Assembly (NCBI GenBank): GCA_038736825.1
Contig: JAVYME010000008.1
Span: 1-31,681 of the forward strand
Source: Candidatus Iainarchaeum sp.
Lineage (GTDB): Archaea; Iainarchaeota; Iainarchaeia; Iainarchaeales; DTGL01
DNA length: 31,681 bases
Reading direction: 5' to 3'
Part shown: one piece after another, positions 1 to 31,681 of the stretch
Layout of the letters: each line of letters starts with the position of its first letter
Position numbering within the stretch: position 1 is the stretch's first letter
The notes under the pieces: generated by a model
Told to the model about the DNA's origin: nothing
The model's input: only the letters and a program-made list of their open reading frames with translations
Databases searched by the model: none
Program-made: the position numbers and the translations under genes

Positions 1-2
1 GT

Positions 3-167
3 GAAGTCAGTGCTGAACGAGCCAGGCTTGCAAGGCAAAATTTAAAGGACAGAATGCCTTCAAATTTTGAAGTTAAAACCGCAGAGCAACACTTGAAAAA
101 ATTGCAAGAAAAAAGAGCCAGACTAGCGGCTTCTTTGAGAAAACTGGAAGCAAACCTTTCAACTTGA
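3..167 (+). CDS. 3' end of a CDS truncated by the window edge (54 codons, Lys/Arg/Leu-rich helical tail ...AASLRKLEANLST*); family unknown
   Basis: Frame 3 is open from the window edge to TGA at 165-167. It is absent from the ORF track because there is no start codon inside the window. No recognisable motif. Confidence 0.3.
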   Translation, partial: EVSAERARLARQNLKDRMPSNFEVKTAEQHLKKLQEKRARLAASLRKLEANLST

Positions 168-228
168 ACCATCAAACTTTACAATTGCAATCGCAAGGTA
201 ATAAAACCTTTCAATGCCTTATTTTTGC

Positions 229-1584
229 ATGGGTTTGGGAGAAAAACTTAGAGCGGCAATGGAGCGCTTAAAAAATGCAGCCTTTCTTGACAGAGAAGCA
301 ATAACAGAAGCAGTAAAAGAAATACAGCGCGCCCTGATTTCTTCAGATGTAGACGTAAACCTAGTTTTTAATTTGAGCAAAGAGATAGAGAAAAAAGCCT
401 CTGAAGTTCCACCAAAAGGAATGGACAGGCGCGAGTTCATTATCAAGACAACCTATGACCTGCTTGCAGAACTTTTAGGAGGCCAGCATGAAATCCCAAA
501 AGAACCGAAAAGAATCCTCTTGCTTGGCTTGTTCGGGCAAGGAAAAACAACCACTGCTGGAAAAATCGCGAACTGGTACAAAAAGCGCGGCAGGCATGTT
601 TCCTTGGTTTGTGCAGACGTGCACAGGCCAGCCTCTTTCGAGCAATTGCAACAAGTTTCACAACAAGCAGGAGTTGAATTTTATGGTTTGAAGAATGAAA
701 AAAATGCTGCCAAAATAGTTGAAAGCGCTCTTCGCGAAATAAGAAAACAGGATTTGGTGATAGTTGATTCAGCTGGCCGCTCTGCTCTTGATGAAGAGCT
801 CACAAGAGAAATAATCAGCGTAAAAAATGCCTTTAACCCAGACCAAACCTGGCTTGTATTAAGTGCAGACATAGGCCAGCTTGCAAAAAAACAGGCTTCT
901 GCTTTTCATGAAGCAGTTGGAGTGAATGGCATTATTCTCTCAAAAGCAGACAGTTCTTCCAAGGGCGGTGGAGCTCTTGCTGCTTGCGCTGAAACCCGCG
1001 CGCCAGTGTACTTCATTGGCACTGGGGAAAAGCTAGCTGACCTTGAAGTGTTTGACGCAAAAAGATATTTGGGCAGGATTATGGGTTATGGCGACCTTGA
1101 AGCGCTCTTGGAAAAGGCTAGAGAGGCTGTTGAAGAAAAGGATTTCAAGCCAGAGGATATTCTTGAAGGAGAATTCAATCTTGATGTTTTTTACAAGCAA
1201 TTGGAAGCCACAAGAAAAATGGGGCCTATTTCAAAGGTTGCTGAATTGATGGGTTTAAAAATGCAGATTCCTAAAGAGCAGTTGGAGCTTAGCGAGGAAA
1301 AGCTTGATTCTTTTAAAGTCATAATGGATTCCATGACAAAACAGGAAAAAAAGAATCCAGGCATTATTAACAGGGAGCGCATTGAGCGGATTGCGCGGGG
1401 CAGCGGGAAAAAGCCTGAAGAGGTTAGAGAGCTTTTAAAGCAGTACAGGCAGCTTGAAAAAATGCTGGGCAAGTTCAAAAAGATTGCTGGAAGAAAGGAT
1501 CCTGAGAAAATGGATGAAAAGGATGTTCAGAGGTTGTTGCAAAGGTTTAGTGCTAAAAAGCGGAAGCGTTTGAAGTTTAGGTGA
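229..1584 (+). CDS. srp54: Signal recognition particle protein SRP54 (GTPase)
   Basis: GTPase motifs read in the translation are GLFGQGKTTTAGK (P-loop), VIVDSAGR (DxxG) and LSKADSSSKGGGAL (TKxD/G5). A Met/Lys-rich M-domain follows (MGPISKVAELMGLKMQ...). The ATG at 229 (MGLGEKLRAAMERL) matches the usual SRP54 N-terminus and lies ~26 nt downstream of an A/T box at 197-208. The ORF-track ATG at 214 is the alternative start. Confidence 0.93.
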   Translation: MGLGEKLRAAMERLKNAAFLDREAITEAVKEIQRALISSDVDVNLVFNLSKEIEKKASEVPPKGMDRREFIIKTTYDLLAELLGGQHEIPKEPKRILLLGLFGQGKTTTAGKIANWYKKRGRHVSLVCADVHRPASFEQLQQVSQQAGVEFYGLKNEKNAAKIVESALREIRKQDLVIVDSAGRSALDEELTREIISVKNAFNPDQTWLVLSADIGQLAKKQASAFHEAVGVNGIILSKADSSSKGGGALAACAETRAPVYFIGTGEKLADLEVFDAKRYLGRIMGYGDLEALLEKAREAVEEKDFKPEDILEGEFNLDVFYKQLEATRKMGPISKVAELMGLKMQIPKEQLELSEEKLDSFKVIMDSMTKQEKKNPGIINRERIERIARGSGKKPEEVRELLKQYRQLEKMLGKFKKIAGRKDPEKMDEKDVQRLLQRFSAKKRKRLKFR

Positions 1585-1588
1585 AAAA

Positions 1589-2413
1589 ATGCTTGAAATG
1601 ATTAGATATTTTGTGGTTTTTGCAGGAACTGCAATTTCTGCTTATACTGATTTGAGGACTGGCTTGATTCTTGACAAGGTAACCTATCCCATGATTGCGC
1701 TTGGAATTGTTTTTTCCATTGCAGACGTGTTTTTTTTGAATTCTTTCACGCAATTGGTTGTTCCCTTGCTGGTTTTTGCTTTTTCTTTTTTGCTTTATTA
1801 TTTGGGAAAGCTTGGAGGCGGCGATGTCAAGATTTTTACTGCAATGGCTCTTCTTTTGCCGTCTTTTCAAGGGCAGCCTTTTGTTCTTAATGTTCTCTTG
1901 GTTGCTGCGCTTTCAAGCATTTCAATTCTTTCTGTTTATTTTCTTTTTCGTTATTTTTCTCTCAAGAAAAGGGAAAGGGTTGAACGAAAAGAGAAGGCAA
2001 GGGCTATTTTGCTTGGAATTGCAATAATGCTTTATTTTGCTGTATTTGTTCAACTGGGTTTTATGGGGTTTTTGCAGGCTTTGCTTTTGGGTGTGCCGCT
2101 TTTTTTGGGTGTTTTTGCCATGGCGTTCCAGTCTGGAATTTACAGGGAGTTTTTCTTGAAATATGTTTCGCCAAAAGAGCTTGAGGAGGATGAAATAATT
2201 GCGAAAGAGTTTTTGGAGCCAGCGGTTTTGGCTGAAGCAGGTCTTTCCATTAAAGGGGTTTTGGATTTAAAGGCTGCTGAAAAGCTTGCAAGGGCGGGTG
2301 TGAAAAAAATCCCGGTTTATCGTTCTCTTCCGCCTTTTGCGCCTTTTCTTTTGTTTGGGGTTATTGTTTCTTATTTTGTGCCTGACTTGTTTTCTCTGGT
2401 TTTTTTTCCGTAA
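1589..2413 (+). CDS. A24-family aspartyl membrane peptidase (archaeal prepilin/preflagellin peptidase, FlaK/PibD/EppA-like)
   Basis: Polytopic membrane protein with both catalytic-Asp motifs, AYTDLRTG (Asp1) and LGGGDVKIF (GxGD, Asp2). The C-terminal part (EEDEIIAKEFL ... IPVYRSLPPFAPFLLFG) is typical of the archaeal members. It starts 5 nt after the srp54 stop. Confidence 0.75.
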   Translation: MLEMIRYFVVFAGTAISAYTDLRTGLILDKVTYPMIALGIVFSIADVFFLNSFTQLVVPLLVFAFSFLLYYLGKLGGGDVKIFTAMALLLPSFQGQPFVLNVLLVAALSSISILSVYFLFRYFSLKKRERVERKEKARAILLGIAIMLYFAVFVQLGFMGFLQALLLGVPLFLGVFAMAFQSGIYREFFLKYVSPKELEEDEIIAKEFLEPAVLAEAGLSIKGVLDLKAAEKLARAGVKKIPVYRSLPPFAPFLLFGVIVSYFVPDLFSLVFFP

Positions 2414-2702
2414 GGCTTGTTTTTCTTGTATGATTGCATTTCATGCAAGTGATTTTTAGTGTGCTGCCTTGCACTCTTATTTTTGCATTTTTTCCTTCTT
2501 GGAGGTAGGACTGGCATTTCTTGCAATAGTTTTTTTTCAGTTTCCAGGGAATGCGTTCATTGCATCTTTTTCCTATTGCGATTGCAATTTTTACATAGCG
2601 GTGGCTTCTTTCAGGGTGTGCCGAGAATTCTTTTTTTGCGAGTTCAAAGAGGCGGTTAATGCGCTCTCTTGCAATTCTGCTGATTATTTCTCTTTTGTTC
2701 AT
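2361..2702 (-). CDS. rnp4: RNase P protein component 4 (Rpp21/Rpr2 family)
   Basis: Basic helical N-half (ARERINRLFELAKKEF..HPERSHRYVKIAIAIGKR) followed by a zinc ribbon, CKKC ... CMKC. The ATG at 2702 overlaps the stop of the upstream Nudix gene (ATGA). The ORF-track start at 2744 would add 14 residues. The 3' end overlaps the convergent peptidase gene by 53 nt. Confidence 0.8.
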   Translation of the reverse strand: MNKREIISRIARERINRLFELAKKEFSAHPERSHRYVKIAIAIGKRCNERIPWKLKKNYCKKCQSYLQEGKNAKIRVQGSTLKITCMKCNHTRKTSLTEKKPEKTSQAQNKKQ

Positions 2703-3202
2703 GTTTTTTCCTTCAAATAATTGTAAAACATTTCTTTGAACCAAGGAGTGAATTTTTCCCTTTCTTTGAGCATGCTTTTTATTTCTTGAATTGAGAAAAA
2801 CCTTCCGTCAAAGCTTTCTTTTTTGTTTTCTGAAATTTTTCCGTCATAAGTGCATTTCCAGAGTTCTGAAAATTCGCAGTTTTTTTCCGGATAGCAGTTT
2901 TTTGTTTCAGCAATTTTTTCCAAGCGAACCCCAGTTATTCCTAATTCTTCTTTCAATCCCCTTATTGCTGCTTGCTCAAAGCTTTCGTTTGGTTTTAGGT
3001 GTTCGCCTACGTCTTCCCAGTGCAGCGGGTAGAATTCTTTGTTTTCGGCTCTTTTTTTAAGGAAGAGTTTGCCGCTGGAATTGAAAACCCATACGTGCAC
3101 TCCCTTATGCCAAAAACCCTCAGTATGTATAAAACTTCTCGGGGCTTTTCCTTTGAACGCCCCATAACCTGAAAAGTATTCTATTTCCTCTTCTTGTTCC
3201 AT
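2699..3202 (-). CDS. Nudix-family hydrolase
   Basis: Nudix box GEHLKPNESFEQAAIRGLKEELGI fits Gx5Ex7R.LxEExG[IL]. Size is 167 aa. It is stop/start-coupled to rnp4. Confidence 0.8.
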   Translation of the reverse strand: MEQEEEIEYFSGYGAFKGKAPRSFIHTEGFWHKGVHVWVFNSSGKLFLKKRAENKEFYPLHWEDVGEHLKPNESFEQAAIRGLKEELGITGVRLEKIAETKNCYPEKNCEFSELWKCTYDGKISENKKESFDGRFFSIQEIKSMLKEREKFTPWFKEMFYNYLKEKT

Positions 3203-3211
3203 TTTTTCCCT

Positions 3212-3661
3212 TCAAAGGATTTTTTTCAAATAGGTTAAGCCGTATTCCTTGAAATTGTTTTTTTGATAAAAAACAAAGGCAAAGGCTTTTTTGTGTGATA
3301 ATAATGAAATCACTTTGAATCCTTTTTTTGCAAGTTTTTTTTCAATCAACTGAAGGGTTTTTTTGCCTATTCCCTGTCCTTGGAATTCTTCCGCTATAAT
3401 GAATTCTTCTATGAAATAGCCCTTGCCTTCGGGTTCAAAATGGCTTTCCCACCCGAAAACCATTCCTGTGCGCTTTTCGCCCTTCATTGCAATAAAGCAA
3501 AGCCTTGGCTCTCTTTGCATTGCCTTTTTTACTGCATTCCATGCCTTTCCTTTAGACCATTTTTCATTGTAGGGCTTTTTTCCGAACTCTTTCCTTATGA
3601 GCTCTGCACAAAAAGCAATATCGCTTTTTTGCGCTTGCCTTAGCCAAACCTTTTCTTTCAT
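3212..3661 (-). CDS. GNAT-family N-acetyltransferase
   Basis: Acetyl-CoA binding motif A, QGQGIGKKTLQLIEKKLAKKGF. Typical ~150-aa size. It lies 9 nt upstream of the Nudix gene. Confidence 0.8.
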   Translation of the reverse strand: MKEKVWLRQAQKSDIAFCAELIRKEFGKKPYNEKWSKGKAWNAVKKAMQREPRLCFIAMKGEKRTGMVFGWESHFEPEGKGYFIEEFIIAEEFQGQGIGKKTLQLIEKKLAKKGFKVISLLSHKKAFAFVFYQKNNFKEYGLTYLKKIL

Positions 3662-3674
3662 GTTTTTTGCCGAG

Positions 3675-3746
3675 TGCGGCTGCTGGGATTCGAACCCAGG
3701 ACAAGAGCTTGGAGGGCTCCGATGATGACCACTTCACCACAGCCGC
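3675..3746 (-). tRNA. tRNA-Gly (anticodon UCC under the standard fold), no encoded CCA
   Basis: The reverse complement folds as a cloverleaf: GCGGCTG-TG-GTGA-AGTGGTCA-TCAT-C-GGAGC-CCTCCAA-GCTCT-TGTC-CTGGG-TTCGAAT-CCCAG-CAGCCGC-A. The T-loop is TTCGAAT and the discriminator is A. The anticodon loop reads CCUCCAA, so position 33 is C rather than U (see findings). Confidence 0.8.
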
Positions 3747-3847
3747 TCTGACATTAAAGAAATGTCTTGGTTTTGTTTTTAATGGTTTTCTTTGGCTTCA
3801 TGGTTTTGTTTTTATTCTTTTTTGTATTGCTATATGCAGTGGTTAGA

Positions 3848-4468
3848 ATGGGCGGAAAATTTATTGTTTTTGAGGGCGTTGACGGCAGCGGCAAGGGCAC
3901 AATGCTGGCAAAAACCGCTGAATGGCTTTTCAATTGTTGTACTGAGCACGACAAAATAGTGCTCACTCGCGAGCCAACTTTTTCAGGTTATGGCGCCCAA
4001 ATAAGAAGGGCTTTAAAAGCAGACCACGAGCCCATGACCAAAGCAAAACAGCTCTTGAATCTCTATTTTCAGGACCGCAAAGAGCACATAAACAAACTGA
4101 TAAAACCCGCATTGCAGCTTGGCTCGATTGTCTTGTGCGACCGCTACAAGTATTCCACTATTGCTTACCAGCACGCGCAAGGCATTCCAATGGAAACCAT
4201 TATTGCAATGCACAAGCGCCTTTTAGTGCCAGACCTGGTTTTGATTTTGGATGTTGAGCCAAAAACTGCAATGAAAAGAATCAGGACTGGAAGGTCAAGC
4301 ATTGAAAAATTTGAAAAAGACTTTTTCATAGAGGAAATAAGGCAAAACTATTTGAACATAAAAAAAGCCCTGCCTGAAGAACCAATAAGGCTGATTGATG
4401 CCAATGGAGAGCCAGAGGAAGTCTTCCTCAAAGTGAAAAAGGAAATCCAGAAAACCCTCAAAACCTAA
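3848..4468 (+). CDS. tmk: Thymidylate kinase (dTMP kinase)
   Basis: P-loop FEGVDGSGKGT, DRY motif (CDRYKYSTIAYQ) and a lid-like RTGRSSIEKFE. The ATG at 3848 (MGGKFIVFEG) is preferred. The 27 extra residues from the ORF-track start at 3767 are a Phe/Leu/Val translation of T-rich promoter DNA. A TATAT box sits at 3821-3825, about 25 nt upstream. Confidence 0.9.
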   Translation: MGGKFIVFEGVDGSGKGTMLAKTAEWLFNCCTEHDKIVLTREPTFSGYGAQIRRALKADHEPMTKAKQLLNLYFQDRKEHINKLIKPALQLGSIVLCDRYKYSTIAYQHAQGIPMETIIAMHKRLLVPDLVLILDVEPKTAMKRIRTGRSSIEKFEKDFFIEEIRQNYLNIKKALPEEPIRLIDANGEPEEVFLKVKKEIQKTLKT

Positions 4469-4515
4469 AGAAAAATATAATAACCTCCTTTACCTAATTC
4501 TACTGGTGTTTTTTT

Positions 4516-5544
4516 ATGGTTGATATAGGAAACGTGATAACTTTTTCTTTTGCCTGGCACAAAAACATGAAATTTTTGAAATATTTTTTCCTTTTGCTTT
4601 TGCTGCACTTGGCTTTCTGGATTGTTTTTGTGCTTGCTTTTTTAGCCTTTTTTGGTGAGTACCTTTCTCTCCTCTTTTCAAACCCAGATTCTTTACTGCA
4701 ATCCCTTGCCCTTGACTGGTCAAGCAGTGCATTCCTTTACAAAATTATTTTTTACATTTTAACAGTTTTTGTGATTTCACTCTTGTTTTTGGTTTTTGAA
4801 GTATATGTTCACGCCCTAATATTCCTGTTCGCCTTTCAGGAAAAGGGCTTTTCTACAGCCCCCTTTGGTTTCAACAAGGTTTTAGGCTTAATCGGTCTTG
4901 GCATTATTTCCTTTTTTGCAGCGCTCTTTTATTCTTTTGACGAAAGCTTGAGGAAATGGCATTGGCTTAGCCTTGCAGGCTTGTTTTTTTCCATCCTTTT
5001 GATGTTAATGTTGTTTTTTTCCCCCCTTTTATTTGTTTTTGGATTGCTTTTGTTTTTGCCTTGTTTTTTGTTTTATTTGTATTTTGTTTTAGTCAACAGC
5101 CTCAGAATGACTGCAAGCATGGCGATTTTTTTGCAAGAAGAAAAAGGCGTTGTGGAATCACTCAAGGAATCATTTAACCTAACAAAAGGTCATTTGATTG
5201 AAATATTTGTCTGCAATCTGGCGATTGCCGTAATTGTGGGAGTGGTTTCTTCTATCTTTGTGTTTGTTTTCGGCAGCCTTTTAGGTTTTGCTCTTCTGCC
5301 TTTCCTTCCACCCATACAGCTTCCTTTCAATGTGCCAAAGAACTTTGTGATGACTGGCCTTGAACCCGGAGGCAATACTTTCAACCCATCTTTTTTTGTT
5401 GGAGAGCAATTTGCTTCCCTGCTTTTTTCACCCTTTTCTTTCTTGATAGGGGCTTTTGCAGCAATAGGCATTTATTCTGAGCTTTTAAAAGACAGGGAAG
5501 CCGCTTCTATGGCTTCAAGCCAAAAGGCTTCTGTTGCAAAATAG
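4516..5544 (+). CDS. Polytopic integral membrane protein, unknown function
   Basis: Long ORF with multiple Phe/Leu-rich hydrophobic helices and one amphipathic loop (QEEKGVVESLKESFNLTKGHLIE). The ATG at 4567 (MKFLKYFFLLLL) is an equally plausible start. No catalytic motif recognised. Confidence 0.6.
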   Translation: MVDIGNVITFSFAWHKNMKFLKYFFLLLLLHLAFWIVFVLAFLAFFGEYLSLLFSNPDSLLQSLALDWSSSAFLYKIIFYILTVFVISLLFLVFEVYVHALIFLFAFQEKGFSTAPFGFNKVLGLIGLGIISFFAALFYSFDESLRKWHWLSLAGLFFSILLMLMLFFSPLLFVFGLLLFLPCFLFYLYFVLVNSLRMTASMAIFLQEEKGVVESLKESFNLTKGHLIEIFVCNLAIAVIVGVVSSIFVFVFGSLLGFALLPFLPPIQLPFNVPKNFVMTGLEPGGNTFNPSFFVGEQFASLLFSPFSFLIGAFAAIGIYSELLKDREAASMASSQKASVAK

Positions 5545-5546
5545 AG

Positions 5547-5618
5547 TGCGGTCGCCGGGATTCGAACCCGGGTCACAACCTTGGCAAGGTTGAATCCTAA
5601 CCACTAGACTACGACCGC
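5547..5618 (-). tRNA. tRNA-Gly (GCC), no encoded CCA
   Basis: Reverse complement: GCGGTCG-TA-GTCT-AGTGGTTA-GGAT-T-CAACC-TTGCCAA-GGTTG-TGAC-CCGGG-TTCGAAT-CCCGG-CGACCGC-A. A TTTAAAT box at 5648-5654 lies ~30 nt upstream. Confidence 0.92.
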
Positions 5619-5663
5619 TGTGTGATTAACAATTCTGCATGATTACCTTTAAATTGTTTTTAG

Positions 5664-5736
5664 TGGGCCTGGGCGGAATCGAACCGCCGACCTCCACCTT
5701 GTAAGGGTGGCATCCTAACCGCTAGACGACAAGCCC
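5664..5736 (-). tRNA. tRNA-Val (UAC), no encoded CCA
   Basis: Reverse complement: GGGCTTG-TC-GTCT-AGCGGTTA-GGAT-G-CCACC-CTTACAA-GGTGG-AGGTC-GGCGG-TTCGATT-CCGCC-CAGGCCC-A. A TTTAAAA box at 5762-5769 lies ~26-33 nt upstream. Confidence 0.92.
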
Positions 5737-5849
5737 TCTCTAATTTTTTTTTCTAAAACTGTTTAAAAGAACACTTATTGGAACCAAAAAACACAAAGTA
5801 TTAAATAGTTGAAGATTGTTATTTTTTGAGTTTTTGAGGCGGTGTTGAA

Positions 5850-6482
5850 ATGTTGAATATTTTGATGAACCCAGTTGAGGAATTTCTTAAGGCAAAGCAG
5901 CAGAAAAACCTTTGGCATTCGCTTGTTGTTTTGCTTTTGGAATGCATTATTTTTACTTTGGGTTTTGCTATATGGTTGTATGGTATTTCTATGACGAGCT
6001 CTAATATTGACTGGGTAAGCTATGCAGTGATTGTTTTGAGTGTTTTTGTTGCTTTTCTTGTTTTTAACCTTTTTGTCGGTTATCTTTACAGGCTGATTTT
6101 CAGGATTTTGACAGACAAGGGTTCCTTTTTTGAGGCAATCACAGTACTAGCATATTCTGGGTTGATTTCCTCAATCGGATTTCTTGTCTATGCTTTTGCC
6201 ACCCTAATCACTGCTTTTTTAAAAGGCAATGCAATATTGGGAATATTGACTGTGGTGCTTTTGTTTGCCGGTTTTATAGTGTTGTTTGTTTTTTCTTATA
6301 AGGCTATTGCTGTCATGTTCAGGGGTTTCAAGGAATTGTTTGAAACAGATTCAGCCACTGTGCTGGCAGCATATGCTTTATTCTGGCTTCCGATTTTGCT
6401 AGCCATGCTTTATATCATTTTTATAGTTGGGGTAATTAGCATGTTCGGGCCTAGATTTTGGGCGCTTGGAGTAATGCCATAG
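5850..6482 (+). CDS. Five-helix membrane protein, Yip1-domain-like
   Basis: A short soluble N-terminus (NPVEEFLKAKQQKNLWHS) is followed by five hydrophobic helices, the layout of Yip1/DUF1282-type proteins. A GAGG Shine-Dalgarno-like element lies 9 nt upstream of the ATG. The family call is tentative. Confidence 0.55.
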   Translation: MLNILMNPVEEFLKAKQQKNLWHSLVVLLLECIIFTLGFAIWLYGISMTSSNIDWVSYAVIVLSVFVAFLVFNLFVGYLYRLIFRILTDKGSFFEAITVLAYSGLISSIGFLVYAFATLITAFLKGNAILGILTVVLLFAGFIVLFVFSYKAIAVMFRGFKELFETDSATVLAAYALFWLPILLAMLYIIFIVGVISMFGPRFWALGVMP

Positions 6483-6507
6483 CCCAGTTTAGGCTTTTTT
6501 TAGGTGA

Positions 6508-6536
6508 GGGCAAAGCCTTTGCCCTTTTCTTTTTTA
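6508..6536 (+). terminator. Hairpin plus oligo-T tract downstream of the 5850-6482 gene
   Basis: GGGCAAAG-C-CTTTGCCC inverted repeat at 6508-6524, directly followed by TTTTCTTTTTTATT. A second T6-7 tract lies at 6495-6501. Oligo-T tracts are archaeal termination signals. Confidence 0.5.
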
Positions 6537-6617
6537 TTGTTTTCTAGTCATTTTTCAAAATCAACAGATATCTTTAAATACTGCTTTTGCCTATTAACTA
6601 CTGGTTTTTACTGTTAG

Positions 6618-7094
6618 ATGGTGGTTTGCTTGAAAATGGATTTGTTGTTTGTCATTGGCGGAAAGAATTTTCAGTTGCCAAAACTAATTGGGGCGTTTCT
6701 TGTGGCTGTTGCTATTTTAATGTTGTTTCAAAGCGTGGCACACATGTTTAATGTGTGGGATGCCTTAAAGGATTACCCTAAATGCATTCAGGATGCCGTG
6801 GATCCAACACTGGAGATTTCGCAAGCTCAAGTAAAGTATTCTCAGTGCACTGAAAACCTTTACAGGATCACTGGCATTCAAGTTCGTTACAAGCAAACCG
6901 ATCTTTCCATGAGGCAGTACTGGGGGGCTCTTATTGCTCCGGTTGTCAGTATTTTTATTTGGGCAATAGTGTTCTTTTTTGGAATAATCTTTTACAATAC
7001 TGGAAAGATAATCATTCCAATTGAGAATGTGCAAAAAAAGTTTGATGCAAGAAAGCCTGAATCTCTTAAAAAGAAAAAGCCGGAGGCAAAATAG
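6618..7094 (+). CDS. Small two-helix membrane protein with a Lys-rich C-terminal tail, unknown function
   Basis: ORF with two hydrophobic helices (LIGAFLVAVAILMLF; VVSIFIWAIVFFFGIIFY), a loop containing two Cys, and a KKKKPEAK tail. The ATG at 6636 is an alternative start. Confidence 0.5.
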   Translation: MVVCLKMDLLFVIGGKNFQLPKLIGAFLVAVAILMLFQSVAHMFNVWDALKDYPKCIQDAVDPTLEISQAQVKYSQCTENLYRITGIQVRYKQTDLSMRQYWGALIAPVVSIFIWAIVFFFGIIFYNTGKIIIPIENVQKKFDARKPESLKKKKPEAK

Positions 7095-7108
7095 CCTCCA
7101 ATATTTTT

Positions 7109-8506
7109 TTATTGTATTATTATTGTTTTTGTTTTTGTTGATCCTTCTATTTTTCCTTCTTTGGCTGCCACTAGTGTTGAAATCCCGCTCTCTTCAGCTG
7201 CATCCAACAACCTCTTGGTTATGATTCCGTCCAATACCACTGTTTTTGCCTCTTTGTGTTTTTTCATTGTTTTTAACAGGTCTCTAACGCTTACTTCTTC
7301 CAATTCTTTCATTTTTTCGTCAAAGATTCTGGCTTTCAAAGTGCCTTTTAATGCATCCATTATAGGCTTGAATTGCTCTATTTCTTGCTGTGTCGGCAGG
7401 TTTTTGGATTGTTTTTCCTGTAAAGCGTTTTTTTCTTCTGGGAATGGCACTTCTTCCAAGGGCGCTTCATCGGTTTTGCGCTCTATTATTGGAGGCCTTG
7501 GCACGAACCTTGTTATTCCCTGGAATGGCTTTATTCCAAACCTTTGCTCGCGCTGGAATGGTTCCATTTTGTGTTCGCCGAAAGGTTTTGGCTGGAATGG
7601 CTTGAGTTGGTTTTGGTTTGTATAGCTTGGAGATGTTGAAAGCGGCACGCGAGCAATTGGGCTTTTTTCAAGGGTTTCTCTTTTTTCCATTTCTTCGGTT
7701 AAGGGCAGCTTGTGCCTTAAAGCCATTATTATTTCTTTTCTTGTAAGTTCTTCCACTTCTTTGCCGTCTGGGGCTCTTGCGACAAAATCAACATCCGTGA
7801 GCGCTGCAAGTTTTCTCAGGTTTAGTTCGCCGCCCCTGTCTCCGTCAATGAACACTGTAATGGATTTTTTTTTGCCAAGTTCTATTATTGTGGGACTGAT
7901 TTTGGAGCCATCCATTCCAATAACGTTTTTTATGCTGTTTTTTAACAGGTTTATTACGTCCGCTCTTCCCTCAACCAGTATTATTGAGTCAGAACTGTCT
8001 ATTGCTGGCCCTGCAGGCAGCTTGTCTGGACCATATGTGCTGATTTCGCTTGTCCTCACTCTTTCTCTTACAAGTTGCGCTATTTCTTCGCTTTCAGGAA
8101 TTTGTTCGCGCATGAGTTTTTCTAGTAATTCTTGCGCTCTGTTGACAACCTCTTCTCTTTTCTTGGTTCTCGTGTCTATTATTTCTTTGACTGTAAGGGT
8201 TGCCTTGCATGGCCCAACTTTGTCCACTGTTTCTATTGCTGCTGCCAGAATGCTTGTTTCAACCATGTCCATTGAGCTCGGAATAACTATTTTTCCGGTT
8301 GTTGTGCCGCCCATGACTGTGTGGGATATCAAAATGCGGCCTATTTTTCCATTTTTTTGGAGTTCGCGCAAGTCTAGTTCTTCTCCGAGCAAGCCTTCGC
8401 TTTGTCCAAAGATTGCGCCAATAATGTCGTGTTTGTCCACTACACCGTCTATTTTGAATGTTGCGGTTATTTCGTATTTTACCGCGCTAACATATGTTTT
8501 TGCCAT
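7109..8506 (-). CDS. dnaG: Archaeal-type DNA primase DnaG (Toprim domain protein)
   Basis: Characteristic N-terminus YVSAVKYEITATFKIDGVVDKHDIIGAIFGQSEGLLG. Toprim motifs are ILVEGRADV (Glu) and VFIDGDRGG (DxD). An SD-like GGAAGTG lies 5 nt upstream of the ATG. Confidence 0.92.
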   Translation of the reverse strand: MAKTYVSAVKYEITATFKIDGVVDKHDIIGAIFGQSEGLLGEELDLRELQKNGKIGRILISHTVMGGTTTGKIVIPSSMDMVETSILAAAIETVDKVGPCKATLTVKEIIDTRTKKREEVVNRAQELLEKLMREQIPESEEIAQLVRERVRTSEISTYGPDKLPAGPAIDSSDSIILVEGRADVINLLKNSIKNVIGMDGSKISPTIIELGKKKSITVFIDGDRGGELNLRKLAALTDVDFVARAPDGKEVEELTRKEIIMALRHKLPLTEEMEKRETLEKSPIARVPLSTSPSYTNQNQLKPFQPKPFGEHKMEPFQREQRFGIKPFQGITRFVPRPPIIERKTDEAPLEEVPFPEEKNALQEKQSKNLPTQQEIEQFKPIMDALKGTLKARIFDEKMKELEEVSVRDLLKTMKKHKEAKTVVLDGIITKRLLDAAEESGISTLVAAKEGKIEGSTKTKTIIIQ

Positions 8507-8592
8507 TTAATCACTTCCTTTTTTTTTGGCATCAAAAGTTGTGAGTGTCTTTTGATGTCCTTTTAAAGCTCTTTTTTTTGTATTTTATAGAA

Positions 8593-8880
8593 TCAGGCTA
8601 TTTTTTCCAGGATTTGGAGCAATTCTTGTTTGGAAGCAAGGACTTCCACTGTTTTGTTTCTTGAGTGTTGGCCTGAAATTATTTTTGTTTTTTTTCCAAA
8701 AATTTTTTCAAGCTCTTTTTCTATTTCCGCATTGGCTTTGCCTTTTTCTGGCAGTGCTGCCACGGACAACAATAAGCTGTTAGTCCATTCGTCAAAGCCT
8801 TTTATCCCAAACCTTTCAGATTTTGGGGAAACGCGGATTTTAAGCATTACTCCGTTTTTTGTTTCCCTTAATGTGATCAT
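8593..8880 (-). CDS. DUF167 (YggU-like) family protein
   Basis: MLKIRVSPKS...ALPEKGKANAEIEKELEKIFGKKTKIISGQHSRNKTVEV carries the family's GKAN and G..SR.K signatures. The ATG at 8880 gives the usual ~95-aa size and lies 28 nt downstream of a TTTATTTATAAA box. The ORF-track start at 8964 would add 28 residues. Confidence 0.72.
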   Translation of the reverse strand: MITLRETKNGVMLKIRVSPKSERFGIKGFDEWTNSLLLSVAALPEKGKANAEIEKELEKIFGKKTKIISGQHSRNKTVEVLASKQELLQILEKIA

Positions 8881-8902
8881 TAATAATTGCCTGATTCGTT
8901 GA

Positions 8903-8914
8903 TTTATAAATAAA
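8903..8914 (-). promoter_or_regulatory. TATA-box candidate for the DUF167 gene (leaderless spacing)
   Basis: The minus strand reads TTTATTTATAAA, centred ~28 nt upstream of the ATG at 8880. Confidence 0.45.
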
Positions 8915-9057
8915 TCTTTTTTGGCAAAGGTTTTTATACTGTGTTTTTTTTCTTTAAAGCCCATTGTGCTTTAATGGAAAACCGCTTAAGGGCATAGCAA
9001 CGTTTCTAGTTATTGTTTAAACTCTTGTTTTTAAGGTGTTCTTTTTATTTTTTTTTT

Positions 9058-9474
9058 ATGGCGCATTATAGGAAGGGGGCTGATGCTGAGCGCGAGCTCA
9101 TTCAAATGCTTTTTGAGAAGGGTTTTAGTGTTGCAAGGGTTGCTGGTTCTGGTGCCACTTCACTGCCATGTCCTGACTGTCTTGCTTTGTCTGAAAGGAA
9201 AAAAATGGCTTTTGAGTGCAAAGCGTGGGGTGCAGAGTACTTGAATATTCCTTTGCAGCAGATGAGCGAGCTTGTTTTGTGGGCTGAGACTGCTGGAATA
9301 GAGATTTTTGTGGCTTGGAAGATTCCAAGGCTTGGCTGGCGTTTTATAAAGCCACAGGATTTCAGGAAAAACGAAAAAAACTATTCTCTTTCCTTAAAGG
9401 AAGCGCTTTCCAAAGGGGTTCCTTTTTCTGTTCTTGTTGGCGAGCAAGAGAGATTAAAGCCAAAAAAGGCTTGA
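9058..9474 (+). CDS. hjc: Holliday junction resolvase Hjc
   Basis: The text YRKGADAERELIQMLFEKGFSVARVAGSG ... PDCLAL ... AFECKAW gives the E...D...ExK nuclease motif order of archaeal Hjc. Size is ~138 aa. The ORF-track start at 9013 is a TTG that translates a T-rich promoter, so the ATG at 9058 is preferred. Confidence 0.85.
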   Translation: MAHYRKGADAERELIQMLFEKGFSVARVAGSGATSLPCPDCLALSERKKMAFECKAWGAEYLNIPLQQMSELVLWAETAGIEIFVAWKIPRLGWRFIKPQDFRKNEKNYSLSLKEALSKGVPFSVLVGEQERLKPKKA

Positions 9475-9509
9475 TTTTTTTTTGCTGGCATTTTTTTTGC
9501 AAAAGTGCA

Positions 9510-10136
9510 CTATATTATGGTTGAACCGAATAGCATTGTGATTCCTGTTAATGCCATTACCATTATCAGGATTAGCGAGTCCAAGGTAATGGATTGAGAG
9601 GTAAATTCTATGTAAACCATGTAAAATGCGAACACATTGAATATTACGCCTCCAGCCATGAGCATAAAGGAAATCCATTCGTTTTTTGTGCCAAGCCGTT
9701 TCATTTGCATTTCTTTGATTTCTGCCTTGATTTCTTCGGTTTTTTCATCCACTTTTGCTATTTTGCCTTCAAAGCTGGAATTGACTTCGTTTATGAGTTT
9801 TAGGTCTTCATTGACTTGCCTTCTGAAGAGTTCGAGTTCTTCGTCAAGTTCTTCTTTTACTGTTTTTTTGAGCTCTCTTTGTGCTTTTTCAAGAGTGTCT
9901 TCCACCATTTTTTTGAGTGCCGGAATTTCGTTTTCTATTTGGGTTCTTGCAATCCTGCCTATGTCTTCCTGTATTAGGGTTAGAGTGTCTGCTTGTCCCA
10001 CCATTACCAGTCTTTTGGCTTGGTCTGGCTTTACTCCCATTTCTATTAAGGTTGCAATTATTTTTTCTTCTGGTTCACCGCTTTGCATCATGGTGCGAAT
10101 TGCGTTTACAATGCTTGCCTCTTTTTTTGAAACCAT
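9510..10136 (-). CDS. Coiled-coil protein with two C-terminal transmembrane helices, unknown function
   Basis: A Glu/Lys-rich heptad-like central region (KKMVEDTLEKAQRELKKTVKEELDEELELFRRQVNEDLK...) is followed by two hydrophobic helices. Its ATG overlaps the stop of the upstream gene (TAATG). Confidence 0.6.
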   Translation of the reverse strand: MVSKKEASIVNAIRTMMQSGEPEEKIIATLIEMGVKPDQAKRLVMVGQADTLTLIQEDIGRIARTQIENEIPALKKMVEDTLEKAQRELKKTVKEELDEELELFRRQVNEDLKLINEVNSSFEGKIAKVDEKTEEIKAEIKEMQMKRLGTKNEWISFMLMAGGVIFNVFAFYMVYIEFTSQSITLDSLILIMVMALTGITMLFGSTII

Positions 10137-10765
10137 TATTCCACCTGGATTTCTTCAATTATTGTTTCATTATAGTTTTCTGCTTCAAGCACAAATTTAA
10201 CTTTTGCAGTTCCCCTTTCCTGTGGTGTTAGCAAGAATTCAGAGTTAATGCATTCCCCTTTCCCTATGCGCATAGACCTTGATTGGCTTTTCTCCTTAAA
10301 AAATCTTTGCTCGTGGGATTCTGCAATTGAAACCTCTATTGCTTTGGCTTTTGAGCAAATTTCCAGGTTTAAACTGAACTGTTTTCCAGCAATAACCGGC
10401 ATTTCATGGCTTGTTTTATGGGATATTCCTTCAGCTTTTTTTCCAGCAGCCAAAAGCGTTTTTTCAACTGTTGCATGGAATGGCGCGAAAGCCAGTATCC
10501 TGGCTGGTTTTTTTGATTCTGCAACATAAAGCTCTTTCATTGAGCCTGGAGCGAGCTGGCTAATGCAATCTATTGGAGTGCCATCAGCCAATTCCACCTT
10601 GATGTTTTGCACTATGTGCACTGAATTGTTTTTCAAAAAAAGTTTTTCGTTTTCTTCTTGAAAGGAAAGCCCTGGAGTGTAAAGAAACAAAGCTATTGCC
10701 ATTCCAACAAAGGCAACATATATCAGGAAAAAGCCAATTATGGCTCGCAGCCTTCGCTTGAGCAT
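10136..10765 (-). CDS. N-terminally anchored or exported protein, beta-rich, unknown function; possible class III (pilin-like) signal
   Basis: The N-terminus MLKRRLRA/IIGFFLIYVAFVGMAIALFLY is a basic segment, then Ala, then a ~20-residue hydrophobic helix. The remainder is soluble. It is coupled to the downstream coiled-coil gene. Confidence 0.55.
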   Translation of the reverse strand: MLKRRLRAIIGFFLIYVAFVGMAIALFLYTPGLSFQEENEKLFLKNNSVHIVQNIKVELADGTPIDCISQLAPGSMKELYVAESKKPARILAFAPFHATVEKTLLAAGKKAEGISHKTSHEMPVIAGKQFSLNLEICSKAKAIEVSIAESHEQRFFKEKSQSRSMRIGKGECINSEFLLTPQERGTAKVKFVLEAENYNETIIEEIQVE

Positions 10766-10858
10766 AATAGTATTGTTCCCTTTTTTTTAATAAGGTTATT
10801 CCTTGAGGCAGTTCAGGCGGATTAAGAGCAAGTTTTTGCTTCTTTTGCCTTTAAAAGT

Positions 10859-11206
10859 TCACAATAGTTTCAGTTTTCCAGTGTACTTGTTTATTTTGCT
10901 TTCTTCTGCTGGACCGATGGCAATGCATGTTGCTGTTCCGGGTTCCACTTGCGTTCTTCCAGCGTCTTTTATGAGGGCGCACGGCAGTTCTTTTTTTGCC
11001 TTCATGAACAACTCCAAGAGTTCTTTTTCTGATGCCACTTTTAGCACTATTTTTGGCATTCCTTCTGCTTTCCATTTTTCCACAATTTCTGTGTTTTTGG
11101 TTTTTTCCAGTGCTGCAAGCGAAGCGTGTGCTGCCTGTGCGGCTATTTTGCCTGCCCCCATTTTAAGGTCTTTTCTCACAATTATTGCCTGTTTTATTCC
11201 ATTCAT
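10859..11206 (-). CDS. pth2: Peptidyl-tRNA hydrolase, archaeal type (Pth2)
   Basis: KQAIIVRKDLKMGAGKIAAQAAHAS and DAGRTQVEPGTATCIAIGP are the conserved Pth2 blocks. The ATG at 11206 gives ~115 aa. The ORF-track start at 11245 is a TTG. Confidence 0.88.
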   Translation of the reverse strand: MNGIKQAIIVRKDLKMGAGKIAAQAAHASLAALEKTKNTEIVEKWKAEGMPKIVLKVASEKELLELFMKAKKELPCALIKDAGRTQVEPGTATCIAIGPAEESKINKYTGKLKLL

Positions 11207-11301
11207 GCTTTTTCCAGCCAAAAAGGTTTTTTTCAATCCAAGCAATATTTTTATAGTACAAGCCCCTATTTTATTCTTATTTGATAGAAGCGGTTTTGGG
11301 A

Positions 11302-13098
11302 ATGGCCAGGTTTTTTGTTTTTATTTTGCTTTTCGCTCTTTTTTTTTCCACGGTTTTTGCACAATTGATTGATTCTGACAATGATGGGGTTTCAGATGCT
11401 CAAGAGGCAATTGATGGCACTGACGCCAGTAATGCTGCCAGCAACAGGCTTGAAATAAGGGTTGAGGGCGATTTGGTTGTCGGGAATACAATAAATGTTT
11501 CTCTGGTTCACCCTTTGCTTGGCAACATAAAAAATGCTGATTTTGTTTTTTTGTCTGGCGGAAACAGGAGTGAAATGAATTCTGGCGCCAGTGGGACAGT
11601 AAGATTTGAAATTTCCAGTGCCGGAATGCTTGTGATTGAGGCAAGAAAGGGTGATTTTTTTCTTTCCAGGGAATTTTATCCTGCTTGTTCTGTTCAAGCC
11701 CCGATAATGGTTGCTCTTTTGCTTCCAATAACCCTGCTTTCCTTTTTTGCCATTATTGTGATTGTTGTTCTTTCGTTTGCTGGCTTTAAACGCCTTTTGA
11801 TTGCAACAGAATCAGATTACCCGCTCAAAAAACACGCTTTCCCGATTTCTTTATATGTTGGTTTTTCTTGTGGACTGATTGCTTTTTTTCTTTACAATGC
11901 TTTGGGCACTCTTTTGGGCATGATTGTGCTTTTTTTCATGATTTTATTGTTGTTGGTTTCAATATGGCTTTTAAGGGAGGGCGGCTTTATAAAGCCGGTT
12001 CGGGAAAAGCCTTTGCCTAAAAAGGCAAGGCAGGCTGTAAAAAGCCTTGCCTTTCCAACGCTTTTAATTGCAGCTTTCCTTGAAAAAATTGGTCGCAAGA
12101 GAAAGCAACCTGAAACGGAAAAAAACCAGTTTTCGGAAATATGGGAGTTAAAGGAGGGAATTGCTGAAAGCCTTGACCGTTTTGAGGATGCTAAAAAGAA
12201 AACTGCAGAGGCAAAAGACCAAGTGGCAAGACAGGAGGCAATGACTGAACTAAAAAACGAGGTTTTTGCCTTAAACAATTATTTTAAGCGATTGCTTGGC
12301 TTTAAAGAGCCAAAAATTGAGCCAGTGAAAGCCGAGCGCCAGAAAACCCTTGCAGAGCTAAGGGAAGAGAAAAGGATTCAAATAATGGTGGATGACCTGC
12401 TTGACCAGATGGCTAAAGAGCTTAACCTAAAAGAATTGCCTGATGTTGCTCCACCCAAACCAAGAGAGGGCAAAAAAACAGCAAAGGGCTTGACTGGACT
12501 GCTTTATGCAATTTTTATTGGAGGCAAAAAAGAGCCTTCAGCTGAAAACGCCAATGTTGAAATAAACCTTTTTGACGAGTTTGGCAATCCCTTGCAGGCA
12601 GAAAACGCTGAATTTTTTGTTGAAGGAAAAAAAACAGAGCCCTTGCTTGTAAAAGAAAACACTGCCTTTTTTAAACTGAAGGCCGGCGAACACCAGGTTT
12701 TTGTGAGATTGCTTGGCTTTGCAGACAACTTTTTAGAACTAAGGGTTGAAAAGGAAAAGCGCTCCTTTAAAGCCAATCTTTTGGCAGACCTGCGGTTAAC
12801 CATAAAGGATGAAAAAGGAGAAAGCCTCAGGGATGCCTTTGTCAATATTGTGGATGACAAAGGCAAAAGAGTCGAGGATGTCCTTCAAAACATTATTTGG
12901 AGAACGCCAACGCCAAGCAATGCCCCTGACGGAGTAGTGGCAATTCCCTTAAACCCCAAAGAATTGCGTTCAGAATCAATCCATGTTAAAATTGTCCGAG
13001 CCCAGTATGCCTTAAAGGAAATAATAATTCCAGCCAGCAGGATTTCCACTCAAAAAGTTTTGGAAAAAACTGTTTCACTTGAAAAACTGCAAAAATGA
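11302..13098 (+). CDS. Large membrane protein: signal peptide, acidic Ca-binding-like motif, three TM helices, coiled-coil region, C-terminal beta-sandwich-like region
   Basis: Signal peptide MARFFVFILLFALFFSTVFA, then a thrombospondin-type-3-like DSDNDGVSDAQEAIDGTD. Hydrophobic helices follow (PIMVALLLPITLLSFFAIIVIVVLSFAGF and two more). Next is a Lys/Glu-rich stretch (KKKTAEAKDQVARQEAMTELKNE...). The C-terminus has beta-rich repeats (EINLFDEFGNPL.., LTIKDEKGESL..). The ATG at 11302 is preferred to the TTG at 11281. Confidence 0.6.
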   Translation: MARFFVFILLFALFFSTVFAQLIDSDNDGVSDAQEAIDGTDASNAASNRLEIRVEGDLVVGNTINVSLVHPLLGNIKNADFVFLSGGNRSEMNSGASGTVRFEISSAGMLVIEARKGDFFLSREFYPACSVQAPIMVALLLPITLLSFFAIIVIVVLSFAGFKRLLIATESDYPLKKHAFPISLYVGFSCGLIAFFLYNALGTLLGMIVLFFMILLLLVSIWLLREGGFIKPVREKPLPKKARQAVKSLAFPTLLIAAFLEKIGRKRKQPETEKNQFSEIWELKEGIAESLDRFEDAKKKTAEAKDQVARQEAMTELKNEVFALNNYFKRLLGFKEPKIEPVKAERQKTLAELREEKRIQIMVDDLLDQMAKELNLKELPDVAPPKPREGKKTAKGLTGLLYAIFIGGKKEPSAENANVEINLFDEFGNPLQAENAEFFVEGKKTEPLLVKENTAFFKLKAGEHQVFVRLLGFADNFLELRVEKEKRSFKANLLADLRLTIKDEKGESLRDAFVNIVDDKGKRVEDVLQNIIWRTPTPSNAPDGVVAIPLNPKELRSESIHVKIVRAQYALKEIIIPASRISTQKVLEKTVSLEKLQK

Positions 13099-13158
13099 GT
13101 TTTCAAGCAAAGGAAACAGTTTTATATTATAAAAGCATTAATTTTAATGGTGGTTTGA

Positions 13159-14781
13159 ATGGAGCCGGCTGATTGGGCGGTAAGCTCAGCGGTTTTTGTG
13201 GTGGCAGTGGCAGTCACTCTTGCAGTTGCGCCATCGCTTTTGCCAGAAAAACCACCGGCTTTTTCAGAAAGCCAGCTGGAAGCAATTCTGGAAAGCGTTT
13301 CAGAAGAAATACAAATAAAATCCCTTATTTTGAAATCAGACTGCAATCAGGCACAATACGATTGCAATCGCGAATACCCGATTGAGGTTGACGTAAACCA
13401 GTCAAAGCACAGCATGTTCAGCCAAGCCTACACTCAGGACGGCAACAAGATTTATTCAGTAATGCCTTTGGGGGCAGTAACCAAGCTTTACTCTTTCACC
13501 CAGCAAAAAATAACCCCTTCATACAATACTTCAGCTTTCACAATCTCAGTTTCGGGAGACACAAACTATGCTTTTTCCCACATAAATGTCAGCAACCAGT
13601 TTCTTGATGCAAACATTACTGACTGGAACGCCACAATAGATTTCCGTGGTTCAAACGAGCAAGACATAATAATAGGCTATCCAAAAATGAAAATGTTAAA
13701 ACTCAAAGAAACCAAAACCGCAGTTGTTGTCGGCAATGACGCCAACAAGTTTTATTTGCGTTTTTTCCCGAATTCCGCAGAATTCTGGATTGATGTTCCA
13801 GAGGACATCAACATTTCAATAAAGCCAATGCACGCCAACTGGAAAAAGGACGAAAACATCGGGGTTTGGAATAATGACAGCTGGTGGGACAACGATGCCA
13901 CAGATGCATATATCTGGCATTACCGTCTCCCAATAACAGTTCATTCAATAGATTATGCAAGGCAAGACCTTGCCTTGCGCCTTGACATAAACTTTGCCCT
14001 TCAAAAGGAAAGGCTTGGACTGCAAGGCTTAAGCATTTACCCTTACAGTTTTAGGTTAATCGAATACAGGGACGGCAAGCCCTATGATGCTACAACCCAA
14101 ACCTATGATGGTTCCTTGGCTTTAGCAAACCAGCCATTTAAAGTAACCTATTTCAGTGGAACCCAGATGGCTATTCTTGACTGGATTTTGAAAGGTTTCA
14201 CTCCGGCAAACTCGCACAGGGTTTACTATCTATATTTTGATTTCAACAATTATCCAAAACCAGCCTTTTCTTATTCAAACATAACCTATGTTCCACCGCA
14301 ATACCCTGTTTATGTGACAACAGCGTACCCGCAGGGACAGCCAAAGCCAACAGTGATTGACACAAACAAATTGTTTGTTTATAATCCCAACACAATACTC
14401 ATTAATACAGTGAACCAGCTTTCCAGGGTTTGGCAGTATAGTGCAATAAATTATAGAAAGCCGCTTGTTTTTGATTCTGGAAAATATCCAAGGAGTGCAA
14501 TGCGCGCTTCTGTTGACATCAATTTTGCTTTTGAGTTCTCTTTGGTTGGTTGCAACAATTGTGACCTGAATTTGGACTCGCTTTCCTTTGTAGAAGTGAA
14601 CAACTGGAATGAGGGCACAATAATTCACGAGTTTGTGAAAAGCGATCAAAACACTCTGAATTCTTACAATTATTCTTACAATCCTTACTCCAAGATTATG
14701 ACCCTTTCCTGGAGTGTCCCTTCAACTCCAGCAATGACAAAAAGACACTATTTCCTTTACTATAACAACACTAGCTCATAA
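13159..14781 (+). CDS. Membrane-anchored or secreted protein with two DUF2341-like modules
   Basis: N-terminal hydrophobic helix AVSSAVFVVAVAVTLAVAP. There are two modules, each starting with a W-x-Y-R-like block (YIWHYRLPITV...; WQYSAINYRKPLVF...). Each ends in an aromatic Y-F/Y-L-Y-F/Y-D/N block (HRVYYLYFDF; KRHYFLYYNN), as in DUF2341. Confidence 0.6.
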   Translation: MEPADWAVSSAVFVVAVAVTLAVAPSLLPEKPPAFSESQLEAILESVSEEIQIKSLILKSDCNQAQYDCNREYPIEVDVNQSKHSMFSQAYTQDGNKIYSVMPLGAVTKLYSFTQQKITPSYNTSAFTISVSGDTNYAFSHINVSNQFLDANITDWNATIDFRGSNEQDIIIGYPKMKMLKLKETKTAVVVGNDANKFYLRFFPNSAEFWIDVPEDINISIKPMHANWKKDENIGVWNNDSWWDNDATDAYIWHYRLPITVHSIDYARQDLALRLDINFALQKERLGLQGLSIYPYSFRLIEYRDGKPYDATTQTYDGSLALANQPFKVTYFSGTQMAILDWILKGFTPANSHRVYYLYFDFNNYPKPAFSYSNITYVPPQYPVYVTTAYPQGQPKPTVIDTNKLFVYNPNTILINTVNQLSRVWQYSAINYRKPLVFDSGKYPRSAMRASVDINFAFEFSLVGCNNCDLNLDSLSFVEVNNWNEGTIIHEFVKSDQNTLNSYNYSYNPYSKIMTLSWSVPSTPAMTKRHYFLYYNNTSS

Positions 14782-15378
14782 AATTTCTTGATTCCATAAT
14801 TGCTTGAACAAATCGCTTGCAGCAAAACCAGCGTTATCGCACACCAAATCTATTGCTGTGCGCTTTCTACTGGTAACCCTTAAACCATTAACTGTTTCTT
14901 CCTCTATTGGCAAATCCTCAGAGTAAAGCCACACCTGGCAATTTTCTCCTGCAAGGGACTCAAGCTCTTCCAATAATTGTTTTTTTTCTTTTTTTGAAAC
15001 ATAAGCGCAAACCCTTTTAGAGGAAACATTTGGCTGGAATTGTTCCAGAGCTGAATCCAAGCAAAGCACTCCCCTGCTCCCCAGCAATTTCAATACCTCT
15101 TCTTTTGAAAGCGAAACACTCATTTTCCCAATAAGCGCACTCTTCATGTTTCTAAAAGAAGCAATGCATTCAATTATTCCATAAGGGTTGGCTAAAGCAT
15201 AAGCCCCTTGCTCTTTGCCTATAAGGTTTCTTTCAGATAAATATTTTGCAACCTTGTTCACTTGCCCCAGAGAAACACCTTTCTCTTTGCTCAAAGAAAG
15301 CTGAGTGAAAGCCTGTTTTTCCAGCATTGCACTCAAAATAGAAAAAGTCACTGGCTTTGAAAAATCAATGGATTTCAT
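14776..15378 (-). CDS. Winged-helix DNA-binding protein (AbiEi-antitoxin-like architecture), putative regulator
   Basis: N-terminal wHTH-like segment LSKEKGVSLGQVNKVAKYLSERNLIGKEQGAYALANP. The C-terminal domain contains LLGSRGVLCLDSALEQF. It is divergent from the giant surface gene. No nucleotidyltransferase (AbiEii) partner is present. Confidence 0.45.
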   Translation of the reverse strand: MKSIDFSKPVTFSILSAMLEKQAFTQLSLSKEKGVSLGQVNKVAKYLSERNLIGKEQGAYALANPYGIIECIASFRNMKSALIGKMSVSLSKEEVLKLLGSRGVLCLDSALEQFQPNVSSKRVCAYVSKKEKKQLLEELESLAGENCQVWLYSEDLPIEEETVNGLRVTSRKRTAIDLVCDNAGFAASDLFKQLWNQEIL

Positions 15379-15552
15379 GTAAAAATAAAACGCCGGTAAT
15401 TAATAAAAACCAAATCGCTAATGGTTTGCAACAACTTGCGTGCTTATAATTTTTGAAACAGCAAATTTTGACCTTAAAGATAGCACTAGTTATCCCATTG
15501 CAAACAATTCCATAAAACCCTTTATCGCCAAAACCTTTAAATTCAATGAATG

Positions 15553-15564
15553 TTTAATAATAAA
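15553..15564 (+). promoter_or_regulatory. TATA-box candidate for the giant LamG gene (leaderless spacing)
   Basis: TTTAATAATAAA is centred ~27 nt upstream of the ATG at 15586. A second box, CTTTAAATTC, lies at 15535-15544. Confidence 0.45.
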
Positions 15565-15585
15565 GAAAAACAATAATTGTAGTGG

Positions 15586-18500
15586 ATGGTTTCTGTGAAG
15601 AAAGTTCTTAAATTTTCCATATTCATTCTTTTGTTCTTTTCTTTGTTTTATTCGCCAGCCTCTTCTTTTCGCTGTGATGCAGGTTCTCTTGAAACCACTT
15701 GCATTCTTTCCACTTTTCAAAACCTAGACAACAATTTTTCAGTTAGCGGAACTGGAAATCTGGTGATAGAATCCACCGCTTCCCTGAACACAAATGGAAA
15801 CGACTTAGGCATTTCCATGACTGGTTTTATTGAAAACCGTGGAGACATAAACACTAACCTTAGTCCGGCAACAGTGCGTTTTAAAACAGGAACAGCAGAG
15901 CCCTTTACAGATATTGGCCTTGTCGGTGACTGGAACTTTAATGAAGGCTCTGGAAATATTGCTAGAGATGCGATTAATGGAAACAATGGAACTGTTTATG
16001 GTGCCACTTGGCAGCCTTCAAGTGTTCAATTGCCAAAAAAGAGCGGTTCTGCTATTGCATTTGACGGAAATGATGACTATATTGATATTGGTGATATAAG
16101 CTTACTTGAAAATTTTTCTTATTTTTCTCTTTCTGCATGGATTAAACCGAGCAAGCTCTCAACCCCACCTTTTTTTAGTGGTTTTTCTTATTTTCGTCCA
16201 GTTACTGTTTCGAATTCTGGTTCTGCTTTAACCGATTATCAAGTTTTAGTCACCATTAATACTTCTATTTTGGTTTCTGCTGGAAAAATGCGCTCTGATT
16301 GTGCAGACATGCGGTTCTCTGACAGCGACAATGCAACCTCTTTAAGTTATTGGCTTGAATCAGGTTGCAATTCCACTACAACCAAGGTTTGGGTGAAAAT
16401 CCCCTCAATTCCAAATGGAAACAAAACAATTTATTTTTATTATGGGAATTCTTCTGCAAGTTCTGGAAGCACCACTTCCACTTTGGAAGCATACCAAAAC
16501 ACTGGCGATCTGGATTCAGAAATAAAATCAGTTTATTACCCAAACAATAATTATGTTGGTGATCTGCATTGGACAATAGGTGGCTGGGGAGACTACTATT
16601 ATGCGCTTTTCAAAGTACCCAGTTCTCTAAGACCTTCATCAGTCACTTCTGCCAACATTAATACAGCCACTTTATATTCTTACGGGTTTTACCAGAATGA
16701 AAACAGTGGCAGCACTCTAACGCAAACAGTGAATCTTGCATATATCACTTCAAGTTGGAATCCCTCAACTGTCACTTGGAACACAAGACCATCACAGGGA
16801 AGTACTTTTTTCACTGGTTCAACAGTGCAATTAGGGCCTTCACAGTCAACTAGTGCAACTTGGCATACTTTTAATATTACAACTTGGGCAAAAGATTCCT
16901 CTGTTGGCTGGTTTGGAACAAACCATGGAATTTATGTGATTCCCAGCACTAATAGTGGGATGTATTATCGTGGCTATTCTGCTAATCATAATCCGCCATG
17001 GTATATAGTTATCACTTATGATACAAGCAAAAACATTATTATTGAGAAAGATTCGAATGGCTTTATTTGGAGAACCAGAAAGTATTCTTCTCCTGAACCA
17101 AGTGCTTCCATTGGAAGCGAGCAGACTACTGGAAGCGCTCAATTTGTTGTTGGAAAAGAAGGAGTTTACAAAATTGAAGCTTATGGCAACAATATAAGGT
17201 TTTTTACTGGCAATAATTGGTCTGGCGCAATTCTCACCTCTCAATCAACGCTTTCCACTAATGCATGGCAGCATATTGTGGCAACGTATGATGGTTCAAC
17301 CAAAAAATTGTATATTAATGGGGTTTTGGATTCAAATACTGTTTCTGTTTCTGGCAGTGTGGGGCAAAATTCCAGAAAATTCAGCATTGGTGCTTCTGAC
17401 ACTGGCACTGCTTGGGCAAATTATTTTAATGGCTTTATAGATGAAGTGCGCGTTTATAACCGTGCTTTGTCAATTGAAGAAGTGCAACAATTGTATAATT
17501 CTTCAAAGCCAGAGGATGCAGTATTGCACTTAAAGTTTGATGAAGGCACAGGGCTTATTGCAAGTGACTCTTCAGCTTATGGCAACCATGGACTGCTTTA
17601 CAATTTTCACGCTCCACGCTCTACGGGCTGGACAAGCGATGCAATTGACGGAAATGCTCTTGAATTTGACGGAGTTGATGATTATGTAAAAGTGTCCGAT
17701 AGCAACACTTTGAAAATTACAAGTAGTTTGACTGTTGAAGGTTGGTTTAAGCCAGATTCTTCAAAAAAAGCGCCAATAAAAGTTCTCTCAATATATCCTT
17801 GTAGTACTTGCAGAATAAATGACATTCTTGGCTCGTATGGTTTAGGATTGTTTTCTGTTGAATGTATGAGCTATACTGCCTTTAATTCAGGTGCGTATAA
17901 TTTGGCAAAGTATGATGTTGTAATTTTGGATGGGGCTGATTGTTGGGCTTCGGCAGCAAATTTGGATTTAGAGGAAAGAAATGCAATTGTTAGTTTTGTT
18001 TTGAATGGGGGCGCCTTTATTTCTACTCATGATACCATTTGCCAGAAAAGCTGGCCAGAATTCCATCAAATTTTAGGGTATGACTGTAATGGGGGTTATA
18101 CTGGGTGTTATCCGACTGGTTGTGCAGCTTTGACTCCAGTGAATAGGACTAGAGTGGGAGCAATAACAACTTACCCTTATGTTTTGCCTGCAAGCATATC
18201 GGTGCAAAACACCCACACTACAAATGGGCAAATTCCGAAAACTGCTATTAGATGGTATGAATTGACAGCTGATGATTCTGGTTATGATGTTTATTTGGCA
18301 ACCAACACTTATGGGGCTGGCTATGGTAGAACGGCAATGCTTCAATGGGGTCACGGAGCATATAATTGTGATTGCACGGGTGGTTCTCTGCCTGGCGCTG
18401 ATGAATCAAAATTGATAGTAAACACCTTGTATTGGGCAGCAATGCCAAGGACTATTTTCAAGCAAAACTCTTATGGTTTATATGTTGATTCAAATTTTGC

Positions 18501-21500
18501 AGTGGGATATATTAATGAAACTGTGGTTTCAAGCAATCTTTCTTCAACAACTTGGGCACATGTTGCTTTAACATATGATCTTTCAAATGTAAGCCTCTAT
18601 GTCAATGGTGTGCTTAAGTCAACCCAAACCCTAACAGACACCATTGCCCTCAATGCAAATGATTTGTTTGTTGGAAAAAATTTTTTTGGCAAAATTGATG
18701 ATGTCCGCGTTTACAATCGCGCTCTTTCACAGGCTGAAATTGCTGCAGATATGCGTGAAAATGCTTTGGGCAAAAAGATTTTGCACTTGAAAATGGATGA
18801 AGAAAATGCTTCAATAAGGGATTATTCTTCTTTCAATAATCATGGCTGGCTTGGTGGCAGCACCAGCCTATTAATGCGTTTTGATGAAAACTCTGGCTAT
18901 ATTGCACAAGACAGTTCCGGTTATGGAAATACTGGCACAATTTATGGCAATACAGTGCTTTTAATGAATTTTGACGACAACACTTCCAAAACAATTAAAG
19001 ACCTTTCTAGCAGAAACAACAATGGCATTTTGTATGGTTCAACTCGATTATTAATGAACATGGATGACAGTCGCAGTCAAACCATTGTTGATTCAACAGG
19101 TTATGCAAACAATGGAAACTATCGTGGCTCGAGTTTGTTTTTTGATGGACTAAGTGCATATGTGCAAAGGAGCAGCCCGTCTAATATTCCAACTGGCAAC
19201 ACGGTAACCGTGACTGTTTGGATCAAACCAGATTCCCTTCAAGGTGATGCCTCTTATAATGGTATTGTTTCATGGGGTCCTCGAACTGGCACTGGGACAA
19301 GTTTTTTGTTCAGTTTGCAGAACAATGGGCGTCTTAGTATGGGGACCTGGAACAACAATTTTGTTCCTTCTTCTGGTCCTACTGTTAGATGGAATGAATG
19401 GAATTTTGTGGCAGTTGTTTTGGACGGACAGAGCGTGACACTTTATGTTAATGGAGAATCTGTTAATGGAACTCTTTCCTCGACACCAGCCATTCAATCA
19501 GGGGTTTTGAATGTTGGTTCAACTGATAACCCTGGACGCTACTTTAAGGGAAACATTGATGAGTTAAGGATTTATAGTCGTGCTCTCAGTTCGACAGAAA
19601 TACTAGAGCAAATGCGTGGCATTTTTTCTAATAATGCTGGCTTGAGGGTTTTATGGTATTTCAAGGAAGGTTCTGGCACTAGTGTGGCAGATGACTCTGG
19701 AAATGGCAACACAGGAACTCTAATGGGCGGCGCTAGTTGGCAGGATGTAATTGTTAACTGGAACACTCCACACTGCTATGCGGATAGTGCAACATATAGT
19801 TCCGGTTCTTATAATTGTCCTTCTGGAACAACCACCTTTAAAGTCTATCATTATGTTGCAACAGAAGGTTGTTGTGATAGCTACTATATTTACTCGGGTG
19901 GAGGAGTGAAGTATTCTGGGGCGGGTTGCCTAACTGGTGGAACTTGTTCTTCTGGTAATTGCAATGCTCCATCTGGGGCGTGGTCTGCAGAGTATTCATA
20001 TAGTGGACCAGTCAGTTTTACTTTAACAACTGACAGCAGTATTGTCTATTATGGGGTAAGAGTTGATAAAATTTCTTGTTATGTTCCTGGTTCGCTTCCA
20101 ACTTGGAGCACTGAAAGCCCCGCAATATGGCAGTCAAGCAGTGCACTTGCAAATGAAGGCGGTTCGGCTTTAGCGTTTAATGGAATTGATACATATGTTG
20201 AAGTTCCACATACTGCTAGTTTATATTTGAACAATCAAGTCAGTGTCGAGGCATGGGTTAATCTTAAATCTTTCAACAGTTCTGATTGGGGGTCAATGAT
20301 TGTCAGCAAGTATGGCGGAAACTGGAAAGGTTACAATTTATATCTTGCCAATACCACTGGCAAACCAGCATTTAGTATTGCAACAACCACGCCATCCAAT
20401 GCAATTTATTCAGTAATCAGCGATGATGCGATAAGCCTTAATTCTTGGACTCACATTGTTGGGGTTTGGGATGGTTCAACAGCGCATGTTTATGTAAATG
20501 GCGTTTTGAAAAAATCAGTTTCTGCCCCTTATATTACACAGGACGCAACGCCGTTATACATTGGAAAAAATGCATGGTCAGGATATGGGTTTTTAAATGG
20601 CTTAATTGATGAAGTTGCGATTCATGGTCGCGCTTTAACTCAAGCCGAGATCTTGGATCACTATACTTCTAGGAAAGCAAAGTTTTCTGACTGGAATGCT
20701 GGAATGTCAGGCACAGCATTGCAGTTTGACGGTAATAGTTATGTTTACATCGGGGATAGTTCTAGCCTTGATATTACTAACAAGATTTCAATTGAAGCCT
20801 GGGTTTATGCTAACACTTATGGCAAGAGCAAGAGCACTATTCCTGGAAATTTGGAGTCAGCTAATATTTTGAGCAAGATGGACACTCCCACGAGTTGCAC
20901 TGGGCCCTTTTGGTGGGAGTACAGAAACAATGGTATTTTGGATGTCTATTTTAGAAACACCTCGGGCAGTATAATTTATGTTCGCACTAACTTGCCAATC
21001 CGCCAATGGTATCACATAGTTGCAACTTATGATTCCAGTACTGGAACAGCCAAGGTTTACTTGAATGGTGTTGATACAAATACTGTTGTTAGTTCTGGTT
21101 TTGGGCAATTAAGAAATGGCATGGAATTATTGCTTGGCACTGGAAAGGGCATCAATTATGGAAACTCTTTTGATGGCAAACTTGACGAGTTAGTAATTTA
21201 TTCCAAGGTTCTCTCTCAAGCAGAAATTTTTGAACACTATATTGCAGGCAAAGCAAGGCATGCAGACTGGGTTTCAGGAAAGAATGGTTCGGCATTGCAG
21301 TTTCCGGGTTTGGGGGAATATGTTGAGGTTGCCACAAGCACCTCTATAGCGCCTACTGAGCTGTCTTTATCTGCTTGGATTAATGTTACACAAACAGCTA
21401 GTTATAATATTTTATTTGCAAAAGATTATACTTCACATTCTTATCCTTACTATTCATACCAATTAAGGACTACCCCAAGTGGAATTGAATGGTGTTGTAT

Positions 21501-23064
21501 AAACCTTTGTCTCACTTACAGTGGAGGTGCGCTTCCAACTAATTCTTGGCAGCACATTGCTGCCACTTGCAAGAGCGGAGAGCAAAAAATTTACTTGAAT
21601 GGGGTTGCAGTTGCCAGCAGTTCAACAACTGGCTCTATTGTTTATTATAATACAAATCTTTTAATTGGAAAAGCAAGAAATTTTGATGGAAGATTTTTTG
21701 GAATAATGGATGAAGTTGCCATTTACTCTAAAATTCTTTCCGCCAACGAAATATCCAAATTATATGTTGAGGGAAGAGCCCGGCATTCTGATTTTAATTC
21801 AGGAATTTCTGGAAAAGCAATACAGTTTGATGGAGTGGATGATATTGTTTCAATTCCAGATTCTGATTCTTTGGACATGAAAAATGATAGTTTTTCCATT
21901 TTTGCTTGGGTGAAAAGAAACAAGTTTAATGATGAGCAGCAAATTGTAGCCAAATATGGCAGCATAGCATATAATGGTTATAGGTTTGAGTTTGGAGCGG
22001 ATAACAAGCTTGGCTTTTTTGCTGGCGATGGCGGAAGTTGGGACATTTACTTACAGTCTTCTTCAACTATTACTGATTCAGGCTGGCATCACGTTGGAGT
22101 GGTAATCAACAGAAGTAGCGTAGGCCAATTATATATTGATGGCAAGCCAAACGGCAATGCTGCAAGTGCCACTTCAATTGGAAACATAAACAATGCAGAT
22201 CCTGTTTACATCGGTTCTGCGCAATGGTCAACCAAGCGCTTTGGTGGCATCATTGATGATGTTCGCATTTACAATTATGCCAAATCTGCTCAAGAAATTG
22301 AAGCGGATTATAATTTTGGGGTTAGAGAACATAGTGCTCATATTCAAATCACTGACCAGAACTTGGTTGCTTTATGGCATTTGGATGGAAATGCTATGCA
22401 AACAACAGCCTTGGACTCAAAAGGAAGCAATCACGGAACGCTCGCCAACTTTGACTTTTGGCATGCTGATTCTGGCTGGGTTGAAGGCAAATTTGGAAGA
22501 GCTTTGAGATTTGATGGAAATAATGATTATATTGCAGTTAATGACTCTAGTTTGTGGGATTTTAGGGGAAAAAATGTTTCAATTGAGGTTTGGTTTAAAG
22601 CAAGTTCAGTGCAAATTGATCCATGGCCAACTCTTTTGGATCATTTTGTTGGTGGCACTCCTGGCGCGGGATGGCGCCTTGGTTTTGACTATAATAAAAC
22701 CAAAATAGTGTTTGCGCACCGACATGATGGCACTGGTGACCAAATTTACCTTGTTTCAACAAAAGATTATGCTGATAATCAATGGCATCACGTGGTTGTG
22801 GTTTTGGATAATGGAATTGCAAAACTTTATTTGGATGGTTTACTGGACAAAACAGACTCTTATGCCAATTTGAATGACCATGATGCGCCATTATATGTGG
22901 GAGGGCAAGGTATTAGCTATTCCTTTAATGGTAGCATTGATGAGATTGCAATTTATCACAGGGCATTATCTGAAACCGAAATAAAGGACCATTATTACTC
23001 TTTTGTGGACAAGGGAATGATTTATTCAGCTGGAACTATAAAGGGCTATGGTGAAAACCAATGA
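15586..23064 (+). CDS. Giant secreted surface protein (2,492 aa): signal peptide, 8 LamG/concanavalin-A-like lectin modules, with nested DUF2341 + DNRLRE/CBM96-like, GATase1/ThuA-like and Cys-rich CUB-like inserts
   Basis: Signal peptide MVSVKKVLKFSIFILLFFSLFYSPASS. A LamG closing block, [ILM]D[ED][VLI]x[IV][YH]xxxL[ST]xxE[IV], recurs eight times, ending at nt 17496, 18753, 19614, 20664, 21240, 21765, 22311 and 22995. The recurring lead block is F[DN]EG.G....D.S..GN.G.L, followed by AL.FDG.DDY. The DUF2341 block is FSYFRPVTVSN...VWVKIPSIP.GNKTIYFYYGN. Many N-x-S/T sequons are present. Confidence 0.85.
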   Translation: MVSVKKVLKFSIFILLFFSLFYSPASSFRCDAGSLETTCILSTFQNLDNNFSVSGTGNLVIESTASLNTNGNDLGISMTGFIENRGDINTNLSPATVRFKTGTAEPFTDIGLVGDWNFNEGSGNIARDAINGNNGTVYGATWQPSSVQLPKKSGSAIAFDGNDDYIDIGDISLLENFSYFSLSAWIKPSKLSTPPFFSGFSYFRPVTVSNSGSALTDYQVLVTINTSILVSAGKMRSDCADMRFSDSDNATSLSYWLESGCNSTTTKVWVKIPSIPNGNKTIYFYYGNSSASSGSTTSTLEAYQNTGDLDSEIKSVYYPNNNYVGDLHWTIGGWGDYYYALFKVPSSLRPSSVTSANINTATLYSYGFYQNENSGSTLTQTVNLAYITSSWNPSTVTWNTRPSQGSTFFTGSTVQLGPSQSTSATWHTFNITTWAKDSSVGWFGTNHGIYVIPSTNSGMYYRGYSANHNPPWYIVITYDTSKNIIIEKDSNGFIWRTRKYSSPEPSASIGSEQTTGSAQFVVGKEGVYKIEAYGNNIRFFTGNNWSGAILTSQSTLSTNAWQHIVATYDGSTKKLYINGVLDSNTVSVSGSVGQNSRKFSIGASDTGTAWANYFNGFIDEVRVYNRALSIEEVQQLYNSSKPEDAVLHLKFDEGTGLIASDSSAYGNHGLLYNFHAPRSTGWTSDAIDGNALEFDGVDDYVKVSDSNTLKITSSLTVEGWFKPDSSKKAPIKVLSIYPCSTCRINDILGSYGLGLFSVECMSYTAFNSGAYNLAKYDVVILDGADCWASAANLDLEERNAIVSFVLNGGAFISTHDTICQKSWPEFHQILGYDCNGGYTGCYPTGCAALTPVNRTRVGAITTYPYVLPASISVQNTHTTNGQIPKTAIRWYELTADDSGYDVYLATNTYGAGYGRTAMLQWGHGAYNCDCTGGSLPGADESKLIVNTLYWAAMPRTIFKQNSYGLYVDSNFAVGYINETVVSSNLSSTTWAHVALTYDLSNVSLYVNGVLKSTQTLTDTIALNANDLFVGKNFFGKIDDVRVYNRALSQAEIAADMRENALGKKILHLKMDEENASIRDYSSFNNHGWLGGSTSLLMRFDENSGYIAQDSSGYGNTGTIYGNTVLLMNFDDNTSKTIKDLSSRNNNGILYGSTRLLMNMDDSRSQTIVDSTGYANNGNYRGSSLFFDGLSAYVQRSSPSNIPTGNTVTVTVWIKPDSLQGDASYNGIVSWGPRTGTGTSFLFSLQNNGRLSMGTWNNNFVPSSGPTVRWNEWNFVAVVLDGQSVTLYVNGESVNGTLSSTPAIQSGVLNVGSTDNPGRYFKGNIDELRIYSRALSSTEILEQMRGIFSNNAGLRVLWYFKEGSGTSVADDSGNGNTGTLMGGASWQDVIVNWNTPHCYADSATYSSGSYNCPSGTTTFKVYHYVATEGCCDSYYIYSGGGVKYSGAGCLTGGTCSSGNCNAPSGAWSAEYSYSGPVSFTLTTDSSIVYYGVRVDKISCYVPGSLPTWSTESPAIWQSSSALANEGGSALAFNGIDTYVEVPHTASLYLNNQVSVEAWVNLKSFNSSDWGSMIVSKYGGNWKGYNLYLANTTGKPAFSIATTTPSNAIYSVISDDAISLNSWTHIVGVWDGSTAHVYVNGVLKKSVSAPYITQDATPLYIGKNAWSGYGFLNGLIDEVAIHGRALTQAEILDHYTSRKAKFSDWNAGMSGTALQFDGNSYVYIGDSSSLDITNKISIEAWVYANTYGKSKSTIPGNLESANILSKMDTPTSCTGPFWWEYRNNGILDVYFRNTSGSIIYVRTNLPIRQWYHIVATYDSSTGTAKVYLNGVDTNTVVSSGFGQLRNGMELLLGTGKGINYGNSFDGKLDELVIYSKVLSQAEIFEHYIAGKARHADWVSGKNGSALQFPGLGEYVEVATSTSIAPTELSLSAWINVTQTASYNILFAKDYTSHSYPYYSYQLRTTPSGIEWCCINLCLTYSGGALPTNSWQHIAATCKSGEQKIYLNGVAVASSSTTGSIVYYNTNLLIGKARNFDGRFFGIMDEVAIYSKILSANEISKLYVEGRARHSDFNSGISGKAIQFDGVDDIVSIPDSDSLDMKNDSFSIFAWVKRNKFNDEQQIVAKYGSIAYNGYRFEFGADNKLGFFAGDGGSWDIYLQSSSTITDSGWHHVGVVINRSSVGQLYIDGKPNGNAASATSIGNINNADPVYIGSAQWSTKRFGGIIDDVRIYNYAKSAQEIEADYNFGVREHSAHIQITDQNLVALWHLDGNAMQTTALDSKGSNHGTLANFDFWHADSGWVEGKFGRALRFDGNNDYIAVNDSSLWDFRGKNVSIEVWFKASSVQIDPWPTLLDHFVGGTPGAGWRLGFDYNKTKIVFAHRHDGTGDQIYLVSTKDYADNQWHHVVVVLDNGIAKLYLDGLLDKTDSYANLNDHDAPLYVGGQGISYSFNGSIDEIAIYHRALSETEIKDHYYSFVDKGMIYSAGTIKGYGENQ
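18856..19125 (+). repeat. Three in-frame tandem 90-nt (30-aa) units inside the giant gene
   Basis: Unit 1 is GSTSLLMRFDENSGYIAQDSSGYGNTGTIY. Unit 2 is GNTVLLMNFDDNTSKTIKDLSSRNNNGILY. Unit 3 is GSTRLLMNMDDSRSQTIVDSTGYANNGNYR. Each is exactly 30 codons (18856-18945, 18946-19035, 19036-19125). They are diverged copies of the LamG lead motif. Confidence 0.8.
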
Positions 23065-24269
23065 AGGGAATGAGAAAAAAGCACAAGTGGTTTTTATTTT
23101 TGCTTTTCATAGTTTCCGTTTTTGCCCAGGCTTTTGCCACTTTTGGTTCAAATGCAACAATTTTTAACCAGGGAAGCTCTCCAGTGACTGTACAAATTTC
23201 TTGCACTTCAGGTCAGGGCTATACTTGTTTTGCCATCAAATATAGCGTTGATGGCAATTCTTGGCAAAACTATTATGGTGCTGATTTGAATGTTGTTTTG
23301 ACTGAGGATGGCAATCACATAATTAGGTATTATGCAATAGGCCGCGCTTGTTATAGTGAAAAATGCACGCATGTTTTTGAGCCAATGAAATATGTGTGGG
23401 CATATGTAGTGACTAGAGTATCTCCAACAATTATACTTAATTCCCCTATTGGGGGGGAATTGTGGCGCGGCATTCATGCTATTGATTTCAATGTAAGACA
23501 ACCCCAAAACAATGAATTACACCTTGCAATTTATTATTCTTCTGACAGAAACAAATTCCAAAATGTTATAGTAAGCGATTTGAATTTGAACAATTATCCT
23601 AATATTGCAGCCTTAAATTGTGATGGTTCTAACTGGTCAAACAGCACCAGGTGCACTTATGACTGGAATACTGCAATCATTCCAGACGGAAACTGGTACA
23701 TTGACTTGAACATATGGGAGAGAAAATATTTTTTGAGTGATTCAAATTCAACCTTTTCGCATTTAATGATAGACAACAATCCGCCTTTTACAAACCTTGT
23801 TTCTCCAACTGGTTGGCAAACTCAAGATTTTAATGTTGTGCTTTCTTGTTCTGATGCCAGTGGTTCTGGGTGTGCTTCTACAAGTTATGGGTTGAATTTT
23901 GGGCCTTGGGAAACGTACGGTCAAGGTGTGTCAGAATGGTGGAATTCTTCTTGGCAGTACAGGCGCAAAATATTTTTTGACAATTCCAATCAACCGCTAA
24001 AAACGAATCATTCTGTTTTGCTCAGGCTTAATTCTGGCAATTTTGATTTTTCAAAAGTGCAATCTGCTGGTCAAGATTTAAGGTTTAGGGATGTCAATCA
24101 ACAAATTGCTATTGAATTCTTTTTCGACTATTTTAATGCAGCATTGCAGAGTGCAATTGTTTGGATTAAAGTGCCACAAATTGATGCAAATTCTAAATCG
24201 GACTATGTTTGGATGTATTATGGCAATCCTTCAGCAACTGATGCTCAGTCAACCAATTGGTTTGGCTAG
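23061..24269 (+). CDS. Secreted protein with Ig-like/OmpL47-type beta domains and a C-terminal DUF2341 module
   Basis: The start overlaps the stop of the giant gene (ATGA). Signal peptide MKGMRKKHKWFLFLLFIVSVFAQAFA. Chitobiase-C/Ig-like block ISCTSGQGYTCFAIKYSVDGNSWQNY. OmpL47-like block PPFTNLVSPTGWQTQDFNVVLSCSDASGSGCASTSY. DUF2341 block WQYRRKIFFDNSNQ...IVWIKVPQIDANSKSDYVWMYYGN. Confidence 0.7.
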   Translation: MKGMRKKHKWFLFLLFIVSVFAQAFATFGSNATIFNQGSSPVTVQISCTSGQGYTCFAIKYSVDGNSWQNYYGADLNVVLTEDGNHIIRYYAIGRACYSEKCTHVFEPMKYVWAYVVTRVSPTIILNSPIGGELWRGIHAIDFNVRQPQNNELHLAIYYSSDRNKFQNVIVSDLNLNNYPNIAALNCDGSNWSNSTRCTYDWNTAIIPDGNWYIDLNIWERKYFLSDSNSTFSHLMIDNNPPFTNLVSPTGWQTQDFNVVLSCSDASGSGCASTSYGLNFGPWETYGQGVSEWWNSSWQYRRKIFFDNSNQPLKTNHSVLLRLNSGNFDFSKVQSAGQDLRFRDVNQQIAIEFFFDYFNAALQSAIVWIKVPQIDANSKSDYVWMYYGNPSATDAQSTNWFG

Positions 24270-24694
24270 TGTTTTAACTTTATTTCTTTTGAGGGGTTGT
24301 TCATTTCGCTTTCAAAGCATTTATCACAACACCATTTTGCTTTCAGGTTTTTTGAGGAATCGATTTTTTTGCATTCGGTTAACTGTACTGAGGCTGCTTT
24401 TTGTGGTTCCAGTGGTTCGTTGATGGTGGCAATGTCTGTTCCTTGAATTGTTGGAATGGTTATTTGAACTGATTGGATTGTTTTTTCTCCACCATTAAAG
24501 AATGGAACAGCCAGTCTTTCATTAATGCATTCGCTTTCCCCGTATTCCAGCAAGCAGCCATTTCTCATGGCTTCACTTAGGTTTTCGGCAGGCGCATTAG
24601 CAAGATTTGTTATGTAGAAAAAAATCCCATATGCTGCCATAAAGAGAATGAATCCCGCCGGCAACAGCCACTTGCTTTCAATTTTTTTTTCCAT
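24266..24694 (-). CDS. Small N-terminally anchored or exported protein with 6 Cys, unknown function
   Basis: MEKKIESKWLLPAGFILFMAAYGIFFYI hydrophobic anchor, then a soluble domain with Cys pairs (GC..EC, EC, WCCDKC). Its stop overlaps the stop of the convergent 23061-24269 gene within CTAG. It is divergent from the radical-SAM operon. Confidence 0.55.
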   Translation of the reverse strand: MEKKIESKWLLPAGFILFMAAYGIFFYITNLANAPAENLSEAMRNGCLLEYGESECINERLAVPFFNGGEKTIQSVQITIPTIQGTDIATINEPLEPQKAASVQLTECKKIDSSKNLKAKWCCDKCFESEMNNPSKEIKLKH

Positions 24695-24715
24695 TCAAAA
24701 ATCTTTTGCAATGAT

Positions 24716-24725
24716 ATTTATAAAT
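24716..24725. promoter_or_regulatory. Palindromic TATA box (ATTTATAAAT) shared by divergent genes
   Basis: A perfect 10-nt palindrome is centred at 24720/24721. That is 26.5 nt from the minus-strand ATG (24694) and 28.5 nt from the plus-strand ATG (24749). The whole intergenic region is only 54 nt. Confidence 0.55.
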
Positions 24726-24748
24726 CCCTTTTCAAAGTTGCTTTATTT

Positions 24749-25684
24749 ATGCCAGAGCGCTTGGACTTAAAACTTGGCTTTTCCTGCAATAACAATTGTC
24801 TTTCCTGTCCCCAAGCACATAGGCGACACTTGGGGGATTTAACAACTGCACAAGCCAAAAAATTCCTGCTCGCAGGCTTAAGAGATGGTGCCAAAGAGCT
24901 TGTGCTTACAGGTGGCGAACCAACCATTAGAGCTGATTTAATTGAACTTGTTGAATTTGCAAGAAAAAAAGGCTTTGAAAGAGTGCAATTGCAAACCAAT
25001 GCAAGAATGCTTTCCTATAAATCGCTTGCATTAAAACTTGTTGAAGCAGGAATAACAGAATTTTGTGTTGGCTTGCATTCCGACAAAAAAGAAACACAAG
25101 AATTTCTCACGCGCTCTCCAGGTTCTTTCACTCAAACAATTCAAGGAATAAAAAATTTGGTTGAACTAAACCAATACGTTACAATTAACTCTGTTATTCA
25201 CAAGCTTGACTTTGAAAGGCTTCCTTTGCGAGCAAAAATGGCTGTAGAGTTGGGCGTGCAACAATTCCAGCTTGCCTTCATTCACTGTGCTGGCAATGCC
25301 TTCGAAAACATGGATTTGTTGTGCCCAAAAAAATCCAAAGTAATGCTTTTCGTTCACAAAGCCCTTGAAATTGCCGCCAATGCCGGCTTAACAGCAATGG
25401 TTGAAGCCTACCCATTTTGCTTTATGCAAGGCTTTGAAAAACACTGCTCTGAACTATACATGCCCTCAGCTGAAATAAGAGACGCAGAAGGCCTAGTCAA
25501 AGACTTTGACAGAGTGCGCAAAGAAAGCGGAAAATTAAAAGGTCCAAACTGTTCAAAATGCAAGTTTTTTTTGGTGTGTGAAGGTCCATGGAAAGAATAC
25601 CCGCAAAAGTTTGGCTGGACTGAATTTAAACCAGTGAAAGGCAAAAAGATTGCTAGTGCCAGAGAATTTTTGGGTGAAAAATAA
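24749..25684 (+). CDS. Radical SAM enzyme, ~300-aa class with a C-terminal Cys-cluster (twitch/partial-SPASM-like), paralogue A
   Basis: CX3CX2C motif SCNNNCLSC near the N-terminus, GGEPTIRADLIELVEFARKKGF, and QTNARML. C-terminal Cys are at PFCFMQGFEKHC and GPNCSKCKFFLVCEG. Confidence 0.85.
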   Translation: MPERLDLKLGFSCNNNCLSCPQAHRRHLGDLTTAQAKKFLLAGLRDGAKELVLTGGEPTIRADLIELVEFARKKGFERVQLQTNARMLSYKSLALKLVEAGITEFCVGLHSDKKETQEFLTRSPGSFTQTIQGIKNLVELNQYVTINSVIHKLDFERLPLRAKMAVELGVQQFQLAFIHCAGNAFENMDLLCPKKSKVMLFVHKALEIAANAGLTAMVEAYPFCFMQGFEKHCSELYMPSAEIRDAEGLVKDFDRVRKESGKLKGPNCSKCKFFLVCEGPWKEYPQKFGWTEFKPVKGKKIASAREFLGEK

Positions 25685-26287
25685 ATGGCAAAATTTAAAA
25701 AAAAGCATTGGCTTGCTTTTATGGTTTTATTTTCATTAATTTTTATTATTTTCTTGGTTTTGTTTTTAAAAGAACTGTTGTTCATTGATTCAAATCCAGT
25801 TATTAAAAAAGAAGCCGCGATTATGCCAATAAAAAGCGAATCAATGGAAAAAGATTTTTTGGGAGTTAGCGTTTTCAATGCTTTATCAAAAAACAATATT
25901 AAAAACTGCGGGGATTTTAACGAATGCAGGCGTCTTTTCCTTTTGGCTGAAAAAGAATGCACTGGCAACATTAACGAGAAAATCTTTTGCTTGGCAGTAA
26001 TTGACGAAAATTTGAATTATTGCAAGTGGATTGATTTGAAATGGTATGCTATTACTTGCACTGCTTTTTTGGAAAAAAACATTGGCAAGTGCATGGAAAT
26101 AAGAGATGCCTTTGAGATAGCTCCTTGTATTAAGGACTTTGTTTTAAACAATGAGGACGCTAACTGTGGTGTGCTTTCAAGCGACTGGGAAAAAGCCTGT
26201 GAAGCCTTCAAAAACAAAAGCAGGGCAAAATGTGACATGATTGATAGTGGCACCATCAAGAAGGCATGCATTACATTTTTGGAATAA
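25685..26287 (+). CDS. Membrane-anchored or exported protein with 12 periodically spaced cysteines (candidate maturation substrate)
   Basis: The ATG immediately follows the stop of the preceding gene (TAAATG). The N-terminus is MAKFKKKHWLAFMVLFSLIFIIFLVLFL. Cys lie at residues 75, 81, 92, 102, 113, 125, 136, 148, 161, 172, 183 and 195. No catalytic motif recognised. Confidence 0.65.
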   Translation: MAKFKKKHWLAFMVLFSLIFIIFLVLFLKELLFIDSNPVIKKEAAIMPIKSESMEKDFLGVSVFNALSKNNIKNCGDFNECRRLFLLAEKECTGNINEKIFCLAVIDENLNYCKWIDLKWYAITCTAFLEKNIGKCMEIRDAFEIAPCIKDFVLNNEDANCGVLSSDWEKACEAFKNKSRAKCDMIDSGTIKKACITFLE

Positions 26288-26293
26288 GGGTGT

Positions 26294-27190
26294 TTGCATT
26301 TGCAAGAGCACTTAAATTTTTACACTTTAGTTTTGGGGCATCACTGCAACAATAATTGCATTTTTTGCACTCGTCCGAGTGATCCTTCTATAAAAAGTGT
26401 TTGGGGTTTTGTTGAAGAAAAATCCTTTGCCACGGTTTTTCGAGAAATTGCGAGTGCAAGGAAAAGGTTTGACTCAATAGTGCTTTCTGGCGGCGAACCA
26501 ACAACAAGAAGGGATTTTTTCAAAATCCTGCAAGCATGCTGTTCCCTTGGTTTTGAAAGAATTTCAGTGCAATCTAATGCAAGAAAATTTTCTTCAATGG
26601 GTTTTGCAGAAAAAACCTTGTCAATTTTGGGTTCTCGAAGTGACTTTTATATTTCATTTCACGCTAAAAGGGAAAAATTGTTCAACAAGCTAAGGGGCAC
26701 AAACTCATTTAAAGAGTCCTTGAGTGGAATAAAAAACCTGTTATTGCTGAAAGCACCAGTGCGCATCAACATTGTTGTTATGAAGCCAAATTATCGCGAT
26801 TTGCCAGAAACAGTGCGCTTTTTGGACTCTTTGGGGGTAAAGGCAGTGGAGTTTTCTTTTGTGCACCCCAATGGCAGAGCATTTGCCAACAGGGAAACAG
26901 TGGTTCCCCAAATAGAAAAAGTAATTCCCTTTGTTGAAAGAGCAGGCGAGTTTTTAGAGAAAAAACAAGTATTTTTTTCCTTGAACGATTTTCCATTATG
27001 TTCGCTGAATAAATGCAGGAAAAATGCTTCTGAACTTTTTTTGAATGAAAAACTGGCATTTCAGAGCCCAAAAATAAGTTTTAAGGCAAAAGAGTGCCAA
27101 AAATGCCTTTATTTTGACAAATGTCCGGGCATTTGGGCTAATTATCTAAAAATTTTCAAATTTCATTTTTCTCCAATAACCAAACTTTGA
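26294..27190 (+). CDS. Radical SAM enzyme, ~300-aa class, paralogue B (most divergent)
   Basis: HHCNNNCIFC (CX3CX2C), SGGEPTTRRDF and QSNARKF. C-terminal Cys are at PLCSLNKC and ECQKCLYFDKCPG. There is no ATG near the 5' end, so a TTG start at 26294 is assumed and the exact start is uncertain. Confidence 0.8.
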   Translation: MHLQEHLNFYTLVLGHHCNNNCIFCTRPSDPSIKSVWGFVEEKSFATVFREIASARKRFDSIVLSGGEPTTRRDFFKILQACCSLGFERISVQSNARKFSSMGFAEKTLSILGSRSDFYISFHAKREKLFNKLRGTNSFKESLSGIKNLLLLKAPVRINIVVMKPNYRDLPETVRFLDSLGVKAVEFSFVHPNGRAFANRETVVPQIEKVIPFVERAGEFLEKKQVFFSLNDFPLCSLNKCRKNASELFLNEKLAFQSPKISFKAKECQKCLYFDKCPGIWANYLKIFKFHFSPITKL

Positions 27191-27241
27191 TAAACTGTCC
27201 AATATTTAATTTTTTGGAATATATTTTCCTTTTTAGAACGG

Positions 27242-28717
27242 GTGTTTTTTTTGGCTAAAAGCTTTTTTGGCTCAACTGCAACTGAAGAGCAATATGTTGC
27301 AAATTTTTATCACGTAAAAAAATTTGGCGAAGATGCATTCCTTGTAACCACTGAGCATGGCTCTTGGGCTCTTCTTTCAAAGAAAGAATTCGAATTGCTA
27401 AGGCTTGGCAGAGTGCAAGCAAACCCAGCCTTGTTTGAAGAACTAAAAAAACAAGGCATTATTTTGACAACTGAAAATATTGAAAATGTCATATCTGATT
27501 ACAGGCAAAAAAAGTCTTTTTTGTTTAGACCGCCATCGCTTCACATAATCACGCCCACCCTGCGGTGCAACCTCAAATGCATTTACTGCCATTCCAGGGT
27601 GTGCGCTGACCAAGAAAAAGGCTATGACATGGACAAAGAAACAGCAAAAAAAACAGTGGATTTCATAATGCAAACTCCCTTGAATGAATTGAAAATAGAG
27701 TTTCAAGGTGGGGATTTTTTGTTGAATTTTGAAATAACAGAATTCATTATAGATTATGCTTTGGAAAAAGCCAAAGAAAAAGGAAAAAAAGTCAATTTTG
27801 CAATGGTTTCAAACCTTACTTTAATGAATGAAAAAATCCTTGAAAGCTTGAGCAAGAGAAAGATTATGGGTTTGGCAACATCGCTTGACGGTCCCAAAAA
27901 AGTGCACGACCTCAACCGAAGGCATTTGGGAGGAAAAGGCTCTTATGAAGATACTGTTTACTGGATCAAGAGGATTAAAAGCGAGTGGAAGTACAAGTTC
28001 AACCTTAACGCCCTTTGCACAGTCACAAGGCATTCTTTTGGTCATGAAAAAGAGATAGTGGACGAATACATTAGCTTGGGCTTTGCGGGTGTTTGGATGC
28101 GGCCTCTTAACAATATCGGTTTTGCCGCAGATGCTTGGCAGAAAATTGGTTATTCTCCTAGAGAGTTTTTTTCCTTTTGGAAAAAATCCTTTGAATACAT
28201 TCTTGAAAAAAACCGTGCTGGGGAAAACCTGATAGACTATTTTGCCCTGATTTTCTTGAAAAAAATACTTCAAAAAGAAGACCCGCACATGGTGGACATA
28301 ATGTCGCCTTGTGGTGCTGGAATAAGCCAGTTATTGTATAAGTACAATGGTGATATTCACACTTGCGATGAAGGCAAAATTTTTTCTGAATTCAAGCTTG
28401 GCAATGTAAGAGAGTCCAAATACGAGGACATTTTCAGAAACGAAACCCTTATTCCAATGATTGACATTTCCAGCAAAAAAAACTATCTTTGCGATAACTG
28501 TGCTTGGGACCCATATTGTGGGGTTTGCCCGATTTATTCTTATGCAGCACAGGGTTCAATTGTTTCTATTCTCCCGCTTGATGACCGATGCAAGGTTTAT
28601 GGAAAAATCATAGAAGAAATTTTTAGAAAAATCCTTTTTTCTGAAGAGGATCGCCAGGTAATGCTTGGCTGGCTTGAAAGCGAAAGGCTTTTCAAAAAGG
28701 AGCCGGAAAGTGCTTGA
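27242..28717 (+). CDS. Radical SAM/SPASM-domain maturase with a ~100-aa N-terminal extension (anSME/HxsB-like architecture)
   Basis: LRCNLKCIYCH (CX3CX2C) is preceded by FYHVKKFGEDAFLVTTEHGSWALLSKKEFELLRLG...LFEELKKQGIIL...SLHIITPT. The SPASM Cys pattern is PCGAGISQLLYKYNGDIHTC ... CDNCAWDPYCGVC ... DDRC. A GTG start is assumed. Confidence 0.85.
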   Translation: MFFLAKSFFGSTATEEQYVANFYHVKKFGEDAFLVTTEHGSWALLSKKEFELLRLGRVQANPALFEELKKQGIILTTENIENVISDYRQKKSFLFRPPSLHIITPTLRCNLKCIYCHSRVCADQEKGYDMDKETAKKTVDFIMQTPLNELKIEFQGGDFLLNFEITEFIIDYALEKAKEKGKKVNFAMVSNLTLMNEKILESLSKRKIMGLATSLDGPKKVHDLNRRHLGGKGSYEDTVYWIKRIKSEWKYKFNLNALCTVTRHSFGHEKEIVDEYISLGFAGVWMRPLNNIGFAADAWQKIGYSPREFFSFWKKSFEYILEKNRAGENLIDYFALIFLKKILQKEDPHMVDIMSPCGAGISQLLYKYNGDIHTCDEGKIFSEFKLGNVRESKYEDIFRNETLIPMIDISSKKNYLCDNCAWDPYCGVCPIYSYAAQGSIVSILPLDDRCKVYGKIIEEIFRKILFSEEDRQVMLGWLESERLFKKEPESA

Positions 28718-28719
28718 AA

Positions 28720-29766
28720 ATGCTCGCTTTTTTCCTTTTTCCTGCTTTCCTGATTGGCTTGATTGCATCAATAGAGGACTTCAAGCAGGGCATTATAAGA
28801 AATCTTTATGTTTTAACCCTTTTGATTTTGGGAATCACATTCCAGTTTTTGTCAGGGGCTGATTTTTTTATTCTAGCTCCAGTTCTGGCTTCCGCTTTTG
28901 TGGTTTCCTTTGCTTTTTGGCTTTCTGGATTATGGCCTGCAGGTGATGCAAAGCTTTTCTGGGCATATTTTTTCTTTTTTCCTCAAACCTTTTTTTTGGA
29001 AAAAGAGCTGGTTTTGGCTTTCCTTTCCAACATTTTTGTTCCAATTTTTTTCTTTATGTTTTTTGTAGTATTATGCAAGAGCCGCCTTGGAGTGATCAAA
29101 GAAGCCTTAAAGTATTCTCTTGACCCTTACCGGCTTTTCATGCTTGCAGTAATGCTTTTGGGTTTTGTCTGGATTGTCATGCTGCCCTTAGCGTTTTTCA
29201 GGATTGAAACTGGCTTGCTTGGCACGCTTGCAGTATTGCTTTTAGCCTTCGAGTTGCTTAAACGGTTTTGGACATTTAAAACCGAGACCTTTTTCATTCT
29301 CTGCGCTTTTGCCAGAGTCTTGCTTTTTCCAGCAGAAATTTATTCAATTCCATTTGCCATAAATTTTTTGAAAACACTGGCGGTTTTTGTCTTTTTCAGG
29401 TTTTTCATTTTGTATTTGGCTTTCAAGCTTTACGCTTCAAAAGTTCTCATAAAAAACCTCAAGGAGGGGATGATTCCAGCCGAAGGAATCAAAAAACAAG
29501 GCAAAAAATTTGTAAAAGAGTCTTTTTTGAATTCTGGCTTTATTTCATTCGTTTCAAGTGAAAAAAAGCGCTTTGAGCATAGCAAAAACTGCCTTTCAAA
29601 AAAAGACATTGCAAAACTGCAACGCCTTGAAAAGCGTGGCTTGCTGGAATTCGATTCGCTTTTGGTGCACCAAACACAACCTTTCGGGTTCTTCATTTTA
29701 TTAGGTTTCCTGTTAACTCTGCTTTTTCAGGGCAAGAATTTTTTGCTTGCAAACCCGCTTTTTTAA
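28720..29766 (+). CDS. Second A24-family aspartyl membrane peptidase paralogue, embedded in the radical-SAM operon
   Basis: Asp1 context is ASIEDFKQGIIRN and Asp2 context is LWPAGDAKLFWAY, a GxGD variant. The C-terminal architecture parallels the 1589-2413 protein (LKEGMIPAEGI ... LLVHQTQPFGFFILLGFLL versus LEEDEIIAKEFL ... PVYRSLPPFAPFLLFGVIV). The ATG at 28720 lies 2 nt after the upstream stop. The ORF-track TTG at 28714 is the alternative start. Confidence 0.7.
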   Translation: MLAFFLFPAFLIGLIASIEDFKQGIIRNLYVLTLLILGITFQFLSGADFFILAPVLASAFVVSFAFWLSGLWPAGDAKLFWAYFFFFPQTFFLEKELVLAFLSNIFVPIFFFMFFVVLCKSRLGVIKEALKYSLDPYRLFMLAVMLLGFVWIVMLPLAFFRIETGLLGTLAVLLLAFELLKRFWTFKTETFFILCAFARVLLFPAEIYSIPFAINFLKTLAVFVFFRFFILYLAFKLYASKVLIKNLKEGMIPAEGIKKQGKKFVKESFLNSGFISFVSSEKKRFEHSKNCLSKKDIAKLQRLEKRGLLEFDSLLVHQTQPFGFFILLGFLLTLLFQGKNFLLANPLF

Positions 29767-29792
29767 ATTAGTTTCCCAGTTTAATTTCCCTT

Positions 29793-30713
29793 ATGATCAA
29801 AGTATTGAAGACCGGGATTTTGCTGGGCTATCGTTGCAACAACAACTGCCGGTTTTGCTATTGTGCTGACAAAAAAGGCGTTATTGCCCCCATGAAAACA
29901 GAAGAGGTGAAAAAACAGATTTTGGCTGGAAGAAACCGCGGCTCCAATTTTGTGGATTTCTTGGGAGGCGAACCCACGCTGAGAGCAGATTTACCAGAAC
30001 TAGTTGAATTTGCAAAAAGAGTTGGCTTTGAACAAATTGGCATTACAACCAATGGCAGGGTTCTTTCCAAAAAAGATTACACCAAACAACTTCTTGATTC
30101 TGGCTTAAACCACGTGATTTTTTCACTTCACGGTCATAATGCCGAGCTTCATGATTATTTAACGCGGTCACCAAATTCTTTTGTGCAAGCAACAAAAGGC
30201 ATCAAAAACGTGAAGGAATTGAACCCAAAAGCCTATGTTTGCATTAACACTGTTTTGTTGAAGCAAAACCTAAAAGTTTTGCCGGAAATCGTAAGGCTTG
30301 CCTTTGAACTCAAAGCCAATGGCATGGAATTGATTTTTCCCCATCCAAGAGGCAATGCTTGGCATAATTTTGAAGAAATGGTGCCAAACCTTGAAGAATT
30401 AATCGGGCCATTGCATGAAGCCCTGCATTTAGGGCATTCGCTTGGCATCAAGCACTGTTTTGCAAGATATGTGCCTTTTTGCTATATGTACGGCGACCTG
30501 GCATTCATAAGCGAATTTTTTTCCAAGGATTTTTTTGCAGAGCACCATATTGCTCCAGAATACCAAGACCTAGAAGTTGCAAAAAACCGTGCCGCTTATG
30601 GGCGAGTGAAAGGACCACAGTGCTCTGCATGCAAATACTTCAAGGAATGCGAAGGCATATTCAAAGAATACGCGCTCAAAAGGGGCTTTTCAGAGCTAGT
30701 GCCTGTGCCCTAA
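29793..30713 (+). CDS. Radical SAM enzyme, ~300-aa class, paralogue C
   Basis: YRCNNNCRFC, GGEPTLRADLPELVEFAKRVGF, TTNGRVL and YLTRSPNSFVQATKGIKNV (compare FLTRSPGSFTQTIQGIKNL in paralogue A). C-terminal Cys are at VPFCYMYG and GPQCSACKYFKECEG. Confidence 0.85.
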   Translation: MIKVLKTGILLGYRCNNNCRFCYCADKKGVIAPMKTEEVKKQILAGRNRGSNFVDFLGGEPTLRADLPELVEFAKRVGFEQIGITTNGRVLSKKDYTKQLLDSGLNHVIFSLHGHNAELHDYLTRSPNSFVQATKGIKNVKELNPKAYVCINTVLLKQNLKVLPEIVRLAFELKANGMELIFPHPRGNAWHNFEEMVPNLEELIGPLHEALHLGHSLGIKHCFARYVPFCYMYGDLAFISEFFSKDFFAEHHIAPEYQDLEVAKNRAAYGRVKGPQCSACKYFKECEGIFKEYALKRGFSELVPVP

Positions 30714-31681
30714 TTCTGATTTCTTGAAGTTTATTGTAGAGCACTCGCCTATTTCAAGAAAAACTGCTTTTTTTACTTCGTACTTTTCTGCTTCCAAGGC
30801 AAGTTCTTTTCGAGCTTTTTTTATTGCGTCTTTTTTGGAAAAAGCTGAAATATGGCCGAGCACTTCATAGTGTTCTTGGCTTTTATAAACCGCCAAAAAA
30901 TCTTTAATCCTGCTTTTGATTTTTTCCTTTTTTTCTGGCAGTCTTTCAAACAAGCGCCAGCATTGTGGGTCTGGCGCAAAAGGTGTTCCAAAGTATCCAA
31001 AGGAAAGGCATTTTGCGCCACCCTTACACTCTTGAAAGAAAAAGCATTTTTTGCAAATTTCTGAAGCATTTTGATGGCTGCGGAGCTTTTTTAGTTCCAT
31101 TGAATTGTTGAATATTTCCAAAAGGCTTTTTTTCAATACATTGCCTGCAAGAATTGGCAGTTTCCTGCAAGGATAAATGTTGCCGTTTGGAAGCACTGTT
31201 AGGGAGCCAAAACCAGCAGAGCAACCAACTGCCATATAATGTGGGTTTTGTGAAAGAATGCCATCCTCGCAACCCAAAAAGATTGCCATTTGCCCTTTGC
31301 CTCTTTTTTGTGATTCAGTGAAAACAAATTCGTAGAGCTTTTTTGTTTCTAAGGGATCAAGCATTTTTTCTTTGATTTGCAGGCCTCTGCCTGCAGGCAC
31401 AAACCTTCTCACACCCAATGCTTTTGCTCCAATGGAATCACAAAATTTAACCATTTCTGGAACATCACGCCAATTAGCCCTATTCACAGTCATTGAAACA
31501 ATGAATGGAATTCCTTCTTTTGCCAGAAAATCCATCCCCTGAACCGCTTTGCTGAAAGAGCCTTCTCCCCTCAAAAAATCATTGGCTTTTTGCATTCCAT
31601 CAAGGCTCACTTGAACATAATCCGGCTTTATTTTTTTCAGCTGTTCAGCCTCTTTTTTTCCAATCAATGTTCCGTTTGTTG
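30696..31681 (-). CDS. Radical SAM/SPASM-domain protein, 5'-truncated by the window edge, with a ~70-aa helical C-terminal tail
   Basis: The frame stays open to the window end (..TNGTLIGKKEAEQLKKIKPDYVQVSLDG, a typical rSAM core block), so the CX3CX2C region lies outside the window. The SPASM pattern is GCSAGFGSLTVLPNGNIYPC ... CKKCFFFQECKGGAKC ... DPQC. Its 3' end overlaps the convergent rSAM-C gene by 18 nt. Confidence 0.8.
   Translation of the reverse strand, partial: TNGTLIGKKEAEQLKKIKPDYVQVSLDGMQKANDFLRGEGSFSKAVQGMDFLAKEGIPFIVSMTVNRANWRDVPEMVKFCDSIGAKALGVRRFVPAGRGLQIKEKMLDPLETKKLYEFVFTESQKRGKGQMAIFLGCEDGILSQNPHYMAVGCSAGFGSLTVLPNGNIYPCRKLPILAGNVLKKSLLEIFNNSMELKKLRSHQNASEICKKCFFFQECKGGAKCLSFGYFGTPFAPDPQCWRLFERLPEKKEKIKSRIKDFLAVYKSQEHYEVLGHISAFSKKDAIKKARKELALEAEKYEVKKAVFLEIGECSTINFKKSELGHRH

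What the first reader, a model, noticed from the sequence alone, without database searches (positions are those of the whole stretch)
24266..31681. Compact island of five radical-SAM genes, a periodic-cysteine exported protein and a dedicated intramembrane aspartyl peptidase: candidate undescribed maturation system
A six-gene plus-strand operon spans 24749-30713, with intergenic gaps of 0, 6, 51, 2 and 26 nt. In order it encodes:
- rSAM-A (CNNNCLSC);
- a 200-aa anchored protein with 12 evenly spaced Cys;
- rSAM-B (CNNNCIFC);
- a 491-aa SPASM maturase with an N-terminal extension;
- an A24-type peptidase paralogue;
- rSAM-C (CNNNCRFC).

A convergent SPASM rSAM overlaps the operon's 3' end by 18 nt. 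A divergent 142-aa exported Cys protein shares its TATA box. I see none of the partner genes that would place these enzymes in a known cofactor pathway (no moaB/C/D/E, pqqA-D, nif or hyd genes). I also see none that would place them in a known RiPP class (no short leader peptide ORF, ABC exporter/C39 protease, cyclodehydratase or LanB/C).

Multiple rSAM/SPASM enzymes, a protein-sized Cys-repeat substrate candidate and a prepilin-peptidase-type protease together form a combination I do not recognise as described. The island sits directly beside a giant surface-protein locus. That suggests maturation (thioether or other radical cross-links, methylation or epimerisation) of exported or surface proteins.
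Basis: partly seen in the sequence, partly recalled or inferred. Interest (0 to 1): 0.85.

Follow-up and report, generated by a model that had tools for sequence, protein, structure and literature searches.

The report
Archaeal His-Xaa-Ser peptide maturation island
This island is half of a DPANN-archaeal version of the His-Xaa-Ser (HXS) system, known from E. coli as an anti-phage defence, and it carries extra radical-SAM enzymes plus its own membrane protease, which is a candidate for the processing step left unexplained in E. coli.

Summary
Every ORF, gap, overlap, CNNNCxxC motif and the 12 spaced cysteines are as described.

The system is not unplaceable. The 491-aa SPASM enzyme passes NCBI's equivalog cut-off for HxsB (424.7 bits against 370). 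The three small rSAMs hit HxsC4 and HxsC best, but below both cut-offs.

About 20 related DPANN loci share the core rSAM_A-HxsB-A24, often followed by rSAM_C and the 142-aa family. Most also carry HxsD, an HxsD-like protein and a small His-Xaa-Ser-repeat precursor of the HxsA3/A4 type.

The window has no HxsA or HxsD, and its contig ends inside the convergent SPASM gene. The same MAG (locus-tag prefix QXK06) encodes an HxS-repeat precursor on another contig.

The 350-aa A24 protein is a true paralogue. A canonical A24 peptidase sits at 1589-2413, and both catalytic Asp are invariant in 28 homologues. A24-like genes are also embedded in a threshold-passing HxsA3 system in Clostridia and adjoin rSAM arrays in CPR bacteria.

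The Cys-repeat protein is a rare accessory (4 of 23 loci), not the conserved substrate.

Verdict: a new, expanded variant of a known kind. Protease role and function remain inferred.

The parts
24266..24694 (-). 142-aa membrane-anchored, Cys-containing protein (QXK06_02315). It belongs to a family that in most relatives lies directly downstream of the rSAM_C orthologue. It is a candidate pilin/FlaF-like exported client or partner.
   Evidence: ORF. There are 13 family members in related loci, with conserved GC[VL]LEYG.W.CI...PF[YF]N...WCC..C[FY], and they always co-occur with rSAM_C. The AF2 model has pLDDT 72.6, with a TM helix at 10-29 and a beta-sandwich at 45-131. The best PDB fold match is an archaeal type IV pilin (8fk7_A, E=9e-4, TM about 0.4), followed by FlaG/FlaF. 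This match is weak.
24717..24725 (.). TATA-like box TTTATAAAT in the 54-nt divergent spacer, 24 nt upstream of the rSAM_A ATG.
   Evidence: Sequence read. This is a motif inspection only. The sigma-70 and terminator scans were at chance level and are not relevant to archaea.
24749..25684 (+). rSAM_A: an HxsC-like radical SAM enzyme (C13-x3-C17-x2-C20, C-terminal CxxCx5C). It is the orthogroup that accompanies HxsB in nearly all DPANN loci, so it is the likely functional HxsC counterpart.
   Evidence: Pfam Radical_SAM 70.1 bits. NCBIfam best hits are HxsC4 at 139 bits (cut-off 500) and HxsC at 102 bits (cut-off 268). Orthologues of 49-76% identity occur in 20 of 23 DPANN loci, and homologues of 40-47% occur in CPR loci.
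25685..26287 (+). 200-aa protein with an N-terminal TM anchor and a 12-Cys domain. It is a rare accessory of these islands.
   Evidence: 12 Cys with conserved spacing in 5 loci. Ten Cys are invariant in a 15-sequence alignment. Only 24 representatives exist among 1.84 billion proteins. It has no Pfam, NCBIfam or PDB relative. It occurs in 4 of 23 related loci, but where it occurs it is again next to rSAM genes. The AF2 model is unreliable (pLDDT 47).
26294..27190 (+). rSAM_B: a third HxsC-like radical SAM paralogue (CNNNCIFC).
   Evidence: Pfam Radical_SAM 67.1 bits. HxsC4 116 bits and HxsC 113 bits, both below cut-off. It is 29-31% identical to rSAM_A and rSAM_C. Orthologues of 44-57% identity occur in L011, L012 and L018 only.
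27242..28717 (+). HxsB: the His-Xaa-Ser system radical SAM/SPASM maturase.
   Evidence: TIGR03978 424.7 bits against a cut-off of 370, covering profile positions 3-466 of 466. Pfam Radical_SAM, SPASM and Fer4_12. Orthologues of 46-63% identity occur in 20 of 23 DPANN loci.
28714..29766 (+). Divergent A24-family intramembrane aspartyl peptidase paralogue (QXK06_02340; NCBI start at 28720). It is tightly coupled to the HxsB stop codon.
   Evidence: Pfam Peptidase_A24 25.1 bits and Arc_PepC 20.2 bits, both just below cut-off. A family profile hits FlaK 3s0x at E=2e-5. D20 (DxxxxxIxN) and D76 (WPAGDAKLF) are invariant in 28 homologues. A canonical A24 lies at 1589-2413 in the same window and shares only 33% identity over 75 aa. 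A24-like genes are embedded in or adjoin Hxs/rSAM clusters in DPANN, Clostridia and CPR.
29793..30713 (+). rSAM_C: an HxsC-like radical SAM paralogue (CNNNCRFC). Its orthogroup pairs with the 142-aa family.
   Evidence: Pfam Radical_SAM 90.2 bits. HxsC4 160 bits and HxsC 90 bits, both below cut-off. Orthologues of 51-61% identity occur in 13 of 23 DPANN loci, and every locus holding the 142-aa family has one. Homologues of 38-42% identity occur in CPR loci.
30696..31681 (-). Convergent radical SAM/SPASM gene whose 5' part is cut off by the contig end. It is a recurrent accessory of these islands.
   Evidence: Pfam SPASM 45.7 bits, plus only the C-terminal half of Radical_SAM. The frame is open to base 31679. 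Homologues of 41-51% identity lie next to A24 or HxsA in L007, L024, L025, L088/90 and L093. No NCBIfam cut-off is reached; the best hit is MftC at 109 bits against 265.

Best explanation
What it is. The island is 'block 1' of a DPANN-archaeal His-Xaa-Ser (Hxs/HXS-type) maturation system.

Shown:
- It encodes a threshold-passing HxsB.
- It encodes three HxsC-like rSAM paralogues, one further SPASM enzyme and a catalytically intact, cluster-specific A24 aspartyl peptidase paralogue.
- This set is syntenic across DPANN phyla. In relatives it sits next to, or is merged with, 'block 2': HxsD, an HxsD-like protein, HxsC, more rSAMs, and a 90-190-aa precursor.
- That precursor has a conserved N-terminal leader (LPxIKKxxxxFLxxEEG), one TM segment, a run of His-Xaa-Ser repeats and a short Cys-containing tail.
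- The same MAG encodes such a precursor on another contig.

Inferred mechanism:
1. In the cytoplasm, HxsD-type proteins and the N-terminal domain of HxsB bind the precursor's leader.
2. HxsB and the HxsC-like enzymes install radical modifications in the HxS-repeat region. In E. coli this is a +8 Da change in one SHRSS repeat.
3. The precursor inserts into the membrane by its single TM segment.
4. The A24 paralogue removes the leader or anchor at the cytoplasmic face, as prepilin peptidases do.
5. The modified His-rich peptide is released or displayed on the cell surface.

Side modules. The rSAM_C plus 142-aa pilin-like pair is probably a second enzyme/client module served by the same peptidase. 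The 12-Cys protein is probably an optional surface accessory.

Function. By analogy only, the system acts as a barrier against virus genome entry. A metal-binding or host-contact role is equally open.
For: - HxsB membership: TIGR03978 424.7 bits, above the 370 cut-off.
- rSAM_A, B and C hit HxsC4 and HxsC best. They have the two-cluster layout (N-terminal CNNNCxxC and C-terminal CxxC) that the E. coli study describes for HxsC.
- Synteny in 23 informative DPANN loci found through the A24 paralogue: HxsB 20, rSAM_A type 20, HxS-repeat protein 14, HxsD 13, HxsD-like 11, rSAM_C 13, 142-aa family 10.
- HxsB and A24 are separated by 0-30 nt or overlap in most loci.
- The minimal Nanohaloarchaeota form is rSAM_A-HxsB-A24-HxsD-HxsD_rel-x-HxsA.
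- One precursor passes the HxsA4 cut-off (60 bits against 55). L001 proteins hit HxsD (40 bits; also Pfam HxsD PF27806), HxsD_rel (43.4 against 41) and HxsC (204 bits).
- The same MAG carries precursor P0047, QXK06_04815.
- The A24 is a paralogue with invariant catalytic Asp residues.
- Independent lineage: Clostridia locus L079 reads HxsA3 (111>65), HxsD (53.6>50), A24-like, HxsC (333>268), HxsB (506>370).
- 33 of 44 bacterial A24-like loci have an rSAM gene within 300 nt.
- The precursor leader is conserved between archaea and bacteria, with P10, F19 and G25 invariant.
- In E. coli, HxsA undergoes non-canonical N-terminal cleavage. It needs HxsB, C and D, and no protease has been identified.
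Against: - The window itself has no HxsA, HxsD or HxsD-like gene, so the link to the precursor is off-contig.
- None of rSAM_A, B or C reaches the HxsC or HxsC4 cut-off.
- P0047 is below the HxsA3 and HxsA4 cut-offs (34.9 and 31.9 bits).
- The precursor has no canonical archaeal class III cleavage motif and no consistent AxA site, so the A24 cut site is unknown.
- In loci found through HxsA rather than A24, an A24 gene lies within 10 kb in only 5 of about 11 contigs that have at least 7 kb of context.
- The A24-anchored loci were found with the motif W[PA][AG]GDAK[LF]F, which biases the sample.
- Full-length A24 homologues in Poribacteria have no rSAM neighbours (0 of 11).
- In Saccharibacteria the neighbouring A24 is followed by ordinary type IV pilin genes, so there it may simply be PilD.
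- Nothing here bears on anti-viral function. PADLOC 2.0 gives only generic viperin-level rSAM similarity.
Confidence: 0.6

Rival explanations
1. The 12-Cys 200-aa protein is the main substrate. The rSAM/SPASM enzymes install thioether or other cross-links at its periodic cysteines, and the A24 paralogue removes its N-terminal anchor.
For: - The gene sits between rSAM_A and rSAM_B with gaps of 0 and 6 nt.
- The adjacency of rSAM_A and the Cys protein recurs in L023, L112 and L113. A long form with the same C-terminal domain occupies the same slot in L004 and L013.
- Ten Cys are invariant.
- HxsB-class SPASM enzymes are related to thioether-forming maturases: PapB 149 bits, SCIFF maturase 133 bits.
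Against: - It is present in only 4 of 23 related loci, whereas the enzymes and the peptidase are conserved without it.
- The family is very rare, with 24 representatives.
- The Cys domain lies after a TM anchor, so it is predicted to be extracytoplasmic, where ordinary disulfides would explain invariant cysteines.
- The PapB and SCIFF cut-offs (340 and 425 bits) are far from met, while the HxsB cut-off is met.
- The structure model is uninformative.
Confidence: 0.15
2. A modified-pilus system. The A24 paralogue is a prepilin-type peptidase for pilin-like proteins: the 142-aa family here, and true type IV pilins in CPR bacteria. The rSAM array modifies these filament subunits. The HxS-repeat peptide is then a separate or auxiliary product.
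For: - The 142-aa protein is predicted as an N-terminal hydrophobic helix plus a beta-sandwich. Its best fold match is an archaeal type IV pilin, followed by FlaG/FlaF.
- Most family members have a basic stretch followed by G or A just before the hydrophobic segment (KRYG|LPIAF, KEFA|FPIAF).
- The family is always found with rSAM_C, usually adjacent to it.
- In Saccharibacteria the order is rSAM array, A24, then four pilin genes with G|FTLIE sites.
Against: - The fold match is weak (TM about 0.4, E=9e-4) and a beta-sandwich is generic.
- The window's own copy has SKWL|LPAGF, not a class III site.
- The 142-aa family is absent from 13 of 23 loci, including all minimal Nanohaloarchaeota and Aenigmatarchaeota versions, which still keep A24 with HxsB, HxsD and HxsA.
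- No pilus assembly ATPase or platform gene lies in the window island.
Confidence: 0.15
3. No functional system. The genes are a chance cluster of housekeeping, cofactor, lipid or tRNA rSAM genes next to a housekeeping prepilin peptidase.
For: - The rSAM_A, B and C domains also give sub-threshold hits to MoaA, AhbD, NirJ, PqqE and Tes.
- DPANN genomes are compact, so tight spacing alone is weak evidence.
Against: - No cofactor or lipid family cut-off is approached (for example MoaA 74-92 bits against 325), while HxsB is passed.
- Synteny holds across three DPANN phyla and in bacteria.
- A separate canonical A24 exists in the window.
Confidence: 0.03

Closest known systems
HXS (HxsABCD) anti-phage system of E. 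coli, Klebsiella and Pseudomonas. The gene set was defined in silico by Haft and Basu in 2011 (my own knowledge; cited as ref 10 in PMC9062424 and ref 22 in PMC13128918). It was characterised in PMC13128918 (Nat Commun 2026).
   Same: - An HxsB-class rSAM/SPASM enzyme at equivalog level.
- HxsC-like two-cluster rSAM enzymes.
- In relatives and in the same MAG, a HxsD-type small protein and an exported effector with tandem His-Xaa-Ser repeats that needs N-terminal processing.
   Different: - The host is an archaeon. The paper finds 99.7% of systems in Pseudomonadota.
- The order is not HxsD-B-C-A, and the system is split into two blocks.
- It has three to eight HxsC-like paralogues, none passing the HxsC cut-off, plus extra SPASM enzymes.
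- The precursor is small (90-190 aa). It has a conserved cytoplasmic leader and one TM segment in place of a Sec signal peptide and a peptidoglycan-binding domain.
- It adds a dedicated A24 peptidase, a pilin-like Cys protein and a 12-Cys protein.
- Function is untested.
NCBIfam variant Hxs families: HxsA3 (NF038309), HxsA4 (NF038313), HxsC4 (NF038332) and HxsD_rel (NF038315).
   Same: - The DPANN, CPR and Clostridia precursors hit HxsA3 or HxsA4. L004 passes HxsA4 and L079 passes HxsA3.
- rSAM_A, B and C hit HxsC4 best.
- An 78-87-aa HxsD_rel gene follows HxsD in 11 related loci.
   Different: - The window's rSAMs score 116-160 bits against a HxsC4 cut-off of 500.
- The same-MAG precursor is below both HxsA cut-offs.
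- No NCBIfam model exists for the associated A24 peptidase: zero hits for four tested members.
- I found no paper describing these variants.
Archaeal prepilin/preflagellin peptidases of family A24 (FlaK, PDB 3S0X; PibD; EppA).
   Same: - A polytopic membrane protein.
- Two invariant Asp residues in DxxxxxIxN and GDxKL-type motifs.
- An Arc_PepC-like C-terminal region.
- A profile hit to FlaK.
   Different: - It is a paralogue of the genome's canonical A24, with 33% identity over 75 aa.
- It carries the signature WPAGDAKLF instead of GGGDVK.
- It sits in an rSAM operon rather than with pilin, archaellin or assembly genes.
- Its presumed substrates lack the canonical [KR][GA]|hydrophobic class III site.
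rSAM/SPASM RiPP pathways: ranthipeptides (PapB), SCIFF and sactipeptides.
   Same: A SPASM maturase with an N-terminal peptide-binding-type extension acts on a leader-bearing precursor, and proteolytic leader removal is expected.
   Different: - The family cut-offs are not met (PapB 149 against 340; SCIFF 133 against 425).
- The target repeats are His-Xaa-Ser, not Cys-rich.
- Leader removal would be by an intramembrane aspartyl peptidase rather than by a C39 or other soluble protease. No ABC exporter is present.

Membership tests
His-Xaa-Ser (Hxs/HXS) system | HxsB rSAM/SPASM maturase (TIGR03978, cut-off 370 bits) | tested here: met
   Window 27242-28717 scores 424.7 bits and covers profile positions 3-466 of 466.
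His-Xaa-Ser (Hxs/HXS) system | HxsC rSAM partner (TIGR03977, cut-off 267.9 bits; or HxsC4 NF038332, cut-off 500 bits) | tested here: not met
   rSAM_A, B and C score 102, 113 and 90 bits on HxsC, and 139, 116 and 160 bits on HxsC4. These are their best hits but lie below the cut-offs. A closer HxsC (204 bits) lies beside HxsA in relative L001.
His-Xaa-Ser (Hxs/HXS) system | HxsD small protein (TIGR03976 / PF27806) | tested here: not met
   No hit in the window by Pfam, NCBIfam or a family HMM run on all six frames. It is present in 13 of 23 related loci. The contig ends 1 kb after the island.
His-Xaa-Ser (Hxs/HXS) system | Precursor or effector with tandem His-Xaa-Ser repeats (HxsA, A2, A3 or A4) | tested here: inconclusive
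   None in the six frames of the window. The same MAG encodes P0047 (QXK06_04815), which has about 10 HxS repeats, on another contig. It scores 34.9 bits on HxsA3 (cut-off 65) and 31.9 bits on HxsA4 (cut-off 55). Relatives L004 (HxsA4, 60 bits) and L079 (HxsA3, 111 bits) pass.
His-Xaa-Ser (Hxs/HXS) system | Canonical four-gene organisation HxsD-HxsB-HxsC-HxsA (99.6% of systems in PMC13128918) | tested here: not met
   The window order is 142aa(-) / rSAM_A - Cys - rSAM_B - HxsB - A24 - rSAM_C / SPASM(-). For comparison.
His-Xaa-Ser (Hxs/HXS) system | rSAM-dependent covalent modification and N-terminal cleavage of the effector; anti-phage activity | not testable with these tools
   This needs expression, mass spectrometry and a virus-host system. 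Only the E. coli data exist.
Peptidase family A24 (prepilin-type aspartyl peptidases) | Two catalytic Asp residues in conserved membrane-embedded motifs | tested here: met
   D20 (DxxxxxIxN) and D76 (GDAK) are invariant in 28 homologues. They align to the corresponding region of FlaK 3s0x.
Peptidase family A24 (prepilin-type aspartyl peptidases) | Pfam PF01478 gathering score (26.5 bits) | tested here: inconclusive
   The window protein scores 25.1 bits, which is 1.4 bits short. Many homologues carry precomputed PF01478 and PF06819 hits. The family profile against FlaK gives E=2e-5.
Peptidase family A24 (prepilin-type aspartyl peptidases) | Substrate with a class III signal peptide ([KR][GA]|hydrophobic stretch) | tested here: inconclusive
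   Most members of the 142-aa family have KRYG|LPIAF or KEFA|FPIAF, but the window copy has SKWL|LPAGF. The HxS precursors have ..SK[HF]K|M[IL]S.GAFLG, with no G or A at position -1.
Thioether-forming rSAM/SPASM RiPP maturases (PapB ranthipeptide, SCIFF) | Family HMM cut-off (PapB 340 bits; SCIFF maturase 425 bits) | tested here: not met
   The 491-aa enzyme scores 149.1 and 133.4 bits.
Archaeal type IV pilin / FlaF-FlaG-like proteins (for the 142-aa protein) | N-terminal hydrophobic helix followed by an Ig-like beta-sandwich, with structural similarity to known members | tested here: inconclusive
   The AF2 model has pLDDT 72.6, from a 2-sequence alignment. Foldseek gives 8fk7_A at E=9e-4 (TM 0.39-0.41) and FlaG/FlaF at TM 0.38-0.53.

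The most novel reading that the evidence does not exclude
A dedicated intramembrane aspartyl (A24) peptidase paralogue is an integral fifth component of a widespread, undescribed branch of His-Xaa-Ser systems of the HxsA3/A4 type. This branch is found in DPANN archaea, CPR bacteria and Clostridia. The peptidase removes a conserved leader-plus-anchor from radical-SAM-modified, His-rich surface peptides, and possibly from pilin-like proteins. This would be a new mode of RiPP-like leader removal. It would also name the missing type of protease for the non-canonical HxsA processing seen in E. coli, and it would define a surface or anti-viral apparatus typical of ultra-small episymbionts.
Probability: 0.3. 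Interest if true: 0.8.

Novelty: new variant of a known kind. Interest (0 to 1): 0.62.

Why it matters
- The HXS system was shown only in 2026 to block phage DNA entry through an rSAM-matured periplasmic effector. Its chemistry (+8 Da) and the protease behind the non-canonical N-terminal cleavage remain unknown, and it was described as essentially proteobacterial.
- This island shows that a related but much expanded system exists in DPANN archaea. Comparison loci show it in CPR bacteria and Clostridia too.
- The variant has its own A24-type intramembrane peptidase. That gives a concrete, testable candidate for the processing step. In E. coli, host prepilin peptidases could be tested in the same way.
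- The compact five-gene Clostridia form (HxsA3-HxsD-A24-HxsC-HxsB) should be easier to reconstitute than the archaeal one.
- The work also flags a large, unannotated class of surface-maturation islands in ultra-small symbionts. A published survey of biosynthetic gene clusters detected none in ten Iainarchaeota genomes (PMC9902471).

Tried and rejected
1. A shared 'K-H-K-[WM]-[LF]' junction in the Cys protein, the 142-aa protein, the DUF2341 protein and the HxS precursor as a common A24 cleavage motif. Rejected: the 142-aa family conserves K[RK]..[GA][LIF]P[IA]AF instead, and the motif is not general.
2. Exact-sequence look-ups of window proteins, and of P0047, to fetch the source contigs. Nothing was on record, so the two contigs of the MAG could not be joined.
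3. A word-based homologue search with the 142-aa protein found only one relative. BLAST within the fetched loci was needed to find the family.
4. An AF2 model of the 12-Cys protein from a single sequence had pLDDT 47 and was not used for fold search. A profile search against PDB, and Pfam scans of long and short family members, gave nothing.
5. HMMs for HxsD and HxsD_rel run on all six frames of the window found no hit.
6. PADLOC 2.0 has no HXS model and gave only generic viperin-level rSAM similarity.
7. An Rfam scan of the window found only three tRNAs and no riboswitch. Bacterial promoter and terminator scans were at chance level.
8. Cofactor and lipid pathways (MoaA, PqqE, AhbD/NirJ, Tes, MftC) gave only generic rSAM-core hits far below their cut-offs.
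9. Literature searches for a link between A24 or prepilin peptidases and rSAM or Hxs genes in DPANN, CPR or Saccharibacteria found nothing.

Full report
**1. Observation**

The window is a complete 31,681-nt contig of an NCBI MAG labelled Candidatus Diapherotrites (Iainarchaeota) archaeon. An archaeal Hjc resolvase confirms the domain.

The gaps of 0, 6, 51, 2 and 26 nt are correct. The 2-nt gap uses the ATG at 28720, which is NCBI's start. The 18-nt convergent overlap is correct. The three CNNNCxxC motifs are present.

The 200-aa protein has exactly 12 Cys at 10-13-residue spacing after a first 6-residue gap. Pfam finds Radical_SAM in five proteins and SPASM in two. The 350-aa protein gives a borderline Peptidase_A24 plus Arc_PepC signal. 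A TATA-like TTTATAAAT lies in the divergent spacer.

One correction is needed. The convergent SPASM gene is truncated by the contig end. Its frame is open to base 31679 and only the C-terminal half of the rSAM core is present.

**2. What the enzymes are**

NCBIfam places the 491-aa SPASM enzyme in HxsB (TIGR03978). It scores 424.7 bits against a curated cut-off of 370, across the whole profile.

rSAM_A, B and C hit HxsC4 (139, 116 and 160 bits) and HxsC (102, 113 and 90 bits) best. Both sets are below the cut-offs. The three are 29-38% identical to one another. They share an N-terminal CNNNCxxC and a C-terminal CxxCx5C. This is the two-cluster layout reported for E. coli HxsC.

No cofactor, lipid or known RiPP family cut-off is approached.

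**3. The known system**

HxsABCD was defined in silico by Haft and Basu. That statement rests on my own knowledge; the work is cited in PMC9062424.

A 2026 paper (PMC13128918) shows that the E. coli HXS system blocks phage DNA entry. [quoted passage not shown] Maturation consists of a +8 Da modification in one SHRSS repeat and a non-canonical N-terminal cleavage whose protease is unknown. The paper reports 99.7% of systems in Pseudomonadota, 99.8% made of four proteins, and 99.6% in the order HxsD-B-C-A.

**4. Conservation**

The A24-like protein has about 35 homologues of 34-50% identity, mostly from DPANN MAGs. D20 (DxxxxxIxN) and D76 (WPAGDAKLF) are invariant in a 28-sequence alignment.

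A scan of GTDB representative genomes with this alignment returned three groups of loci:
- DPANN loci: Iainarchaeum, Aenigmatarchaeota, Nanohaloarchaeota.
- Poribacteria loci.
- Many CPR, Elusimicrobia, Omnitrophica and Clostridia loci.

I called ORFs in all loci and labelled them by BLAST against the window proteins. The counts for 23 informative DPANN loci are as follows:

| Component | Loci (of 23) |
|---|---|
| HxsB | 20 |
| rSAM_A orthologue | 20 |
| HxS-repeat small protein | 14 |
| HxsD | 13 |
| rSAM_C orthologue | 13 |
| HxsD-like 78-87-aa protein | 11 |
| 142-aa family | 10 |
| 12-Cys protein | 4 |
| Convergent-type SPASM | 3 |

HxsB and A24 are almost always adjacent, with gaps of 0-30 nt.

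The simplest form is in Nanohaloarchaeota: rSAM_A-HxsB-A24-HxsD-HxsD_rel-x-HxsA. Larger forms, such as L001, consist of two blocks:
- Block 1: rSAM_A-HxsB-A24-rSAM_C-142aa.
- Block 2: HxsD-HxsD_rel-rSAMs-HxsC-HxsA-617aa rSAM.

The closest relative is L023, with rSAM_A at 76% and A24 at 65% identity. Around the 142-aa gene it has the same arrangement as the window: a DUF2341 protein, the divergent 142-aa gene, rSAM_A and the Cys protein. Its A24 ORF (192 aa, apparently a fragment) comes next. A second rSAM, HxsB and rSAM_C follow, and then block 2 in convergent orientation.

**5. The precursor**

The HxS-repeat proteins are 90-190 aa long. They have four parts:
- A conserved leader.
- One hydrophobic segment.
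- A conserved stretch (PEVAAAH.N.F.V.W..G...HGHH).
- 6 to more than 30 His-Xaa-Ser repeats, usually followed by a short Cys-containing tail.

They hit NCBIfam HxsA4 and HxsA3, and the L004 copy passes HxsA4. L001 neighbours hit HxsD (also Pfam PF27806), HxsD_rel (above cut-off) and HxsC at 204 bits.

The window has no such ORF in any frame, and no HxsD or HxsD_rel by HMM.

A profile search with the DPANN leader domain found P0047, 'hypothetical protein QXK06_04815'. It has the same locus-tag prefix as the window's genes, so it comes from the same assembly, on a 14,187-nt contig. It carries the full leader, the TM segment, about ten HxS repeats and a Cys tail. I could not retrieve that contig.

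**6. The peptidase**

The window also encodes a canonical A24 peptidase at 1589-2413. It scores 51.5 bits on PF01478, carries GGGDVK, and lies directly after SRP54. It shares only 33% identity over 75 residues with the island's protein. A profile of the island family hits FlaK (3S0X) at E=2e-5. The island's gene is therefore a true, catalytically intact paralogue.

The association is not limited to archaea. Clostridia locus L079 reads HxsA3 (111 bits, above 65), HxsD (53.6, above 50), A24-like, HxsC (333, above 268) and HxsB (506, above 370). In 33 of 44 bacterial loci an rSAM gene lies within 300 nt of the A24 gene, and 27 have three or more rSAM genes. Several also carry HxsB, HxsD and HxS-repeat peptides with the same leader, in which P10, F19 and G25 are invariant.

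No NCBIfam model covers these peptidases. No paper in the searchable library describes the link.

Four caveats apply:
- The loci were found with the motif W[PA][AG]GDAK[LF]F, which biases the sample.
- Poribacteria homologues have no rSAM neighbours.
- In Saccharibacteria the A24 is followed by ordinary type IV pilin genes.
- In a sample anchored on HxsA instead of A24, an A24 gene lay within 10 kb in 5 of about 11 contigs with enough context. This fits the two-block organisation but is not universal linkage.

**7. The two small exported proteins**

The 142-aa family (13 members) has a conserved anchor and six conserved Cys. It is always found with rSAM_C, usually directly downstream of it. 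In the window and in L023 it has moved to the divergent position.

Its AF2 model has pLDDT 72.6, from a two-sequence alignment. It shows an N-terminal helix and a beta-sandwich. The best PDB match is an archaeal type IV pilin, followed by FlaG/FlaF, at TM about 0.4. This is suggestive only.

The 12-Cys family is rare, with 24 representatives in 1.84 billion proteins. Ten Cys are invariant. It has no Pfam or PDB relatives. It recurs next to rSAM genes in the loci I could fetch, but it is absent from most Hxs-type islands.

**8. Interpretation**

Shown:
- The island is a syntenic, cross-phylum module containing a threshold-passing HxsB.
- It contains HxsC-like paralogues and a dedicated A24 paralogue.
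- Its relatives, and its own genome, encode HxsA3/A4-type precursors.

Inferred:
- The rSAMs modify the HxS-repeat region in the cytoplasm, guided by the leader and HxsD.
- The A24 paralogue then removes the leader or anchor at the membrane.
- The product is a modified His-rich surface peptide.
- rSAM_C and the 142-aa protein form a second module.

By analogy only, the function is anti-viral.

My confidence that the island belongs to an Hxs-type system is about 0.85. My confidence that the A24 paralogue processes its exported clients is about 0.5. My confidence in anti-viral function is about 0.25. The combined statement is rated 0.6.

**9. Novelty and score**

The kind is known: the Hxs/HXS system, with the NCBIfam HxsA3, A4 and C4 variants. 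The following appear undescribed:
- The archaeal host.
- The expansion to five or more rSAM enzymes.
- The two-block architecture.
- The integral A24 peptidase.
- The two Cys-protein accessories.

I rate it a new variant of a known kind, with interest 0.62. The evidence does not support that assumption.

Noticed in passing
window 214-2413 (+): SRP54 (214-1584) is followed 4 nt later by the genome's canonical A24 prepilin peptidase (1589-2413, 274 aa, PF01478 51.5 bits, GGGDVKIF). This housekeeping copy makes the island's 350-aa protein a paralogue.
   Followed up: yes
window 15586-24269 (+): A giant 2492-aa secreted protein has eight Laminin_G_3 (ConA-like) domains, a DUF2341 domain and a weak CBM96-like stretch. 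It overlaps by 4 nt a 402-aa protein with a C-terminal DUF2341 domain. DUF2341 giants also flank Hxs-type islands in L010, L023, L088/L090 and L114, so the adjacency may not be accidental.
   Followed up: partly
L045 9971-14344, L060 9962-14235, L065 9983-14294 (Saccharibacteria): In CPR bacteria an array of 5-7 HxsC-like rSAM genes ends in an A24 peptidase of about 400 aa. This is followed by a 360-383-aa protein and four type IV pilin-like genes with classical G|FTLIE prepilin sites. rSAM arrays are thus physically coupled to a pilin operon.
   Followed up: partly
L079 9105-13590 and L078 9057-13583 (Clostridia): A compact five-gene Hxs system, HxsA3-HxsD-A24-like-HxsC-HxsB. In L079 the four Hxs proteins pass their NCBIfam cut-offs. 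L078 has the same layout by BLAST labels, but its ORF in the HxsD position gave no HxsD hit. This is the simplest context in which to test the peptidase.
   Followed up: partly
L002/L003, L004, L112, L114: DPANN Hxs-type islands also carry B12-binding rSAM enzymes, PMT_2-type glycosyltransferases, SAM methyltransferases and, in L112, a YcaO protein. This suggests larger surface-maturation islands than the window shows.
   Followed up: no
L005 and L012 (both from MAG JAFCFP01, Iainarchaeum Meg22_1618_Bin_64): One MAG carries two separate copies of the HxsB-A24 block: rSAM_C/142aa-rSAM_A-HxsB-A24 in L005, and HxsB-A24-rSAM_C-142aa in L012.
   Followed up: no
window 3674-3746, 5546-5618, 5663-5736 (-); 7109-8506 (-); 9013-9474 (+): tRNA-Gly(TCC), tRNA-Gly(GCC) and tRNA-Val(TAC), a Toprim-domain protein and an archaeal Hjc Holliday-junction resolvase. 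This is ordinary archaeal housekeeping context. No mobile-element or defence genes were seen next to the island.
   Followed up: partly
window 9510-10765 (-), 11281-15378: Several ORFs of 200-605 aa have no Pfam family: 9510-10136, 10136-10765, 13159-14781 and 14776-15378. ORF 11281-13098 has only a weak TSP3 repeat hit. They were not analysed further.
   Followed up: no

Follow-up and report, generated by a model that had tools for sequence, protein, structure and literature searches.

The gene at positions 25685 to 26287 of the window (the whole stretch of 31,681 nucleotides analyzed here) encodes a rare, previously undescribed conserved helical-repeat domain that has no known relative and carries regularly spaced cysteines; we term it the Cys ladder. 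An HxsC4-like radical SAM (rSAM) enzyme is co-inherited with this gene, and the two are translated together. The ladder protein is a dedicated, lineage-specific component of the operon in which it lies, an archaeal (DPANN, Iainarchaeota) radical-SAM cassette of the His-Xaa-Ser (HXS) type, and is not the canonical or obvious precursor of that cassette. We tentatively infer both its cross-links and its role: the ladder would be a cross-linked, probably disulfide-stapled, ectodomain partner of the HXS cassette. The features of the locus are:

Positions 24266 to 24694, minus strand: membrane-anchored protein of 142 aa that has 6 conserved Cys and is encoded divergently to rSAM-A; orthologues occupy the same position in loci L004, L005-8, L012 and L015.
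Positions 24749 to 25684, plus strand: rSAM-A, an HxsC4/HxsC-like radical SAM protein of 311 aa (Radical_SAM 70 bits; HxsC4 139 bits, cut-off 500; HxsC 102 bits, cut-off 268).
Positions 25685 to 26287, plus strand: Cys-ladder protein gene, 200 aa plus stop (open reading frame and translation, homologue family).
Positions 25700 to 25780, plus strand: N-terminal membrane helix of the ladder protein, residues 6-32, a signal anchor (AF2 helix preceded by basic MAKFKKKH).
Positions 25781 to 25855, plus strand: linker, residues 33-57, poorly conserved and of low confidence (pLDDT 48-63; length and composition vary in alignments).
Positions 25856 to 26284, plus strand: Cys-ladder domain, residues 58-200, an alpha-solenoid (AF2 domain-only model, hhalign internal repeat).
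Positions 25907 to 26269, plus strand: 12-Cys codon span, from the beginning of the first Cys codon to the end of the last.
Positions 26294 to 27190, plus strand: rSAM-B, an HxsC-like radical SAM protein of 298 aa (113 bits to HxsC TIGR03977, aligned to positions 25-290 of the 292 in the model; cut-off 268).
Positions 27242 to 28717, plus strand: HxsB, the radical SAM/SPASM maturase of His-Xaa-Ser systems, 491 aa (TIGR03978 424.7 bits; Radical_SAM and SPASM).
Positions 28714 to 29766, plus strand: aspartyl peptidase paralogue of the A24 type (prepilin/preflagellin-like), 350 aa including an archaeal C-terminal domain (Peptidase_A24 25.1 bits, cut-off 26.5; Arc_PepC).
Positions 29793 to 30713, plus strand: rSAM-D, an HxsC4-like radical SAM protein of 306 aa (HxsC4 160 bits, cut-off 500; Radical_SAM 90 bits).
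Positions 30696 to 31681, minus strand: rSAM/SPASM protein, 5'-truncated by the contig end (SPASM 45.7 bits; rSAM domain only from model position 91), its reading frame still open where the window ends.

The translation has cysteines at residues 75, 81, 92, 102, 113, 125, 136, 148, 161, 172, 183 and 195, exactly where the original prediction had listed them. The ten gaps of 9-12 residues that it had seen after the first Cys pair are also present, index differences of 10-13 corresponding to 9-12 intervening residues. When 12 Cys were placed at random within a 131-residue region, a run of 10 such gaps arose in none of 1,000,000 placements, and the longest run, seen once, was 8. The repeats of about 22-24 aa that had been proposed were recovered by profile-profile comparison (hhalign), which finds an internal repeat with a unit of ~23 aa containing two Cys; residues 84-130 align to 153-200 with 90% probability (E=1.4e-6), and other repeat offsets reach up to 95% probability. 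The ladder domain consists of about five of these 23-residue two-Cys repeats. The NCBI gene call for the protein (P0001) is 177 aa long and starts at residue 24, which would cut away most of the membrane helix. We favor the longer, 200-aa start because homologues align from residues 1-13 onward.

Full-length AF2 modeling gives a membrane helix at residues 6-32 (pLDDT about 95), a disordered linker at 33-57 and a folded domain from residue 58. The N-terminal anchor of the original prediction is thereby retained, and its linker of ~45 residues is shortened to ~25 residues plus an N-terminal capping helix. Modeled by itself, the domain is all-alpha (pLDDT 97.3, pTM 0.87), a solenoid in which long helices of 11-14 aa alternate with short helices of 4-6 aa, one of each per repeat; this agrees with the helical repeat domain that had been suggested. 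Each of the long helices (96-107, 119-129, 142-155, 166-177 and 189-199) has a central Cys in the model, and three short helices carry one Cys each. Ladder homologues keep both the basic N-terminus and the hydrophobic stretch after it, and the positive-inside rule predicts an N-in/C-out topology. The ladder protein is membrane-anchored, and its domain probably lies outside the cytoplasm, at the cell surface of a tiny DPANN archaeon. An extracytoplasmic location fits the long forms of the family (620-720 aa), in which the ladder is the C-terminal module of large proteins that start with a signal or membrane helix.

We found no family for the ladder protein in Pfam, NCBIfam or PADLOC, and a sequence profile search of the PDB returned only noise. 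Foldseek searches (PDB full-length, BFVD and PDB domain-only) gave no match below E=0.8; the best PDB matches (E 1.5-1.7, TM-scores <=0.38) were all to generic helical repeats. A confident match to a known Cys-repeat family such as Sel1/Hcp, which would have refuted the original prediction, was seen neither by Pfam nor by Foldseek: no Sel1 or TPR Pfam match was obtained for 16 ladder members at E<=10, and no Foldseek match was to any Hcp/Sel1 structure. The likeness is that Hcp/Sel1 proteins are secreted and built from alpha-helical repeats, each of which has a Cys pair, but their repeats are about 36 aa long and those of the ladder 23 aa. Twin CX9C (CHCH) proteins also have helical, disulfide-stapled Cys ~10 residues apart. 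A CX9C motif of a CHCH domain has its two Cys on a single helix, whereas successive Cys of the ladder lie on successive helices of the AF2 model, and the sole trace of such a relationship, COX6B at E=5, is noise; we reject this assignment.

An exhaustive representative search yielded a family of 23 cluster representatives, among which each of the 12 Cys is conserved in 20-23. Short forms have 8, 10, 12 or 14 ectodomain Cys, with the exception of one weak, distant match that has 7, and variants with 10 Cys are missing precisely the last two. These even counts are weak evidence for disulfides, because each repeat contributes two Cys and repeat gain or loss explains most of them. Word-indexed protein searches, started from the single sequence and later from a profile, returned only the ladder protein itself and three known members; the genome scan found only two Iainarchaeum loci, and a metagenome scan with ladder patterns found no matches. 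Literature searches turned up no work that deals with HXS systems of archaea or with a Cys-ladder domain.

The gene spacing described for the ladder proved accurate, the stop codon of rSAM-A ending at 25684, the ladder ATG beginning at 25685 and rSAM-B starting at 26294, 6 nt past the ladder stop. The original prediction would have been refuted had ladder homologues usually occurred without rSAM neighbors; an rSAM gene lies within 3 kb of the ladder in 17 of the 17 independent loci with usable flank, and in this the ladder shows a trait of RiPP precursors, which are found beside an rSAM maturase in related genomes. The most constant neighbor is rSAM-A: in 10 independent loci, the gene immediately upstream of the ladder is an rSAM-A orthologue (HxsC4-like, 51-76% identity). 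The 142-aa 6-Cys protein is conserved as a companion to rSAM-A and the ladder.

HXS families were identified with the NCBIfam models TIGR03976 (HxsD), TIGR03977 (HxsC) and TIGR03978 (HxsB). HxsB of the window covers its full model (E=4e-127) and exceeds the cut-off of 370 bits. The top NCBIfam families of rSAM-A, rSAM-B and rSAM-D are HxsC4 and HxsC, with the scores of all three paralogues far below cut-off (101.6, 113.1 and 89.8 bits against 267.9 for HxsC; 139, 116 and 160 bits against 500 for HxsC4). Orthologues of rSAM-D were found in L011, L012 and L016. PADLOC gave only generic viperin-like matches for the rSAMs of the window, its 2023 release being without HXS models. The A24-type peptidase adjoins HxsB in 16 of 23 HxsB loci, and its catalytic Asp motifs, 'IEDFK' and 'WPAGDAKLF', are conserved in 26 orthologues.

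Bacterial HXS (HxsD-HxsB-HxsC-HxsA) is an antiphage system in which rSAMs mature a protein effector, which undergoes N-terminal processing and works outside the cytoplasm; 99.7% of HXS systems were found in Pseudomonadota (Nat Commun 2026, PMC13128918). The locus studied here resembles it in having HxsB above cut-off and HxsC-like rSAMs, in the HxsD and HxS-repeat proteins of sister loci, and in the slot of the ladder gene, just after an HxsC-like gene, as for HxsA. It differs in its archaeal (Iainarchaeota) host, in having three to five rSAM paralogues rather than two, and in its dedicated A24-type peptidase. The archaeal HxS-repeat proteins are of a short, HxsA3/A4-like kind; they have a class-III-signal-like leader and lack a peptidoglycan-binding domain. 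Neither the Cys-ladder protein, which is without HxS repeats, nor the 142-aa 6-Cys protein has a bacterial counterpart.

The original prediction had regarded the position of the ladder gene as one where RiPP precursors sit. This is not supported in that form, as the operon is of the HXS type and sister ladder loci also contain a separate canonical HxsA3/A4-like precursor plus HxsD. HxS-repeat proteins of this kind, which have a conserved leader of their own, are encoded in L009, L012, L016, L020 and L055, that of L020 matching HxsA4 at 68.9 bits (above the cut-off of 55). HxsD was matched in L012 (54.5 bits), L016 (46.6) and L055 (45.6), against a TIGR03976 cut-off of 50. In L012, a closer HxsC (187.9 bits) is directly upstream of the HxsA-like gene, and a short ladder-like gene comes next. 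Because these HxS-repeat proteins are the canonical substrates, the ladder is not the obvious precursor. In the window itself, an HxsD profile made from the archaeal sequences matches no ORF, none of the six frames contains an HxS-repeat ORF, and no HxsA-type leader was found. The contig ends 3 kb after HxsB, before the expected position of HxsD and the HxsA-like gene, and by extrapolation from sister loci this genome may carry both.

The ladder protein was rejected as an HxsA itself: it has one His in 200 residues, no NCBIfam match and no match to an HxsA3-type leader profile. It was likewise rejected as a short leader-core RiPP precursor, given its 200 aa, its membrane helix, a 143-residue domain at pLDDT 97 and the existence of the long forms; that it is protein-sized rather than a short peptide had been recognized from the outset. 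Precursors of sacti- and ranthipeptides and of SCIFF are similarly Cys-rich and encoded beside rSAM/SPASM maturases, but they are leader-core peptides of 40-60 aa, whereas the ladder protein has 200 aa (up to 720), is membrane-anchored and confidently folded, and has a Cys about every 11 residues.

The reading that we tentatively favor, a cross-linked ectodomain partner, could work as follows. The N-terminal signal anchor would insert the ladder protein into the membrane. The 12 invariant Cys would then link neighboring helices, most simply as six disulfides, rigidifying a small solenoid that would be displayed on a stalk of 25-40 residues. Outside the membrane, the ladder may act together with the matured HxS-repeat protein, and may hold or present it, replacing the peptidoglycan-binding anchor of bacterial HxsA, which archaea cannot use. 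The class-III-signal-like cleavage region of the HxsA3/A4-like protein in sister loci suits the A24 peptidase of the cassette. HxsA-like proteins fit the class III (A24) cleavage motif better than the N-terminus of the ladder, where such a motif is unsupported; by eye, a basic residue abuts the hydrophobic stretch and there is no G/A/S at -1. Against the disulfide reading, the source habitats are largely anoxic, and extracellular disulfides are less secure there. Against the partner reading, the gene most tightly coupled to the ladder encodes an enzyme, rSAM-A, with stop and start codons abutting as in an enzyme-substrate pair, and the HxsC-then-HxsA order of bacterial HXS follows the enzyme-substrate pattern too.

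These last points lead to the principal alternative, which we consider possible but doubtful: that the co-translated HxsC4-like rSAM, possibly with HxsB or other rSAM paralogues, acts on the ladder as a protein-sized substrate with multiple modification sites. The ladder Cys would be converted to thioethers or other radical-derived products before or during export, giving a redox-insensitive stapled solenoid, and the ladder would be a 'cargo' in the HxsA position, analogous to QhpC or bacterial HxsA. QhpC, the gamma subunit of quinohemoprotein amine dehydrogenase, has several Cys cross-linked by an rSAM/SPASM maturase, QhpD, before export; like the ladder it is a protein and not a short peptide. 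It differs in having a few Cys-Asp/Glu thioethers, no repeat periodicity and no sequence similarity to the ladder, for which cross-links are hypothetical. Gene order argues for the substrate model, in that rSAM-A and the ladder overlap or are separated by <=1 nt in the 10 loci with the upstream orthologue; the pairing is kept at 28% ladder identity and in long forms of 680-720 aa, and in L001 the pair occurs without HxsB, HxsD or HxsA within 7.5 kb. At HxsB loci, ladder and HxsC-like rSAM are both present in 3, the ladder alone in 1, the rSAM alone in 3 and neither in 16 (Fisher p=0.04), a marginal result from 23 loci. The non-Hxs families nearest to HxsB are the Cys-directed thioether maturases PapB, SCIFF and QhpD. 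A membrane helix is compatible with modification in the cytoplasm, because the archaeal HxsA-like proteins are laid out in the same way, with a leader, a hydrophobic segment and repeats. The gene order of bacterial HXS, with HxsC before HxsA and rSAMs that modify a protein, also agrees with this model (PMC13128918).

Other observations weigh against a radical substrate. A canonical precursor is already present in sister loci, and the ladder is without the HxsA-type leader. Its fold is compact and very confidently predicted, not a disordered core. No acceptor residue stands at a fixed offset from each Cys, and the conserved Asp/Asn look like helix caps. A heavily cross-linked domain of 145 residues would, moreover, still need an export route. 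The most specific form of the proposal, in which the HxsC4-like rSAM radically staples the ladder Cys into a redox-proof surface solenoid of an anaerobic DPANN archaeon, making the ladder a new class of rSAM-matured structural protein, appears rather unlikely to us. Between a disulfide-stapled ectodomain and a radical thioether substrate, both of which had been put forward originally, we lean slightly toward the disulfide.

It is most improbable that the Cys array instead coordinates metal ions or iron-sulfur clusters, with three four-Cys sites along the core of the solenoid as one example, perhaps acting with His-rich HxS repeats. The twelve invariant Cys, five of them central in long helices and three in short ones, are consistent with such sites; the partner HxS-repeat proteins are His-rich, and one weakly matches the zinc-uptake protein ZrgA. 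Against this, the ladder contains no CxxC or CxxCxxC motifs, matches no metal-binding family in Pfam or NCBIfam and is predicted to be extracytoplasmic; we know of no precedent for spacing of one Cys per helix among cluster-binding folds. That the ladder is just one more member of a surface-protein island (LamG giant, DUF2341 protein, glycosyltransferases) with no functional tie to the rSAMs is scarcely credible, even with LamG/DUF2341 genes upstream in the window, L005, L012 and L015 and glycosyltransferase and PMT_2 genes nearby in L001 and L005, given that the slot directly following an HxsC4-like rSAM, or adjoining HxsB or the A24 peptidase on either side, is kept where other genes differ, and across two domain architectures.

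A function has been assigned to HXS only recently, namely antiphage defense through an rSAM-matured protein effector. The locus in the window and its relatives represent an archaeal DPANN version with extra parts: several HxsC-like rSAMs, an A24-type peptidase, HxS-repeat proteins with pilin-like leaders and the Cys-ladder ectodomain. This would be the first HXS-type system described in archaea. If the ladder is a partner, as we tentatively favor, it may hint at how an HxS-repeat effector could be retained on the surface of cells without peptidoglycan. If it is an rSAM substrate, radical cross-linking would be extended from peptides to a whole repeat domain, with a hint of how anaerobes stabilize surface proteins without disulfides. 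Either way, the ladder domain is a well-defined, small and confidently modeled target for structural and mass-spectrometric work.

The ladder gene, whose product carries periodically spaced Cys, and its neighbours in the window are as follows.

24266-24694, minus strand: 142-aa membrane protein; a single membrane helix at the N-terminus, six Cys that are conserved (GC..YGES.C, C, KWCC..C)
24749-25684, plus strand: rSAM-A, a radical SAM (rSAM) protein of about 300 aa
25685-26287, plus strand: ladder ORF, 200 aa, 12 Cys
26294-27190, plus strand: rSAM-B, about 300 aa
27242-28717: HxsB, a 491-aa rSAM/SPASM protein (TIGR03978, 424.7 bits against a cut-off of 370)
28714-29766, plus strand: A24-type aspartyl peptidase paralogue with an archaeal C-terminal domain, both catalytic Asp motifs conserved in 26 orthologues
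29793-30713, plus strand: rSAM-D, about 300 aa
30696-31681, minus strand: rSAM/SPASM gene, truncated where the contig ends

Best families for the three rSAMs of about 300 aa are HxsC4 and HxsC of the His-Xaa-Ser (HXS) maturation system, with scores far under the cut-offs.

Translation of the ladder ORF bore out the periodicity claimed in the original prediction. The 12 Cys lie exactly at residues 75, 81, 92, 102, 113, 125, 136, 148, 161, 172, 183 and 195 (nt 25907-26269), and past the first pair ten successive index differences are all 10-13. When 12 Cys were scattered at random over the 131-residue region 1,000,000 times, a run of 10 such gaps never arose, the longest being 8, seen once. The proposed internal repeats are real: in profile-profile comparison of family-alignment segments, residues 84-130 matched 153-200 (90% probability, E=1.4e-6) and residues 121-160 matched 157-200 (95% probability). 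Each repeat unit spans some 23 residues, includes two Cys and approximately follows the pattern C-x-A-(f/l)-x3-(d/n)-x3-C-x2-I-x-d-x3-(k/r)-x2-C. Gene spacing is also as described, with the rSAM-A stop ending at 25684, the ladder ATG at 25685 and rSAM-B beginning 6 nt past the ladder stop. NCBI annotates the protein as hypothetical, and its gene call (177 aa) begins at residue 24, cutting off most of the membrane helix (window 25685-25753). We prefer the 200-aa start at 25685 because homologues and the abutting stop-start junction support it.

Exhaustive search of 1.84 billion cluster representatives identified 23 genuine relatives, the most distant at about 25% identity. In their alignment every one of the 12 Cys is retained in 20-23 of the 23 sequences; E98, F101, I116, W120 and A127 are also near-invariant, and Y121 is conserved among closer relatives. 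Two architectures occur. Proteins of about 200 aa run from a basic N-terminus through a single hydrophobic helix and a variable linker to the ladder; in those of 620-720 aa, a signal or membrane helix at the N-terminus precedes a large central region, and the ladder is C-terminal. Short-form ectodomains contain 8, 10, 12 or 14 Cys; these even counts fit pairing, but are largely explained by the two Cys per repeat. Sixteen members had no Pfam, NCBIfam or PADLOC family match, even at E<=10, and sequence search matched no solved structure. The genome scan yielded two genome-derived ladder loci, both from Candidatus Iainarchaeum (DPANN).

AlphaFold2, given the family alignment, predicted a membrane helix (6-32), a low-confidence linker (33-57) and, from residue 58 on, an all-helical domain with very high confidence (alone, mean pLDDT 97.3, pTM 0.87). 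In the model, long helices (11-14 residues) and short ones (4-6) alternate. From Cys102 on, Cys 102, 125, 148, 172 and 195 lie near the middle of their long helices, Cys 113, 136 and 183 lie inside three short helices, and Cys161 is at a three-residue helical turn. Foldseek found no match below E=0.8 in PDB (full-length and domain-only) or BFVD. The confident match to a Cys-repeat family such as Sel1/Hcp-like that, by the original prediction, would have refuted it did not appear; the top matches were generic helical repeats (designed DHRs, TPR, HEAT and 14-3-3; TM-scores <=0.38).

Homologous loci were gathered by contig look-ups for eight family members, a genome scan and an HxsB-anchored metagenome scan (40 loci), and annotated with the window proteins and profiles built here. 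The rSAM neighbours are retained: every one of 17 independent ladder loci whose flank exceeds about 1 kb has an rSAM gene no more than 3 kb away. An rSAM-A orthologue (51-76% identity) is directly upstream of the ladder in 10 loci (the window, L001, L004, L009, L012, L015, L016, L020, L045 and L055), overlapping its start or ending within 1 nt. Elsewhere the ladder abuts HxsB (L013, L053, L032), an A24 peptidase (L054) or another HxsC-like rSAM (L011, L038), or lies 2.7 kb from rSAM-A (L005). Long forms fill the same slot; the order in L055 and L016 is rSAM-A, ladder, HxsB, A24 peptidase, HxsD, HxsA-like. Among 23 HxsB-anchored loci with adequate flank, 3 have both ladder and HxsC-like rSAM, 1 the ladder only, 3 the rSAM only and 16 neither, a co-occurrence that is marginal at these small numbers (Fisher p=0.04). 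Save weak ladder-like matches in L032 and L038, the ladder is restricted to one clade, in which HxsB shares at least 52% identity with the copy in the window. At L001:1706-9028, GT2, another rSAM, PMT_2, a YcaO protein of 748 aa and one more rSAM-A paralogue come after the rSAM-A and ladder pair, and within 7.5 kb there is no HxsB, HxsD or HxsA-like gene.

The window makes up an entire 31,681-bp contig of an NCBI MAG, and its context genes are archaeal (Hjc resolvase, SRP54, A24 peptidase). The canonical A24 peptidase is at 1589-2413 (plus strand), the cassette's being a second, divergent copy; such a peptidase adjoins HxsB in 16 of 23 archaeal HxsB loci. The 142-aa protein had no family match. 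Its gene is kept divergently upstream of rSAM-A in L004, L005-8, L012 and L015, and L016 has a distant copy. The protein may be one more secreted, Cys-containing component of the module. Directly upstream of the cassette are genes for a protein of 2492 aa containing at least eight LamG/ConA-like domains (15586-23064, plus strand) and a 402-aa DUF2341 protein (23061-24269, plus strand). Similar genes upstream in L005, L012 and L015 suggest a conserved surface-protein island.

No HxsD, HxsA-type leader or HxS repeats occur in any frame of the window, whose contig ends 3 kb past HxsB; in L009 and L012, HxsD/HxsA-type genes sit just past the counterpart of the truncated rSAM. Of 23 archaeal HxsB loci, 20 encode HxsD, in many cases as two tandem copies, and several copies reach or approach the TIGR03976 cut-off. 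Pairs of about 146 and 85 aa lie upstream of HxsB at L024:9129-9749, L034:9099-9746, L044:9059-9745 and L021:528-1262, and some long copies have an inserted run of CxxC motifs resembling a zinc ribbon. The archaeal HxsB loci also encode small proteins built from a conserved leader (F-[LV]-x2-E-x-G-x-I-S-K-...), then a hydrophobic stretch, then either true His-Xaa-Ser repeats or a tail rich in His and Cys. Their NCBIfam matches are HxsA3/HxsA4, and ladder-bearing loci L009, L012, L016, L020 and L055 have them. The HxsA3/A4-like proteins are:

L009:13807-14172, minus strand
L012:11086-11463, minus strand, with a closer HxsC (188 bits) directly upstream and a short ladder-like gene after it on the other side
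L016:13059-13331, plus strand
L020:11465-11872, plus strand, passing the HxsA4 cut-off (68.9 against 55 bits)
L055:8688-8923, plus strand
L050:824-1189, plus strand

Their layout is leader, hydrophobic stretch, short conserved segment, 5-15 His-Xaa-Ser repeats and sometimes a terminal Cys motif. Because the leader and hydrophobic segment resemble an archaeal class III (pilin-type) signal peptide, these proteins would be natural substrates of the A24-type peptidase. Giant proteins with 40-80 non-periodically spaced Cys and CDDxD-type motifs adjoin ladder-less HxsB loci:

L026:1-1386
L029:9081-12083
L030:1-1323 and 19647-21425
L047:19021-21425
L036:4501-7539, minus strand
L022:1366-3750

Secreted proteins rich in Cys seem to recur next to archaeal cassettes with HxsB and A24.

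The ladder is a rare, new kind of repeat domain in which the periodic Cys are invariant, confidently predicted to be a helical solenoid of no known structural relative. It belongs to an archaeal HXS-type cassette, its tightest tie being to the HxsC4-like rSAM. The basic N-terminus and secreted-looking long forms suggest an N-in/C-out topology, which is inferred, as is whatever chemistry takes place at the Cys. Our leading, still tentative, reading is a cross-linked ectodomain, most simply disulfide-stapled, acting outside the membrane with the matured HxS-repeat protein. As a possible holder of that protein, it would replace the peptidoglycan-binding domain of bacterial HxsA.

The first idea, a multi-site substrate for Cys-directed radical chemistry, sharpens to a protein substrate of rSAM-A, which we rate somewhat less likely. 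The HxsC-then-cargo gene order, translational coupling and co-inheritance all favor it. Against it, sister loci encode a separate, canonical HxsA3/A4-like precursor, the ladder has one His only and, by leader-profile search, no HxsA-type leader, and its predicted fold is compact. Metal or cluster binding by the Cys is improbable, and so, to much the same degree, is a coincidental neighbourhood; the rest of the probability goes to none of these readings.

The recently characterised HXS system of E. coli makes a protein effector, HxsA, whose maturation depends on HxsB, HxsC and HxsD: its N-terminus is processed and one HxS repeat changes by +8 Da, after which HxsA blocks phage DNA entry from the periplasm (PMC13128918). 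Curators have already seen variant HXS systems, since NCBIfam includes HxsA3, HxsA4, HxsC4 and HxsD-related models. The HxsC-like proteins here, and the HxsA-like ones save that of L020, score under the cut-offs. The ladder, the six-Cys protein and the A24 peptidase are absent from every described HXS system, and no report is known of an HXS peptidase dedicated to an rSAM cassette. The literature searched contains no description of archaeal HXS systems or the ladder domain. The locus represents a variant form of an established type of system, and a new domain family is part of it.

Follow-up and report, generated by a model that had tools for sequence, protein, structure and literature searches.

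The His-Xaa-Ser (Hxs) protein families were reportedly defined by Haft and Basu in 2011, and they stayed orphan bioinformatic predictions for 15 years, until an antiphage function was demonstrated in 2026. The bacterial HXS system behind this function is composed of HxsD, HxsB, HxsC and HxsA (Li et al. 2026, PMC13128918). Its four genes do not include one for a peptidase, and 99.7% of its occurrences fall within Pseudomonadota (PMC13128918). Bacterial HxsA features a Sec-type signal and a peptidoglycan-binding domain; its N-terminal processing is part of maturation and follows a non-canonical route, for which the protease was not identified (PMC13128918). NCBIfam additionally holds models for variant Hxs proteins, namely HxsA3 (NF038309), HxsA4 (NF038313), HxsC4 (NF038332) and HxsD_rel (NF038315).

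Pairs of a sorting signal and a dedicated protease are well established in other contexts, such as archaeosortase with PGF-CTERM, exosortase with PEP-CTERM and rhombosortase with GlyGly-CTERM, and RiPP pathways have leader peptidases of their own, for example the C39 domains of PCATs. Archaea also carry substrate-specialised paralogues of the A24 peptidases, like EppA. We know of no A24 enzyme that has been reported as the leader peptidase of a RiPP or radical-SAM (rSAM) pathway. In a search of the literature and of NCBIfam, we found no paper or model tying A24 peptidases to Hxs, and an A24 leader peptidase dedicated to Hxs looks unreported so far.

The DNA analysed here, the window, is a stretch of 31,681 nucleotides from Candidatus Iainarchaeum sp. 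(contig JAVYME010000008.1, positions 1 to 31,681), which contains two A24 paralogues. A sequence-only reading of the window had told them apart by their motifs, YTDL and GGGDVK in a canonical copy (copy 1) and IEDF and PAGDAK in a divergent one (copy 2), all of which we find as described. Copy 2, at 28720-29766 (+), is a protein of 348 aa that we refer to as A24L, an A24-like aspartyl membrane peptidase of an Hxs-associated subfamily. Its ORF ends at 29766 and starts with an ATG at 28720, with which the N-termini of the homologues coincide; a TTG at 28714 is an alternative start. Pfam scores for the single sequence are borderline, with 25.1 bits for Peptidase_A24 (PF01478; gathering score 26.5, E = 2.4e-5) and 20.2 bits for Arc_PepC (PF06819; cut-off 23.4, E = 7e-4). 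Among its relatives, precomputed matches to PF01478 are found on many and to PF06819 on several, and their sources annotate relatives as 'prepilin peptidase'. A family profile of 36 sequences (35 relatives and copy 1 of the window) had FlaK (3s0x) as its sole match in the PDB (E = 5.9e-6), with both Asp residues on the catalytic Asp residues of FlaK. Copy 2 aligns to copy 1 in BLASTP with 30% identity over 176 aa (E = 6e-6), including the Asp residues. An hhalign comparison of the two families gave a probability of 98.7% (E = 2.2e-16) over 249 columns, the C-terminal soluble domain and the final PFA helix among them, bearing out the common architecture suggested earlier. In a Foldseek search of the AF2 model against the PDB, FlaK was not recovered (best E-value 0.5), which we ascribe to the method, limited as it is for helical membrane proteins, and do not count against homology. 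From its sequence, we conclude that A24L is a divergent A24 aspartyl membrane peptidase of the FlaK/PibD type.

With FlaK, PibD and EppA, A24L shares a homologous N-terminal catalytic module with two Asp residues at equivalent positions. The predicted first catalytic Asp, D20 (codon 28777-28779, +), lies in the motif IEDF where TM1 is predicted to end on the cytoplasmic side, is followed by basic residues (FKQGIIRN) and aligns with the Asp in 'QDF' of FlaK and in YTDL of copy 1. The second, D76 (codon 28945-28947, +), is part of the motif WPAGDAKLF and aligns with GGGDGK of FlaK and GGGDVK of copy 1. These are the positions conserved in family A24, where the first Asp closes TM1 and the second sits in the loop that precedes TM4. 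The sequence-only reading had asked for precisely this alignment, and both residues turn out to be retained in 244 of 244 full-length relatives. In the wider alignment of 262 sequences, the D20 column comprises 250 Asp and 12 gaps and is Asp wherever covered, and the D76 column is Asp in all 258 covered sequences.

The remainder of the protein combines features of the canonical enzymes with an addition of its own. The AF2 model (pLDDT 89.7) shows about ten TM helices and a soluble domain. Like the canonical archaeal copy, A24L appears to feature an Arc_PepC-like soluble domain, and it has a terminal PFA helix: beta strands and helices span residues 239-317 in the model, corresponding to a Lys-rich segment encoded at 29404-29646 (+) that aligns with the copy 1 family in hhalign and matches PF06819 below its cut-off, and the last TM helix (PFGFF…) follows it. 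Since this domain is Lys-rich, it is probably cytoplasmic. By the positive-inside rule, from which the topology is taken, the protein is predicted to be polytopic with its active site at the cytoplasmic face. One feature that sets the subfamily, at about 350 aa, apart from FlaK, PibD and EppA is an insertion of about 55 aa with extra TM helices (around residues 160-215; 29197-29364, +), which is missing in the canonical paralogue. The insertion appears as a gap in the hhalign alignment to the copy 1 family and in the family alignment, and the modelled helices of this region comprise residues 166-182, 186-202 and 210-237.

What, then, does a second A24 peptidase do among radical-SAM genes? Upstream of A24L lies the gene of a radical SAM/SPASM maturase (27242-28717, +), whose TGA stop at 28715-28717 leaves a gap of 2 nt to the peptidase ATG, the spacing that had been noted before. 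The maturase is HxsB: it scores 424.7 bits against TIGR03978 (cut-off 370), the same NCBIfam model that covers bacterial HxsB, and it matches Pfam Radical_SAM and SPASM. The system in the window is a His-Xaa-Ser system, and the peptidase is indeed embedded in it, flanked by five rSAM genes.

The same association is found in related loci. Among the 31 related peptidase loci that extend 5 kb or more to each side, rSAM genes are present in 30, and HxsD and a His-Xaa-Ser repeat protein of the HxsA4 type in 26 each. The genes usually follow the order peptidase, HxsD, HxsD-like, HxsB-like and HxsA, with gaps below 100 bp; in Iainarchaeia relatives, HxsA lies 5-9.5 kb downstream on the opposite strand. 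Linkage of the peptidase to HxsD and HxsA extends across at least seven DPANN lineages. In these loci, the NCBIfam cut-offs for HxsB, HxsD, HxsD_rel and HxsA4 are passed, those for HxsD and HxsD_rel in L077, L005 and L001, and that for HxsA4 (55) by the three leader-bearing HxS proteins tested, with 70-76 bits. As proteins pass the HxsA4 and HxsD_rel cut-offs, the variant Hxs system has already been recognised by curators. The differences from that variant lie in the peptidase, for which there is no model (neither A24L nor five homologues match any in NCBIfam), and in the small rSAM proteins of the window, which reach 116-160 bits against an HxsC4 cut-off of 500. The linkage also holds in the opposite direction: a search starting from the precursor leader recovered the peptidase in 22 of the 36 metagenome loci that have 3 kb or more of upstream sequence, about 2.1 kb ahead of the leader protein and on the same strand, in a scan that used 10 closer sequences and is biased towards Woesearchaeota-type leaders. 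Independent look-ups from the leader returned the peptidase in three of three cases, and roughly a third of the leader-bearing loci with enough sequence have no peptidase within reach. The subfamily comprises 520 representatives at 50% identity (E ≤ 1e-30), and it appears to be a standing component of HxsA4-type Hxs maturation systems, which occur in DPANN archaea and some bins labelled CPR or other bacteria.

The leader-bearing precursors suggest what the peptidase may act on. They start with a leader rich in Lys, which is followed by an invariant Gly, then a hydrophobic helix and finally a His-rich core; with its leader and membrane helix, archaeal-type HxsA is unlike the bacterial protein. 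The leader follows the consensus [LI]PK[IL]KKK[IL]SSF[LIV]xxEE-G-[KS]ISK, and the core starts with [ST]HxHHxSH and continues in HxS repeats. The first Gly is present in 47 of 47 precursors, accompanied by E at -2, I at +2 and K at +4. In Iainarchaeia relatives, the candidate site reads [RK]-G-[SAG]-I, which we take to be class III-like by comparison with PibD and FlaK substrates. The residues preceding the Gly are acidic in most lineages, and about seven polar residues (…ISKHK) lie between the first Gly and the helix, a spacing unlike that known for FlaK, PibD and EppA; the candidate site resembles a class III signal only in part and is not a textbook one. The HxsA4-type precursor is the likely substrate, although its leader could instead owe its conservation to being recognised by HxsD or the rSAM enzymes.

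We consider it reasonably probable that A24L represents an active GxGD-type A24 subfamily that serves as a component of Hxs and removes the HxsA4-type leader; the cleavage itself we infer from genomic context. In the proposed order of steps, HxsB, HxsD, the HxsD-like proteins and HxsC-like rSAM enzymes would modify the core of the precursor in the cytoplasm, after which its hydrophobic helix would insert into the membrane. The peptidase, with both Asp residues at the predicted cytoplasmic face as in FlaK and PibD, would then cut off the leader at the invariant Gly or close to it, much as prepilin peptidase acts on a class III signal peptide. The helix would keep the modified His-rich core anchored and displayed at the cell surface. 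A leader or signal peptidase dedicated to the rSAM system is what the sequence-only reading had put forward, and with the conserved catalytic Asp residues and the linkage it appears to be the best-supported reading.

The precursor contains a second conserved Gly (…L-G-[AT]-F-[LI]-G…; 45 of 47), 11 residues after the first and within the hydrophobic segment. Presenilin and SPP are GxGD proteases like the A24 enzymes, so A24L might be an intramembrane protease that cuts the helix at the second Gly and frees the modified core, a role that the extra TM helices, absent from canonical A24 enzymes, would fit. However, to our knowledge the A24 enzymes characterised so far (PilD, PibD, FlaK and EppA) all cleave N-terminally of the helix, at the membrane face that points to the cytoplasm, and the strongest conservation in the precursor lies in the leader and the first Gly, which makes cleavage within the helix unlikely.

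For leader removal at the first Gly, the window supplies enzymes but no precursor. Neither an HxS-repeat ORF nor the leader motif was found in the six frames of the window, and Pfam and jackhmmer searches found no HxsD in it; the contig ends 1.9 kb downstream of the peptidase. Only the enzyme half of the cluster lies inside the window, and HxsA and HxsD would be expected past the point where the contig breaks off. A lone G[SA]ISK match at 26110-26124 (-) lies inside another ORF and is a chance occurrence. Bacterial-type promoter and terminator scans of the window gave counts not above those of shuffled sequence, and PADLOC returned only generic matches of rSAM proteins to viperin.

On the enzyme side, the window differs from bacterial HXS in featuring several distant small rSAM paralogues in place of a canonical HxsC. 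They are encoded at 24749-25684 (+; 139 bits against NF038332, cut-off 500; 102 against TIGR03977, cut-off 268), 26294-27190 (+; HxsC4 116 bits and HxsC 113 bits, both below cut-off) and 29793-30713 (+; HxsC4 160 bits, cut-off 500), so that none of the three exceeds 113 bits for TIGR03977 or 160 bits for HxsC4. Orthologues of the last of these also come after the peptidase in L001, L012 and L013. The fifth rSAM gene, at 30696-31681 (-), encodes a radical SAM/SPASM protein (Pfam SPASM, 45.7 bits) cut by the contig end: its frame is open through the last contig base, its N-terminal CxxxCxxC part is absent and its Radical_SAM match begins at profile position 91. It was considered as an orthologue of the 613-651-aa rSAM protein encoded beside HxsA in relatives and rejected (24% identity, E = 8e-4); therefore, the distance to the missing genes is not predictable. 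A further contrast to bacterial HXS is seen in the archaeal-type loci, where HxsD is duplicated into HxsD and an HxsD-like protein.

Could the peptidase act instead on the anchored proteins encoded next to it? The sequence-only reading had named three of them as possible substrates, at 23061-24269, 24266-24694 (-) and 25685-26287 (+), and their short basic N-termini followed by hydrophobic segments would be compatible with this. The second, p142 (142 aa, N-anchored, Cys-containing, no Pfam or NCBIfam family), has homologues in 12 related loci, e.g. L001 12050-12505 and L003 6059-6508, and its gene is a conserved accessory of clusters of the Iainarchaeia type. However, the N-termini of these proteins resemble Sec signals or signal anchors, lack the conserved leader and show no conserved Gly or Ala site; the sequence reads KW|LLPAGF in the window and differs in L001 and L003. 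Their distribution is sparse compared with a linkage that spans at least seven DPANN lineages, with p142 and p200 confined to a narrow subgroup: apart from p142, a DUF2341 protein is found in three loci, and p200 (25685-26287; 200 aa, N-anchored, Cys-rich, no family match), which sits between two rSAM genes, in two loci, with a homologue only in L023. We consider it quite improbable that these proteins are the substrates, and this part of the earlier proposal is not borne out.

A dedicated Hxs peptidase also has to be set against a more ordinary role, that of a second general prepilin or preflagellin peptidase, similar to EppA, which would serve pilins encoded elsewhere and be placed among rSAM genes incidentally. 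The existence of specialised archaeal A24 paralogues and the annotation of the relatives would agree with this. Against it, the synteny with Hxs is kept over phylum-level distances in both search directions, and pilus ATPase, platform protein, pilin and archaellum families are absent from all nine neighbourhoods for which Pfam lists exist, so that the earlier demand for linkage to rSAM rather than pilus genes has a clear answer. Moreover, the same genome already encodes a canonical A24 peptidase, copy 1 (1589-2413, +; PF01478, 51.5 bits), 4 nt after srp54, which is presumed to be the housekeeping prepilin/preflagellin peptidase. The 76 relatives of copy 1 have zero overlap with the homologue list of copy 2, and in another genome both peptidase types are found on one 203-kb contig (P0014, P0215). 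A general peptidase is thus very improbable.

The motif around the second Asp departs from that of the known enzymes. Where FlaK, PibD and EppA have GxGD, the subfamily has W[STP]A[GA]D[AG]KLF; the P-A-G-D of the window departs from the strict G-x-G-D, and the family keeps only the Gly adjoining the Asp (Gly in 226 of 258 sequences, Ala in the other 32). We regard PAGD as a variant of the motif that does not exclude the protein from A24, given how clear the homology is in other respects. That the peptidase has lost its activity and instead serves the precursor as membrane scaffold, receptor or export conduit would be in line with the replaced first Gly (P, S or T), the occasional Ala and the score just under the Pfam cut-off, but has very little probability given that both Asp residues and the Lys at +2 from the second are invariant in about 250 diverged sequences, the pattern expected of selection on catalysis.

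Taken as a leader peptidase of Hxs, A24L would resemble EppA in being an extra paralogue apparently dedicated to one substrate class, and differ from FlaK, PibD and EppA in standing beside radical-SAM and Hxs genes rather than pilin or archaellin genes. The related loci share HxsD and HxS-repeat proteins with bacterial HXS, and differ from it in having an A24-type peptidase as part of the cluster. Like the established pairs of sorting signal and protease, the system features a short conserved signal on many cargos and a dedicated membrane protease encoded beside some of them; it differs in the class of protease and in the position of the signal, which is N-terminal here and not C-terminal.

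What does this mean for the organisms concerned? In ultra-small archaea and some bacterial bins, the genes of an unannotated family of considerable size are linked to those of a variant Hxs system, and this family provides a concrete candidate for the Hxs processing protease, together with a candidate substrate and site. We propose tentatively, and with slightly less than an even chance of being right, that the peptidase and the leader (PKIKKK…EEGxISK plus helix) constitute an unrecognised sorting and maturation pathway, in which a GxGD leader peptidase would serve rSAM-modified surface proteins with HxS-repeat, Cys-rich or Hint-domain cores. If so, the kind of protease behind the N-terminal processing of Hxs would be identified, the roles of A24 peptidases would extend past pili and archaella to the maturation of radical-SAM proteins, and the system might correspond, in archaea, to the HXS antiphage barrier of bacteria. 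How DPANN organisms build their cell surface and defend themselves against viruses has been little understood so far, and the common leader may mark out a group of their surface proteins: besides the HxS-repeat proteins, Cys-rich cores and Hint-domain proteins carry this leader as well.

The divergent A24-type peptidase (28720-29766, + strand) combines an A24-type fold with conserved catalytic aspartates and is tied by two-way genomic linkage to HxsA4-type His-Xaa-Ser (Hxs) radical-SAM (rSAM) maturation systems, whose precursors bear repeats. A sequence-only reading had placed the gene 2 nt downstream of a SPASM maturase and described its motifs as IEDF and PAGDAK; the coordinates, the spacing (TGA at 28715-28717, ATG at 28720) and both motifs (the second within WPAGDAK) are borne out. 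Searched alone, the ORF stays just under the Pfam gathering scores for Peptidase_A24 (25.1 versus 26.5) and Arc_PepC (20.2 versus 23.4), and an NCBIfam search gave no match. In the PDB, FlaK (3s0x) is the sole match (E 5.9e-6) to a profile built from 35 relatives and the canonical copy of the window (1589-2413; 36 sequences in all), and the two family aspartates fall on those of QDF and GGGDGK in FlaK. BLASTP aligns both aspartates of the two window copies as well (30% identity, 176 aa, E 6e-6), and hhalign of the two paralogue families (probability 98.7%, E 2.2e-16) covers 249 columns, which take in the N-terminal catalytic part, the soluble domain towards the C-terminus and the final PFA helix. 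Despite the sub-gathering Pfam scores, we regard the homology to A24 in these alignments as secure. An insertion of ~55 aa adds transmembrane helices to the divergent family, and the confident AF2 model (pLDDT 89.7, pTM 0.79) shows ~ten transmembrane helices in all, with residues 239-317 folded as a soluble beta/alpha domain. Among 262 distinct family sequences, all 244 full-length members retain both aspartates; this invariance and the motif around the second, W[STP]A[GA]D[AG]KLF, argue for a working protease.

The family is sizeable: 520 matches at E ≤ 1e-30 came from searching 1.84 billion representatives with the profile, and 146 relatives from scanning the GTDB species representatives. 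It spans Iainarchaeia, Aenigmatarchaeota, Nanohaloarchaeota, Woesearchaeota, Undinarchaeota, Micrarchaeota and Nanoarchaeota, with a few members in bins labelled bacterial. In the latter (L084, from the complete, 6.8-Mb Poribacteria chromosome OZ242335, 7536-11666; L077, Omnitrophota, 4651-11128; L085, Paceibacterota, 5053-12461), a peptidase with both aspartates intact accompanies HxsD, HxsB and HxsA-like genes, so the module crosses the domain boundary or was transferred.

In six loci reached by protein look-up, which represent four distinct relatives, the peptidase lies beside a Pfam HxsD, another HxsD-like ORF (~78 aa) and several rSAM genes, and each locus encodes a small protein that carries HxS repeats in tandem. 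Gene content was then counted over all 87 loci with six-frame ORFs and jackhmmer; where at least 5 kb was available on both sides, rSAM genes were present in 30 of 31, and HxsD and an HxsA-like gene in 26 of 31 each. The order seen most often is peptidase, HxsD, HxsD-like, HxsB-like rSAM and HxsA, with intergenic gaps below 100 bp. NCBIfam cut-offs are passed in related loci by HxsB (~430 bits), HxsD, HxsD_rel and HxsA4; the peptidase itself has no NCBIfam model. The Iainarchaeia, including the window, feature an expanded version with HxsB directly upstream of the peptidase, and in the relatives HxsA and HxsD follow 5-9.5 kb downstream of it on the other strand, an offset that would put them beyond the end of the window's contig. 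The window itself, whose contig end cuts the cluster, contains no HxsD and, in all frames searched, no His-Xaa-Ser repeat ORF.

The linkage also holds in the opposite direction. HxsA-like proteins share a strongly conserved N-terminus, [LI]PK[IL]KKK[IL]SSF[LIV]xxEE-G-[KS]-I-S-K-[HQ]-S-[ML]-L-x-L-G-[AT]-F-[LI]-G, followed by a hydrophobic stretch; the first Gly is present in 47/47 and Lys at +4 in 44/47. Scanning metagenome contigs with this leader alone retrieved 80 loci. Of these, 36 have 3 kb or more of upstream sequence: the peptidase is present in 22 of them, on the same strand and at a stereotyped ~2.1 kb, HxsD in 30 and an rSAM gene in 33. Among the 18 loci with 5 kb or more on either side, 13 carry the peptidase. 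All three look-ups from leader-bearing 'hypothetical' peptides led to HxsD, an HxsB-like rSAM and a 348-365-aa ORF scoring 272-358 bits on the peptidase family HMM.

Cores other than HxS repeats share the leader (PKIKKK...EEGKISK plus helix). It is found ahead of Cys/Gly-rich cores, of (CHSS)n repeats and in proteins of 230-435 aa in which a Hint/intein-like domain follows a single T-H-x-H-H-x-S-H motif (L099, L113, L117, L128 at 10001-10213, L139, L150, L158 at 9977-10834, L032 from 5482, L024 at 13193-13588); peptidase and HxsD lie upstream in 3/4 Hint-type loci. These observations point to a general signal, for sorting or processing, whose cargo varies. In many short HxsA4-type proteins the chain stops exactly at an aromatic residue behind the final repeat (...SHSSY, ...SHGSY, ...SHGQW), a conserved C-terminal feature, as in L002 (14438-14704), L051 (6603-6824), L058 (13083-13301), L053 (3387-3692), L055 (3281-3589) and L167 (6001-6210).

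We propose that the substrate is the leader-bearing HxsA4-type precursor. The peptidase aspartates would lie at cytoplasmic helix ends, with FKQGIIRN following D20 and a Lys-rich soluble domain; the leader, being Lys-rich, would be cytoplasmic too, and ends in a small residue, Gly, before the membrane helix. The candidate site in the window's closest relatives, ...EE[RK]-G-[SAG]-I-S-K..., resembles a class III signal cleavage site, by the published consensus of PibD/FlaK substrates, but ~seven polar residues separate Gly from helix in the HxsA4-type precursor. The rSAM enzymes can only work in the cytoplasm, so core modification probably precedes or accompanies membrane insertion, with leader removal as the final step. 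An intramembrane cut at the second Gly of the precursor, kept in 45/47, is a less probable alternative. The products of the genes at 23061, 24694 and 25685, named as candidate substrates in the sequence-only reading, are unlikely targets, given their Sec-like N-termini and narrow distribution. That reading had also set linkage to rSAM genes against linkage to pilus genes, and pilus or archaellum families occur in 0/9 neighbourhoods with Pfam lists; a generic pilin role is contradicted by the synteny with Hxs genes. The invariant aspartates likewise contradict an inactive scaffold.

Hxs systems and A24 peptidases are already known, and the HxsA4/HxsC4/HxsD_rel variant has NCBIfam models. In the bacterial HXS system, 99.7% of which falls in Pseudomonadota, HxsA is N-terminally cleaved by a route other than simple signal-peptide removal and the protease was not identified; archaea and peptidases go unmentioned in that study (PMC13128918). 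We found no A24 subfamily-Hxs link in the searchable literature, and source annotations call the family proteins 'prepilin peptidase' or leave them unnamed. The tie therefore appears unreported, while the cleavage role is proposed from gene context.

The window is an entire contig (31681 bp), in which the rSAM-rich cluster runs from 24.7 kb to the contig end. On the + strand, a small rSAM (24749-25684), the Cys-rich anchored protein p200 (25685-26287), a second small rSAM (26294-27190) and HxsB (rSAM/SPASM, 27242-28717; TIGR03978 424.7 bits, curated cut-off 370) precede the peptidase, and a third small rSAM (29793-30713) follows; a convergent rSAM/SPASM gene (- strand) extends from 30696 to the contig end, its frame open through the last base. 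The small rSAMs match HxsC4 and HxsC best, both far under cut-off, and are distant paralogues. The N-anchored, 142-aa p142 (24266-24694, - strand) has conserved Cys motifs (...CLLEYGE.EC..., ...KWCC..C...), and matches no known family; 12 Iainarchaeia-type clusters have homologues of it, and it belongs to the expanded version as an accessory component. A ~300-aa family with the motif ...GYP.CC..FF... (p294) recurs in rSAM clusters elsewhere (L001, 18246-19130; L005, 7790-8764; five copies in L025) and is absent from the window; Pfam gives only a weak DUF483 match, in L002. In L023, the closest Iainarchaeum relative (65% identity, best segment), the peptidase frame is split into overlapping ORFs (4195-4773 and 4619-5026), which may reflect a frameshift, a pseudogene or an assembly error.

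Further upstream, a secreted 2492-aa protein (15586-23064) with eight LamG-type (Laminin_G_3) domains and DUF2341 is followed, with a 4-nt overlap, by a 402-aa DUF2341 protein (23061-24269); DUF2341 proteins likewise border the cluster of L023 and that of L012. Archaeal housekeeping genes encode SRP54, RNase P Rpr2, thymidylate kinase, a DnaG-type Toprim protein, Hjc and PTH2, and the block PTH2/605 aa/540 aa/200 aa has a syntenic counterpart on a contig of Candidatus Iainarchaeum (Diapherotrites, DPANN). Diapherotrites is also the label of most relatives of both A24 copies. The canonical A24 gene starts 4 nt after srp54 (214-1584), a spacing which suggests that the signal-recognition GTPase and the housekeeping prepilin peptidase are transcribed together.
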